Positions 1 to 38,935 of a stretch of DNA of 38,935 nucleotides are shown here, piece by piece; the first letter of the stretch is position 1; every line of letters begins with the position of its first letter. The position numbers and the translations under genes were made by a program. The notes under the pieces were generated by a model, which saw nothing but the letters and a program-made list of their open reading frames with translations, had not been told where the DNA came from and searched no databases. The stretch lies in IMG/VR virus record IMGVR_UViG_3300027820_000555, positions 1 through 38,935 of that record; one strand, given 5' to 3'. The stretch is from a virus. Taxonomy: Duplodnaviria > Caudoviricetes.

Positions 1-603
1 TTAGGTACGTTTCTTGAATAACCCGGCGATCGTCGCGAAGGCGCTGCCTGGGGTCTGTCCGTTCGCCACCTGCTTATCTTTAGAGCGAGAATGGACAGAG
101 ACTCCCAACACGGCCAGCGCAATACCCCAAAGCATGCTCGATTGGGACATAGCAGTGCCCACTGCTGCGATAATCACAGGTGCCTGTTCGGGGGTCTTGA
201 TGGCCGCCCACAAGAATGTCGCTGTGGTTCCAACCATCATGATGAACCACGCAAAGGCTGTCAGATATCCATATGTTGGCCGCCAGCGCCGCACATAGGG
301 GTCGCTCGATGCGACCTCGGCCTGCATGGTCCTATTGACTGCGACAAGGCGCTCCGTCTCCTCTGCGAGAATGGTGGCCTCGTGCTCGGCCATCTTGGAT
401 TGCATTTCCGCCAGCATCTCAGGATTGCCCTGGAGCTGATTCAAAAGCGCCTGCGGGTCCTGTTGGCCAGCCATGCCCATGGCAATGCCTGTAACCTTAT
501 TGGCGATCTCTTCGCCTTTGTCGCCGCCGAACAGACGGCCTAAACGCGGGGCAACCAATTTAGCAATGCCCATTGCTGCAAGAATAGGAAATGGCATGGT
601 CAA
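1..603 (-). CDS. Holin, 3TM GTA-holin type
   Basis: DPYVRRWRPTYGY motif followed by hydrophobic helices; last gene of the late operon. Confidence 0.8.
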   Translation of the reverse strand: MTMPFPILAAMGIAKLVAPRLGRLFGGDKGEEIANKVTGIAMGMAGQQDPQALLNQLQGNPEMLAEMQSKMAEHEATILAEETERLVAVNRTMQAEVASSDPYVRRWRPTYGYLTAFAWFIMMVGTTATFLWAAIKTPEQAPVIIAAVGTAMSQSSMLWGIALAVLGVSVHSRSKDKQVANGQTPGSAFATIAGLFKKRT

Positions 604-1052
604 ATATCCATTACTTCAATTGTGAACTTCGTTTTTCCCAATAGGGCCGCAAGCTTATCCATATCGCTGTCACGAAGCCGCACACAGCCATATGTCGCAA
701 TCAACTCGTCATCACCGCGCCCTGCGTGAATGCCAAGCCCTGTGCGGCCATAGTTCGCAGCGGCTGCGGCGTCGCCTGTCATTCCTTTCATGGGAATAAA
801 CCAGCGCCCCAATCTGGGATTTGACTGCAAAGGGATGGGGCTTGTCATTTTATATCTGCCCGACGGTGTGTCGCCATAAGGCAGAACAGGCTTGCGCTCA
901 GGGTTATTTTCTTTGACGGCCCGCCCATTGTCAGCCTTGCCACGACATGGGGCGCTGAAAGCGATCTGGCCGTCTTCTTGAATAGAGTGAAGCATGCCCG
1001 TGAGGGTGCGATCCTTGGGCAATAGCACAAGGAGTTTATGAACCTTGGTCAA
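600..1052 (-). CDS. YkuD/L,D-transpeptidase-fold peptidoglycan enzyme, putative endolysin
   Basis: GDTPSGRY and GLGIHAG...ATYGCVRL (His/Cys catalytic motif); lies between two membrane proteins in the lysis position. Confidence 0.8.
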   Translation of the reverse strand: MTKVHKLLVLLPKDRTLTGMLHSIQEDGQIAFSAPCRGKADNGRAVKENNPERKPVLPYGDTPSGRYKMTSPIPLQSNPRLGRWFIPMKGMTGDAAAAANYGRTGLGIHAGRGDDELIATYGCVRLRDSDMDKLAALLGKTKFTIEVMDI

Positions 1053-1062
1053 AGACTGGCTC

Positions 1063-1365
1063 CTATCTCTGTTGTTTGTCGGCTTTCAAATTCAGGTCCG
1101 TACGGAGGTGGCGGACTTCTTCACGAAGTGCGTTTAGGGAATCGGATACCATCCGCCCTATCTCAACCTTGTGCGCCTCTAAGTCGGCCTTGGTGGCATA
1201 GGTCTTAACGTCTTCCAGCATATGATGGACCAGGCGATCATGCACGTCTTGAACGCTCTGATTATTCTTTTCCACCCTGGCACTGAGCAACTTGTAAATC
1301 AGGCCAATAAGGCCGAAGACCACAGATACCAAAACCAGATTGATCTTAGTCGCAAATTCCATCAT
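1063..1365 (-). CDS. Single-TM coiled-coil lysis-module protein (holin/antiholin-like)
   Basis: N-terminal hydrophobic helix plus coiled coil, directly upstream of the putative lysin. Confidence 0.55.
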   Translation of the reverse strand: MMEFATKINLVLVSVVFGLIGLIYKLLSARVEKNNQSVQDVHDRLVHHMLEDVKTYATKADLEAHKVEIGRMVSDSLNALREEVRHLRTDLNLKADKQQR

Positions 1366-2358
1366 TCATGCCTTATTGTCTGCGGAGAAGGTTGTTTTAA
1401 AACCACTCGATGTATATGAGTGGCGAACCGATGAAGCAGTGAAATCGCCATCCACGGTTGGCCTAAATCCAGTCAAGGTAACTGGCGTCTCAGCGAAAAT
1501 ATCAGGACGACCCGGCAGTGAGACATCAATCTCCACACTGCCGCGTTTCAAATCATCAAACTTCGCCTGCGCCATTGAAAGCGCGGTTGCGTAGTTGGTT
1601 TGGTTTCCTTTGATAGTGAATTGAGGAACACCCGAGCCAACTTGGACCTGCACGCGTTCGCCCAAGTCATTGTCATGATAATATGCCACAACTGATTTGA
1701 AGCGATTACGCTGCTCAACATCAGAGTCGATTTCAGTCCATTGACCTGGCGATAAAACGACAGGCTCCAGATCTTGACCACTTGCGGTGCGGCCTTGGCC
1801 ACGCTTGACAAACAGCAGCTTCTTAGCAACTGGCTTTGCGATAGCGTTATAAGCCAGCGCCAGCCGGGTCAAAAACTGCATATCGTTTTCGTCTATCTGG
1901 TCTTCCCGCTCAACCTTTATCTCGGCAAGGTCTTCTCCCACTACGGGGTCCAGACCATGATCCTGGGCAATCGTTGTAATAATCTCGCCTATTTTGACGT
2001 TTTCCCAAGCGCGCTGCTTGTGTTCCTTCAATGAGCCGTGCAAATCCGCAGCGGTGGCTCGAATTCGTATTTGGTCAACACCACTGCGTATACCGGCTGC
2101 ATCAATGACATATGTACCGATTTCGACCAGGTCCTGGACGGGCTTTTCATTCTGCTGAAATTCATAGCCGAGAGACAAAGTTAGCTCTTCACCTTCATTA
2201 GGCAAGTCTCTCTGGGCAAGCTCATCAGCAACTATAATTGAGAGCGTGTCGCTTTGAATTCCGGCTTCGTCTGTGGCCTGAATGGAGACAAGGCACTGAC
2301 TGATCTTCGCAGTGACATCTTCGCCATTGCGCTCTAAACGGAATACAGGCTTTACCAT
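1366..2358 (-). CDS. Tail/baseplate hub, P2 gpD (late control D) family
   Basis: TDEAGIQSDTLSI and DQIDENDMQFLTRLA motifs; follows gpX. Confidence 0.92.
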   Translation of the reverse strand: MVKPVFRLERNGEDVTAKISQCLVSIQATDEAGIQSDTLSIIVADELAQRDLPNEGEELTLSLGYEFQQNEKPVQDLVEIGTYVIDAAGIRSGVDQIRIRATAADLHGSLKEHKQRAWENVKIGEIITTIAQDHGLDPVVGEDLAEIKVEREDQIDENDMQFLTRLALAYNAIAKPVAKKLLFVKRGQGRTASGQDLEPVVLSPGQWTEIDSDVEQRNRFKSVVAYYHDNDLGERVQVQVGSGVPQFTIKGNQTNYATALSMAQAKFDDLKRGSVEIDVSLPGRPDIFAETPVTLTGFRPTVDGDFTASSVRHSYTSSGFKTTFSADNKA

Positions 2359-2573
2359 CAGTCGAACAAACGCCGGAACTTGCGTGTCTCAACAACCGCG
2401 ACATCAGGGAATTCCACTGTCACCCCTGCCGGGATGATTGGGCCAAATGCCGCTATATGAGGATTGGCTTTTAAAAATTCATCCATGGGCAGATGGCTGC
2501 CATAATGGTCCAGAACAATCAGATCAAGCGGCTCATCCTGAATAGTGGTTTTACTGGCCATTTTGGGCCTCAT
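2358..2573 (-). CDS. Tail protein X (P2 gpX, LysM-like)
   Basis: LDLIVLDHYG...ANPHIA...IPAGVTVEFP; start may be the second Met. Confidence 0.88.
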   Translation of the reverse strand: MRPKMASKTTIQDEPLDLIVLDHYGSHLPMDEFLKANPHIAAFGPIIPAGVTVEFPDVAVVETRKFRRLFD

Positions 2574-2949
2574 AGCGCTTTAATGTTAGTGAGAAATCAA
2601 TATGCGTAGGGAAGCCGTTTGCAAGCATCTGATCTTCATTATCAGACACACTAATAATCACATATGTGCCTAAGACAAATCCCTGTCCATTTGATAAGTT
2701 GAGTGGGACACCTCGCTTTTGCTCTTCACGCATCATTTCAATTTCATGAGGGCCGCCTTTATATAGAGGGAAGATCCGTCCCTTTAAGACAATCTCATCA
2801 TTGCCTGGACCCATGAACTGCATTTTGTCCCAATCACCAGCAATCTCGAGACTTTTCCATTTAGCATCCGTGCGCCGGTCCTTGGTTTTGGGGGATGCGG
2901 TGTCACCTGAGAACTTATAGCGCCCAAGCATGAACATCTGCTTAGTCAT
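2551..2949 (-). CDS. Tail protein, P2 gpU family
   Basis: QFMGPGNDEIVLKG and IDFSLTLKRY motifs; follows the tape measure gene. Confidence 0.9.
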   Translation of the reverse strand: MTKQMFMLGRYKFSGDTASPKTKDRRTDAKWKSLEIAGDWDKMQFMGPGNDEIVLKGRIFPLYKGGPHEIEMMREEQKRGVPLNLSNGQGFVLGTYVIISVSDNEDQMLANGFPTHIDFSLTLKRYEAQNGQ

Positions 2950-5128
2950 GTAGAGCCGTCCTTTCAGCGCGTTTTATCTGACGCACGACTTCTTTAGCCA
3001 AAGCGACAACGTCTTGGCCTGGCTGGGCTTGCACGGTAATGGTAATATTATTGGTGACGTTAGGCTGAGATAATTGGTCAAGCTGGTTTGGCTGTGCTGC
3101 TACTGGTGATGTAGCAATTGCGGTTGCAGCTGCGGCAGCAGCAAGAGGTTTGGCAGGGACTTTGGAATCTGACCCAGCTAAACTACGGCCCAACGCCTCA
3201 CCACCAAGGCCGCCAGCAACAGCGCCAATAAGGCCGCCTATTGCTGTTCCAATTATAGGGACAACGGAACCTATAGCCGCACCAGCGGCAGCACCAGCAA
3301 GTGAACCTCCGATATCCCCAAGCGCGCCACCAACGGCTTTTTTATTTCCGGTCTTGACGCCTTGAAACAGTGCGGCACCAGACAATAACGCGCCCAAGGG
3401 TTTGAACACTTTGCCAAGGGCTTTGCCACCACCCTTAACAATACCGCCAGCGCGACCAAGTGTTTTGGAGCCAAGGCCTTTTAACCCTTTACCCTTGCCC
3501 CCACCTAATAGTGCGCCTCCAAGATCGCCTATGATACCGCCTTTACCGGCCAACTTTGCTGTGCGAACGGCGGTTGCCAACCCAAGAATAGCTTTGGTCG
3601 TACTGAAAATTGAAACCAGCAGTTTTGCCGTAAATAACCCGGCCACGACGATGCCAAGGTTTTCAAATCCGCCGACCAGCCCTGCGACACCTGTAACAAG
3701 CTTAGCTACAACGACAGCAAATTTTCCAGCGCCAACCACCAATTCACCAAGGGCTGGCAAAGCAGATTCCAAGCCTGCGCTAAGTTTGGTGGCGAAGGCT
3801 TCTACGCGGTCCTGATTTTCAATGAACCACACACGGCCTTTGTCCAACAGTTTAGTCAGGACAGGAAGGACGGCGACACCTATTATCTGCACCTGGCCGG
3901 TCAAGCCAGCCTTGAACCTGTTCAGGGCGAAAGCATGGGCGCGGGCTATTTCCGATTCACGCTTGGTGACGGTCGCCCCCAGCTTATCCGATTCATCTCG
4001 GAGGTTGGCGACCTCTTTGCTAGACGCCTTAAGAAGCTCTATAAGCCTCTCACCAGCTGTGCCGCCGAAAATCTCGTCGGAAATCCGCTGCCGCGCTGCT
4101 GCATCATCCAATTGGGCAATGCGGCTATGGACCAGGTCAAAGAGCGCTTCTGTATCGTTGGTAAGGGGTGCCAACTCCGCACCGGACAGACCAAGCCGCT
4201 GAAACGCTTCTGCGGCGGGCCCGACACCCGTTTGTACAAATTCATCGGTGCGTAAACTCAGCTCTTTAATACCATCCTGGACATGGTCCAGGTCTGCACC
4301 AAAGGCTTTGGCTGCAAATGCTGTTCGACTTAGAAACTCTGTTGAAACACCAAGAGATTGAGAGAATCTGGTTATGTCTTCAATTGACTTGCCAGCGCCA
4401 ACCGTCACAGCGCCAAATGCAGCGCCTGCACCAAGTCCCAAAATTCCAAGCGGGGCGGTTAGTTTGCCAAGCGCCGTTCGGGTTGTTGTGGCAACATTAT
4501 GAAGCCGTTGGAGCGAGCGCCTGTTGCGTGCACTAACCTGGGCCCATTTCTTTTGCGCGCGAGCGACCCGTTCGGTACGGTCTTCAAGGCCTCGTAATTG
4601 GCCTGCCAGGCCTTTGGTTGAAACACCGGCTTCCTTTAAAGCGCCACGCATTTTGTGAAGCGATTCACGCTTATCCTGGAAGCTCTTTTTCAGACGGCCT
4701 GCGGCTTTTGCTGTGGTCTTAAATTCTCGACCAAGGTCGGACGATGATTTCTTGGCGGTCGCAAGTGCCTTCTTCAGCTCAGCTGCTTTTGCACGGGCCT
4801 CTTTTGCCTCTTCACCGGTCGCATTTTTGGCCGTATCTCCGGCCGAGGCCAGTTCTTTTTCCAGGCGCTTGACCTCACCGCCGGCCTTTTTGAATTCAGA
4901 GGCGAGCGCATTGGCTCGCCCCTGAGTGGTTTTCAACTCCTTTGACGCTGCCTGGACGTCTTTCTTAAGGGTGACGAACTTTTCAAGACGAGACTTATCA
5001 GAGTTCAGGGTTTTGATTTCCGCACCCAGGCCTTGAATGCCCTTTTTACCCTCGCCAAGTGTTGCTTTGAACCCAGGGCCAAGGGTCGCGCCCAAGGCAA
5101 AGTTCACAGCGAGGTTTTTAAAGGACAT
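2942..5128 (-). CDS. Tail tape measure protein
   Basis: 728 aa, Ala/Gly/Lys-rich helical protein with hydrophobic segments, downstream of the tail chaperone. Confidence 0.92.
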   Translation of the reverse strand: MSFKNLAVNFALGATLGPGFKATLGEGKKGIQGLGAEIKTLNSDKSRLEKFVTLKKDVQAASKELKTTQGRANALASEFKKAGGEVKRLEKELASAGDTAKNATGEEAKEARAKAAELKKALATAKKSSSDLGREFKTTAKAAGRLKKSFQDKRESLHKMRGALKEAGVSTKGLAGQLRGLEDRTERVARAQKKWAQVSARNRRSLQRLHNVATTTRTALGKLTAPLGILGLGAGAAFGAVTVGAGKSIEDITRFSQSLGVSTEFLSRTAFAAKAFGADLDHVQDGIKELSLRTDEFVQTGVGPAAEAFQRLGLSGAELAPLTNDTEALFDLVHSRIAQLDDAAARQRISDEIFGGTAGERLIELLKASSKEVANLRDESDKLGATVTKRESEIARAHAFALNRFKAGLTGQVQIIGVAVLPVLTKLLDKGRVWFIENQDRVEAFATKLSAGLESALPALGELVVGAGKFAVVVAKLVTGVAGLVGGFENLGIVVAGLFTAKLLVSIFSTTKAILGLATAVRTAKLAGKGGIIGDLGGALLGGGKGKGLKGLGSKTLGRAGGIVKGGGKALGKVFKPLGALLSGAALFQGVKTGNKKAVGGALGDIGGSLAGAAAGAAIGSVVPIIGTAIGGLIGAVAGGLGGEALGRSLAGSDSKVPAKPLAAAAAATAIATSPVAAQPNQLDQLSQPNVTNNITITVQAQPGQDVVALAKEVVRQIKRAERTALHD

Positions 5129-5143
5129 CTAAGACAGCTCTCA

Positions 5144-5297
5144 TCACTCCCCACCGTTTTCAGCGGAGATTATTTCCAGACAGAATTGATAATAATAATT
5201 TAGATCTTCGGGTGACTGCCGTAGATATTGGTCCACACCCCCGCCCAATTTATAGGCGCAAACCGCCGCGCGTTCGCGACGGATCAGACGTTTTTTT
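5144..5297 (-). CDS. GpE'-like extension of the tail assembly chaperone made by programmed -1 frameshift
   Basis: Slippery A AAA AAC at about 5290-5296 on the minus strand; the -1 frame reads RLIRRERAAVCAYKLGGGVDQYLRQSPEDLNYYYQFCLEIISAENGGE to a stop 15 nt before the tape measure start. Confidence 0.8.
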
Positions 5298-5544
5298 GGT
5301 ACCAGTCCTGGACTGTGGTTAGGACTTTGCTGCCATCCTTTGGACTAAGGCCTCGGATGGCTTGCCGGTCAACGCGCCCCATCGCAGCAGCAACAGCGAC
5401 GCCTTTGGCTCCCTCACCAAGTCTTTCATCCTCGATATCACACAAGACCCCGTAGTCCACCTCGCGGAGCTGGATCTGAGCAATCTCTTGACCCATCCAT
5501 TCAACAGGTCGAGAAAGCTTAATTGTTTCGATAACCTCATCCAT
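5284..5544 (-). CDS. Tail assembly chaperone (P2 gpE / Mu gp41-like)
   Basis: IKLSRPVEWMGQEIAQIQLRE...IRGLSPKD; lies between tube and tape measure. Confidence 0.85.
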   Translation of the reverse strand: MDEVIETIKLSRPVEWMGQEIAQIQLREVDYGVLCDIEDERLGEGAKGVAVAAAMGRVDRQAIRGLSPKDGSKVLTTVQDWYQKNV

Positions 5545-5556
5545 TTCACAAGACCT

Positions 5557-6051
5557 TTAGTTAGCTGCGGGTTGGCTGGAAGACGGAGAAAAGTCCTTAC
5601 CGTTGATCATAAACACGGTACCGCCCTCAACATCAATTTCCGTGGGTTTTAAACCCGCCATATCCATTTTGAAGTATTTACAGTTCATCGTCACTTCCAA
5701 CTCTGTTACCTCATTTCCAAAGTCAGTAGGCGATGCCTTTTTGATGAGACCTCGACCGTGGATGGTGGTGTTGGTAAATCCGTCTTCAAAGTTGCCCTGA
5801 TGGCCAACAAAGGTTAAGTGGCCTTCTCCCAGCGCACCGATCGCATCTGCTGGCAATCCAACAAAGGTGGTTGAGATATCAAGCTTGCCGACCTTATGAC
5901 GAAACTCATCAAAGGCCCCGAATGTGCTTGATGTATCTATCTCACTGGTAAGCAGTTCAAGATCAGGGATTTTCACTTTCTTGGTTTCGGCAATAAAAAT
6001 GCCATTGAGGCTCACCCGGAAGTGGGCCCCTAAAAGACTTTTAAGGCGCAT
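5557..6051 (-). CDS. Tail tube protein (P2 FII-like)
   Basis: 164 aa after the sheath; C-terminal EIDVEGG...INGKD. Confidence 0.85.
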   Translation of the reverse strand: MRLKSLLGAHFRVSLNGIFIAETKKVKIPDLELLTSEIDTSSTFGAFDEFRHKVGKLDISTTFVGLPADAIGALGEGHLTFVGHQGNFEDGFTNTTIHGRGLIKKASPTDFGNEVTELEVTMNCKYFKMDMAGLKPTEIDVEGGTVFMINGKDFSPSSSQPAAN

Positions 6052-6075
6052 TTTTCAATATCCTAATTTCGAAAA

Positions 6076-7266
6076 TTAAGCGGCGATCGCTTCCACACTG
6101 AAAGTGCCTTCAAGCAGAGTAGGATCACGGTGAAGGCGGAAGGTGATGGACCGCAGGTCTGGCGTGGGTTCGTCATCGATATCAATGGTGAACTTACCTT
6201 GAGACAGCTCTGTCACGGGATTTGCCCCTGGTGCGGTATAGACCCGACCACCAACGATGGCACCATCTTGTTTCAACCCGCGCAGATACGCATTCCCGGA
6301 TTCAATCACATCAATAGCCTGTTCAGGGGTCATCTTCTTACCAATGAACTCCAGGAAGGCAGGCTCTAACGTGTCCATAATGATGTAGCGGGTCAGGCGG
6401 GCCGTGAACGACTGCCATAATGGATTAGTGTGGTTGAGTTTACCTTCCCAAAGCCGCCACCCCTGGCGGTTCACCAATGCACCGACAAACCCACGGTTCA
6501 GCCGCTGCACTTCGGCATTAGGGTCCGAGCCATCAAATTTGATGACACGATCAGCACCCAAGATGCCTTTGATAATTCTGTTGGTTGGAGAATTCCAAAA
6601 GCCTTCAGTATGATGCACTTCGGATGTTAATCCGGCGATGCGAGAAGAGACATAATCTGAAATCTTTGCCCCATTCTCATCGCGAATAATAGCTCGATTA
6701 TCAACAACTGCAGTGTGGCCTCCAGCAGCATTATCTTGTGCATATGCCAGGGCTGCGGTGTCATCGATATTTGGGCCATCAGCAATCACCATCGCGCGCA
6801 GTTTGGGGGCCAGCTGATTCAGCTCAGCGACAACAGGGTTCGCAACACCACTGCTCCCTTGGTGCGTCCATCCGGGCGACACCAAAAGCCTGGGTTTGAG
6901 AAACACGGCTTCTTCGGCATTCACAAGTGCATGCACGCCGGTCCGCGCCGCCGCATCCCCACTAATATTATTGAGTGTCGCGTCTTCATCTGCGCCCACA
7001 TCACTCCGCACGACAACCACTTGTGGTGTAGATTGCGCGCTTTGGTCAAATATGCCATCAAGCGCACGGCGCAGCGTTCCATTATAGCCCATATCATCAA
7101 GTTGCGTGACATCATCAACTAATACCGGCTCGTTTAAGGGGAACTTATTCGTATCCACATCCGGGTCAGTTCCAGCCAATCCAATGACAGACGTTGCTGC
7201 GGTTTGAATAGGAATAGGTCCATCATCGGATTGAACGGCGCGCACGCCGTGAAAATCCAGGCTCAT
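6076..7266 (-). CDS. Contractile tail sheath protein (P2 FI-like)
   Basis: FHGV...TSVIGLAGT, KPRLLVSPG, GFWNSPTN and GWRLWEG motifs. Confidence 0.95.
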   Translation of the reverse strand: MSLDFHGVRAVQSDDGPIPIQTAATSVIGLAGTDPDVDTNKFPLNEPVLVDDVTQLDDMGYNGTLRRALDGIFDQSAQSTPQVVVVRSDVGADEDATLNNISGDAAARTGVHALVNAEEAVFLKPRLLVSPGWTHQGSSGVANPVVAELNQLAPKLRAMVIADGPNIDDTAALAYAQDNAAGGHTAVVDNRAIIRDENGAKISDYVSSRIAGLTSEVHHTEGFWNSPTNRIIKGILGADRVIKFDGSDPNAEVQRLNRGFVGALVNRQGWRLWEGKLNHTNPLWQSFTARLTRYIIMDTLEPAFLEFIGKKMTPEQAIDVIESGNAYLRGLKQDGAIVGGRVYTAPGANPVTELSQGKFTIDIDDEPTPDLRSITFRLHRDPTLLEGTFSVEAIAA

Positions 7267-7284
7267 GCCATTTGCTCCTGTAAG

Positions 7285-7596
7285 TTAAATTAGGGTAATT
7301 GCCCCATAGAACAGCGCCGGGATCACCCAATCCCATAGGCTGTCACGTGAGTGATTTTCCGGGCGCAGGCCAAGGCTGCGTTTGATGCCAAAGAGCGTAG
7401 CTTTAAGGCCGAAGGTGCCGCGCTTGCCGCTGTACCATTTGAAGGCCTCTCCCTCGCGGATTTCAATCATGAGGCCCGCGATGGTTATTGCTGTTGCCGC
7501 TGTGGTCAATGGGCCAAATGGCCAGACAAGCCAGACCGCAAAGAACAGAGGCAGTATAGCTGCCACATGTTCAAGCTTGTCGCGCAGCCAGCTCAT
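7285..7596 (-). CDS. Small membrane protein of unknown function
   Basis: Two to three hydrophobic segments; ATGA overlap with the upstream gene. Confidence 0.6.
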   Translation of the reverse strand: MSWLRDKLEHVAAILPLFFAVWLVWPFGPLTTAATAITIAGLMIEIREGEAFKWYSGKRGTFGLKATLFGIKRSLGLRPENHSRDSLWDWVIPALFYGAITLI

Positions 7597-8081
7597 TTGC
7601 TTGTCACCTGTTGCGCTTCAAAGATTTCAGCAACCTTTGTACAGCGCTCACCCATTTCCCGGAGTACGCCAGCTTCGCCGCCCTTCACCATATGCGGAAG
7701 CTTGATAGTGCCATCATCAATGCCATCACGCCACGTCGCCAAGTCCGCGAGGTGATCGGCCACCACCCCTTTGAGCTCAGCAAAGCTGCCGACTACACTC
7801 AAATCAACCAGCAGCCTTGTATACCGGTCCCAAAGCATCGCAGTCGCATCAGCCGTCGTACCTAATAGGCTGGCTTCATCGCCGACTTGGTTCTGAATGT
7901 TGCGACGCATTGCTTTACGATCTTGTTCATCTTGATACGCAGCTAGGTCGTCAGGGTCGACGGTAAGGCGGTCATCATCGTAACCTGAATTTTCTTTGAT
8001 GGTTGTCAGCTCTGACGGGTGGCCGATTATTGTAAACGGCTGCCCATCAACAAGGGCTCCATCAAGTAAGACTTTCAACAT
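7593..8081 (-). CDS. Tail-fibre-associated protein (possible assembly chaperone)
   Basis: GGAG RBS before ATG at 8081; directly downstream of the fibre gene. Confidence 0.55.
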   Translation of the reverse strand: MLKVLLDGALVDGQPFTIIGHPSELTTIKENSGYDDDRLTVDPDDLAAYQDEQDRKAMRRNIQNQVGDEASLLGTTADATAMLWDRYTRLLVDLSVVGSFAELKGVVADHLADLATWRDGIDDGTIKLPHMVKGGEAGVLREMGERCTKVAEIFEAQQVTSK

Positions 8082-8094
8082 AATTATCTCCGTT

Positions 8095-8892
8095 TTAAAC
8101 AGCTGCCGGGATTGGGTTTGCGTGTACAGGGAGCCGAACTTCACCAGCGATCAAGACGGGTAAGGCTAATTGGATAACACTGCCTTGCGATGCGTGAAGC
8201 CGTGGAAAGCAGGTCACATAGCCACCATTGAAGTTGATGACGTGTGAAATATGGGTCCACCCGTCAGCCGGGCTCAACAGTGTCGCAGCATTTTGCTCGA
8301 CCCCATCCTTTGCAAGATAGTTCCCTTTTTGCATCTCACCCTGGCCAGAGATGATGCGCAGCCAAAATGCGAAGCTTGCCATGCCAGTGAAGCCTAACCT
8401 TGGCTGGTGTTTGCAAAGGAGATAGTGATTTCCATTTGCACTCGTTCCGTCTGTACCGGTGCCCATCGTCCACTCAGCAATGAAAAATTCGGCCCCATAG
8501 CGTTCATTGCCGGGACGCATCTTGTTCATCAGCGCTTCAGTGGTTGCGTTTAATGCTGTGCCGGTCCCGCCGAATGTGCTGGAGTTGGTATGGTAACGCC
8601 CAGCCTCTATGCCTACTGTTGAGCCGTTATAGGGAGCAAAGTCTGCCGCCCGTGGGTCAAAAAGACCGTTAAGTAATATCGAAGACTTATCCTGCGCATC
8701 ATCAACGAAGCGGCCATCATCAGGCAATAAATTGGGGCCAGCAAGACCACCACCCGCTTGCGCGATAAACGTATCAACCTCCGCTTTTTTCGCTGCAACC
8801 TCTGCATTGATGTCGTCAATCTTTTCAGAGACTGTTGTGGTTAAGTCCGTTGCAGCGACCGTCAAGCCAGCAATATCGCTCTCAATAGTCAT
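8095..8892 (-). CDS. Short tail fibre / receptor-binding protein
   Basis: N-terminal coiled coil followed by a Gly/aromatic-rich beta domain; fibre locus. Confidence 0.65.
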   Translation of the reverse strand: MTIESDIAGLTVAATDLTTTVSEKIDDINAEVAAKKAEVDTFIAQAGGGLAGPNLLPDDGRFVDDAQDKSSILLNGLFDPRAADFAPYNGSTVGIEAGRYHTNSSTFGGTGTALNATTEALMNKMRPGNERYGAEFFIAEWTMGTGTDGTSANGNHYLLCKHQPRLGFTGMASFAFWLRIISGQGEMQKGNYLAKDGVEQNAATLLSPADGWTHISHVINFNGGYVTCFPRLHASQGSVIQLALPVLIAGEVRLPVHANPIPAAV

Positions 8893-9431
8893 TGAGCCGT
8901 CTCCTTGATTTTTAGAATTTCGAGTTGATTTTTCAGAGAAAGATGCAAGGCGGTTATCGCCGCAGTCGCATTGGCTGCAAGCGGTCCTGCAATGAGCGGT
9001 GAAATAATCGGCCCAGCTGCTTCAACACTAATGCTATCGAAAGGAACATCGCTGACTTCAAAATCAACGGTGAACGCAAGCCCTGCACTATGCGTGCGGG
9101 TGGTTATGATGTTGACAGGATGGCTGTAGATGCCAAACAGCACGCCATCTTCGTCATAAACCCCGAATTCAGAAAAATTATATTGTGGGATCTCCGGGTC
9201 TAAAGGTGACAGCGCAATGGTCATCCGAAGAATGTTGGGCAGGATACGCTCATAGGCCGCAATGGGCACGCGTTCTTTTTGCTGGCTAAGCGCTTCCTCT
9301 GAACCATCAGGTGCATATCGGCCTGCGCCTATGCCAATTTCGCACAGCGTGAGGTTCAGGCCATTATCCTGAGCGGAGAATAAAGCCGTCGATCCGACAC
9401 TCGTTCTGAGAAATTGCAGCTTCTCACTCAT
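8889..9431 (-). CDS. Tail-collar fibre N-terminal domain protein (P2 gpH N-terminus / DUF3751-like)
   Basis: EIGIGAG...SEFGVYDEDGVLFG motif; follows gpI. Confidence 0.75.
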   Translation of the reverse strand: MSEKLQFLRTSVGSTALFSAQDNGLNLTLCEIGIGAGRYAPDGSEEALSQQKERVPIAAYERILPNILRMTIALSPLDPEIPQYNFSEFGVYDEDGVLFGIYSHPVNIITTRTHSAGLAFTVDFEVSDVPFDSISVEAAGPIISPLIAGPLAANATAAITALHLSLKNQLEILKIKETAQ

Positions 9432-10057
9432 AGCCTTGCCTCGACATTGATTGTTTCAACGACACGCATATGTGCTGATGCTCCCAGTTTCATTTCCATA
9501 TGTATTGGTGCCCGCGCCAAGACAGCTCCAACTGATATGACTTCAGTGACTTGGCCGGTCATGGCTGTGCCAAGGTCCAGCTTGGCTTTGGCGGAGACAG
9601 TCAGAGAATAGTGCGCTGACAACGGCTTGTTTGCATCAATTGTTGCCGCGATATCTGCGATCCGCGTAGCGGATAAAACTACTTCTTCGTTAAGAGGTGA
9701 ATCCACCGATACCAAAGCATCAAAGGTGCGCGGAGCGCCACCTGTCTCAAACCATTCTTTAATCTCGACCTCGGCATTCAAAGCCGCCAGCGCCATCTCA
9801 ACCGCAGCGCGGGTGCCTTTTACCCGATGGGCCGGGATAGCTGCTCTAATAACTGCACGTTTTGTTTCAACCGGCCAATTTGTGTTCCATACGTCTACGC
9901 GCGCACTCCAGGCCAAAATTGGAAGAAACTCTTCGGGCGCGGTATTAGGATCGGTAAACTCTTTAAACGGTATCTCTAGTTCTGAAATTCTTGGAATGAG
10001 GTCTGCAAGGGCCCGCTCTAAAGGCTCTGAATTAGACGGTAAAAGGTTAGCGCTCAT
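9428..10057 (-). CDS. Baseplate/tail protein I (P2 gpI)
   Basis: LLPSNS..LERAL, LPILAW..RVD.W and HRVKGTRAAV motifs. Confidence 0.93.
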   Translation of the reverse strand: MSANLLPSNSEPLERALADLIPRISELEIPFKEFTDPNTAPEEFLPILAWSARVDVWNTNWPVETKRAVIRAAIPAHRVKGTRAAVEMALAALNAEVEIKEWFETGGAPRTFDALVSVDSPLNEEVVLSATRIADIAATIDANKPLSAHYSLTVSAKAKLDLGTAMTGQVTEVISVGAVLARAPIHMEMKLGASAHMRVVETINVEARL

Positions 10058-10059
10058 CT

Positions 10060-10923
10060 TTAAGCGCCGTTGACCGTTATTGTGAGATTACCCAAATAGG
10101 CAACTTCGTCATCAGTTGGCATCAAATCGCCGATGGGTTCAGTCAAACTTACATTTTCTACGCCAGGCTGATGCAACGCTCGATAGAGACCAGACAAGGT
10201 GACTTTCAAGCCGATATAATGACGCTCCTCAGCATAAGCCTGAACTGCGGCGATAGCTGCATCTTTCACCTGTGCTGAGTCTGGCCCACTGCCAACCTGC
10301 AAATCCGCGATCACGTTGTATGAGATTTCGCTCACCGACTGCACTGTGACATAGTCTGTGAGTGGGCGGACTTCCTTCGCATTTAACGCAGCCGAAACAA
10401 GATCAACATTTTCTTGGCTCACAGAGCCATTGCCCAATGCGGCCATAACGGTAACAACAACCTGACTGGGCTGAGGGCTATAAGCCAAAGCATCCTTCAA
10501 GAGCGCTGCACCATTGGACGACTGAAGGTTCAAGCTCAGTGCCCTATAGGCATCACGCGGGCCAGCGATAGAAAATGTGGCGGGCGCCAGCTGGATGCGC
10601 GCCCGAAACTTATCATCGCTTTCCCCACCATGGCGGACCAAGGGAACAAATGATGCCAGGTGATCGAGATCAGCGCCCTTCGAAGTTGGAAGCAAAAGAG
10701 CGAAAAACCTGTCATTCACATAGTTGACGAATGACTCAACGCTTAAAGCACCAACCCCGGCGAGTTTGTTAAGGATTTCAGCCGGTGATTCAATCGCCTC
10801 CCGGGCCTCCGGGATAACATCAATCATCCGGCCTTTAATAACCTCTTTCTCCGCATCAACATCGATCTTTTTTACAGCGTCCAGAACGGGAAGCTTGCTT
10901 AGGTCAATGGATGGTGTACTCAA
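10060..10923 (-). CDS. Baseplate wedge protein J (P2 gpJ)
   Basis: IDLSKLP, ESDDKFRARIQLA, SIAGPRDAY and VRPLTDYVTV motifs. Confidence 0.95.
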   Translation of the reverse strand: MSTPSIDLSKLPVLDAVKKIDVDAEKEVIKGRMIDVIPEAREAIESPAEILNKLAGVGALSVESFVNYVNDRFFALLLPTSKGADLDHLASFVPLVRHGGESDDKFRARIQLAPATFSIAGPRDAYRALSLNLQSSNGAALLKDALAYSPQPSQVVVTVMAALGNGSVSQENVDLVSAALNAKEVRPLTDYVTVQSVSEISYNVIADLQVGSGPDSAQVKDAAIAAVQAYAEERHYIGLKVTLSGLYRALHQPGVENVSLTEPIGDLMPTDDEVAYLGNLTITVNGA

Positions 10924-11267
10924 GGGGTGATTACCTCTATATGATTGAATGGTGCGCCAGTAACGCCAAATCTGGCAGTTAAATGAATTTCCAAACCACC
11001 TCCGTCAGCGGGTTGGACCAATACACGTCTAAGGTCAAAATCGAACTCTGACGGCACCCAGCGGATTAAGGCATCACGGACTTCAATCATGATGTCCGCA
11101 ATCAGAGCATCTGTCAGCTTGCGGCCTATGTAATCGTATAGACTGACCCCATAAGCCCGGTCGGTGGCTTGCTCTCTAAATGGCGTTGTCAAAATGTCGG
11201 AGATCACATGGCGCAAATAGGGATCACCGGACAATAAACGCCCGGTTACTCTATCCATACCTTGCAT
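10920..11267 (-). CDS. Baseplate protein W / gp25-like
   Basis: GMDRVTG...ISDILTTP...RAYG...ALIRW. Confidence 0.9.
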   Translation of the reverse strand: MQGMDRVTGRLLSGDPYLRHVISDILTTPFREQATDRAYGVSLYDYIGRKLTDALIADIMIEVRDALIRWVPSEFDFDLRRVLVQPADGGGLEIHLTARFGVTGAPFNHIEVITP

Positions 11268-11272
11268 CTATC

Positions 11273-11845
11273 TTACTGTGTTTGGGCCGTAAGAGGACCG
11301 CCGTGATGGTGGCTATTGTATATGGTGCGGTCTTGGCTCATTGAGGCCTTGGAGTCAGAGACCTCGGCGTGACCAGTAATGTCGCCTTGGACGTCTAATG
11401 TCCCCTGAATTACCACATTACCTTCAATCGTTATTCCACCATCAGCCACAACTCTTATGGTGGCACCTGAAGGCAAAAGTATTTCAAGTTTACCAGCGCT
11501 ATCGTAACGAAAAGCAGCCTGATCCTGCGTATGAATGGCTATGACCTCATCGCTGTTTTCAGGCGGACGGAAGTCATTCTGATAGAGGCCACACAGAATG
11601 TACCCAGAAGAGATGCCACCATCTGGGGATAGAACCATGACCTGTTCACCAATTTGAGGCGGCGACCATTCAATAGTCGGTCCAGCCATCCGTGCGAACC
11701 ATGGTAAGAAAGCGGTCTCATTTTTGTCAATTTTGACGCGCGCGAGAGCTTTCTGGGTATCCACAGCGCAGATTTTTCCAGGCATTAAAACGCGTGGAAG
11801 CTTTCTCTCAAGTTCAGCAACTCTAAATTTTAAAGAAGATGTCAT
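11273..11845 (-). CDS. Baseplate spike protein V (P2 gpV)
   Basis: WSPPQIGEQVMVLSPDG and C-terminal metal-binding YNSHHH. Confidence 0.93.
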   Translation of the reverse strand: MTSSLKFRVAELERKLPRVLMPGKICAVDTQKALARVKIDKNETAFLPWFARMAGPTIEWSPPQIGEQVMVLSPDGGISSGYILCGLYQNDFRPPENSDEVIAIHTQDQAAFRYDSAGKLEILLPSGATIRVVADGGITIEGNVVIQGTLDVQGDITGHAEVSDSKASMSQDRTIYNSHHHGGPLTAQTQ

Positions 11846-12345
11846 TCGGATGGCACCACATGTGTTTGGTCACCATAGTTGACGCAGATTTGCTCTAGGA
11901 CTGGGTTTAGTTCTTCAGGGGGCCTTTCACAAACTATCTCGCTTGTCTCAAAATCCATTTGATAAGATATTCGGTTCGCATTTACATCCAATACAGCTTC
12001 AGCAATCAACGTGCATTTATCTCGGGCACCCGTAGGTATCCAGCCCAAGATCACCCCCAGAATTTCGACACGAAGGTCTTCCAAATTTTCTAGCGCCTCT
12101 TTCCCTGACCTGTCTTGATTGGCAACAACAATGCAGACAGCGAATTCTCTTTTAACCCTTTGTTCAACCATCTGAGATTGATTAGGGTCCGCTTCAGCAG
12201 AAGTTAGGATTACAGATGCGAATGGCAGTTCTATATCGCCCTTGTAATCCCTAATCTGATCGAAACGCACAGCACCCCCGCATCTTTCTCCCAATGACGG
12301 CACATTCGTGTTGATGTGTTCAATTGTTTGCGCAAGAAGCTTCAT
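11842..12345 (-). CDS. Tail terminator / completion protein
   Basis: Position after the neck genes; ILGVILGWIP pattern. Confidence 0.65.
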   Translation of the reverse strand: MKLLAQTIEHINTNVPSLGERCGGAVRFDQIRDYKGDIELPFASVILTSAEADPNQSQMVEQRVKREFAVCIVVANQDRSGKEALENLEDLRVEILGVILGWIPTGARDKCTLIAEAVLDVNANRISYQMDFETSEIVCERPPEELNPVLEQICVNYGDQTHVVPSE

Positions 12346-12758
12346 TTGTTTAATCTCTGCAGCGAACGATTGAGGACATTGTTGGCAATCTCCTTCTCTC
12401 GTCCTATCACTTGATGCTCAAAAATCACGCGGTTCAATTTCTGTGTAACTAAATGAGTGTGGGGGCTTGTTGATCGCAGCAACACACGATCTCCACGACG
12501 TTGAATCTTCAAACCTTCGCTCAAGTTACCCGTATTCACACCCACGGTTTCACCTTCAGCTGAGGCCCTTCGACGTCGGCCATTCACACTATAGACACTG
12601 CCGGACTTAGCAGACCTCATGTCGCGTCTGGTGCGCTTACGAATATCGCGCACTTCGGGGTCAAGCTCTTTGACCACCGCACTGTGGATCTCAGTACCCG
12701 TCCTTGCGGTTAAGCGGACCTGGTCATCGCCGTCCAGGTCAACAAAGAGGTCAAACAC
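12342..12758 (-). CDS. Neck / virion morphogenesis protein (HK97 gp10-like)
   Basis: Basic; SG.VY...ASAEGE...TGNL motif; position after the head closure gene. Confidence 0.65.
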   Translation of the reverse strand: MFDLFVDLDGDDQVRLTARTGTEIHSAVVKELDPEVRDIRKRTRRDMRSAKSGSVYSVNGRRRRASAEGETVGVNTGNLSEGLKIQRRGDRVLLRSTSPHTHLVTQKLNRVIFEHQVIGREKEIANNVLNRSLQRLNK

Positions 12759-13089
12759 TGTCTTTCAACCGCTTTGTGATAAATTTCATAAATTCAAGGT
12801 GATCCCCATGCTCCATGGTCTCAATGACCTCATGGCGCTTGCCTTGGAATTCAACCGCTTTGACGGTTGTTAAATCAATATCCTTGCGAGACCGCATATA
12901 GAAAATATGGGTTGGTCCTTCGGTGACAGGGTCTCCGCCCTGCCACGCAATCTTTAGCGGCTCCACATGCGCCCAGGACTGGCCAACCTCTGTGTAATCG
13001 GACAGGAATCCAGTGATGTTTCCTTTCACAGAAGCCGTTAAGAGCTTCACGCGGTGGCGGAACCGGCCTAATGAAATAGTCTTCACCAT
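12751..13089 (-). CDS. Head closure / head-tail joining protein
   Basis: GRFRHRVKL...WAHVEPL...THIFYMR. Confidence 0.8.
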   Translation of the reverse strand: MVKTISLGRFRHRVKLLTASVKGNITGFLSDYTEVGQSWAHVEPLKIAWQGGDPVTEGPTHIFYMRSRKDIDLTTVKAVEFQGKRHEVIETMEHGDHLEFMKFITKRLKDSV

Positions 13090-13688
13090 CAGTTGAAACG
13101 ATGCACTTTATATGGAGCGATTAGGCTTTCAAAATGCAACGGAAGTTCGCTCGTGATATTCCCAACGTTGATCGCTGAACGGTTTTCATAGACATGCGCA
13201 ATATGTGTTAGAATTGCAATGCGCAACGGTCTTGGGACATCATTTGGTGAAGCACCATAGCCAGACTTAAAAGTCACTCTAACCGAATTTGAAACTGTTA
13301 GACTAAGGTCTTCCGGCCAGTTCTGGCCGACCTTCAATTGGATCAAAGTGTCTGTGTAACCAGCTTTTACAAGCTCATAAACACTTGGATCGACTATCGA
13401 CGTAGCCCCATATCTATCGGTGTATTTGACAGATGTAATCTCTTGCACAGGCGGAAGCGGCAACTCGATTTTAGTAGGAAAGCATGGGAGGCTCATCTCC
13501 CATGTTTGTTCGATAAGACAGCGCCCTAGCTTTCCATATGGACCATCTAGGGTATCAGTGATCGCGTGTATCATCGATTCAACCAGCGCATTTTCCGCCG
13601 GATCAGACTCATCAACTTTCAAAAAGTTCTTCGTTTCATCCAAGGTGACAGGGTACTGACCCGGCGGTGTTACGAGTTGGAGATACAT
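13089..13688 (-). CDS. Head-tail connector (phiE125 gp8 / HK97 gp6-like)
   Basis: PVTLDETKNFLKVD, GRCLIEQTW and IAHVYENR motifs. Confidence 0.9.
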   Translation of the reverse strand: MYLQLVTPPGQYPVTLDETKNFLKVDESDPAENALVESMIHAITDTLDGPYGKLGRCLIEQTWEMSLPCFPTKIELPLPPVQEITSVKYTDRYGATSIVDPSVYELVKAGYTDTLIQLKVGQNWPEDLSLTVSNSVRVTFKSGYGASPNDVPRPLRIAILTHIAHVYENRSAINVGNITSELPLHFESLIAPYKVHRFN

Positions 13689-13694
13689 TTAGCG

Positions 13695-13856
13695 CTATTT
13701 GGCTTTTTTCTTGGCAACCATTTCGATAGCCACACCCTTGCGGATGAAATGCAATTCAGAGGCCGCAGGCAGATCCTTAACGACTTGGCCCTGTTTGTAT
13801 TGGGTGCCAGCTGCATCTTTTACGGTATAGGGCAGAAGAAACTTAATCGCCATCAT
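13695..13856 (-). CDS. Small 53-aa head-module protein (below the ORF-track cutoff)
   Basis: Translated by hand: MMAIKFLLPYTVKDAAGTQYKQGQVVKDLPAASELHFIRKGVAIEMVAKKKAK; ATGA overlap with the upstream stop; fills the gap. Confidence 0.75.
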   Translation of the reverse strand: MMAIKFLLPYTVKDAAGTQYKQGQVVKDLPAASELHFIRKGVAIEMVAKKKAK

Positions 13857-14302
13857 GCTACCTCTTGACCCACGAGGGAAATTGGTTGAAGCGGTTGATA
13901 TCTTCCGTCATGACCAAACACTAGGACGCCGGCGTCGGCAGCATCGGTTCCAACTGTCACAGATACCCGCAAATGAGTGTACTTCTCATTGGCGTCCAGC
14001 TGTTCGCTAGTGCAATTGATGATGTGAGCTGAATTATCGTCGGCGTTGGCTTGCAGCAATTGTGCTAAAGACTTTCCTGAAATGTCTTTAGCATCCGTTC
14101 CCGCACCATCTTTGGCTTGCTCCAGTTTGACATCAACGGTTGAACCAGCTGCCATTGCGCCAATAGCAATCACTGCCTGGATCCAAAAGACTTTGCTCAT
14201 GTCAATCCAAGCCGTTGTCTCCGTGCCAACGACCTTATTGCCTGGCAGCATAGCACCAATTAGGGTTGCCCTTTGGCTGGGCAACCGGTCTAAATGTCCC
14301 AT
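13853..14302 (-). CDS. Capsid decoration/cement-like protein
   Basis: Beta-rich 149 aa directly after the capsid gene; AAGG RBS. Confidence 0.6.
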   Translation of the reverse strand: MGHLDRLPSQRATLIGAMLPGNKVVGTETTAWIDMSKVFWIQAVIAIGAMAAGSTVDVKLEQAKDGAGTDAKDISGKSLAQLLQANADDNSAHIINCTSEQLDANEKYTHLRVSVTVGTDAADAGVLVFGHDGRYQPLQPISLVGQEVA

Positions 14303-14345
14303 TACACTAATCCTTTAAATAGGGGTGAATAAGGTGAGGTGGGCT

Positions 14346-15620
14346 TTAAGCCCGTTCTTCAAGCGTGATGAAATGTGATCGCGCGTTCGATCCTTCCTTG
14401 GACCGTTCAACAGGCTTTGAAAGGAATGGCTGCCCGCCAAAGCGGAAGGTGAAGCGGAATGCCCTTAATCCGCGGTCAAAGTACATGTGGATGGACTCAT
14501 CAAATTTGATGCCAGACTGCTTGCGCAAGCCGTAATAGCCCTTTGGATCAATAAATTGGATATCACCTTTATCACCGATAACCGATGCATGTTCAGTCAA
14601 TATGATAGGTCGCCCTAAGAGAAAACCACCGGGAGCGTTCTGCATCCCTTGATCCGGTGCTGTCCAAATTGGTTGGTCGCCAATTTTAAGATTGTGAATT
14701 TGTGGCATAATATCAGCATTAATACGCCAGCTTGACCGACCAATAGAAGCTGGCATCATTCGGTAATACATATTCAAGATATTATCAGCGACTACTGTGT
14801 CGGGAGCTTGTCCAGCTTCTTTTTGAACGGTGACGAGGGCTCCTGAATTGAGATACCCAAGAGGCTGCCCGACACCACTACCATATACAATTGAATCCGA
14901 AGCCTTAAAGTTTATAGCCTTGCCCGCGCCAACGGTAATCCGGTTGCGGAGCCGGGGAGCATCTTCGAGAAGCTCTTCAGTCATCGTAGCGAATGCATAC
15001 AACTCATGCAGCTTGGTGGTGCGGCCCTCGCTTTCAATTTTAGAGCCCTTCATTTGCTCCGCTTCGGCGCGCCAATAAGCTTGTATTCCAGTGGTGCCAT
15101 AACTTGTCGATGGGTCCACATCCATTTCAACAGAGTTAGAACTGGTCGGCTCTATTTCGATTTCATTAAGAAGGTTTTCTTCGGCTTCAACAACTTCCCA
15201 TATCTTATCTCTTATCGCTGTAGGGACAAGAAAACCAGCATCACCTGCATCGTTGCTATGATAGCTGGATGGTGCCGTCAGGCGTTCATCAGTCGACACG
15301 CCAAGGGATGCAGCATGTACTGCGGTTGCAAACTCGGCTTCATCTTTGAAGCCGTTCATGCCATCGCCTTCGGCGGGTTGGGCAGGAACTGTGGCACGCC
15401 GGACAAATTGCGTATTGTCCTCGAACGAGACATGACGGTCGTTCAGTTCCTCAAGTTTCTTGATTTGAGATGCGAGCCGATTGCTACGCTCTTCCAGCTT
15501 AGCAAACTCATCATTCTCTTCATCTGTCATGTCCCGATTTTCATCGATAGCGCCCTGCAATAAAGCTTCCTGTTGCTTGAGCGCCTCTGCGGCTTGTTCA
15601 CGTAATGCAGCCAAACTCAC
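14346..15620 (-). CDS. Major capsid protein, HK97 fold
   Basis: N-terminal coiled-coil delta domain, AGFLVP, ELLEDA, LLGRPII and FRFTFRFGG; GTG start after AAGGAG. Confidence 0.95.
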   Translation of the reverse strand: MSLAALREQAAEALKQQEALLQGAIDENRDMTDEENDEFAKLEERSNRLASQIKKLEELNDRHVSFEDNTQFVRRATVPAQPAEGDGMNGFKDEAEFATAVHAASLGVSTDERLTAPSSYHSNDAGDAGFLVPTAIRDKIWEVVEAEENLLNEIEIEPTSSNSVEMDVDPSTSYGTTGIQAYWRAEAEQMKGSKIESEGRTTKLHELYAFATMTEELLEDAPRLRNRITVGAGKAINFKASDSIVYGSGVGQPLGYLNSGALVTVQKEAGQAPDTVVADNILNMYYRMMPASIGRSSWRINADIMPQIHNLKIGDQPIWTAPDQGMQNAPGGFLLGRPIILTEHASVIGDKGDIQFIDPKGYYGLRKQSGIKFDESIHMYFDRGLRAFRFTFRFGGQPFLSKPVERSKEGSNARSHFITLEERA

Positions 15621-15642
15621 TTGATTGTCTCCTTATCAGCAT

Positions 15643-15666
15643 AAAAAAAACCGCCCAGTGGCGGCT
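15643..15666 (-). terminator. Intrinsic terminator-like hairpin upstream of the capsid gene
   Basis: Minus strand CCGCC-ACTG-GGCGG followed by T8. Confidence 0.65.
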
Positions 15667-15690
15667 GTTGACTTTCGAATTATTTTCGCT

Positions 15691-16497
15691 TTAGACAGCG
15701 AGTGCTTTTCCCTGCACCTGCGCTTTGCGGCGCATCAGGTTGAGCCTGGAACGGGCAGAGCTGAACTTCTCTACAACTGCTTTTAGTGATTGAATTCCAT
15801 CAACCATATTACTATTTAAAGCTTCTTCCGCGTTAACCATAGCGCCAAGACCAAAACCCTCTTGGACCGCCTGCCTTGTTACGCCACGACCCCTAGAAAC
15901 TGCCTGAACAAATTTGTCATACGTCTTGTCAACAGACCGCTGTTCATCATCAAGCGCGTCCCCTTCAAGAGGCTCATATGGGTTGCCATATACTTTCTTT
16001 TCACCGGCTGAAACCAAAGTCATTTTAATGCCGAGATTCTCCATATATTGAGAAAAGTCCTCATGCATACGATAAACCCCAATAGAACCAACCTCACCTG
16101 AGGGAGTTACATAGAATTCGCTTGCCTGAGAGCCAATCCAATAGGCAGCCGATGCTGCGTAGGGGTTGGCTACTGCAATGACCGGCTTTTTTGAACGGGC
16201 TGCATAGACGGCATCACCAGCTTCCTGAGTTCCAAACACCAGCCCACCAGGGCTGGCTATATCAATGATGATAGCTGAAATTTTAGGGTTATCAGCCAAA
16301 GACGAAACCTGATCGGCAAACCTCGCCGTTGACGTCCCAAAGACACCCCTAGGTGTCAACACACCATTTAAAGGGACAATGGCCGTTGACCCTGTTTTAA
16401 TTGGGTCGAGGGCTGCCACGGCCTCTTGTTTTCCAGAAATCGCGCGCGCCAAATACGCTTCATGCAAAGCCAATGGCCCAAATAACAAATCATTCAC
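15691..16497 (-). CDS. Prohead protease, S49 (SppA-like) family
   Basis: DIASPGG, AASAAYWIGS and VGSIGV motifs; start uncertain (GTG at 16497 or further upstream). Confidence 0.93.
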   Translation of the reverse strand: MNDLLFGPLALHEAYLARAISGKQEAVAALDPIKTGSTAIVPLNGVLTPRGVFGTSTARFADQVSSLADNPKISAIIIDIASPGGLVFGTQEAGDAVYAARSKKPVIAVANPYAASAAYWIGSQASEFYVTPSGEVGSIGVYRMHEDFSQYMENLGIKMTLVSAGEKKVYGNPYEPLEGDALDDEQRSVDKTYDKFVQAVSRGRGVTRQAVQEGFGLGAMVNAEEALNSNMVDGIQSLKAVVEKFSSARSRLNLMRRKAQVQGKALAV

Positions 16498-17689
16498 TGT
16501 TTTGATCCTGCGGTGCGGTCTGACCACCTGTAAATGTATCAGCCGCCCGATTGCTGTTTAAAGGCTCTCTTGGGTCATCTGCCCAGTCCTCATCTATCTT
16601 AGGCAGCCCAAACCAATGTGTGGCTATATCGTTTCTTGACATTACAGACGCGGTCCGAGCCAATACGGCATTGCGCCATTGCGTAGTGGAATCCCCTCGC
16701 AGCAACCCATCAAGATTGAACTTAGCCTTAAATTGACCCCTCATGTCAGGAGTCATTAGTCTTGTATAAATTGCTTGCTCGATCCGTTTCACCAGCGGTC
16801 GTATTGTATATTTTACGTATTGGAGCGCCTCTTGTTCTTGGTTGGATTTCCCTGCGCTGTCACTAATCATGGAAATTGGAATACGCCAATAACGTGCAAG
16901 TTCAATCACCTGCTTCCGACACAGCTCAATATATTGGCTGTCGGTATTTGATTGAGAAGGTGAAACCCATTTCAGTCGTTCTAAAATTGGTGTCTTGCCT
17001 GCATTTAGGGCACTACCAAAACTACTACTGAAAGCCTTAGAGATACGTTCCCTAGCGGCATCGCTTAAGTCTACATCACTGGTTAAAAAACCCGATGGGC
17101 GGGCTGCATTTTTAAAGAAATTCTTACCTTGCTCTTCAAGCGCAATAGCAAATTCCGCTGAGCTTTTGGCTTGCTCCCACGGCACAATTGGGGCCAAGGT
17201 GGTCCCGCCTAAACCAGCGAACCAAAATACGTCTGCTGGACCTAGGAGCCTCGAAGTCCCGCCATCACATTGATATTCGATTCCGAATTTTCTCTCTTCA
17301 TGCTTTTCTTGCACTTGCAATGGATTCAAATGCCACAGCTCTAGTTCACCGTTAGAGAAAACAGGTTCAGCATATACTATGCCCCGCAGCAACGCTGTAA
17401 ATGCCATTTGAGACCAAAATTCGACACCTGTTTGCAATGGATTGGGGCGATAAGCCAGAACCTCACTCCATGGGTGGTTTTCATCCCCGGTCGTCGATTT
17501 GATCTCGAAAGGCAAACTACCTACGGTTTCGGCAATGATTGAAACGCAATAGAATACAGCTGAGACCTTTGCAGCGGTCTCCGCATTTCCGCATTTAATC
17601 CTATTTTGCGGCGCAACCTCATCCCAGCCTTGCGAGCCTCCAAATCCGGCGGCCTTGCTCTTGTTGAAGATGAAATCAAAAATCTTCAT
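16490..17689 (-). CDS. Portal protein, HK97 family
   Basis: SAVFYCVSIIAETVGSLP, PNPLQT, FFKNAARPSG and FNLDGLLRGD motifs. Confidence 0.95.
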   Translation of the reverse strand: MKIFDFIFNKSKAAGFGGSQGWDEVAPQNRIKCGNAETAAKVSAVFYCVSIIAETVGSLPFEIKSTTGDENHPWSEVLAYRPNPLQTGVEFWSQMAFTALLRGIVYAEPVFSNGELELWHLNPLQVQEKHEERKFGIEYQCDGGTSRLLGPADVFWFAGLGGTTLAPIVPWEQAKSSAEFAIALEEQGKNFFKNAARPSGFLTSDVDLSDAARERISKAFSSSFGSALNAGKTPILERLKWVSPSQSNTDSQYIELCRKQVIELARYWRIPISMISDSAGKSNQEQEALQYVKYTIRPLVKRIEQAIYTRLMTPDMRGQFKAKFNLDGLLRGDSTTQWRNAVLARTASVMSRNDIATHWFGLPKIDEDWADDPREPLNSNRAADTFTGGQTAPQDQNSE

Positions 17690-19497
17690 ATAAAGAGCAC
17701 ATCCTCTGTTTCATAAGTTGAGTTTTCAGCTTTACTCACTGTTTGGGTTGCCAGCCCAACAGCCATGGTCAATGCAATCACAGGATCAATTTTGTTGACG
17801 GCCTTCCGCTTCGAAAGCCAATAATTATTCCAGCGATCTTCCTCTGTAATCGCTGACATAATCGCCATCATCACAGCCGGGTTGCGTCTAATTCGCAGGC
17901 GTTTTTCAAGTATCAACCGCTCAATTTCTTTGACCGATCCAGGCATCCAAAGACCTTCTTCAAGGCCGTTCTCCACCTTTCCCTTTTTGATTCCACCTTG
18001 AGGGTGTTCAAAATGAGTTAGCTCGACGCCAATGTCTTCAAGCTCTTCTTGTAACTTGCGATAGGCGTACCGGTCATAAGCTATGCCAGTGACTTCAAAT
18101 TGCGTTGACATGCCAGCGATATAAGCAGCCACATCATCTAATCTGATTGAGGCACCAGACGGCGCATTCAAAAAGCCTTCTCTCGCCCATACATCGTAGG
18201 GCACCTTATCCTTCAGGGTGCGCTCCGATATCGTATCGCCAGGCGTCCAGATTTCGCACCAGGCTGAATAAGTTGGTTTGCCGTTGAACTCACCATCCTC
18301 AACCAACATTCCAAGCGCCGTAAGGTCTCGTGTGCCGGAAAGGTCAGCACCGACATATATCGGCTTGCCTTTGAATTCTTCCGGTTCGAAATCAGCAAAT
18401 AACGGCTCTACAGTGCTGCGCGGCATCCACGCTCGCGCTGCGTCTGTCCACACACAAAAGTGCAAGCGTAATATCGTGTTCAGCTTGCCGGGGATCGCTT
18501 TGGCTTGAGCAACAACACCAGCAAGATATTCTTCAGTAATTGTCACCCCCAATAAGGGGTTCGCTTTTGCCCAACAACTTGGGTCATTCAGCGGGTCGTC
18601 GTCTTCATCTAAAGCACACACATAGCTGAAGGTTTCATCATCTAAGACTTCACCAACATATGCTGGGTCAAGCACCGCGTCGTTTGAACCTGCGGCAACC
18701 TTGATTGCCCACTCGTGTTCTTCCCAGCAAACGCTTGTTCGATCTGACCCGCTGTTAGTGATTAACACGATCAAGGGGTTTCGCCGGAATTTGAAACCAC
18801 GTTCCAACAACTCGATGATCATACGATCATTCAATTCGTGAATTTCGTCGCCCAGCGCAAAATGCGGACGGGGGCCAGATCCTGTCTTGCCTGTATCTCT
18901 TGACACGGGCCGGAAAAATGAGCCCGACTTAAGGTGTGCGATATTGTATTCACGACCAACACCGCCACTAAATCTTAGACGCTGGGACAACGCTGGCGAT
19001 TTCCTCACCATCTTCACGGCATCACGAAAGAGAATGCTTGCGGTCTCTTTCTTCGCCGCGAAAGGGTATATCTCGGCTCCTGGCTCGCCATCCGAGGCTA
19101 AACCATAAAGGCCAATCCCACCGACCAGTGGTGACTTCCCGTTGCCTTTACCCTCTTCAATATATGCACGTCGAAAGCGTCTTGTTCCGTCGGCTTTTTT
19201 CCAACCAAAAATTGATCCCAGCTTAAAGGCCTGGCTGGGGTGCAAAAGGAATGGCTGTCCTTCGAACTGTCCTTCACTCAGCTTCAGAACATTTTCGAAG
19301 TAGGCATAAACTCTTTCTGCAGCGCCATGGTCAAACCACAACCCCCGTTCATGACCCTTTTCAAGGTCGTCTAAATGACGCTGGCAGGCATTTCTAACGT
19401 GAGGCCCAGCGACAAACTTGCCCCCCAATACATCAAGTGCATATTGTGTAGCCCTATCAGTGGAAGAAGCTTTCGTTTGGGTCTTCTTCGTCTTCAT
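17686..19497 (-). CDS. Terminase large subunit (cos-type)
   Basis: Walker A GKGNGKS, Walker B ALGDEIHE, nuclease GADLS and KIDPVIA. Confidence 0.97.
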   Translation of the reverse strand: MKTKKTQTKASSTDRATQYALDVLGGKFVAGPHVRNACQRHLDDLEKGHERGLWFDHGAAERVYAYFENVLKLSEGQFEGQPFLLHPSQAFKLGSIFGWKKADGTRRFRRAYIEEGKGNGKSPLVGGIGLYGLASDGEPGAEIYPFAAKKETASILFRDAVKMVRKSPALSQRLRFSGGVGREYNIAHLKSGSFFRPVSRDTGKTGSGPRPHFALGDEIHELNDRMIIELLERGFKFRRNPLIVLITNSGSDRTSVCWEEHEWAIKVAAGSNDAVLDPAYVGEVLDDETFSYVCALDEDDDPLNDPSCWAKANPLLGVTITEEYLAGVVAQAKAIPGKLNTILRLHFCVWTDAARAWMPRSTVEPLFADFEPEEFKGKPIYVGADLSGTRDLTALGMLVEDGEFNGKPTYSAWCEIWTPGDTISERTLKDKVPYDVWAREGFLNAPSGASIRLDDVAAYIAGMSTQFEVTGIAYDRYAYRKLQEELEDIGVELTHFEHPQGGIKKGKVENGLEEGLWMPGSVKEIERLILEKRLRIRRNPAVMMAIMSAITEEDRWNNYWLSKRKAVNKIDPVIALTMAVGLATQTVSKAENSTYETEDVLFI

Positions 19498-19843
19498 CTG
19501 AGGGCATCGCTACTTTCGATTCATCGGCGGGCGTTGCGCCAAGTTTTGACAGCACGGTTTGGTATGTGTTCATTGCAGACACACCTGGTGGCTCATCACT
19601 GTTAAACCTTGCGCGGAGGTGAGAGGCTAACTGCAAAAGTGCGCGATGGCTGTAAGTGAGCCACGGCAGTTCATCCTTGAATTCTTTCCAAGCCTCTTTT
19701 TCTGACTTGCTCATCCAAGAAGGTGGGCTTCCAACGGCTTGTTTGTTGGAAGCAGTTGGCTTTCTTCCAGCATGTCGGCCAGGGTTTTTAATGTCCGCCC
19801 CCGTAATCGCCGCCTTACCTGCTGGAATTCTCGACCGAGCCAT
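19457..19843 (-). CDS. Terminase small subunit (P27-like)
   Basis: PPSWM and LGATPADESKV; directly upstream of terL. Confidence 0.88.
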   Translation of the reverse strand: MARSRIPAGKAAITGADIKNPGRHAGRKPTASNKQAVGSPPSWMSKSEKEAWKEFKDELPWLTYSHRALLQLASHLRARFNSDEPPGVSAMNTYQTVLSKLGATPADESKVAMPSDEDEEDPNESFFH

Positions 19844-19849
19844 GACCCC

Positions 19850-19932
19850 CTATATTTTCAATTGTGGGAATGAAAAGTTTACTTCCCCCATGCGGTCTCG
19901 CCCCTAAATACTGTAGTGATTTGACCCCCCCC
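19850..19932. other. Probable cos (cohesive end) region
   Basis: Non-coding gap between HNH and terS with G7-TCAAATC and GACCGC on the minus strand; typical position, cut site not determinable. Confidence 0.45.
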
Positions 19933-20273
19933 TATGGTTGGTCGTCGCGCCTAAAGTTAGGGATGCCATCTAATGACGCGCCGCGTTGCGGACCCTGTTT
20001 ATGTCCGAAGCCGCCATCTTCTTTAACCGTCTTCACGGAGTGACACCTGGCGCACAATACCTGCAAGTTTTGCAGCTCATGCGTTCCGCCTTTGGCTAGC
20101 GGGACAATATGATCAACATGCACTTGCCTCTTCTCTAAAGGCAGTGGACGGCGGCAGTGATTGCAGCCTGGGCCATCCCGCAATAGCAGTTGAGGGAAAA
20201 CCCTTTCGCGATACCGACGCCACCAAGCGTCATACCCACGCTTGGCCGCCGACTGTCTATTATCGCGCCGCAT
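19932..20273 (-). CDS. Packaging-associated HNH endonuclease
   Basis: RGYD..W, CNHC, VDHIVP..GG and NLQVLCARCHSVKT. Confidence 0.93.
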   Translation of the reverse strand: MRRDNRQSAAKRGYDAWWRRYRERVFPQLLLRDGPGCNHCRRPLPLEKRQVHVDHIVPLAKGGTHELQNLQVLCARCHSVKTVKEDGGFGHKQGPQRGASLDGIPNFRRDDQP

Positions 20274-20311
20274 ATTACATCAACTGTGTCCTGATAATTT
20301 CCGCATTGGGG

Positions 20312-20349
20312 AAAAGAAAAATGCGCCTCGGCTCTGGTCCGGGCGCATT
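20312..20349 (-). terminator. tR'-like terminator just downstream of the late promoter
   Basis: AATGCGCC...GGCGCATT stem followed by TTTCTTTT on the minus strand. Confidence 0.75.
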
Positions 20350-20362
20350 ACGATGCATTAAT

Positions 20363-20377
20363 GTTCTTATATCGTTC
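20363..20377. promoter_or_regulatory. Candidate alphaproteobacterial LexA (SOS) box
   Basis: GTTC-TTATATC-GTTC matches the GTTC-N7-GTTC consensus and overlaps the -10 element. Confidence 0.55.
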
Positions 20378-20394
20378 GTTTTTCCTTCTTGCAA
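20366..20394 (-). promoter_or_regulatory. Late promoter (pR'-like)
   Basis: TTGCAA-N17-TATAAG on the minus strand, directly after the Q-like gene. Confidence 0.7.
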
Positions 20395-20400
20395 GTAAAA

Positions 20401-20958
20401 TTATAAAAAAAGTTTATTATAGTCGTCAAAGGCCTGTTCTATCCGCTTTTCCACATACTTAGGCTGGTGCCGATAGGTGCGTGCGATGCGACCCACGGTG
20501 AAGTCGTAAATGGCAAAGTCCGAGGCCATAGCGCGCGCCTCGCTGTGATCCCACCATTGATGGTATTGGGTGATGAGCTGCTGCTGCCTCTCGGTGAAAT
20601 CCAGCAGGGCGCGGGCAGACGGTATGCGCAGATAAGATGGCGTTTTGATATCTACATCACGGGCAACGAAATACCAGCCCATATAGATTTCATCGGCGGC
20701 GGCCAGCAGCTTTTCTTCAAGCCATCCCTTCTTGCGGGCAGAGACACGCCCGCTGGGCGTCTTCCTTTGATCCCTAACAGTGCCCCATGTCGATGGGTCT
20801 TTCTCGTTATACATACGGTGACGGTCCTCATGGCGGGCAATCAGTTCGTCACGTATGATGGCATTAACGCGGGCACGCTCTCGCGCCTGGCTTTGCAACA
20901 CGATGTTGATACGGTCCTGGGATTGGGTGGCTTCATGCTGCATGGTCATCTCCATCAA
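20401..20958 (-). CDS. Late-gene regulator (Q-like antiterminator/activator)
   Basis: Last early gene, followed by a promoter-terminator pair; C-terminal HTH-like segment. Confidence 0.55.
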   Translation of the reverse strand: MMEMTMQHEATQSQDRINIVLQSQARERARVNAIIRDELIARHEDRHRMYNEKDPSTWGTVRDQRKTPSGRVSARKKGWLEEKLLAAADEIYMGWYFVARDVDIKTPSYLRIPSARALLDFTERQQQLITQYHQWWDHSEARAMASDFAIYDFTVGRIARTYRHQPKYVEKRIEQAFDDYNKLFL

Positions 20959-21893
20959 GCGATTGCGGTTGAGGCAGGGGCACGGGACAGCCCGAATTCA
21001 GCCAACACGGAATCACTGACCAGGGTGTCAGGATGGTCCAGGCGCGGCCCCCACGCTTCCGGCCAGTCCCCATCTCCCTGGTACAGAGATACGGCGGCAC
21101 GCTGGCCCTCAACTGTCCCCAGTGGATGGGTGCACTTGGTAGGCACAGCATCCAGAAACGCAGCCCGGAACCAAGCTATCCGCTTTCCCTTTCCGGCACC
21201 ATGTTGGCACTTGTTGCGCACCAGATCGATAATCTGCTTTGCGTTGAAGCCAAGCTCCATCCACTCCTGAACTTGGCTCACCAGGGCATGCGCGTTCAGC
21301 TGGAATGGGCAACCAATGATGCCGAGAAGTTCACTTGCTGTGGTGTAAGCCTCCTCGTACGTGCGCGCATGCGCATTGCTAGCTAGCTCTTTGATGGTTC
21401 TATTATATTGATGTGATCGTCCGTCACATCGGATGTGATCCTCCGTCACATCTGGTTGTGACTGTCCGTCACATCGGGTGTGACTGTCGATCACATCTGA
21501 ATTTCCGCCGTTGTTCTCTTCTTGTTCCTGTCCGTTGTGACTATCCGTCACATCTGAATTTCCGCCGTTTTTCGCACCCTCATCATCTGTCGAAGGATCA
21601 ATATCAACAACTGAAAACGGAGAATTTTTTGCTAAATTGAGCTGATAAGTGTTGTGAATTTTCATCCCGAAACGACGCCCCTGACGCACCATCAACAGAT
21701 CATGTTCCACCAGTTTCTGAATGTGCCTGTTGATGGTTTCACGGCTCACACCGCATTCACTGGCCAGCGTCGATTGCTTTGGCCATGACACGCCATTGTC
21801 ATTCGCCTGGTCGGCCAATTTGATAAGCAAAAGTTTGGAAATCGCGGATGGGGTAGGCTGCTTCCATGCCCATGCGAGACAAATATTACTCAT
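20955..21893 (-). CDS. Replication initiator (lambda O-like, N-terminal winged HTH)
   Basis: KLLLIKLADQAN..G.SWPKQSTLASECGVSRETINRHI; internal iterons. Confidence 0.88.
   Translation of the reverse strand: MSNICLAWAWKQPTPSAISKLLLIKLADQANDNGVSWPKQSTLASECGVSRETINRHIQKLVEHDLLMVRQGRRFGMKIHNTYQLNLAKNSPFSVVDIDPSTDDEGAKNGGNSDVTDSHNGQEQEENNGGNSDVIDSHTRCDGQSQPDVTEDHIRCDGRSHQYNRTIKELASNAHARTYEEAYTTASELLGIIGCPFQLNAHALVSQVQEWMELGFNAKQIIDLVRNKCQHGAGKGKRIAWFRAAFLDAVPTKCTHPLGTVEGQRAAVSLYQGDGDWPEAWGPRLDHPDTLVSDSVLAEFGLSRAPASTAIA
21401..21552. repeat. Replication origin iterons, 5 x TGTGA-N7-TCACA
   Basis: Copies start at 21412, 21434, 21457, 21479 and 21536; AT-rich patch at 21401-21410. Confidence 0.85.
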
Positions 21894-23329
21894 TACAAAA
21901 CCTCATCAAATGAAAATGCTGAACAAGGCATATAGGCGGTCACATCGCGCGCGCCGCCGGAACCATGACGGTTCTTCGCCATGATGATCTTGCACTTGTT
22001 CTTCACGCGGTCGTATTCCCCCTGCCAAGCGGCATATCCGCCCGGATCAGCTATTTTATCCGGCTGGTTATTTTTCAGGTAATAAGCGTGGCGATACAGG
22101 AAAAGAACGGAATCAGCGTCTTGCTCAATGGCACCAGAGTCCCGCAGGTCAGAAAGCATCGGCTGCTTATCATCTCGGCTCTCAACGCCCCTGGAAAGCT
22201 GTGAGAGCGCGATCACGCACACATCAAGCTCCCTCGCCATGGATTTAAGGTTTTTGGTTATCTGCGCAACCTCCTGGACCTTATTGCCCTTATAGGAGCC
22301 ATCATGCATAAGTCCGATATAATCGACGATAACAACGTCTAAGCTTTTGCCCTGCGCCTTAAGCGAACGCTTCCAGCGGCGCAGCTCAGAACGCACACGG
22401 GCGACCGTGGGCTCACTACGTGACCAGATACGGATGGGCAGGTCCGATAGATAGTTATTCGCATCCCTCAACTCAGGAATGCGCACCTCGGGCACCTTGC
22501 CAGTGCGGAAGTCCTGATATTCAATCCGCTTGCCGCGATGATAACAGATTTCAGACAGCATCCGATTTGTAAGCTGTTCCTCCGACATCTCGAATGAGAA
22601 CAACGCCACGCCATGCCCGTTATCGGCAATGCCCCGCGCCAATGACGTGGCAAAGGCCGACTTACCCATGCCAGGGCGGCCAGCGACAATCACAAGGTCG
22701 GTGTGATATAGCCCGCCACATAATTCACTCAGCCACGGCATATTGGTCGGTGACATGCCTGGGACAGCGCCTTCGCGGTAAATCGCCTCAAGCCGCTGGA
22801 TAGACATCTCACCCGCTTCACCTGCGGTTACAGACCCCTGGTCCGCATCACCAAATAACGACTGTATGGCCTCTTCGGCGTCGGTTGCGATTTTGTGCGC
22901 TTGCAGATCCGCATCAGGCTGGGTGGCGGCACCCTTAATGTCATCACAAACACCGACAAGGCCACGCAGGCGATAAAGCTCAATAAGCGATTGCGCATAG
23001 TCACGCACTGCATAAGGCAAGGCCATGCCTCCCAGACCTGCAAGATAAGCCTGCGCGCCGCCAACTTGGTTCATCGCTTCATCATGCTGAAAATAAGCCC
23101 GCAGCGTAATAGGCGTTGCTGACTTCCCCTGGTCACGGAAACTCAAACAAGCGTCAAATATGCGCTTATGGACGCCCTCATAGAAATGCTCTGACTGCAA
23201 CTCGACGGGCACTGCGTCAAGGGCCTTGGGGTTCATCAGAATAGACCCAAGCACGGATTGCTCCATCTCAAGGTTGATGAGAGGGCCAATGGCTTCCTCA
23301 TCTGAAATCTGTTGGTTTTCCAGCGTCAT
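21893..23329 (-). CDS. dnaB: Replicative DNA helicase, DnaB family
   Basis: GRPGMGKS, FSFEMS, VDYIGLM, LSQLSR, DLRDSGAIEQDAD and KNRHG. Confidence 0.97.
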   Translation of the reverse strand: MTLENQQISDEEAIGPLINLEMEQSVLGSILMNPKALDAVPVELQSEHFYEGVHKRIFDACLSFRDQGKSATPITLRAYFQHDEAMNQVGGAQAYLAGLGGMALPYAVRDYAQSLIELYRLRGLVGVCDDIKGAATQPDADLQAHKIATDAEEAIQSLFGDADQGSVTAGEAGEMSIQRLEAIYREGAVPGMSPTNMPWLSELCGGLYHTDLVIVAGRPGMGKSAFATSLARGIADNGHGVALFSFEMSEEQLTNRMLSEICYHRGKRIEYQDFRTGKVPEVRIPELRDANNYLSDLPIRIWSRSEPTVARVRSELRRWKRSLKAQGKSLDVVIVDYIGLMHDGSYKGNKVQEVAQITKNLKSMARELDVCVIALSQLSRGVESRDDKQPMLSDLRDSGAIEQDADSVLFLYRHAYYLKNNQPDKIADPGGYAAWQGEYDRVKNKCKIIMAKNRHGSGGARDVTAYMPCSAFSFDEVL

Positions 23330-23481
23330 GGGGCAACCTCCATAAACACTTCAAGGGCGCGCTTGGCTGCAAGACCGTCTTCCAGCTTTAATGTCTGTTG
23401 AGCCTTAAGCGACGCCTGCACAAATTCATCCCACTGTTCGGCTTTCAAGTCTTCACTTTGGACGGCTGTATCGTTGCTCAT
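23326..23481 (-). CDS. Hypothetical 51-aa protein
   Basis: Translated by hand, MSNDTAVQSEDLKAEQWDEFVQ...; AAGGA RBS; ATGA overlap with dnaB. Confidence 0.65.
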   Translation of the reverse strand: MSNDTAVQSEDLKAEQWDEFVQASLKAQQTLKLEDGLAAKRALEVFMEVAP

Positions 23482-23586
23482 AGCTTTATCCTTCTTAAGA
23501 CTGGGCCCACGGGCGTTGCCGGGGCATTATGGGATTGTGGGGGGATTTGGCTTTTGCCAGCGGTGGGGAAAAGAAAGAATATCATC

Positions 23587-23805
23587 TCAACCCCTTTCCA
23601 AACCATAGACCGATGCAGCCCGTTGAATCAGCGTGTCGGCTTCTGCAATGGCATTGAGTTCAAAGTCGGTCAGGGGCTGCTCATCGTCGCTGATGCGGGC
23701 CAAATACCTCTTGGCCTCAGCCACAAGCGTGCGTGCCTCGGCGCTTTTGAAGATTTCATTGAAACAGGTGCATGTGGATGCACGGGGAGTGTCGTCTGCC
23801 AGCAT
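23587..23805 (-). CDS. Hypothetical 72-aa protein controlled by the C4-like RNA
   Basis: GGAG RBS overlapping the antisense target CCAACGG; the frame is also open upstream to 24093/24105 (Ash-like). Confidence 0.6.
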   Translation of the reverse strand: MLADDTPRASTCTCFNEIFKSAEARTLVAEAKRYLARISDDEQPLTDFELNAIAEADTLIQRAASVYGLERG

Positions 23806-23864
23806 ATGGGCATCTCCGTTGGCTAAGTTGTTAAACCCAACCACTGGAGGTTCTACACTCCTGG

Positions 23865-23946
23865 TGGCCGGACCGATACACGGGTAGAACACCACCGGAT
23901 GCTCCCAACGGTAAGCATTCCGGCGGAACCATGACCGGCCCGACCA
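23865..23946 (-). ncRNA. C4/CI-type antisense RNA no. 1
   Basis: Closing stem TGGTCGGGCCGGT/ATCGGTCCGGCCA; seeds CCGTTGG and GTTCTAC have complements upstream (24000-24027) and downstream (23816-23856). Confidence 0.75.
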
Positions 23947-24058
23947 TAAGGAAAGCTGAAACGCCCAATAAAAAACGCGCTTTAAGAGGCGCGCGGACGC
24001 CGTTGGAACATCACGGCGGTGTTCTACTCCCGCCGCAGTGATTTTGCACTGCTGGTCC

Positions 24059-24087
24059 ACCATGCGTCGATTTTGGGCGTATGTCAA
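24059..24087 (-). promoter_or_regulatory. Promoter for C4-like module 1
   Basis: TTGACA-N17-CATGGT on the minus strand. Confidence 0.6.
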
Positions 24088-24154
24088 CATCATGCGGCAC
24101 TCCATGCTTTGAAGCGCGCGGCACAGTTTATGGGATAAATTGTTTCATAATTAA

Positions 24155-24182
24155 TTGACATTTGTAGCTTAAAAGCTACATT
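24155..24182 (+). promoter_or_regulatory. Toxin-antitoxin promoter with palindromic operator
   Basis: TTGACA-N16-TACATT overlapped by TGTAGCTT-AA-AAGCTACA (24163-24180). Confidence 0.75.
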
Positions 24183-24233
24183 AGACAGATAAATTTTTAC
24201 TGTTAATAACGATAAGAGAGGCCGCCCAGCGCC

Positions 24234-24524
24234 ATGATAGTGGTTGAAAAAACAGAAGAATTTCAAAAATGGCACCTGGGCCTTAAAGACAAAACAAGCA
24301 AGACGCGGATAACCGCGCGCCTGGACCGTGTTGAACAAGGAAACCTGGGCGATTTTAAGAACCTTAAAGATGGCCTTTACGAACTTCGGTTTACCTTTGG
24401 TGGCGGTATCAGGGTTTATTACACCTGGCGCGGCGATGAAATCGTCTTGCTGCTGGCCGGAGGAAACAAGTCGGACCAAGAAGCCGACATTGCTCGTGCA
24501 AAAGAAATGATCTCGGAACTCTAG
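24234..24524 (+). CDS. Type II toxin, RelE/ParE superfamily (addiction module killer, HI1419-like)
   Basis: GNLGDFK.L.DGLYELR..FGGGIRVY...LLLAGGNKS.Q..DI..A. Confidence 0.93.
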   Translation: MIVVEKTEEFQKWHLGLKDKTSKTRITARLDRVEQGNLGDFKNLKDGLYELRFTFGGGIRVYYTWRGDEIVLLLAGGNKSDQEADIARAKEMISEL

Positions 24525-24533
24525 GAGCGTATC

Positions 24534-24875
24534 ATGAGTAAACTTAAAACGACTAAATGGGATGCCGCAGACAGTATTGAGGATTTCGAGGATGCCTATC
24601 TGTACCTTGAAGCCACTCTTGAAGACACGCACGGCGACCGCGCTGCCATCATGAAGGCGCTTGGCAATATTGCGCGCTCCAAAGGCATGGCCGAGGTTGC
24701 GGAAAAAACCGGCCTTAGACGCGAAACGCTGTATCGCATGCTTTCCGAAGAGGGCAATCCGACCATTGATAACTTTATCAAGGTTTTGGCCGCCTTCGGC
24801 ATTGAAATGCGCTTTGCGCCCTCCGTTAGGACACGCCAGCGCCTCGACTTGAGCGGACAGGCTGCGGTGGCTTAA
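24534..24875 (+). CDS. Antitoxin (addiction module antidote, HI1420-like HTH)
   Basis: WDAAD...ALGNIARSKGMAEVAEKTGLRRETLYRMLSEEGNPT. Confidence 0.93.
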   Translation: MSKLKTTKWDAADSIEDFEDAYLYLEATLEDTHGDRAAIMKALGNIARSKGMAEVAEKTGLRRETLYRMLSEEGNPTIDNFIKVLAAFGIEMRFAPSVRTRQRLDLSGQAAVA

Positions 24876-24878
24876 ACC

Positions 24879-25157
24879 ATGGAAGCTTCTGCTGAATCCA
24901 TTCTTGCGGCTGTACGAAGCGGCAAAATGGAAACCTTCCCGCAATCCATCGTTGACGACATGATTAACGGCGTCCACCCGATCCGCAGCTTTCGCGAGTA
25001 CCGGGGGCTTACGGCCGATCAGCTTGGCAACGCGGTTGGCATATCGGGCGCCTATGTGCGTCAAATTGAGACCGGCAAGCGCGAAGGAAAGGCGCAAGTG
25101 ATTAAAGCCATCTCTGACGCGCTCAACGTTGATATGGAGCTTTTGATTGAAGATTAA
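24879..25157 (+). CDS. XRE-family HTH protein, third gene of the TA cassette
   Basis: HPIRSFREYRGLTADQLGNAVGISGAYVRQIETGKREG; starts 3 nt after the antidote stop. Confidence 0.85.
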   Translation: MEASAESILAAVRSGKMETFPQSIVDDMINGVHPIRSFREYRGLTADQLGNAVGISGAYVRQIETGKREGKAQVIKAISDALNVDMELLIED

Positions 25158-25336
25158 GATCGTTCCAGGGCGCGACATTGACAGCCCACCACCGGATGAC
25201 GCCATGCTGGAAAACATCAAGAAGGCCCAGCGGGGCGTCATACCAAAGCCCAAGCCACGACCATCATGATGATGACGATATATACCGCGACACAATGTCG
25301 GGGTATATACCGAACGAGATATCGAGGCAGTCGTCA

Positions 25337-25951
25337 TCATGCGGCGGCCTCTTTTGCTTTAAACTTTCCAACCTGATTGCCCCATGCATCCCAACCGGGC
25401 CAGCGCTGGCGCGCGAATAACTCGACATAAGGGCCGTTCAACAATTGCTCTATGCGGTCATAGACGCAATCGGGCTTACGGCTGTGTTCGCGGCGGGGCT
25501 CAAAGATAGGCTGGCGCACGCTGGCGCTTTGACGCTTTGGCTTGCCACGGGTGGCCAATAGGCACGCTTCGGTGTTGGACCGGGTCCAATAGCCCATGCC
25601 GCAGAACAATGAGCTCTCATCGACAAACAGGCGGTAATTGTCGCCCTTCATCCAATTAAAGCCGCAAGTCTTATATGTAAAACCCCAGGCATCAATCACG
25701 CGCATTGCGTCTGGCAACGTCGGCCAGGTCATCCACAGGAACAAAGCACAATCATCCGCCGCCAATTCGCTTACAGGCAAGGCGCAGATATCATCAATGG
25801 TCATGGTGCTGTAATGTGATTCAGCACTCCGATCCTGGCCCTTTTTGGACCAGGTCTTGAACGACCATGCGGGATCGGCATAGACGACCTGATAACCCCG
25901 TTTCCGAAGCCCAGCGAAAGGATGGTTGCCTGTTAAAACTGAGCTATCCAT
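25337..25951 (-). CDS. MT-A70 family N6-adenine methyltransferase
   Basis: VVYADPAW, HYSTM, ALFLW, WGFTYKT, REHSRKP and ELFAR; start chosen from the RBS. Confidence 0.93.
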   Translation of the reverse strand: MDSSVLTGNHPFAGLRKRGYQVVYADPAWSFKTWSKKGQDRSAESHYSTMTIDDICALPVSELAADDCALFLWMTWPTLPDAMRVIDAWGFTYKTCGFNWMKGDNYRLFVDESSLFCGMGYWTRSNTEACLLATRGKPKRQSASVRQPIFEPRREHSRKPDCVYDRIEQLLNGPYVELFARQRWPGWDAWGNQVGKFKAKEAAA

Positions 25952-26234
25952 TGACCTTCTCATGCTTGATGCGCGACGCCTTGCGCCATGGCACGGTGTC
26001 AACGGCATTCAACGGGCCCGATAAAACACCCTCTAACCGGGCGGTTTCGTGGCGCTCCACCTCCATTTCGCATACTGTCTTCTTGGCTGCCGCGCGGGCC
26101 CAATGCCGCCATGCTTCTTTGGCGGCTTCATGGGCTTTTCGCAGTTCTTTCCCCGCCTGCTTCATATTGGCCTTGGCCTGGGCAAGATCATCAGGAATCA
26201 ATCGATCAGTCATTGAGAGCCCCTTTACGCACAT
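25944..26234 (-). CDS. Hypothetical coiled-coil protein
   Basis: Fills the operon with overlaps at both ends; start may be the second Met. Confidence 0.55.
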   Translation of the reverse strand: MCVKGLSMTDRLIPDDLAQAKANMKQAGKELRKAHEAAKEAWRHWARAAAKKTVCEMEVERHETARLEGVLSGPLNAVDTVPWRKASRIKHEKVNG

Positions 26235-26457
26235 CTAAGCCCTTGTCCTGGCGTATTGCGTGGGCGATTAAGAGGCACCTTTTGCGGTGCAAAGACTCCA
26301 CTTTCAAAGAATGATCTTTCCACATGTCCGCTTCCCGCTGATGAAATTCAGCAAGTTGGGCTTGTATTTCCTCTTGTGTCGGCGCTGGATTTTCCGGCAC
26401 CCGATAGCCACGACTGCGAAACAAGGATTTGATAAAGCGTTTCATCATGCGCTCCAT
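26206..26457 (-). CDS. Hypothetical protein
   Basis: In-operon ORF overlapping both neighbours. Confidence 0.55.
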   Translation of the reverse strand: MERMMKRFIKSLFRSRGYRVPENPAPTQEEIQAQLAEFHQREADMWKDHSLKVESLHRKRCLLIAHAIRQDKGLDVRKGALND

Positions 26458-26837
26458 ATCGGCTTAGTTGGGCACCCAAGGCCCTTAAGAAACTCGACGG
26501 CTTCGTCTTCACTGCGCGCCATGGCATATGGGATGCCTAGATCCTCGCACTTGGCCTTGAAACGCTTTTGATCCTTGGAAAGATAGCCAGCGCTATGATG
26601 CTGCGTCCTTGGCCGCTTGACTTCGATAAACGCCACACGGCCATCCCATGCGACCAACAAGTCGGGGGAACCTTTCACAAGCCCCATTTGCTTCAATTTG
26701 GAGCGCCATTGCACCTTGGCCATGCCTTCATTCGCAATGTGCAAAGTCAAAGCGCGGAACTTCGTGTTGATGGCGTGCAGGACCCTGATTTGGACGGTGT
26801 CTTCCTTGATGGGGTATGGATAAAGCTGGGATGTCAT
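26445..26837 (-). CDS. VRR-NUC (PD-D/ExK) nuclease, possible Holliday junction resolvase
   Basis: HIANEG, GLVKGSPDL, FIEVK and LSKDQKRF. Confidence 0.88.
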   Translation of the reverse strand: MTSQLYPYPIKEDTVQIRVLHAINTKFRALTLHIANEGMAKVQWRSKLKQMGLVKGSPDLLVAWDGRVAFIEVKRPRTQHHSAGYLSKDQKRFKAKCEDLGIPYAMARSEDEAVEFLKGLGCPTKPIWSA

Positions 26838-27208
26838 TCGCTTCGCTCCTTTGGTTCAATACTAACGGGGAACCATGCACCAGAGCGGACGACGGTTGTC
26901 GCGCCTTTAGTGATTATCTCGAAGGAGTCTTTTTCTCGGTCGTACCGGGCGAACCACATCTGGCCGCGCTTAAATTGGTCTTGGCATCCGAAGGCACAAT
27001 CGCGCGCATCAAAGTAAGACCGTGCGTGCTTTAAAGCTGTGATGAAGATCAGAGTTGTAATGCCGCCGCCGAATACAATACGGTCGAACAGGTTGTTGGG
27101 GATGAAGGCTTCAAACACCGCCACCCAGATAATCACCCATGGGAAAGCCAATAGAATGGCCAGCGCCACGGGCCTTAAATGATCGTCTGCGAACCCGCGC
27201 CAATCCAT
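26834..27208 (-). CDS. Hypothetical membrane protein
   Basis: Two hydrophobic helices; TGATG coupling at 27208. Confidence 0.6.
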   Translation of the reverse strand: MDWRGFADDHLRPVALAILLAFPWVIIWVAVFEAFIPNNLFDRIVFGGGITTLIFITALKHARSYFDARDCAFGCQDQFKRGQMWFARYDREKDSFEIITKGATTVVRSGAWFPVSIEPKERSE

Positions 27209-27537
27209 CACCGATTCCTCGTGTTCTTTTTCAGCCAATAGTCAAATCTTGACATTGCGGTGGTCTTGGTCCGCACGCCGTCATTGTTCCAGTTGTCGCG
27301 CAGCAGACGCCATTCCATTAGGAAACCTTGGCGGATAAAGCCACAGGACCAGCGAATGTCTTGGAAGAGGTTTTTGAATAAATCCCACACGGCGAGAAAT
27401 GATATAATCAGTGCCATCGCCAGCGGGCTTACCAACAGGATGCCGAAGCCTGGCGCACCGGACAGGACCAAGGCCACGCGACGGCGATATAAACGCCGCC
27501 GGGGCGATGGGTCGCTTATCCGGTGCCCGCGTTCCAT
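27208..27537 (-). CDS. Hypothetical membrane protein
   Basis: Hydrophobic segment; TAATG coupling with gapR. Confidence 0.55.
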   Translation of the reverse strand: MERGHRISDPSPRRRLYRRRVALVLSGAPGFGILLVSPLAMALIISFLAVWDLFKNLFQDIRWSCGFIRQGFLMEWRLLRDNWNNDGVRTKTTAMSRFDYWLKKNTRNR

Positions 27538-27809
27538 TATGCGGCTTCTTCTTCGCTGGCGCTAACTTCGCCCTCGATGGCGCGCGCATAGAGATCAAGC
27601 AGATATTCTTGCTCTTCACGGTCATTCCGGTCCAGCTTGCGCAAGCGAATGATCTGGCGCATGATTTTAGGGTCAAAGCCGGACATTTTGGCTTCTTTGA
27701 ACACATCGCTAATATCTTCCTGCAATGCCTTCTTTTCTTCTTCCAACCGTTCAATGCGCTCAATAAAGCTGCCCAGAATGTGGCCAGCGATGCCGCCTAC
27801 CGTTGCCAT
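27537..27809 (-). CDS. gapR: GapR / DUF2312 (UPF0335) nucleoid-associated protein
   Basis: FIERIERLEEEKKAL..DI.DVFKEAK..GFDPKIMRQIIRLRK. Confidence 0.92.
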   Translation of the reverse strand: MATVGGIAGHILGSFIERIERLEEEKKALQEDISDVFKEAKMSGFDPKIMRQIIRLRKLDRNDREEQEYLLDLYARAIEGEVSASEEEAA

Positions 27810-27886
27810 AGGGCTATCCTTTCCGTTTTGATTTAATGATTGTGACCTTGCGATAGGCCGGATTGTCGTGGGTGATTACCATCCCC

Positions 27887-28366
27887 TCAGCCCTCCCGCT
27901 CGAGAACGGCGACCAATTGAGCCTTGATATTGGCAACGACGCTTAGGACGTCATCACACTCTTTAAGCATATTATGGTGGCGGACTTCCTTGGCTGAGAT
28001 ATTGCCGTCTGAAAGCGAACTCAGCAGGCGATCAAGCACCTCTCCGCTTTCCTTGGCCAAGCGCCCGGTCTCTTTCATCGTGGGGGCCTGGGCGTCACCT
28101 TCGGGCAGCTTCACAAGCGTATATCCCGCAATGCTTGCCAGCTTTTCCGTGACAAGTGGGTTGCAGGCCAGACCTTCAAGCGCGGGAATATCGGAAATCC
28201 GAAAAAACTTATTTGCGTGTTGAGGGTTGGTGCTGCTGCACATGTAATTAATATTTGGCTGCGCGCACCCAAGTAGCTTTGCGGCATTTTCCTGCCCACC
28301 GCATTGTTCCACTAAATTCTGGCTTGCCAGCTTCAATTCAAATTTTGCAAAGCGTAACGACTGCAT
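27887..28366 (-). CDS. CII-like phage regulatory protein
   Basis: HTH-like N-terminus, LASIAGYTLVKLP and LAKESGEV...LSDGNISAKE pattern; position downstream of PR. Confidence 0.65.
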   Translation of the reverse strand: MQSLRFAKFELKLASQNLVEQCGGQENAAKLLGCAQPNINYMCSSTNPQHANKFFRISDIPALEGLACNPLVTEKLASIAGYTLVKLPEGDAQAPTMKETGRLAKESGEVLDRLLSSLSDGNISAKEVRHHNMLKECDDVLSVVANIKAQLVAVLEREG

Positions 28367-28693
28367 CTCGAAAACCTTATAAATTTCCCGAAGTTATAAC
28401 GTGCATCCCAGCGATGCCGCCCTTAGCTTGGGTGCTATGACCACACAGGACCTTGATGAATTGATAAATAGAACCCACCAGCATCCCCACATGTGCACAC
28501 GCACGCGTAAAGGGGTGGCCGGGGTGCCGGGGCGACATGCTTGTGTGGACGTCGCCCCGGCAAGCGCTGGATCGATCAATGGGGGAAAAGATCGTAAGCG
28601 CATCCAGCGCTGGAAAAAGAACGGCGGGGGCAATAAAAGCTTTGGGAAAACCCCCGCCTATGCGGGGATCAGGTCCATCCCGCAATTCGATAG

Positions 28694-28780
28694 TGGTGCC
28701 TGCGGCCGGGATCGAACCAGCAAGGGCCAAAGCCCGTCGGGGCTTAAACCCGATGCGTTTACCATTTTCACCACGCAGGC
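28694..28780 (-). tRNA. tRNA-Leu, anticodon TAA
   Basis: 87 nt; acceptor GCCTGCG/CGCAGGC, anticodon arm TCGGG-TTTAAGC-CCCGA, long variable arm, GGTTCGA, encoded ACCA. Confidence 0.95.
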
Positions 28781-28789
28781 GATTAAATG

Positions 28790-28876
28790 TGGTCCCCCTG
28801 GTTGGACTCGAACCAACACAGCAATAAAGCCGCCGGAACCTAAACCCGGTGCGTCTACCATTTCCGCCACAGAGGG
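28790..28876 (-). tRNA. tRNA-Leu, anticodon TAG
   Basis: 87 nt; acceptor CCCTCTG/CAGGGGG, anticodon arm CCGGG-TTTAGGT-TCCGG, long variable arm, encoded ACCA. Confidence 0.95.
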
Positions 28877-28885
28877 TAACTTGAT

Positions 28886-28960
28886 TGGTTGCAGCGGCGG
28901 GATTCGAACCCGCGACCTCTTGGTTATGAGCCAAGCGAGCTACCACTGCTCTACGCTGCT
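28886..28960 (-). tRNA. tRNA with CAT anticodon, initiator (fMet)-like
   Basis: 75 nt; A1:A72 mismatch, G2:C71, C3:G70, A11:T24, arm CTTGG-CTCATAA-CCAAG, encoded ACCA. Confidence 0.9.
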
Positions 28961-29065
28961 TCAAGAAAAAAGCGGCCACACGCTTGCCACATGGCAGATA
29001 ACCACCATGGGCCAGCGCGTGACCAAGTTTCGGGTGAAAACCCGAGGAAGATACGAAAAACCCAC

Positions 29066-29284
29066 TCATGCGAGCGCCCGCCCTAAAAACGCAACAAGGA
29101 AAAGGCAGGGCCCGCCTACGCCAAACAACAATACAAAGCATTTACGCAACGCAGCCCGAAACGCAGGGCTGTCATTCAAATCCCGCCTGACATCCTTGGC
29201 CGCCAGCCAGATCATGAAAGCGATCAAGGCAAACATCACAATGCCCCCAAGGCTGTGCAAAGATATAGGTCCACTGGCGTCCAT
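29066..29284 (-). CDS. Small membrane protein, first ORF after PR
   Basis: GGAG RBS; two hydrophobic segments; no HTH. Confidence 0.6.
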   Translation of the reverse strand: MDASGPISLHSLGGIVMFALIAFMIWLAAKDVRRDLNDSPAFRAALRKCFVLLFGVGGPCLFLVAFLGRALA

Positions 29285-29338
29285 TTGGTGTCTCCGGGCC
29301 GCCTAACCGAAAAAGCAATACGCGGAACAAGAAAGAGC

Positions 29339-29416
29339 TATCGATTGGCTACTTTGAAAAAGACTGTTGGATATGCATTATAGCGTTTCGCTAAGTCTTG
29401 CAATAGCGAATTGCTT
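29339..29416 (-). promoter_or_regulatory. PR-like promoter with repressor operators
   Basis: TAGCG-TTT-CGCTA (29381-29393), TAGCG-AAT-TGCTT (29404-29416), weaker copy at 29339-29351; TTGCAA and TATAAT on the minus strand (15-nt spacer, so the assignment is imperfect). Confidence 0.7.
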
Positions 29417-29510
29417 TCACAGTGTGTTTTTTTTTGCGATAAGGATTAAGCGCCAATCGCGATTTGAGGGGAAACCCGAGGGGAAATCATTGGCTGTGGG
29501 TCGGGATAGA

Positions 29511-29927
29511 ATGACTGATTTAAAAAAGACAATAGGTGCTAATATAAGGCGCATCCGGGAAGAGCGCGGCATGAGCCAAAGGCTGCTTTCCGAGAAAATC
29601 CATAAAGAGCAAGGTACTTTAAGCGGTTACGAAAGTGGACGGCGGGAGCCGGATGCTGCAACGATCGATAAGATTTGCAACATCCTAAACACCACGCCCA
29701 ATGAACTATACGGCCATAGCAGCTTTACCCCGGTTTCTGAGGAAGCTCTTGAGATCATTTTAAAACGCGCATTGCCGCTAATGTTGAGCCGGAGCTCTCC
29801 GCCTGAGACGATTGCAAAATCGGTAGCGCGGACATACAACACTCTTGCTGAACTGCGGGAAGACCCACGCGATCTTCTTGAAGAGCTCGATAATATTCCG
29901 TCAGCAAAATCAAATCGAGCCGGTTAA
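29511..29927 (+). CDS. Prophage repressor (CI-like XRE HTH, no S24 peptidase domain)
   Basis: IGANIRRIREERGMSQ..LS..I......LSGYESGRREP; lies between two divergent operator-bearing promoters. Confidence 0.85.
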   Translation: MTDLKKTIGANIRRIREERGMSQRLLSEKIHKEQGTLSGYESGRREPDAATIDKICNILNTTPNELYGHSSFTPVSEEALEIILKRALPLMLSRSSPPETIAKSVARTYNTLAELREDPRDLLEELDNIPSAKSNRAG

Positions 29928-30143
29928 CAGGTGCAAGCATTACCCCTCCAAATACAACTTCAAAACACCAACCAGATACTCAACGCAACACCTACAAACA
30001 ATGCGACTTAAACACTAAGGAACTGGGCGGTCTACGAATCTGAAGTTGCAACTTGTATTTGCATAATGCTTTAAAGTTGCACGGTGGGTTAAAATTTTCT
30101 TAACAAAGTAGAAATATAACCACGACTGGAACTGTAACTACAA

Positions 30144-30671
30144 TTACTTAACGCCATATTCCAATATGTTACCGTCAATATCCACCAGGGCCAGCGCAGT
30201 GAATTCCACACGTCCCGCTTGTTCTGTAAGCGCCGCAAATTCCATGCTCACAAGTACGTGATCGGTTCCGTCGGGGCGATCGACCCAAGAGGTCCCGAGA
30301 TGTTCAAAAGTTTCTGGATAAGGGATTTGCGCCTTAATAACCGAAGCAAGCTTCTTGTGGTAACCTTCAAGCCAGTGCAGCTGCGCTCTGATTAATAAAT
30401 CACGCTTCCGAGCTTCTTGTTCTTCAGGCGACAGTTCAACTTTTTCAGTTGCTGTGACGACTTCCTTCTTTTCCGGCGCGTCATCATCGTTAAAAAACCC
30501 CGCCCAAATGACATAGGTCATAATCAGAAATACAGCGCAAGCCTGAAAATATTTCTCTGTATATATCTTCTCACCAGTTTCTTCATCCACCTCGTCGCGA
30601 TTAACAATCCCCACAAGAAGCTGATAGGCAAGCCAGCCGCCTACAGCCAAGAATAACAAATCAATTATCAT
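30144..30671 (-). CDS. Membrane-anchored accessory protein (possible superinfection exclusion)
   Basis: Two TM helices plus a soluble domain with YPETFEH..T; GAGG RBS; counter-oriented in the immunity region. Confidence 0.7.
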   Translation of the reverse strand: MIIDLLFLAVGGWLAYQLLVGIVNRDEVDEETGEKIYTEKYFQACAVFLIMTYVIWAGFFNDDDAPEKKEVVTATEKVELSPEEQEARKRDLLIRAQLHWLEGYHKKLASVIKAQIPYPETFEHLGTSWVDRPDGTDHVLVSMEFAALTEQAGRVEFTALALVDIDGNILEYGVK

Positions 30672-30773
30672 ATTAACCCCTCATTTTGCATATACATGCG
30701 TGTGAGCAAATTTTTATCACAACCAGAAATGGGCGTCTACACGGGGTTTCACAGCTTTTCTTCTCACCAATTT

Positions 30774-30822
30774 AAGCGTATCGCTTTTAATAGCTTGACA
30801 TAATATAGCGCAACGCTAAGAT
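30774..30822 (+). promoter_or_regulatory. PL-like promoter with two operators
   Basis: TTGACA (30795-30800)-N16-TAAGAT; AAGCG-TAT-CGCTT (30774-30786) and TAGCG-CAA-CGCTA (30806-30818). Confidence 0.8.
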
Positions 30823-30855
30823 TTGCACATCAAACAACGACAGCGGACCTATATC

Positions 30856-31425
30856 ATGCAGCCGTTACCAATGCCGAAGAGTTGGGATCCCAACCTATCG
30901 CATAGCTGGGAAAAGTTTGACGCTTATATGCGTGAAGCAGCCGAGAAGGCCAAGGACCAGCATCAAAGCCCCCTGGGTTATTTCAAGAATGCTAAGCGCG
31001 CAATGGACGTGCAGAACACGCATTTGGCATATCGCCATTTGCAAACCGCTGTACGCCTTAGCACTGACCCGCGGTGGTTGGTGTTCCAGGACAAGGTCAA
31101 TGACGACTTCCATGGCTTCGATGAAATGACCATCCAGGAATATAAGCGCCAGCTTGATGCGGAATATCCATTGATTATTCCGGCTGATATCGCCGGGATG
31201 CATGACGTGATTGAAGCAGGCCTATCCCAATATCAAGGCGCGGGCATTATCGCCTTGGCACTTGAGGCCCAAGAGGAGCGCTTCAAAGTCTTCATCAAAG
31301 ACCAGGTTGTCGCAGAGGTTGCCAGCGTCTTTTTATCCGACTTGGAGTCCATGGTTGCTCAAATATGCAAGCAGATCGACGGCGATGCTGCAGGCCGCAA
31401 CACGGCGGAGGGACCAGCAACATGA
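30856..31425 (+). CDS. Hypothetical protein, first gene of the PL operon
   Basis: ATG at 30856 after GGA; open to 31425. Confidence 0.7.
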   Translation: MQPLPMPKSWDPNLSHSWEKFDAYMREAAEKAKDQHQSPLGYFKNAKRAMDVQNTHLAYRHLQTAVRLSTDPRWLVFQDKVNDDFHGFDEMTIQEYKRQLDAEYPLIIPADIAGMHDVIEAGLSQYQGAGIIALALEAQEERFKVFIKDQVVAEVASVFLSDLESMVAQICKQIDGDAAGRNTAEGPAT

Positions 31426-31437
31426 AGGCGATTAGAT

Positions 31438-31674
31438 TTATTGCACTTGGCGCGGCTTGGTATTGTCTACGGTTGGGTCTAGGCCGCGGGCTTTCATCAT
31501 ATGGAAAAGACCGTATCCAAGGGTTTTGGCTGCTTCCCATGTTATCAAAAGATGCATTTGTGTCATCTCAACCTGGCCTGAAAGACCAACTGGGAAGACC
31601 ACCTCTACATGCTCTTTATCGTCCCCAGATGAGACGGAAATGACTTGGTCGATAATGAATAAAGGTTCTTTCAC
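31438..31674 (-). CDS. Counter-oriented 78-aa hypothetical protein (moron)
   Basis: AGGAG 6 nt before GTG at 31674; upstream TTGCAC-N17-TAATGT; lower GC than its neighbours. Confidence 0.65.
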   Translation of the reverse strand: MKEPLFIIDQVISVSSGDDKEHVEVVFPVGLSGQVEMTQMHLLITWEAAKTLGYGLFHMMKARGLDPTVDNTKPRQVQ

Positions 31675-31764
31675 TGCTTTCTCCTGGTTGCGTTCTAATT
31701 GTATTTGCAACCCGACATTAGGTCGCAACCAGGGGAAGTGCAATGCATATAACGGAGCTACCGC

Positions 31765-32220
31765 ATGAACGCATTGAATGATTTCGCTGATATCGTGCGC
31801 CCCACCGCCCCGGTGCTGATTACTGTCAACCTGAACAAGACTGACATCCAGATCATTCACCGGGCACTGACTGACAAGATTACCGCGGCCAGCGATGAAC
31901 TTCTTTCCAAGGGCAGTGATACCCGCGAAAGCGATCAAATGCTCATCAGTCGCAAGATTAAGGCTCACCGCGCCGCCCGCATGAGGTTTCATGCCCTTGT
32001 CCCCGAACTGATGGAGGATGAGCGCCCGTTGGAAGACATCCTTCCCAGTGACAGTGATGAATCAGAAATCATCGCCTGCGCGCGCGAGGTCAAAGACTTC
32101 ATGGGGGAATGCATCGAGGGGCAGTTGCGTTTCGTTGATGGCAACAAGTTCCGCTCATGCTTCGCAGACCTGTCCGACGCCCTGTCCAGGCTACCTAAAG
32201 GGAAGAGGCGCAACAAGTGA
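31765..32220 (+). CDS. Hypothetical protein
   Basis: GGAG RBS; overlaps the downstream gene. Confidence 0.7.
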   Translation: MNALNDFADIVRPTAPVLITVNLNKTDIQIIHRALTDKITAASDELLSKGSDTRESDQMLISRKIKAHRAARMRFHALVPELMEDERPLEDILPSDSDESEIIACAREVKDFMGECIEGQLRFVDGNKFRSCFADLSDALSRLPKGKRRNK

Positions 32221-32546
32221 ACCCGCTGCACATGATACAACTGCCAGGGTTTGGCGGACGGCACCCGTGCGAGACGGAGAAGGTCGAGCTGGGTGGCATC
32301 AAATACCATTTCACTTTGGTCTATGACCGTGGACGCGTCGTGGGGGTTCATGTGGATGGCCTAAAGGCTGGCACGGACCAGCAGCGCCACATCTATGAAA
32401 CCACATGCATCATTAACGCCACATTGGCGGGCGGGACCACCGTCCAAGACCTCTATGGCGAAAGCCATGTGGACGGCGATGAACACACCATCATTTCCCA
32501 TGTGCTTGCACGTGCGTGCGAAGAAGAACAAAGGAGCGCCGCATAA
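32217..32546 (+). CDS. Small protein resembling the TSCPD (class II RNR C-terminal) domain
   Basis: YHFTL...G..V.VHVDG.KAGT......T..IIN..L..G pattern, recalled similarity only. Confidence 0.45.
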   Translation: MNPLHMIQLPGFGGRHPCETEKVELGGIKYHFTLVYDRGRVVGVHVDGLKAGTDQQRHIYETTCIINATLAGGTTVQDLYGESHVDGDEHTIISHVLARACEEEQRSAA

Positions 32547-32983
32547 TGTCAGGCAGCGTGAACAAAGTCATATTGGTGGGCCGCCTGGGCGCAGATCCTG
32601 AAGTTTCAGCCCTCCCGCACGATGGTGGACGCATGGCGCGCTTTTCCATTGCCACCAGCGAGAAGTGGAAAACCCGCAACGGTGAGAAGAAAGAGCGCAC
32701 CGAATGGCACCGCGTCGTCACCTATAACGATGGCCTGGTGCGCATTGCCGAAAACTATTTGCGCAAGGGTGCCAAGGTCTACATCGAAGGCGAACTGCGC
32801 ACCCGTAAATGGACCGACAACAGCGGGACTGAGCGCTTCACGACCGAAGTGATTATCCCAAATTTCAAGGGCGTCCTGACCATGCTGGACGGCCAGCGCA
32901 ACGGACCACCCCCAGTCAGTGGGCCAGACGATTACCAATACAACCCGCCCAGCGGCGACCTGGACGACGACGTCCCCTTTTAA
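32546..32983 (+). CDS. ssb: Single-stranded DNA-binding protein
   Basis: SVNKVILVGRLGADPE, TEWHRVV, KGAKVYIEGELRTRKW and C-terminal LDDDVPF. Confidence 0.97.
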   Translation: MSGSVNKVILVGRLGADPEVSALPHDGGRMARFSIATSEKWKTRNGEKKERTEWHRVVTYNDGLVRIAENYLRKGAKVYIEGELRTRKWTDNSGTERFTTEVIIPNFKGVLTMLDGQRNGPPPVSGPDDYQYNPPSGDLDDDVPF

Positions 32984-32995
32984 GGAACCAAGACG

Positions 32996-33652
32996 ATGAC
33001 AGCGGACCCAATAGACATTCACGTAGGAAGCCGCGTGCGCCTTCGCCGGACCCTTATGGGTATGAGCCAGGAAAAACTTGGCCACGCCCTGGGCCTGACA
33101 TTTCAGCAGGTGCAGAAATACGAAAAGGGCGCGAACCGCATTGGCGCTTCGAACCTGTTTAAGATATCGAAAGCCCTGAAGGTGCCGGTGTCTTTCTTCT
33201 TTGACGGGATTGAGAATGGTGAACACGCGGTTGAATACCTACCGGATAAAGACACCGTGGGTAGATTCCACGCGCTATTGGCACGGGTAAACACACCTGT
33301 AACAGATAACTTCTTCGAAGGCGTGCGCATAGAAGCCGCCCACCAAAAAGAGCGTTGGGGAGATACCCACGATTATAACAAGCGCGACGCCGATTGGTCT
33401 GCCCTTGTCACCTACCTGCACGGAAAGGCGGTTAAGGCTTGCTATGATGGCGATAACGACAAACTCCTGCATCATATCATCACCACATCAGCAGCCTTGA
33501 TGCACTGGCACACCTCTCTGAATTGGAAAATTGAGGCCGTCATTCCTGAACTCCTGAACATTGGCCTCAGCTACGACCAGATCAAAGGCGAATACCCCCA
33601 ATTCGCCGATCGCATAGAAGCCTTCCGCAAGCATGTGGAGGCGGTAGGATGA
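32996..33652 (+). CDS. PraR/PhrR-type XRE regulator fused to an all-alpha (MazG-like) domain
   Basis: PIDIHVGSRVRLRR..GMSQEKLG..LGLTFQQVQKYEKGANR; C-terminal EAAHQKERWG...W..LV.YL.GKA...LHHIIT.SAAL.HW. Confidence 0.8.
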   Translation: MTADPIDIHVGSRVRLRRTLMGMSQEKLGHALGLTFQQVQKYEKGANRIGASNLFKISKALKVPVSFFFDGIENGEHAVEYLPDKDTVGRFHALLARVNTPVTDNFFEGVRIEAAHQKERWGDTHDYNKRDADWSALVTYLHGKAVKACYDGDNDKLLHHIITTSAALMHWHTSLNWKIEAVIPELLNIGLSYDQIKGEYPQFADRIEAFRKHVEAVG

Positions 33653-33993
33653 GCAAAGTCACACCCGACATAGAAAGGGTAGCGCGGGCAATTCACGCTT
33701 CCACACGCTCAGAGCAATCCTTTGACCAGCTTCCATACAGGGCAAGTTACACAAACGACGATGTCAGGCAGGGCAAGGGTCAGAACAAATCCGCCACAAA
33801 AGACGATTATTACGATGCCGCCAGGGTCGCGATAAAGGCGATGGAAAATGTATCGACCCAAGCACTAACCGCGGTCCCCGGTGCATACGGCGTCGAAGCC
33901 CTTTATGGAACTGTCGAAGGCAGCGCCATGGCCTGGGACTGGCTGCAAGGCCACCGGGCAATGATTAAAGCAGCCTTGGGGGAAGACGAGTGA
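33649..33993 (+). CDS. Hypothetical protein
   Basis: ATGA coupling; IERVARAI...AMIKAALG pattern common in phage early genes. Confidence 0.7.
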   Translation: MSKVTPDIERVARAIHASTRSEQSFDQLPYRASYTNDDVRQGKGQNKSATKDDYYDAARVAIKAMENVSTQALTAVPGAYGVEALYGTVEGSAMAWDWLQGHRAMIKAALGEDE

Positions 33994-34319
33994 AAACCGA
34001 TATCGTCTTAACCCTTGGCCAGCACGAATTCACCCTGCGCCCTACATTCGAGCGCATGAATGCCATCGAAGAAGAACTCGGCTCTGCGTTTAGCATCGTG
34101 GACCGCGCAACACAGGGCCAGGTTACAGTGAATGACGTTGTGACCGTGCTGTGGCACTGCATTCAGCAATGGCACGTTCGATCGGAGGCCTTTGTGAAGT
34201 ACAAAGATGCCTTTGGAGAGCTGATTATGGAACACGGTGTTGCCACCGCCACCCCAGCCTTCCGCGCCCTGTTAACAGCGGTGTTAGCAGGCCCCAACGC
34301 AGGGGAGGCACCCCAATGA
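33990..34319 (+). CDS. GTA-gp10-like (siphoviral) tail assembly chaperone homolog
   Basis: LTLG..EFTLRPTF..MNAIEEELG......DR...G.VTV.DVV.VLW...G......LL..VL pattern. Confidence 0.6.
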   Translation: MKTDIVLTLGQHEFTLRPTFERMNAIEEELGSAFSIVDRATQGQVTVNDVVTVLWHCIQQWHVRSEAFVKYKDAFGELIMEHGVATATPAFRALLTAVLAGPNAGEAPQ

Positions 34320-34435
34320 TGTGCAACATTGAAAACCACCTCTTCGCATATATCACCTGCTTCATTGTCGGCATGTTGGTGGCCTTCGCCATGGCTGAAT
34401 ATGGCGTCTATCGCCGCTTTAAAGATAAGGAATAA
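34316..34435 (+). CDS. 39-aa single-TM peptide
   Basis: GGAGG RBS; ATGA overlap; hydrophobic core. Confidence 0.6.
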   Translation: MMCNIENHLFAYITCFIVGMLVAFAMAEYGVYRRFKDKE

Positions 34436-34438
34436 CCG

Positions 34439-34750
34439 ATGACCACCGATAACGTCATGGACATTGGTGTACGGTTCAAATCGGAACCCGATGACGATCA
34501 AATATTTGAGGTCGTTCGGGATCGTGAATGCCACCATCAATATCGAATTGATATCGAATCAGACACTGTATATTGCGCTAAGTGTCCAAAGACTTTCAAT
34601 CCGATGGCAGTGCTTCTTGAGTTTGCTAGACAGGAAGAAAGATGGCGGTTGGCGCGCGAATCTTATCAGGATGAAATGACGCGCCTTCGGAAGAGAAAGA
34701 AGACCAAATGCGACCATTGCGGTCGTATGACATCGATTTCGAAAAGATAA
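34439..34750 (+). CDS. Zinc-finger-like hypothetical protein
   Basis: CHH, CAKC and KCDHCG motifs; AAGGA RBS. Confidence 0.75.
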   Translation: MTTDNVMDIGVRFKSEPDDDQIFEVVRDRECHHQYRIDIESDTVYCAKCPKTFNPMAVLLEFARQEERWRLARESYQDEMTRLRKRKKTKCDHCGRMTSISKR

Positions 34751-34768
34751 CCCATGCACGCCGCTGTC

Positions 34769-34797
34769 TTGACATATGAACGGAATGCGACCATGGT
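34769..34797 (+). promoter_or_regulatory. Promoter of the C4/antirepressor module
   Basis: TTGACA-N17-CATGGT; the spacer contains GAAC-N7-GACC (34778-34792). Confidence 0.65.
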
Positions 34798-34889
34798 TGG
34801 AGTTGGAGCTCACAACTCTAACAAGCGGATGGTCGCGCCGTTATTGCGGCTATTTTCATGCCTGGATTCTGTCCAGGCATCCCGTCTTT

Positions 34890-34965
34890 TGGCGGGAGTC
34901 CGGGTAATACAAGACCCTTCGGGGGAATATCCGGGCCTGTCTTGTTCAGGTGTGAACTCCCGCCA
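34890..34965 (+). ncRNA. C4/CI-type antisense RNA no. 2
   Basis: Closing stem TGGCGGGAGT/ACTCCCGCCA with an internal CCC-TTCG-GGG hairpin; seeds CTTGTT and TGTGA have complements upstream (34810-34825) and downstream (34977-35016). Confidence 0.82.
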
Positions 34966-35026
34966 CCAGGCGGCTCTCACAGGCTCTCTGAGTGGCGCAT
35001 ATAAACGCCAAACAAGAGGGCTTGTT

Positions 35027-35557
35027 ATGACCGCTAAATCAAAAGACCTTGTCTTCCAAGGCACTGAAATCAAAACCATAGAACGCAATGGAGAGCGTTG
35101 GTTGACGGGCTTGCAAATTGCAAGCGCGTTAGAATTTGCCAACCCACGTGCCGACATCGCAAACATCTACCGTCGCCACAAAGGCGAATTCACCAGAGAT
35201 ATGACGGACCTGATTAAGCAGGGGCGCACCAGGGTGCGGGCATTCAGCCCGAGGGGGGCTTGGCTCATTGCCATGTTTGCCCGCACCCCGCGTGCTGCTG
35301 CGTTCCGCCATTGGGTGCTGGACGTACTGGAAGGCAAAGAGGGCCCCAGCGCCCAGGCATTAGAGCGCGCCTTTGAACACGGGTACAACACGTGCAAGGC
35401 GCATCAAATGATACGGGACGCCCGGTCGATGATTGACAGCATAGACTTAGGCCCAAGCCCGATGACGCGGGAAGACGTAGGCAAAGCCTTCGACGCCTCC
35501 CTCCTTCTCCTAACCGCCGACAGCATATCCCTAAAACCGAAAGGCCAAATCCAATGA
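35027..35557 (+). CDS. Bro-N domain antirepressor-like protein
   Basis: LVFQG..I..IERNGERWLT...IASAL.F......I..IYRRH..EF...MT...RAFSPRGAWLIAMFARTPRAAAFRHWVLD. Confidence 0.88.
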   Translation: MTAKSKDLVFQGTEIKTIERNGERWLTGLQIASALEFANPRADIANIYRRHKGEFTRDMTDLIKQGRTRVRAFSPRGAWLIAMFARTPRAAAFRHWVLDVLEGKEGPSAQALERAFEHGYNTCKAHQMIRDARSMIDSIDLGPSPMTREDVGKAFDASLLLLTADSISLKPKGQIQ

Positions 35558-35898
35558 GTGAGACGACACGAATTGACCACCCTAAGAACGAGTGGAGATG
35601 GTACGGCGGCACCGATGAGGAACGCCTTGATTATGGGCCCATGCTCACAAGAGAAGACGCGATAGAAGAGGTCTTTGAACAGGAGTATTGGGGGTGCTTA
35701 GATGAAGAGATGTTCCGCATCTGTGAATGTCTGCCGCCAGAGCCAGACGAAGACTTTGAAGATGATTGCCTTGAAGACGGCGACTATATATTTCCCGATC
35801 ACCGCAACGTAGAACACTTCACCTTTGCAGAAGCCAGGAAATTAGTCGAGGCCATCAGGGCAAAGCGCAACCCAGCGGAGGGCCAAGTCGATGGCTGA
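35554..35898 (+). CDS. Acidic hypothetical protein
   Basis: ATGA coupling; WYGGTDEE...GP..TREDAI. Confidence 0.7.
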   Translation: MSETTRIDHPKNEWRWYGGTDEERLDYGPMLTREDAIEEVFEQEYWGCLDEEMFRICECLPPEPDEDFEDDCLEDGDYIFPDHRNVEHFTFAEARKLVEAIRAKRNPAEGQVDG

Positions 35899-36967
35899 GA
35901 AATCACACATAGAATGGACTGACGCGACCTGGAATCCGATCACCGGATGCAGCGTTGTAAAGCGTGGCTGCAAGAACTGCTATGCCATGAAGCTGGCCGG
36001 TGGCCGCCTCAAAAACATCCCCTCACGTAAAGGGCTGACCCAGCCGTCCAAAAACGGCCCCGTATGGACCGGCGAAGTGCGCTTCAATGAACAATGGCTA
36101 GACCAGCCCTTAAGATGGAAGAAGCCCCGCCGCATCTTCGTCTGCGCCCACGGCGACCTCTTCCATGAGAACGTCCCCGATGAATGGATAGACCAAGTGT
36201 TTGCGGTGATGTCCAGTTGTCCGCAGCACACCTTCCAAATCCTCACCAAGAGACCGCGGCGCATGTACAAATACATGATGTCTCAAGGAAGGGAATTCTT
36301 AATCGGCCATGAGATGGGCAAAATCTACTATGAGCGCTTCGATGGCAACCGCGTGCCAAAATCACTCGAAGAAGCCAGGAAGAACCCAGACCAATTAGGC
36401 TGGCCCCTATCCAACGTCTGGCTTGGCGTCTCTGTCGAAGACCAAGAGACCGCAAACGAACGCATCCCCTATCTGCTGGACACCCCAGCGGCGGTGCGAT
36501 GGACCAGCGCCGAACCATTGCTTGATGAGTTGGACCTGGAAAACCTGGACCTAAACGCTTTCATGGCAGCAGACGCGGTACCGCGGGCTTACACTGATTA
36601 TCATAGGATTCATTTGGACGCCCTGCGTGGCAATATCAAGCCAGTCGATCATGAGTCACTTTCGGGGCTGGATTGGGTAGTGGTCGGGGGCGAAAGCGGC
36701 CCAGGCTGGCGGCCTTTCAATCCAGATTGGGCCCGCAAGTTGAGAGACCAATGCGCCAGCGCAGGCGTTGCGTTCTTCATGAAACAAATGGGCGGCAAGG
36801 CTGATATCCCCGAAGACCTGCAAGTCCGCGACTGGCCTTTCGCCGCTCAATATTGGGGCGACTACAGCGATGAGGTCACGGAAGAACATATCAAAGCAAT
36901 CCGCGAAGCCACCGGCAACGTCCACCCAGACGACCCCCGCGTCACTTACATAAGCAAAGGATGGTGA
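35891..36967 (+). CDS. DUF5131 (phage Gp37/Gp68) radical-SAM-like protein
   Basis: IEWTDATWNPITGC.....GCKNCYA, QILTKRP, NVWLGVSVE, SAEPLL, DWVVVGGESG and FFMKQ. Confidence 0.93.
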   Translation: MAEKSHIEWTDATWNPITGCSVVKRGCKNCYAMKLAGGRLKNIPSRKGLTQPSKNGPVWTGEVRFNEQWLDQPLRWKKPRRIFVCAHGDLFHENVPDEWIDQVFAVMSSCPQHTFQILTKRPRRMYKYMMSQGREFLIGHEMGKIYYERFDGNRVPKSLEEARKNPDQLGWPLSNVWLGVSVEDQETANERIPYLLDTPAAVRWTSAEPLLDELDLENLDLNAFMAADAVPRAYTDYHRIHLDALRGNIKPVDHESLSGLDWVVVGGESGPGWRPFNPDWARKLRDQCASAGVAFFMKQMGGKADIPEDLQVRDWPFAAQYWGDYSDEVTEEHIKAIREATGNVHPDDPRVTYISKGW

Positions 36968-37578
36968 GCATGAACATCCGTTCAATAACATTCAAACCCG
37001 AAATGATTGAAGCCCTGCTGGATGGCTGCAAAACTCAGACACGCCGCATTATTAAGCCGGGCAAGAGGCCCTTCGAGGTCGGCGACTTCTTATGGGTCAG
37101 AGAGCGGTTGGAGAAATCCGATTATGAGCAATACCTGCTTGATAAATTGGGATGGAGTGACCCACGCGAATGGAAGTGGTCACGCGATTACCTTCTAGCG
37201 ATGCACATGCCCAAGAACCACAGCCGTCTCACCCTGAAAGTCACAGACGTGAGACAGCAACCCGTCCAAGACATCACGGAGACCGACGCCCAGGCAGAGG
37301 GCTTTGCTGATATCGCGGCATTTCAAGCCTATTGGGATGGCATCTACAAAGCCGACCCCCAATATCAATGGGCCTGCAACCCAGCGGTCACGGCTTACAC
37401 CTTCGATGTGGACCACAGAAACATTCATAAAGTGGAACTGGACGCCTTCATTGACGAAGCCCTCGAAAACTTCAGGCCAAAGATGCCACGCTTTATGACG
37501 ATACAAGGCGGCGAGGTTTTGAAGCTTTCACCGGAATCTATCGAGATCGTCCGCAAAGAGTTTGGAGTTGAAGCATGA
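36961..37578 (+). CDS. ASCH/PUA-like domain protein
   Basis: ITF...MIEALLDG.KTQTRR, GD.LWVRE, HMPK..SRLTL.V..VR and DAQAEG; start may be 36970. Confidence 0.8.
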   Translation: MVSMNIRSITFKPEMIEALLDGCKTQTRRIIKPGKRPFEVGDFLWVRERLEKSDYEQYLLDKLGWSDPREWKWSRDYLLAMHMPKNHSRLTLKVTDVRQQPVQDITETDAQAEGFADIAAFQAYWDGIYKADPQYQWACNPAVTAYTFDVDHRNIHKVELDAFIDEALENFRPKMPRFMTIQGGEVLKLSPESIEIVRKEFGVEA

Positions 37579-37898
37579 ACAACATCATTAGTTTGGATAA
37601 CAGGCTTTCTCGCGCTCTGCTAAAAGGCAAGGGCGTAAACCTCAATGCCGATGATTTAAACATACTCGCTTCGATCGGGGTAATGGCGTGCATATCAGCG
37701 GCAAAAGAAAAACAGCTTAGGGAGGAGGCGCAATGCCGGATATCAAAGGCGGAATCTACCAGCGCGGGCAATACTGGCTCGACTATCTCCGAGACAAAGA
37801 CGGTGCCGCAAAATCCGATTGGCTCTATATCCACTGGTACGATCCAGAAAAACGAAGAGGCGCACGCGCATCAACGGGCACGACGGACCCTGCAATAG
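37575..37898 (+). CDS. Hypothetical protein overlapping the integrase 5' end (excisionase position)
   Basis: GGAG RBS, ATGA coupling, 166-nt out-of-frame overlap with the integrase. Confidence 0.5.
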   Translation: MNNIISLDNRLSRALLKGKGVNLNADDLNILASIGVMACISAAKEKQLREEAQCRISKAESTSAGNTGSTISETKTVPQNPIGSISTGTIQKNEEAHAHQRARRTLQ

Positions 37899-38935
37899 CG
37901 CAGCTAAAGCTTGACATTCATTATTTGAAACGCACCAAGGGCTATGCGTCTTGTCCAGCGTGCGGGCAGGACGTTGTTCGCATCGACGGCCATTTCATTG
38001 CAGAGGCGATTTCGGATTACTTCCTGGATCATGGCGACAAACAATCGTCTGCTGTTGAAATCAAGTCACGCTTAAATCATGTGCTTGATTATCTGGAAGC
38101 GGAAAGCCCAGCGGCCACATGTGACGCGGTTGATGATGCGTGGGTCGCCCGATTCCGGGAATGGTCCCAAGACCAGCCATTGAAGACGGGGGCGAAGCGC
38201 TCGCCATCAACAACTGAAAGCGCTGTGCTGCAATTGCGCGCCGCCTTAAACCATGCCTATAACCGCAAGGCTATCGCGCATAAGCCATCGTTCATGGTGA
38301 AGAAGCCGCGTGAGGTGAACAACTCGCCCCGCTATCGCCTAAGTGTCTCTCAAATGCGCGACATGCTGGACTATGCCCTGCAACAAAAGGGCAGGGGGGA
38401 AGCACTCTATCGCTATCTTGTGGCTGCCATGGGTACGCTTGGCCGCCCGGACGCTGTGCTGGATATCTCCACCGATCCAGCACGCGGGCAATGGGACAGC
38501 AGCGCCAGGCTCCTAAACCTAAACCCAATTGGCCGCCAGCAGACGCGAAAGTATCGCGCTCATGTCCCTGTGCCGAACCACTTGGCGAACATGCTGGACA
38601 ATACCAGCGGATATTTCATTCAAAACAAGCGGGGCAGGGTGATGACCATTCGTAATCCATGGGGCACGATGCGCCGCGCCTTGGGCTTGCCGGATGAGGT
38701 TGGCTCCAAATCCATCCGCCGGTCAATGGCCCGCGAACTTCGGATGCGCGGCGCACCAAATGACGAACTGGAATTGTTCCTTGGCCACCGCACATTGAAC
38801 AGCACAACAGAGATTTACGCGCCAGATTCACCCGATTATCTGAGCGCTACATTGGCAACCATCGAGGATGTATTTTCAGACCTAAATCTGGATGTTCTCC
38901 CCGATTACGCGCAACCTGCGCGCAAAAGCGGTTAA
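37733..38935 (+). CDS. Tyrosine recombinase / integrase
   Basis: GGAGG RBS; catalytic R (LGRPDA), K (TRKYR), KSIRR, LGH and Y (EIYA). Confidence 0.92.
   Translation: MPDIKGGIYQRGQYWLDYLRDKDGAAKSDWLYIHWYDPEKRRGARASTGTTDPAIAQLKLDIHYLKRTKGYASCPACGQDVVRIDGHFIAEAISDYFLDHGDKQSSAVEIKSRLNHVLDYLEAESPAATCDAVDDAWVARFREWSQDQPLKTGAKRSPSTTESAVLQLRAALNHAYNRKAIAHKPSFMVKKPREVNNSPRYRLSVSQMRDMLDYALQQKGRGEALYRYLVAAMGTLGRPDAVLDISTDPARGQWDSSARLLNLNPIGRQQTRKYRAHVPVPNHLANMLDNTSGYFIQNKRGRVMTIRNPWGTMRRALGLPDEVGSKSIRRSMARELRMRGAPNDELELFLGHRTLNSTTEIYAPDSPDYLSATLATIEDVFSDLNLDVLPDYAQPARKSG

Follow-up and report, generated by a model that had tools for sequence, protein, structure and literature searches.

Why is a 416-codon frame free of stops on the strand opposite a counter-oriented gene cassette in a temperate phage, and why is it joined by overlapping start and stop codons to the lytic genes on both sides? 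The window, by which we mean the whole stretch of 38,935 nt that was analysed, is a complete 38.9-kb temperate phage record with integrase, repressor-like, CII-like, replication, head and tail genes. Its proteins were also found on a 1.17-Mb contig, which indicates an integrated prophage, and from its GapR-family gene we take the host to be alphaproteobacterial, in line with the range of that family.

The frame, here called the bridge ORF, lies in the early operon (Table 1). With a probability of about 0.7, we interpret it as a stop-free frame kept by selection for the act of translation, its protein likely being incidental. Because no close relative was found, selection at the window locus is argued by analogy, from a comparison with unrelated phages.

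Table 1. Coordinates (positions in the window), strand and properties of the features discussed
Feature	Position	Strand	Details
Replication initiator, after DnaB	20955-21893	-	
DnaB helicase, first essential gene downstream	21893..23329	-	
Linker ORF, eta-like ORF to 51-aa gene	23478..23606	-	42 codons
Eta-like ORF	23587..24093	-	168 codons; starts 6 nt before internal promoter, crosses both RNAs
C4/CI-like RNA, strong stem	23860..23951	-	Rfam 18.8 bits (gathering score 45), E 2.4; fold z -6.7
IsrK/seqA-like RNA	23970..24052	-	Rfam 28.9 bits (gathering score 50), E 9e-4
Internal promoter TTGACA-17-CATGGT, PLE-like, predicted	24059..24087	-	read from sequence; below promoter-scan threshold
Bridge ORF	24090..25340	-	416 codons, exact antisense frame of cassette
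Eta-like start / bridge stop, ATGA overlap	24090..24093	-	GGAG 6 nt upstream; 11-nt repeat copy 2 (24088-24098)
Cassette promoter TTGACA-16-TACATT, predicted	24155..24182	+	promoter scan
RelE/ParE-family toxin, HI1419 type	24234..24524	+	TIGR02683, 116 bits (cut-off 63)
Antitoxin, HI1420 type	24534..24875	+	TIGR02684, 92 bits (cut-off 54); PF21716
XRE-HTH gene	24879..25157	+	phrog_7241 positions 36-121 of 122
Strong stem-loop and terminator-like site	25265..25348	+	core arms 25276-25292 and 25296-25312
Bridge start / MT-A70 stop, ATGA overlap	25337..25340	-	GAGG 8 nt upstream; 11-nt repeat copy 1 (25335-25345)
MT-A70 family methyltransferase, upstream of bridge	25337..26008, likely start 25951	-	Pfam PF05063
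Linker ORF	27814-27882	-	22 codons, read by eye
Second bridge, same operon	28377..29069	-	230 codons, from ATGA overlap to 10 nt before CII-like gene
Bro/Ant antirepressor ORF	34754-35557	+	TTGACA-17-CATGGT at 34769-34797, just after start

The bridge ORF and its junctions

The minus-strand ORF described in the initial annotation is real, with zero internal stops in its 416 codons; across that region, 19 and 22 stops interrupt the remaining two minus frames. As had been claimed, it stays open through the hairpin, the three plus-strand genes and their AT-rich promoter. The three genes do share one frame, and the bridge is its exact antisense frame. Both ATGA couplings are present as well, to the MT-A70 gene at one end and to an in-frame ATG of a 168-aa ORF, below the eta-like ORF, at the other. 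The two junctions are contained in an exact 11-nt direct repeat. Moreover, in 8 of 10 unrelated loci the MT-A70 gene also ends in an overlap of the NTGA type. The earlier view that a shadow origin does not explain both couplings was hence overstated, since the two ATGA motifs come with the repeat and NTGA ends are frequent among MT-A70 genes. Its sound part is that the repeat leaves unexplained why both motifs lie within one open frame.

The rest of the early operon is similarly continuous. From 29284 to 20401 there is no untranslated gap of more than 10 nt when short linker ORFs are included, the 22- and 42-codon linkers filling the remaining gaps. The second bridge crosses three tRNA genes on the same strand; it was open in 0.13% of shuffles and had no PHROG match. 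On the operon strand of the first bridge, no marked C-rich bias of the kind expected of a Rho-loading signal was seen (C/G 0.83–1.35 per 100 nt).

No close relative was found in viral contigs, using the MT-A70 protein, the eta-like ORF, the antitoxin and DnaB as queries and a two-sequence alignment, nor by blastn in phages or plasmids. Seven window proteins had only 1–2 members per 90% cluster in the protein collection. A joint skipping the cassette was absent from the contigs of three DNA runs, two of which contained only low-depth fragments of near-identical DNA and thus carry no weight here. One 2.7x contig (run X2) has A>T at position 24285, which gives a stop in the toxin and leaves the bridge open; it may be an error.

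The cassette

Two of the three plus-strand genes form a type II toxin–antitoxin (TA) pair of the HI1419/HI1420 type, adjacent and with the toxin first, as known from family matches that are both above their cut-offs. The third had also been counted as a TA gene, which did not hold. It lacks the first 35 positions of the PHROG profile and has no adjoining toxin, and is likely, judged from its sequence, an N-terminally shortened orphan antitoxin. An XRE-like third gene behind the TA pair was absent in all 160 homologous loci, which places it outside the TA system.

The promoter part of the cassette has a GC content of 0.40, and an 8-bp inverted repeat within the promoter (24163-24180) is likely the operator. 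At the other end, the hairpin at 25276-25312 has 17-nt arms, and the stretch 25265-25345 folds with a z of -5.2 on the plus strand. This stem-loop is likely the 3' end of the cassette transcript. Behind the XRE gene, a 40-codon ORF in a different frame (25147-25269, plus strand) overlaps another stem-loop at 25196-25241; it is possibly a cargo remnant.

Chance of an open frame

A stop in the bridge frame requires a sense TTA, CTA or TCA codon, and the three genes contain none of these among 28 Leu and 16 Ser codons. Recoding them with the codon use of the operon left the frame open in only 2 of 20,000 cases (about 1e-4), and a fit to 52 reference TA clusters matched for GC3 gave a p of about 0.007 for an open frame. 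The non-coding parts of the cassette, promoter and spacer, were open in dinucleotide shuffles at 0.059 and 0.205. The AT-rich promoter stretch contains four stops in each of the other frames and none in the bridge frame. The length of the bridge and the positions of its ends exceed chance expectation.

Antisense frames at TA loci of other phages and chromosomes

Since no close relative was available, the comparison was made with unrelated phages. The sample consisted of loci with homologous toxins, 80 from chromosomes and 80 from viruses, and 7 of 161 loci were dropped because no antitoxin or toxin was called. A locus was considered embedded if genes on both sides lay on the opposite strand, which applied to the window, to 56 other viral loci and to 31 chromosomal ones, and bridged if one or two tightly coupled ORFs connected its flanks. 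The expectation was obtained by synonymous recoding. Genes in these loci were called with a simple custom predictor, and the loci are partly non-independent.

End-to-end bridging was found in 15 of the 56 other viral loci, which represent seven separate sites. Including the window, this amounts to 16 of 57, against 1.16 expected, whereas none of the 31 chromosomal loci was bridged. A looser chain rule gave 18 of 57 viral loci against 3.4 expected, and 1 of 31 chromosomal loci against 0.5 expected. Yet 41 of the 56 embedded viral cassettes were unbridged. The same was true for 22 of 24 embedded cassettes among 80 metagenome loci; one of the two bridged cassettes was new and the other duplicated L132. 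Together, these viral and metagenome counts mark bridging as a minority state tied to certain sites. The expectation that phages with other inserts keep an open, coupled frame was thus borne out in unrelated phages at certain sites, but not for most cassettes.

Which sites are these? An IsrK, C4 or Xcc1 RNA lay right behind the cassette in seven loci, all of them bridged (including the window, on its sub-threshold matches), compared to 7 of 38 loci without such an RNA. The 45 embedded viral loci that were scanned with Rfam for this count are a non-random sample, and about three of the seven RNA-linked loci would be expected to be bridged by chance because most of them are GC-rich. Most unbridged cassettes adjoin structural genes. 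A restriction of bridging to early operons was rejected, as two bridged sites are late (endolysin/terminase and methylase/tail), which leaves a tendency at most. A count of stops in bridged loci (2 observed, 122 expected) was partly circular and was set aside as evidence.

Several individual loci illustrate the range of arrangements. In L132 (463-2085, minus strand), a 540-codon bridge with couplings of -4 and -1 spans a TA pair and a gene for a 243-aa superinfection-immunity-like protein. In L154 (4622-5628, minus strand), the toxin gene does not share the frame of the antitoxin gene, and the bridge shifts frame through a GTGA overlap inside the toxin before it crosses a C4 RNA. L152 has a 10-nt direct repeat over the stop/start junction at both insert ends (2728 and 4822), as in the window. 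In L212 (3926-5113, minus strand), four counter-oriented genes with a GC3 of 0.36 are spanned by an antisense frame that stays open for 395 codons. This frame lies within a VirB5–VirB8 secretion operon and starts 20 nt past the upstream stop, which suggests that the same design may occur in conjugative elements too.

Empty and filled junctions in two phage families

At the NinB site, 7 of 19 loci were empty alleles in which an upstream 47-aa gene overlaps ninB directly (-4), and three carried a short coupled ORF. The other nine contained one of two TA lineages (46% toxin identity), and in all nine the antisense frame was open and ATGA-coupled to ninB. In three of these filled loci a stop has arisen in the bridge, with an in-frame ATG 3 nt later. 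The NinB proteins themselves are mosaic (L095, L100, L160, L164), with common first ~35 residues and two unrelated bodies, independent of the upstream TA lineage.

One of the two lineages, which is AT-rich, was also bridged at two other sites. Its genes contained CTA in 0 of 55 and TCA in 0 of 45 codons, against A-endings in 59 of 290 codons of the other four-fold boxes, while the flanking primase has TTA as 47 of its 99 Leu codons. At a synonymous divergence of 0.56–0.67, identity was only 48–55% for the antisense protein against 69–84% for the sense proteins. AT-rich cassettes hence avoid TTA, CTA and TCA as the antisense protein drifts. The case of the second AT-rich lineage is weaker, because GGA was also absent from it (0 of 51) and some avoidance of A-endings must therefore be general.

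The second family has a primase followed by a C4 RNA. A long ORF starts from the primase ATGA in 23 of 76 readable loci; the other 53 have no such long ORF coupled to the primase and, being organised differently, were left out. In six empty alleles checked with Rfam, this ORF has 169–179 codons and crosses C4. The frame that starts at the primase ATGA also stays open over the cargo in every one of the 11 filled alleles examined, which carry several unrelated cargoes; in one of these it is divided into three ORFs linked by ATGA overlaps, as in the window. Because these loci are GC-rich, chance openness is 0.26–0.68 each (seven tested), and their value lies in the layout. Both families show the same pattern, in which the neighbouring genes overlap each other directly in empty alleles and alleles filled with different cargo have an open frame from that same junction.

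A putative RNA switch downstream

The ORF that follows the bridge had been said to cross a C4-like RNA. A crossing ORF is indeed present, while the C4 match is weak and is preceded immediately by an IsrK-like match. Within the eta-like ORF the two RNAs appear in the order and on the strand known from P4, with complementary arms, although both score below their Rfam gathering thresholds. The IsrK-like RNA ends in a terminator-like hairpin with a U-run (23975-23994).

The eta-like ORF had no match in Pfam, PHROG or NCBIfam and none in the ESM Atlas. Its single distant homologue matches residues 3–90 only, but retains the residues that spell the boxes of the internal promoter. Matching -35 and -10 boxes occur at the same place in L098, L151 and L157. 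With its own GGAG, the eta-like ORF might initiate without coupling. A hairpin masking its ribosome-binding site was considered and rejected, as it folds no better than shuffles (z -0.5). On the other arm of the phage, the Bro/Ant ORF crosses a match to sRNA-Xcc1 (34891-34972) and forms a second eta-like module.

Alternative explanations

The bridge might simply be a neutral shadow ORF, arising in a host that seldom uses TTA, CTA or TCA, from genes that share a frame by chance and a duplicated junction that gave both ATGA motifs. Such an origin fits with the bridge being the exact antisense frame of real genes and with the 11-nt repeat at both ends; such gene ends occur often both in this phage and in MT-A70 genes, and the ORF was chosen for its length out of a very large scan. 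Antisense openness is also not rare in itself: of 160 homologous toxins, 65 have an open antisense frame, and 16 of 151 TA pairs are open in one frame. However, 13 of these 16 pairs are viral, end-to-end bridging was absent from the chromosomal loci, and only 1 of 17 reference clusters of similar GC3 was stop-free over two genes. Moreover, the frame continues across the AT-rich promoter, where the other frames are closed. We therefore regard a shadow origin as unlikely. Another set of reasons concerns the RNA rather than antitermination: ribosomes on the lytic transcript could limit its pairing with the TA mRNA, shield it from nucleases, or contribute to switching off the TA genes in the lytic phase. 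Complementarity between the two transcripts would extend over about 1.2 kb, and both the bridging at sites without an immunity RNA (7/38) and the near-bridging in the VirB operon of L212 are in line with such a role. Yet such a role leaves unexplained why the hand-over is so precise (-4) at each end, and why there is also a bridge across tRNA genes of the same strand, where there is no antisense gene; we consider it quite improbable.

Alternatively, the bridge might encode a working overprinted protein of the lytic phase, like gene 10 of phage Fc02. Its ribosome-binding site and coupling make translation likely, and the available text on Fc02 reports that an antisense ORF of the early lytic operon gave an exclusion-active protein (PMC9936078). 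The bridge product, however, had no homologue among 4855 candidates and no Pfam, PHROG or NCBIfam family, and the ESM Atlas returned only unnamed matches below 0.9, a low recognition score. This agrees with the initial description of a 416-aa protein resembling nothing recognisable. A single-sequence AlphaFold prediction gave a mean pLDDT of 32, a value that says nothing either way for an input without alignment. In the analogous bridges, purifying selection at the protein level was not found; their antisense protein diverges faster than the sense protein and can be split by a stop and restart. A working protein thus seems very unlikely. The original proposal, that the frame is kept for translation and for handing ribosomes on, is partly supported by the comparison with unrelated phages; translation of the bridge itself is what we infer.

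Comparison with known systems

For the eta and kil genes of satellite phage P4, together with PLE, seqA and the CI RNA, the primary paper is that of Forti et al. (1999). In the part of a later account that was available, P4 eta is coupled to its upstream gene, can be translated from the long transcript only, and prevents termination when translated (PMC10111431). The ORF at 23587-24093 resembles eta in its sequence layout: it is coupled upstream, starts before the predicted internal promoter and crosses seqA/IsrK-like and CI/C4-like RNAs. In contrast, P4 eta is there coupled directly to an alpA homologue (PMC10111431), while in the window 1.25 kb of counter-oriented genes lies in between, linked by an antisense frame. 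Also, the RNAs of the window match weakly and no kil was identified. By this analogy, the bridge would work like P4 eta, yet it differs in being antisense to foreign cargo.

The isrK-orf45-anrP locus of Salmonella Gifsy-1 is similar in having an IsrK-like RNA with a terminator, where translation of the ORF is needed for the next gene; IsrK is named there as a structural homologue of P4 seqA (PMC4825925). Unlike in the window, the isrK transcript there contains the start of orf45, which IsrK activates in trans, and the available text describes neither backwards cargo nor an antisense bridge at the locus (PMC4825925).

The gene 10 / olg1-olg2 case of phage Fc02 is likewise an early-operon ORF on the lytic strand that fully overlaps opposite-strand genes expressed in lysogeny (PMC9936078). 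Unlike the window bridge, for which no homologue was found, gene 10 is conserved among relatives, and in the accessible part of that paper both strands are interpreted as encoding working exclusion proteins (PMC9936078). The olg1/olg2 ORFs of Pseudomonas aeruginosa are also long antisense ORFs inside annotated genes and, according to the text available to us, are translated and under purifying selection as genes (PMC8850804). In the analogous bridges, it instead seems to be openness that is selected; they extend across several genes plus a promoter, with a coupling at each end. A search of openly accessible main texts gave no account of such coupled antisense frames spanning inserted cargo.

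Proposed mechanism and implications

In the lysogen, the cassette would be read from its own plus-strand promoter, while the back-to-back internal promoter would produce the IsrK- and C4-like RNAs, and these would end transcription ahead of dnaB. Upon induction the long early transcript would arrive, and ribosomes leaving the MT-A70 gene could cross the 1.25-kb insert via the bridge and restart at the eta-like ORF. The start of the latter lies upstream of the internal promoter and would hence be present on the long transcript only. Translation over the RNA switch and terminator may then let the polymerase reach dnaB and the initiator, as for P4 eta. From what is established about polarity, ribosomes could plausibly shield the insert from Rho. 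Such cover is likely an added benefit, and it is unseparated here from the hand-over role. A more specific target than Rho polarity exists, however, in the predicted passage of the eta-like ORF across the IsrK-like intrinsic terminator.

The present arrangement likely goes back to a direct stop/start overlap that was split and duplicated by an insertion, as the 11-nt repeat suggests. Inserts would be tolerated only if their antisense strand is open and in register, and later mutations to TTA, CTA or TCA in the cargo would be purged. Possibly, this extends to a general insertion rule, for which we see even odds. Backwards cargo would enter a translation-coupled operon only with an open, coupled antisense frame, so that the opposite strand dictates its codons (no TTA, CTA or TCA). 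The junction before P4-type RNA immunity switches would be a hotspot that takes up cargo repeatedly, subject to this rule, and the frames would form a standing nursery of translated de novo ORFs.

If true, this would account for selection acting on some long shadow ORFs that encode no useful protein, and it would set a limit, readable from sequence, on where defence or TA cargo can lie in phage operons. A base change that is silent for the cargo should then block the replication genes of the phage. Annotators would be warned against discarding such frames as artefacts as well as against naming them as proteins, and the same rule could guide the design of insertions into coupled operons.

Follow-up and report, generated by a model that had tools for sequence, protein, structure and literature searches.

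The 230-codon open reading frame that crosses three tRNA genes ahead of cII is read here as a stop-free bridge, one of a set joining both early operons of a temperate phage from stop to start, which likely keeps ribosomes on the nascent mRNA and so counters termination by Rho and by hairpins; a probability of roughly 0.6 is attached to this reading. The stretch analysed (hereafter the window) is a virus record of 38,935 nt from an alphaproteobacterial-type temperate phage. Logan contigs of the likely source run matched it in two long pieces with no differences or indels, other sequencing runs covered only short identical pieces of it, and no RNA sequencing run with the stretch was listed. Pfam and PHROG comparisons assigned a cI-like and a cII-like gene, a GapR-like gene, an MT-A70 methyltransferase, DnaB, an O-like initiator, a Bro-N antirepressor, and an integrase. 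No close relatives of this phage were found, the nearest cII proteins being 26-45% identical. Coordinates are collected in Table 1.

Table 1. Positions in the window of the genes, RNAs, and open frames discussed in the text.
Feature	Position	Strand	Basis or remark
Last gene of the PR relay, DUF6456-like, sigma-region-4-like fold	20401-20958	-	ESM Atlas lead
Gap ORF, 35 codons	23478-23585	-	p0 0.25, not significant alone
P4 eta-type ORF; its start precedes an internal TTGACA, and it spans the isrK-like RNA (23970-24052)	23587-24093	-	p0 0.011
Bridge over the antisense TA cassette, 416 codons	24090-25340	-	ATGA at both ends; 0/5000 randomisations
Antisense cargo: toxin (phrog_3445), antidote (PF21716), HTH gene	24234-25157	+	PHROG/Pfam
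GapR-like gene, alphaproteobacterial marker	27537-27809	-	PF10073, E 8e-31
cII-gapR gap ORF, 22 codons	27814-27882	-	p0 0.016
cII-like activator	27887-28366	-	phrog_101, E 5e-14
Bridge ORF, 230 codons, through three tRNAs and hairpins	28377-29069	-	ORF call
GC-rich hairpin array, several stems followed by U-runs	28380-28693	-	Fold of -132.7 kcal/mol; inverted repeats
301-codon frame in exact antisense register to the bridge	28401-29306	+	ORF call
tRNA-Leu(TAA)	28694-28780	-	ARAGORN, RF00005
tRNA-Leu(TAG)	28790-28876	-	ARAGORN, RF00005
tRNA-Met(CAT), initiator-like	28886-28960	-	ARAGORN, RF00005
Hairpins 5' of the first tRNA, with a terminator-like stem at 28975-28995	28961-29066	-	Folding
First PR gene, 72 aa, hydrophobic, in cro position	29066-29284	-	GGAG before start
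cI-like repressor	29514-29927	+	Pfam/PHROG
Two-step relay (31422-31643 and 31640-31768)	31422-31768	+	ATGA at three joints; p0 0.023
Small antisense gene under the moron relay	about 31438-31674	-	Gene call
Antirepressor (Bro-N); its N-terminal extension, open for 91 codons, spans an internal TTGACA and the sRNA-Xcc1 RNA	34754-35557	+	p0 0.081
sRNA-Xcc1 RNA (RF02221)	34891-34972		Rfam, at gathering score

Early operons and bridging frames of the window

The PR operon is ordered as the 72-codon gene, the three tRNAs, the hairpins, and cII. No cro was recognisable at 29066-29513. A homology search with the 72-codon gene returned only itself, its codon score was low (-0.052), and its status as a gene is putative; small hydrophobic genes head PR both in the window and in L337 (1279-1854), with a tRNA-Met next in each. 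The operator-like palindrome TAGCG-N3-CGCTA occurs exactly at 29381-29393 and at 30806-30818, near matches being no more frequent than expected by chance, and the two exact copies are likely the PR and PL operators. When the bridging frames were counted, every junction from 29284 to 20401 fell within -8 to +10 nt and every junction from 30856 to 37898 within -8 to +12 nt. All seven early gaps named in an earlier note on this DNA were bridged (7/7), as was one of the four late gaps of the window. Two further observations concern the PL operon: a tail-family gene (phrog_2115) lies inside it at 33990-34319, and the ORF in excisionase position (37575-37898) overlaps the integrase start by 166 nt.

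No N-like antiterminator had been recognised previously, and this held: no PHROG or Pfam match to an N-like or antitermination family was obtained among the early genes scanned, a search that a divergent N could escape, and the first PL gene had no named look-alike. N proteins diverge fast. The last gene of the PR relay, which gave no Pfam or PHROG match and was not similar by BLAST to the phrog_6836 gene of L045, probably encodes a late regulator, judging from its modelled fold. Q-like late antiterminators have been shown for an alphaproteobacterial GTA, according to the available part of the report (bioRxiv 10.1101/2024.11.20.624540).

The 230-codon frame was recovered as previously described. 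It starts with an ATG at 29069, within an ATGA (29066-29069) that also contains the TGA of the 72-codon gene, it crosses all three tRNA genes towards cII, and its TAA (28379-28377), said to form part of the signal preceding cII, does so, lying inside TTTATAAGG, 10 nt upstream of the cII ATG. The tRNAs, set apart by 9-nt spacers (28877-28885 and 28781-28789), pass bacterial tRNA criteria (cloverleaf, anticodon, encoded CCA; RF00005 scores of 48-69 bits), and the tRNA-Met carries an A1xA72 mismatch and A11-U24, which we take to be initiator hallmarks. The two Leu tRNAs read CUA and UUA, which make up 0.6% and 1.1% of the phage codons, respectively, and are two of the three codons avoided in the bridged antisense cargo described below.

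Dinucleotide shuffling left the frame open in 0.2% of cases, a share that was 2.7% with the tRNAs kept in place and 0.4% with random register, and a coupled chain (at most two ORFs, or a fusion) leading from the upstream stop to cII arose in 1.6-2.9% of randomisations. Taken alone, the frame is thus modestly beyond chance (p of about 0.02-0.03) and is suggestive only. General stop-poverty of the region, a caveat raised earlier from the 301-codon ORF on the opposite strand, was rejected, as the other four frames carry 4, 12, 9, and 13 stops. The codon score of the 230-codon ORF was -0.066, against a real-gene mean of +0.077 (sd 0.043), no Pfam or PHROG match was obtained for it, and no homologue was found among 1378 candidates. 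The hairpins of the tRNA block, which might include a two-stem RNA of the put type, gave no Rfam match down to E=1. No Rfam RNA of the CI, C4, or isrK type was matched inside the ORF, and by the Pfam and PHROG comparisons it is not a Bro-network gene.

The same design had been proposed for the TA cassette, the moron, two putative C4 RNAs, and short gaps. The frame over the TA cassette was confirmed with its 416 codons and both coupled ends, and the gap ORFs at 23478-23585 and 27814-27882 were likewise present as claimed. The moron is bridged, but by two ORFs and not by a single one. The ORFs at 34754-35557 and 23587-24093 are open and start ahead of a TTGACA that lies just past their ATG, as stated; the RNAs they cross, however, are sRNA-Xcc1 and an isrK-like RNA (E 0.007, below the Rfam cut-off), not Rfam C4.

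The three cargo genes of the TA cassette lie in a common frame, and TTA, CTA, and TCA are absent from their roughly 300 codons, whereas these codons account for 3.0% in 48 window genes of similar GC3; with synonymous choice alone the chance of this absence is about 1e-4. GC-rich homologues of the TA genes are likewise nearly without the three codons (1 and 0 in L004; 0 and 0 in L005). The sequence GCCGCATGATG is repeated at both joints of the 416-codon bridge (25330-25350 and 24083-24100), a junction duplication, GTGATGGG, occurs in L045, and stop-start duplications also flank the TA cassettes in L058. These duplications suggest that antisense TA cassettes were inserted at ATGA joints. In the window, the GCCGCATGATG duplication suggests that the coupled ends arrived with the insertion, which leaves the open interior unexplained; coupled ends can, on the evidence of such junctions, be a by-product of insertion.

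Antisense cargo and tRNA genes in other loci

A total of 156 loci was assembled from cII and GapR neighbourhoods, annotated phages, and 20 host-chromosome control stretches, and genes were called with our own caller, which recovered 67/70 and 57/59 annotated genes. Each antisense island flanked on either side by at least two same-strand genes was tested against a null model that combined synonymous resampling with spacer shuffling. Many cII matches were domesticated host genes, and these were used as background. Such cII-like genes are conserved and stand singly in the host without a prophage (L039, L040, L042, L043, L363, L366, L379-L382, L384, L387, and L388-L402), were matched in 27 of the 33 genomes of one order and in several alphaproteobacterial groups, and adjoin rnhA, a peroxiredoxin-like, or an argE-like gene (names assigned by eye), an apparent domestication.

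The 156 loci yielded 84 antisense islands. With the window and 19 host controls set aside, 14 of 64 were bridged against 2.2 expected, and after removal of four doubtful islands with a low inner-gene score or a bridge that is possibly a real gene (L370, L376, L085, and the 496-nt gap of L410), 10 of 60 were bridged against 1.3 expected (P of about 1e-8), the set of 60 still containing host, late, and boundary islands. Among the host controls, 1/19 was bridged (0.14 expected), an insertion-sequence case. Nine of the ten bridged islands lie in prophage early operons (L044, L045, L057, L058, L369, L375, L377, L386, and Azospirillum phage Cd). Their cargo consists mostly of HicAB, RelE/HTH, or BrnT cassettes, with methyltransferase, primase, or initiator genes as neighbours, and the longest single bridging frame spans 519 codons (L377). 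In the Azospirillum brasilense Cd phage, the bridge has 147 codons (8546-8989 of its record) and spans the antisense gene gp14. In five of the seven multi-gene cassettes, the window included, all cargo genes share one frame. BiPBO1 gp40 has a like design, fell below the score cut-off, and was left out of the count. In L352, a 129-codon frame with a stop-start overlap at both ends crosses a small antisense HTH-like gene between cro and cII.

A separate set selected by the BrnT motif comprised 120 loci with 40 unique islands and 74 unique cassettes, and 4 of the 40 islands were strictly bridged (0.66 expected). The frame opposite BrnT was open at 5/7 sites defined as early by PHROG (2.3 expected) and at 1/18 late sites (2.2 expected; Fisher p=0.002, the early sites being more GC-rich at 0.63 vs 0.55). 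It was also open at both sites judged early by eye (2/2), in 3/13 other islands (2.7 expected), and at 4/34 non-island sites (4.2 expected). Since the late, other, and non-island counts match expectation, the null is well calibrated outside early operons. The sieB genes of lambda and P22, in N-dependent PL operons, show stops in all frames and no coupled start, these two being the only N-encoding controls. Unbridged antisense cases were found in L063, L049, and L140. The bridge peptides are mutually unrelated, save one weak match between two HicAB shadows; when diverged copies of other bridged cassettes were sought, all matches were either identical or short fragments, and one metagenome pattern search gave no match. 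Because the bridged L191 looks betaproteobacterial by eye, bridging is not tied to one host class.

In GC-rich genomes, in-register antisense shadow ORFs are open when TTA, CTA, and TCA are rare. The window, in contrast, has 51% GC and 3% of such codons, and randomisation with the codon usage of each locus does not reproduce the bridges. Selection on open frames across antisense cargo is well supported, and a chance shadow ORF was rejected both for the TA frame of the window and for antisense cargo generally; the shuffle test that had been proposed for these frames came out decisively for the TA frame (0/5000) and borderline for the tRNA frame (p of about 0.03).

It is for the tRNA-crossing frame that chance has to be weighed most seriously. 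Antisense bridges could be selected while this frame is a shadow ORF, structured tRNAs being poor Rho substrates that need no ribosome cover. We regard this as unlikely, and the evidence from other loci bears on it in both directions. Motif scans gave 107 tRNA-Met loci, many of them situated in clusters of head genes or at late promoters. With all contexts pooled, 8 of 30 testable loci had their phage tRNA-Met covered by a coupled ORF, against 6.0 expected; this absence of an excess fits chance, and coverage of a single tRNA-Met was dropped as general support. The tRNA frame used by the bridge is open anyway in 37/52 phage tRNA-Met genes, and translation would compete with tRNA folding. On the other side, 451 of the 700 nt crossed by the 230-codon ORF are spacer and hairpin and not tRNA, and all other early gaps of the same genome are bridged.

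In five independent loci (L115, L241, L311, L337, and L373), a tRNA-Met separates cII, or the regulator that comes next, from cro or from the gene that opens PR; a cII profile search and inspection by eye added no others. In all five, a coupled ORF or chain crosses the tRNA-Met in the same frame as in the window, and its start sits on an upstream stop (-4 or -1) in 5/5 cases against 15/118 host gaps, which speaks against chance. The bridge of L115 fuses into the cII-like gene; in L373, two ORFs of 64 and 292 codons form a relay that passes an antisense gene, the tRNA, and hairpins and reaches the cII ATG (1062 nt); in L337, membrane genes take the place of cro, and the coupling partner of the bridge is an overlapping frame instead of the gene called upstream; and the bridges of L241 and L311 end 96 and 109 nt before cII, respectively. 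With conservative scoring the five loci combined gave p=0.037, or 0.009 with the window added; without L373 the value was 0.33, a loss of significance that favours chance. Gaps between cro and cII were bridged in 10 of 23 automatic calls against 4.4 expected, a count that includes one duplicate and some miscalled cro genes. Clear misses included L038, L378, L375, and L049, several gaps of 160-260 nt were without a bridge, and as just 10/23 were bridged, short gaps can stay uncovered. Overall, the extension of bridging to tRNA genes is probable, chiefly on the ground that all else in this genome is bridged, but it is not established.

Several tRNA loci were noted in passing. In L078, a degenerate tRNA-Lys (6735-6814) lies directly after gapR; the short ORF over it stops at the tRNA end, and no bridge to the next gene was found. 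In L255 (2441-2631), a tRNA-Met lies between two primase genes, and a 64-codon frame with coupling at either end runs across it. The tRNA-Met acceptor stems of L115 (8386-8461) and L241 (1325-1400) are frayed (GTCAGGG vs CCCTGCA) and the anticodon loop of the former is altered, so that these two tRNAs may be degenerate. Pseudomonas phage D3 was rejected as a cro-cII tRNA case, its tRNAs lying at the late boundary.

The opposite strand of the tRNA block is open as well. An open stretch as long as the 301-codon frame at 28401-29306 had p=0.005; the frame stops 60 nt short of an upstream in-frame start of cI, without coupling to that gene, which has a 48-codon open upstream extension (29367-29513, + strand). 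In L115, L241, and L311, too, a frame pointing to cI passes through cro without a stop, none of the three being significant by itself, and L337 and L373 have no such frame. The direction from the cII start to cI is that of a lambda PRE-type transcript, and as a post hoc lead the 301-codon frame may form a second bridge, for an establishment-type transcript to cI.

Mechanism and competing explanations

We infer that the frames are translated, that termination and not re-initiation is the target, and that N is absent. Ribosomes leaving the 72-codon gene would re-initiate at the overlapping ATG, trail the polymerase through the tRNAs and hairpins, halt at the cII ribosome-binding site, and re-initiate there. 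Rho would be denied a loading site and the terminator hairpins would stay unfolded, the tRNAs would fold and be excised after ribosome passage, and the bridge peptide would be waste. Rho action against untranslated and antisense RNA has been reviewed (PMC12360218, accessible portion). Bridging might further replace early antitermination of the lambda N type, cargo such as antisense TA cassettes and tRNAs would persist in early operons only if one operon-strand frame is open, and late operons under a Q- or NusG-like regulator would need no bridge. The replacement of antitermination by coupling had been put forward in the earlier note; it gains from the antisense-cargo frames, which exceed chance, are concentrated in early operons, and encode unrelated, junk-like peptides, and is weaker for the tRNA case (p of about 0.03; analogues 0.037).

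The coupled ends might instead serve re-initiation only, weak or buried ribosome-binding sites downstream needing an arriving ribosome with termination uninvolved. That the end of a bridge and the following start are no more than about 14 nt apart, frequently as ATGA, would agree with this, as would the bare AAGG that precedes the cII start, and the orf45-anrP pair of Gifsy-1 operates by coupling according to the available text of PMC4825925. G-rich Shine-Dalgarno-like runs are nevertheless present at the junctions of L377, L386, and L375, a short upstream ORF would suffice without 300-500 open codons, and the contrast between early and late operons fits termination better, so coupling alone appears improbable as the full explanation. 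It is still less credible that ribosome passage protects the RNA, against RNase III at duplexes with the antisense cargo mRNA or against RNase E, or disturbs cargo expression during lytic growth: the cargo does consist mostly of antisense toxin-antitoxin cassettes, and noncontiguous operons work through overlapping transcripts (PMC11034616, as far as its accessible text goes), but the sense-strand tRNA blocks, the short gaps, and the unbridged late antisense cassettes would be left unexplained. Finally, active overlapping antisense genes are described for phage Fc02 (accessible part of PMC9936078), yet working overprinted proteins are a very remote prospect for ORFs with non-gene codon scores that are unrelated to one another and gave no homologue among 1378 candidates and no Pfam or PHROG match.

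Relation to known systems and implications

The closest precedent for escort of the early transcript by ribosomes is eta (eta/kil) of the satellite phage P4 (Forti et al. 1999, as summarised in PMC10111431), which, in the part of that summary available, is coupled to the upstream gene and whose translation prevents termination across the CI RNA. The eta layout, in which a coupled ORF extends across both an internal promoter and the gene of a structured RNA, is shared by the window ORFs starting at 34754 and 24093, the former belonging, through its Bro-N domain, to a Bro-network gene, and the start of the 230-codon ORF is likewise coupled to the upstream stop (ATGA). By contrast, eta is described there as one regulated locus in a Bro-network gene, whereas the window frames encode nothing recognisable, cross tRNAs and antisense cassettes, and make both early operons continuous. 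In isrK-orf45-anrP of Gifsy-1, an RNA-rich leader ORF is needed, through coupling, for the downstream antirepressor, and the window has an isrK-like RNA; the available text of PMC4825925 describes a switch under sRNA control, which differs from a constitutive bridge spanning cargo or tRNAs.

Lambda N/nut and HK022 put would resemble the bridges in taking the early transcript past Rho sites, among them those of the cro-cII interval and of antisense morons, and differ in that RNA polymerase is modified; the leader peptides tnaC and speFL share with them the blocking of Rho loading by ribosomes and differ as short, ligand-sensing, conserved peptides, the bridges being long and unconserved (both comparisons drawn from the accessible portion of PMC12360218). 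Noncontiguous operons likewise have a transcript that spans an opposite-strand gene, and an open coupled frame on the operon strand is not mentioned in the available text (PMC11034616). The earlier claim of an undescribed system does not extend to the C4/isrK part, which is known from P4 eta as partially summarised in PMC10111431. No account of bridging frames as a genome-wide rule, or over tRNAs or antisense cargo, was found in the literature covered, in which subscription papers were mostly outside the search. The principle is thus already known from P4 eta and Gifsy-1 orf45, and the genome-wide rule and the crossing of tRNAs are undescribed in the literature found, within the accessible parts of these sources.

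A wider proposal is that in many proteobacterial temperate phages N is replaced by a ribosome relay that reads tRNAs, hairpins, and antisense TA cassettes as junk, the cro-cII interval being open on both strands so that a second frame escorts the CII-driven transcript to cI. We advance this tentatively, considering it possible with the odds somewhat against it. In practice, bridge ORFs would be unfit for protein annotation, and insertions into early operons, as in phage engineering or with reporters, may be polar without an open frame. If the bridging reading is true, some phage tRNA genes would be translated as mRNA before processing, and cargo insertion and codon evolution would follow a rule by which one operon-strand frame is kept stop-free. 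It would also explain the expression of long early operons in Rho-dependent hosts by lambdoid-type phages in which no N can be recognised.
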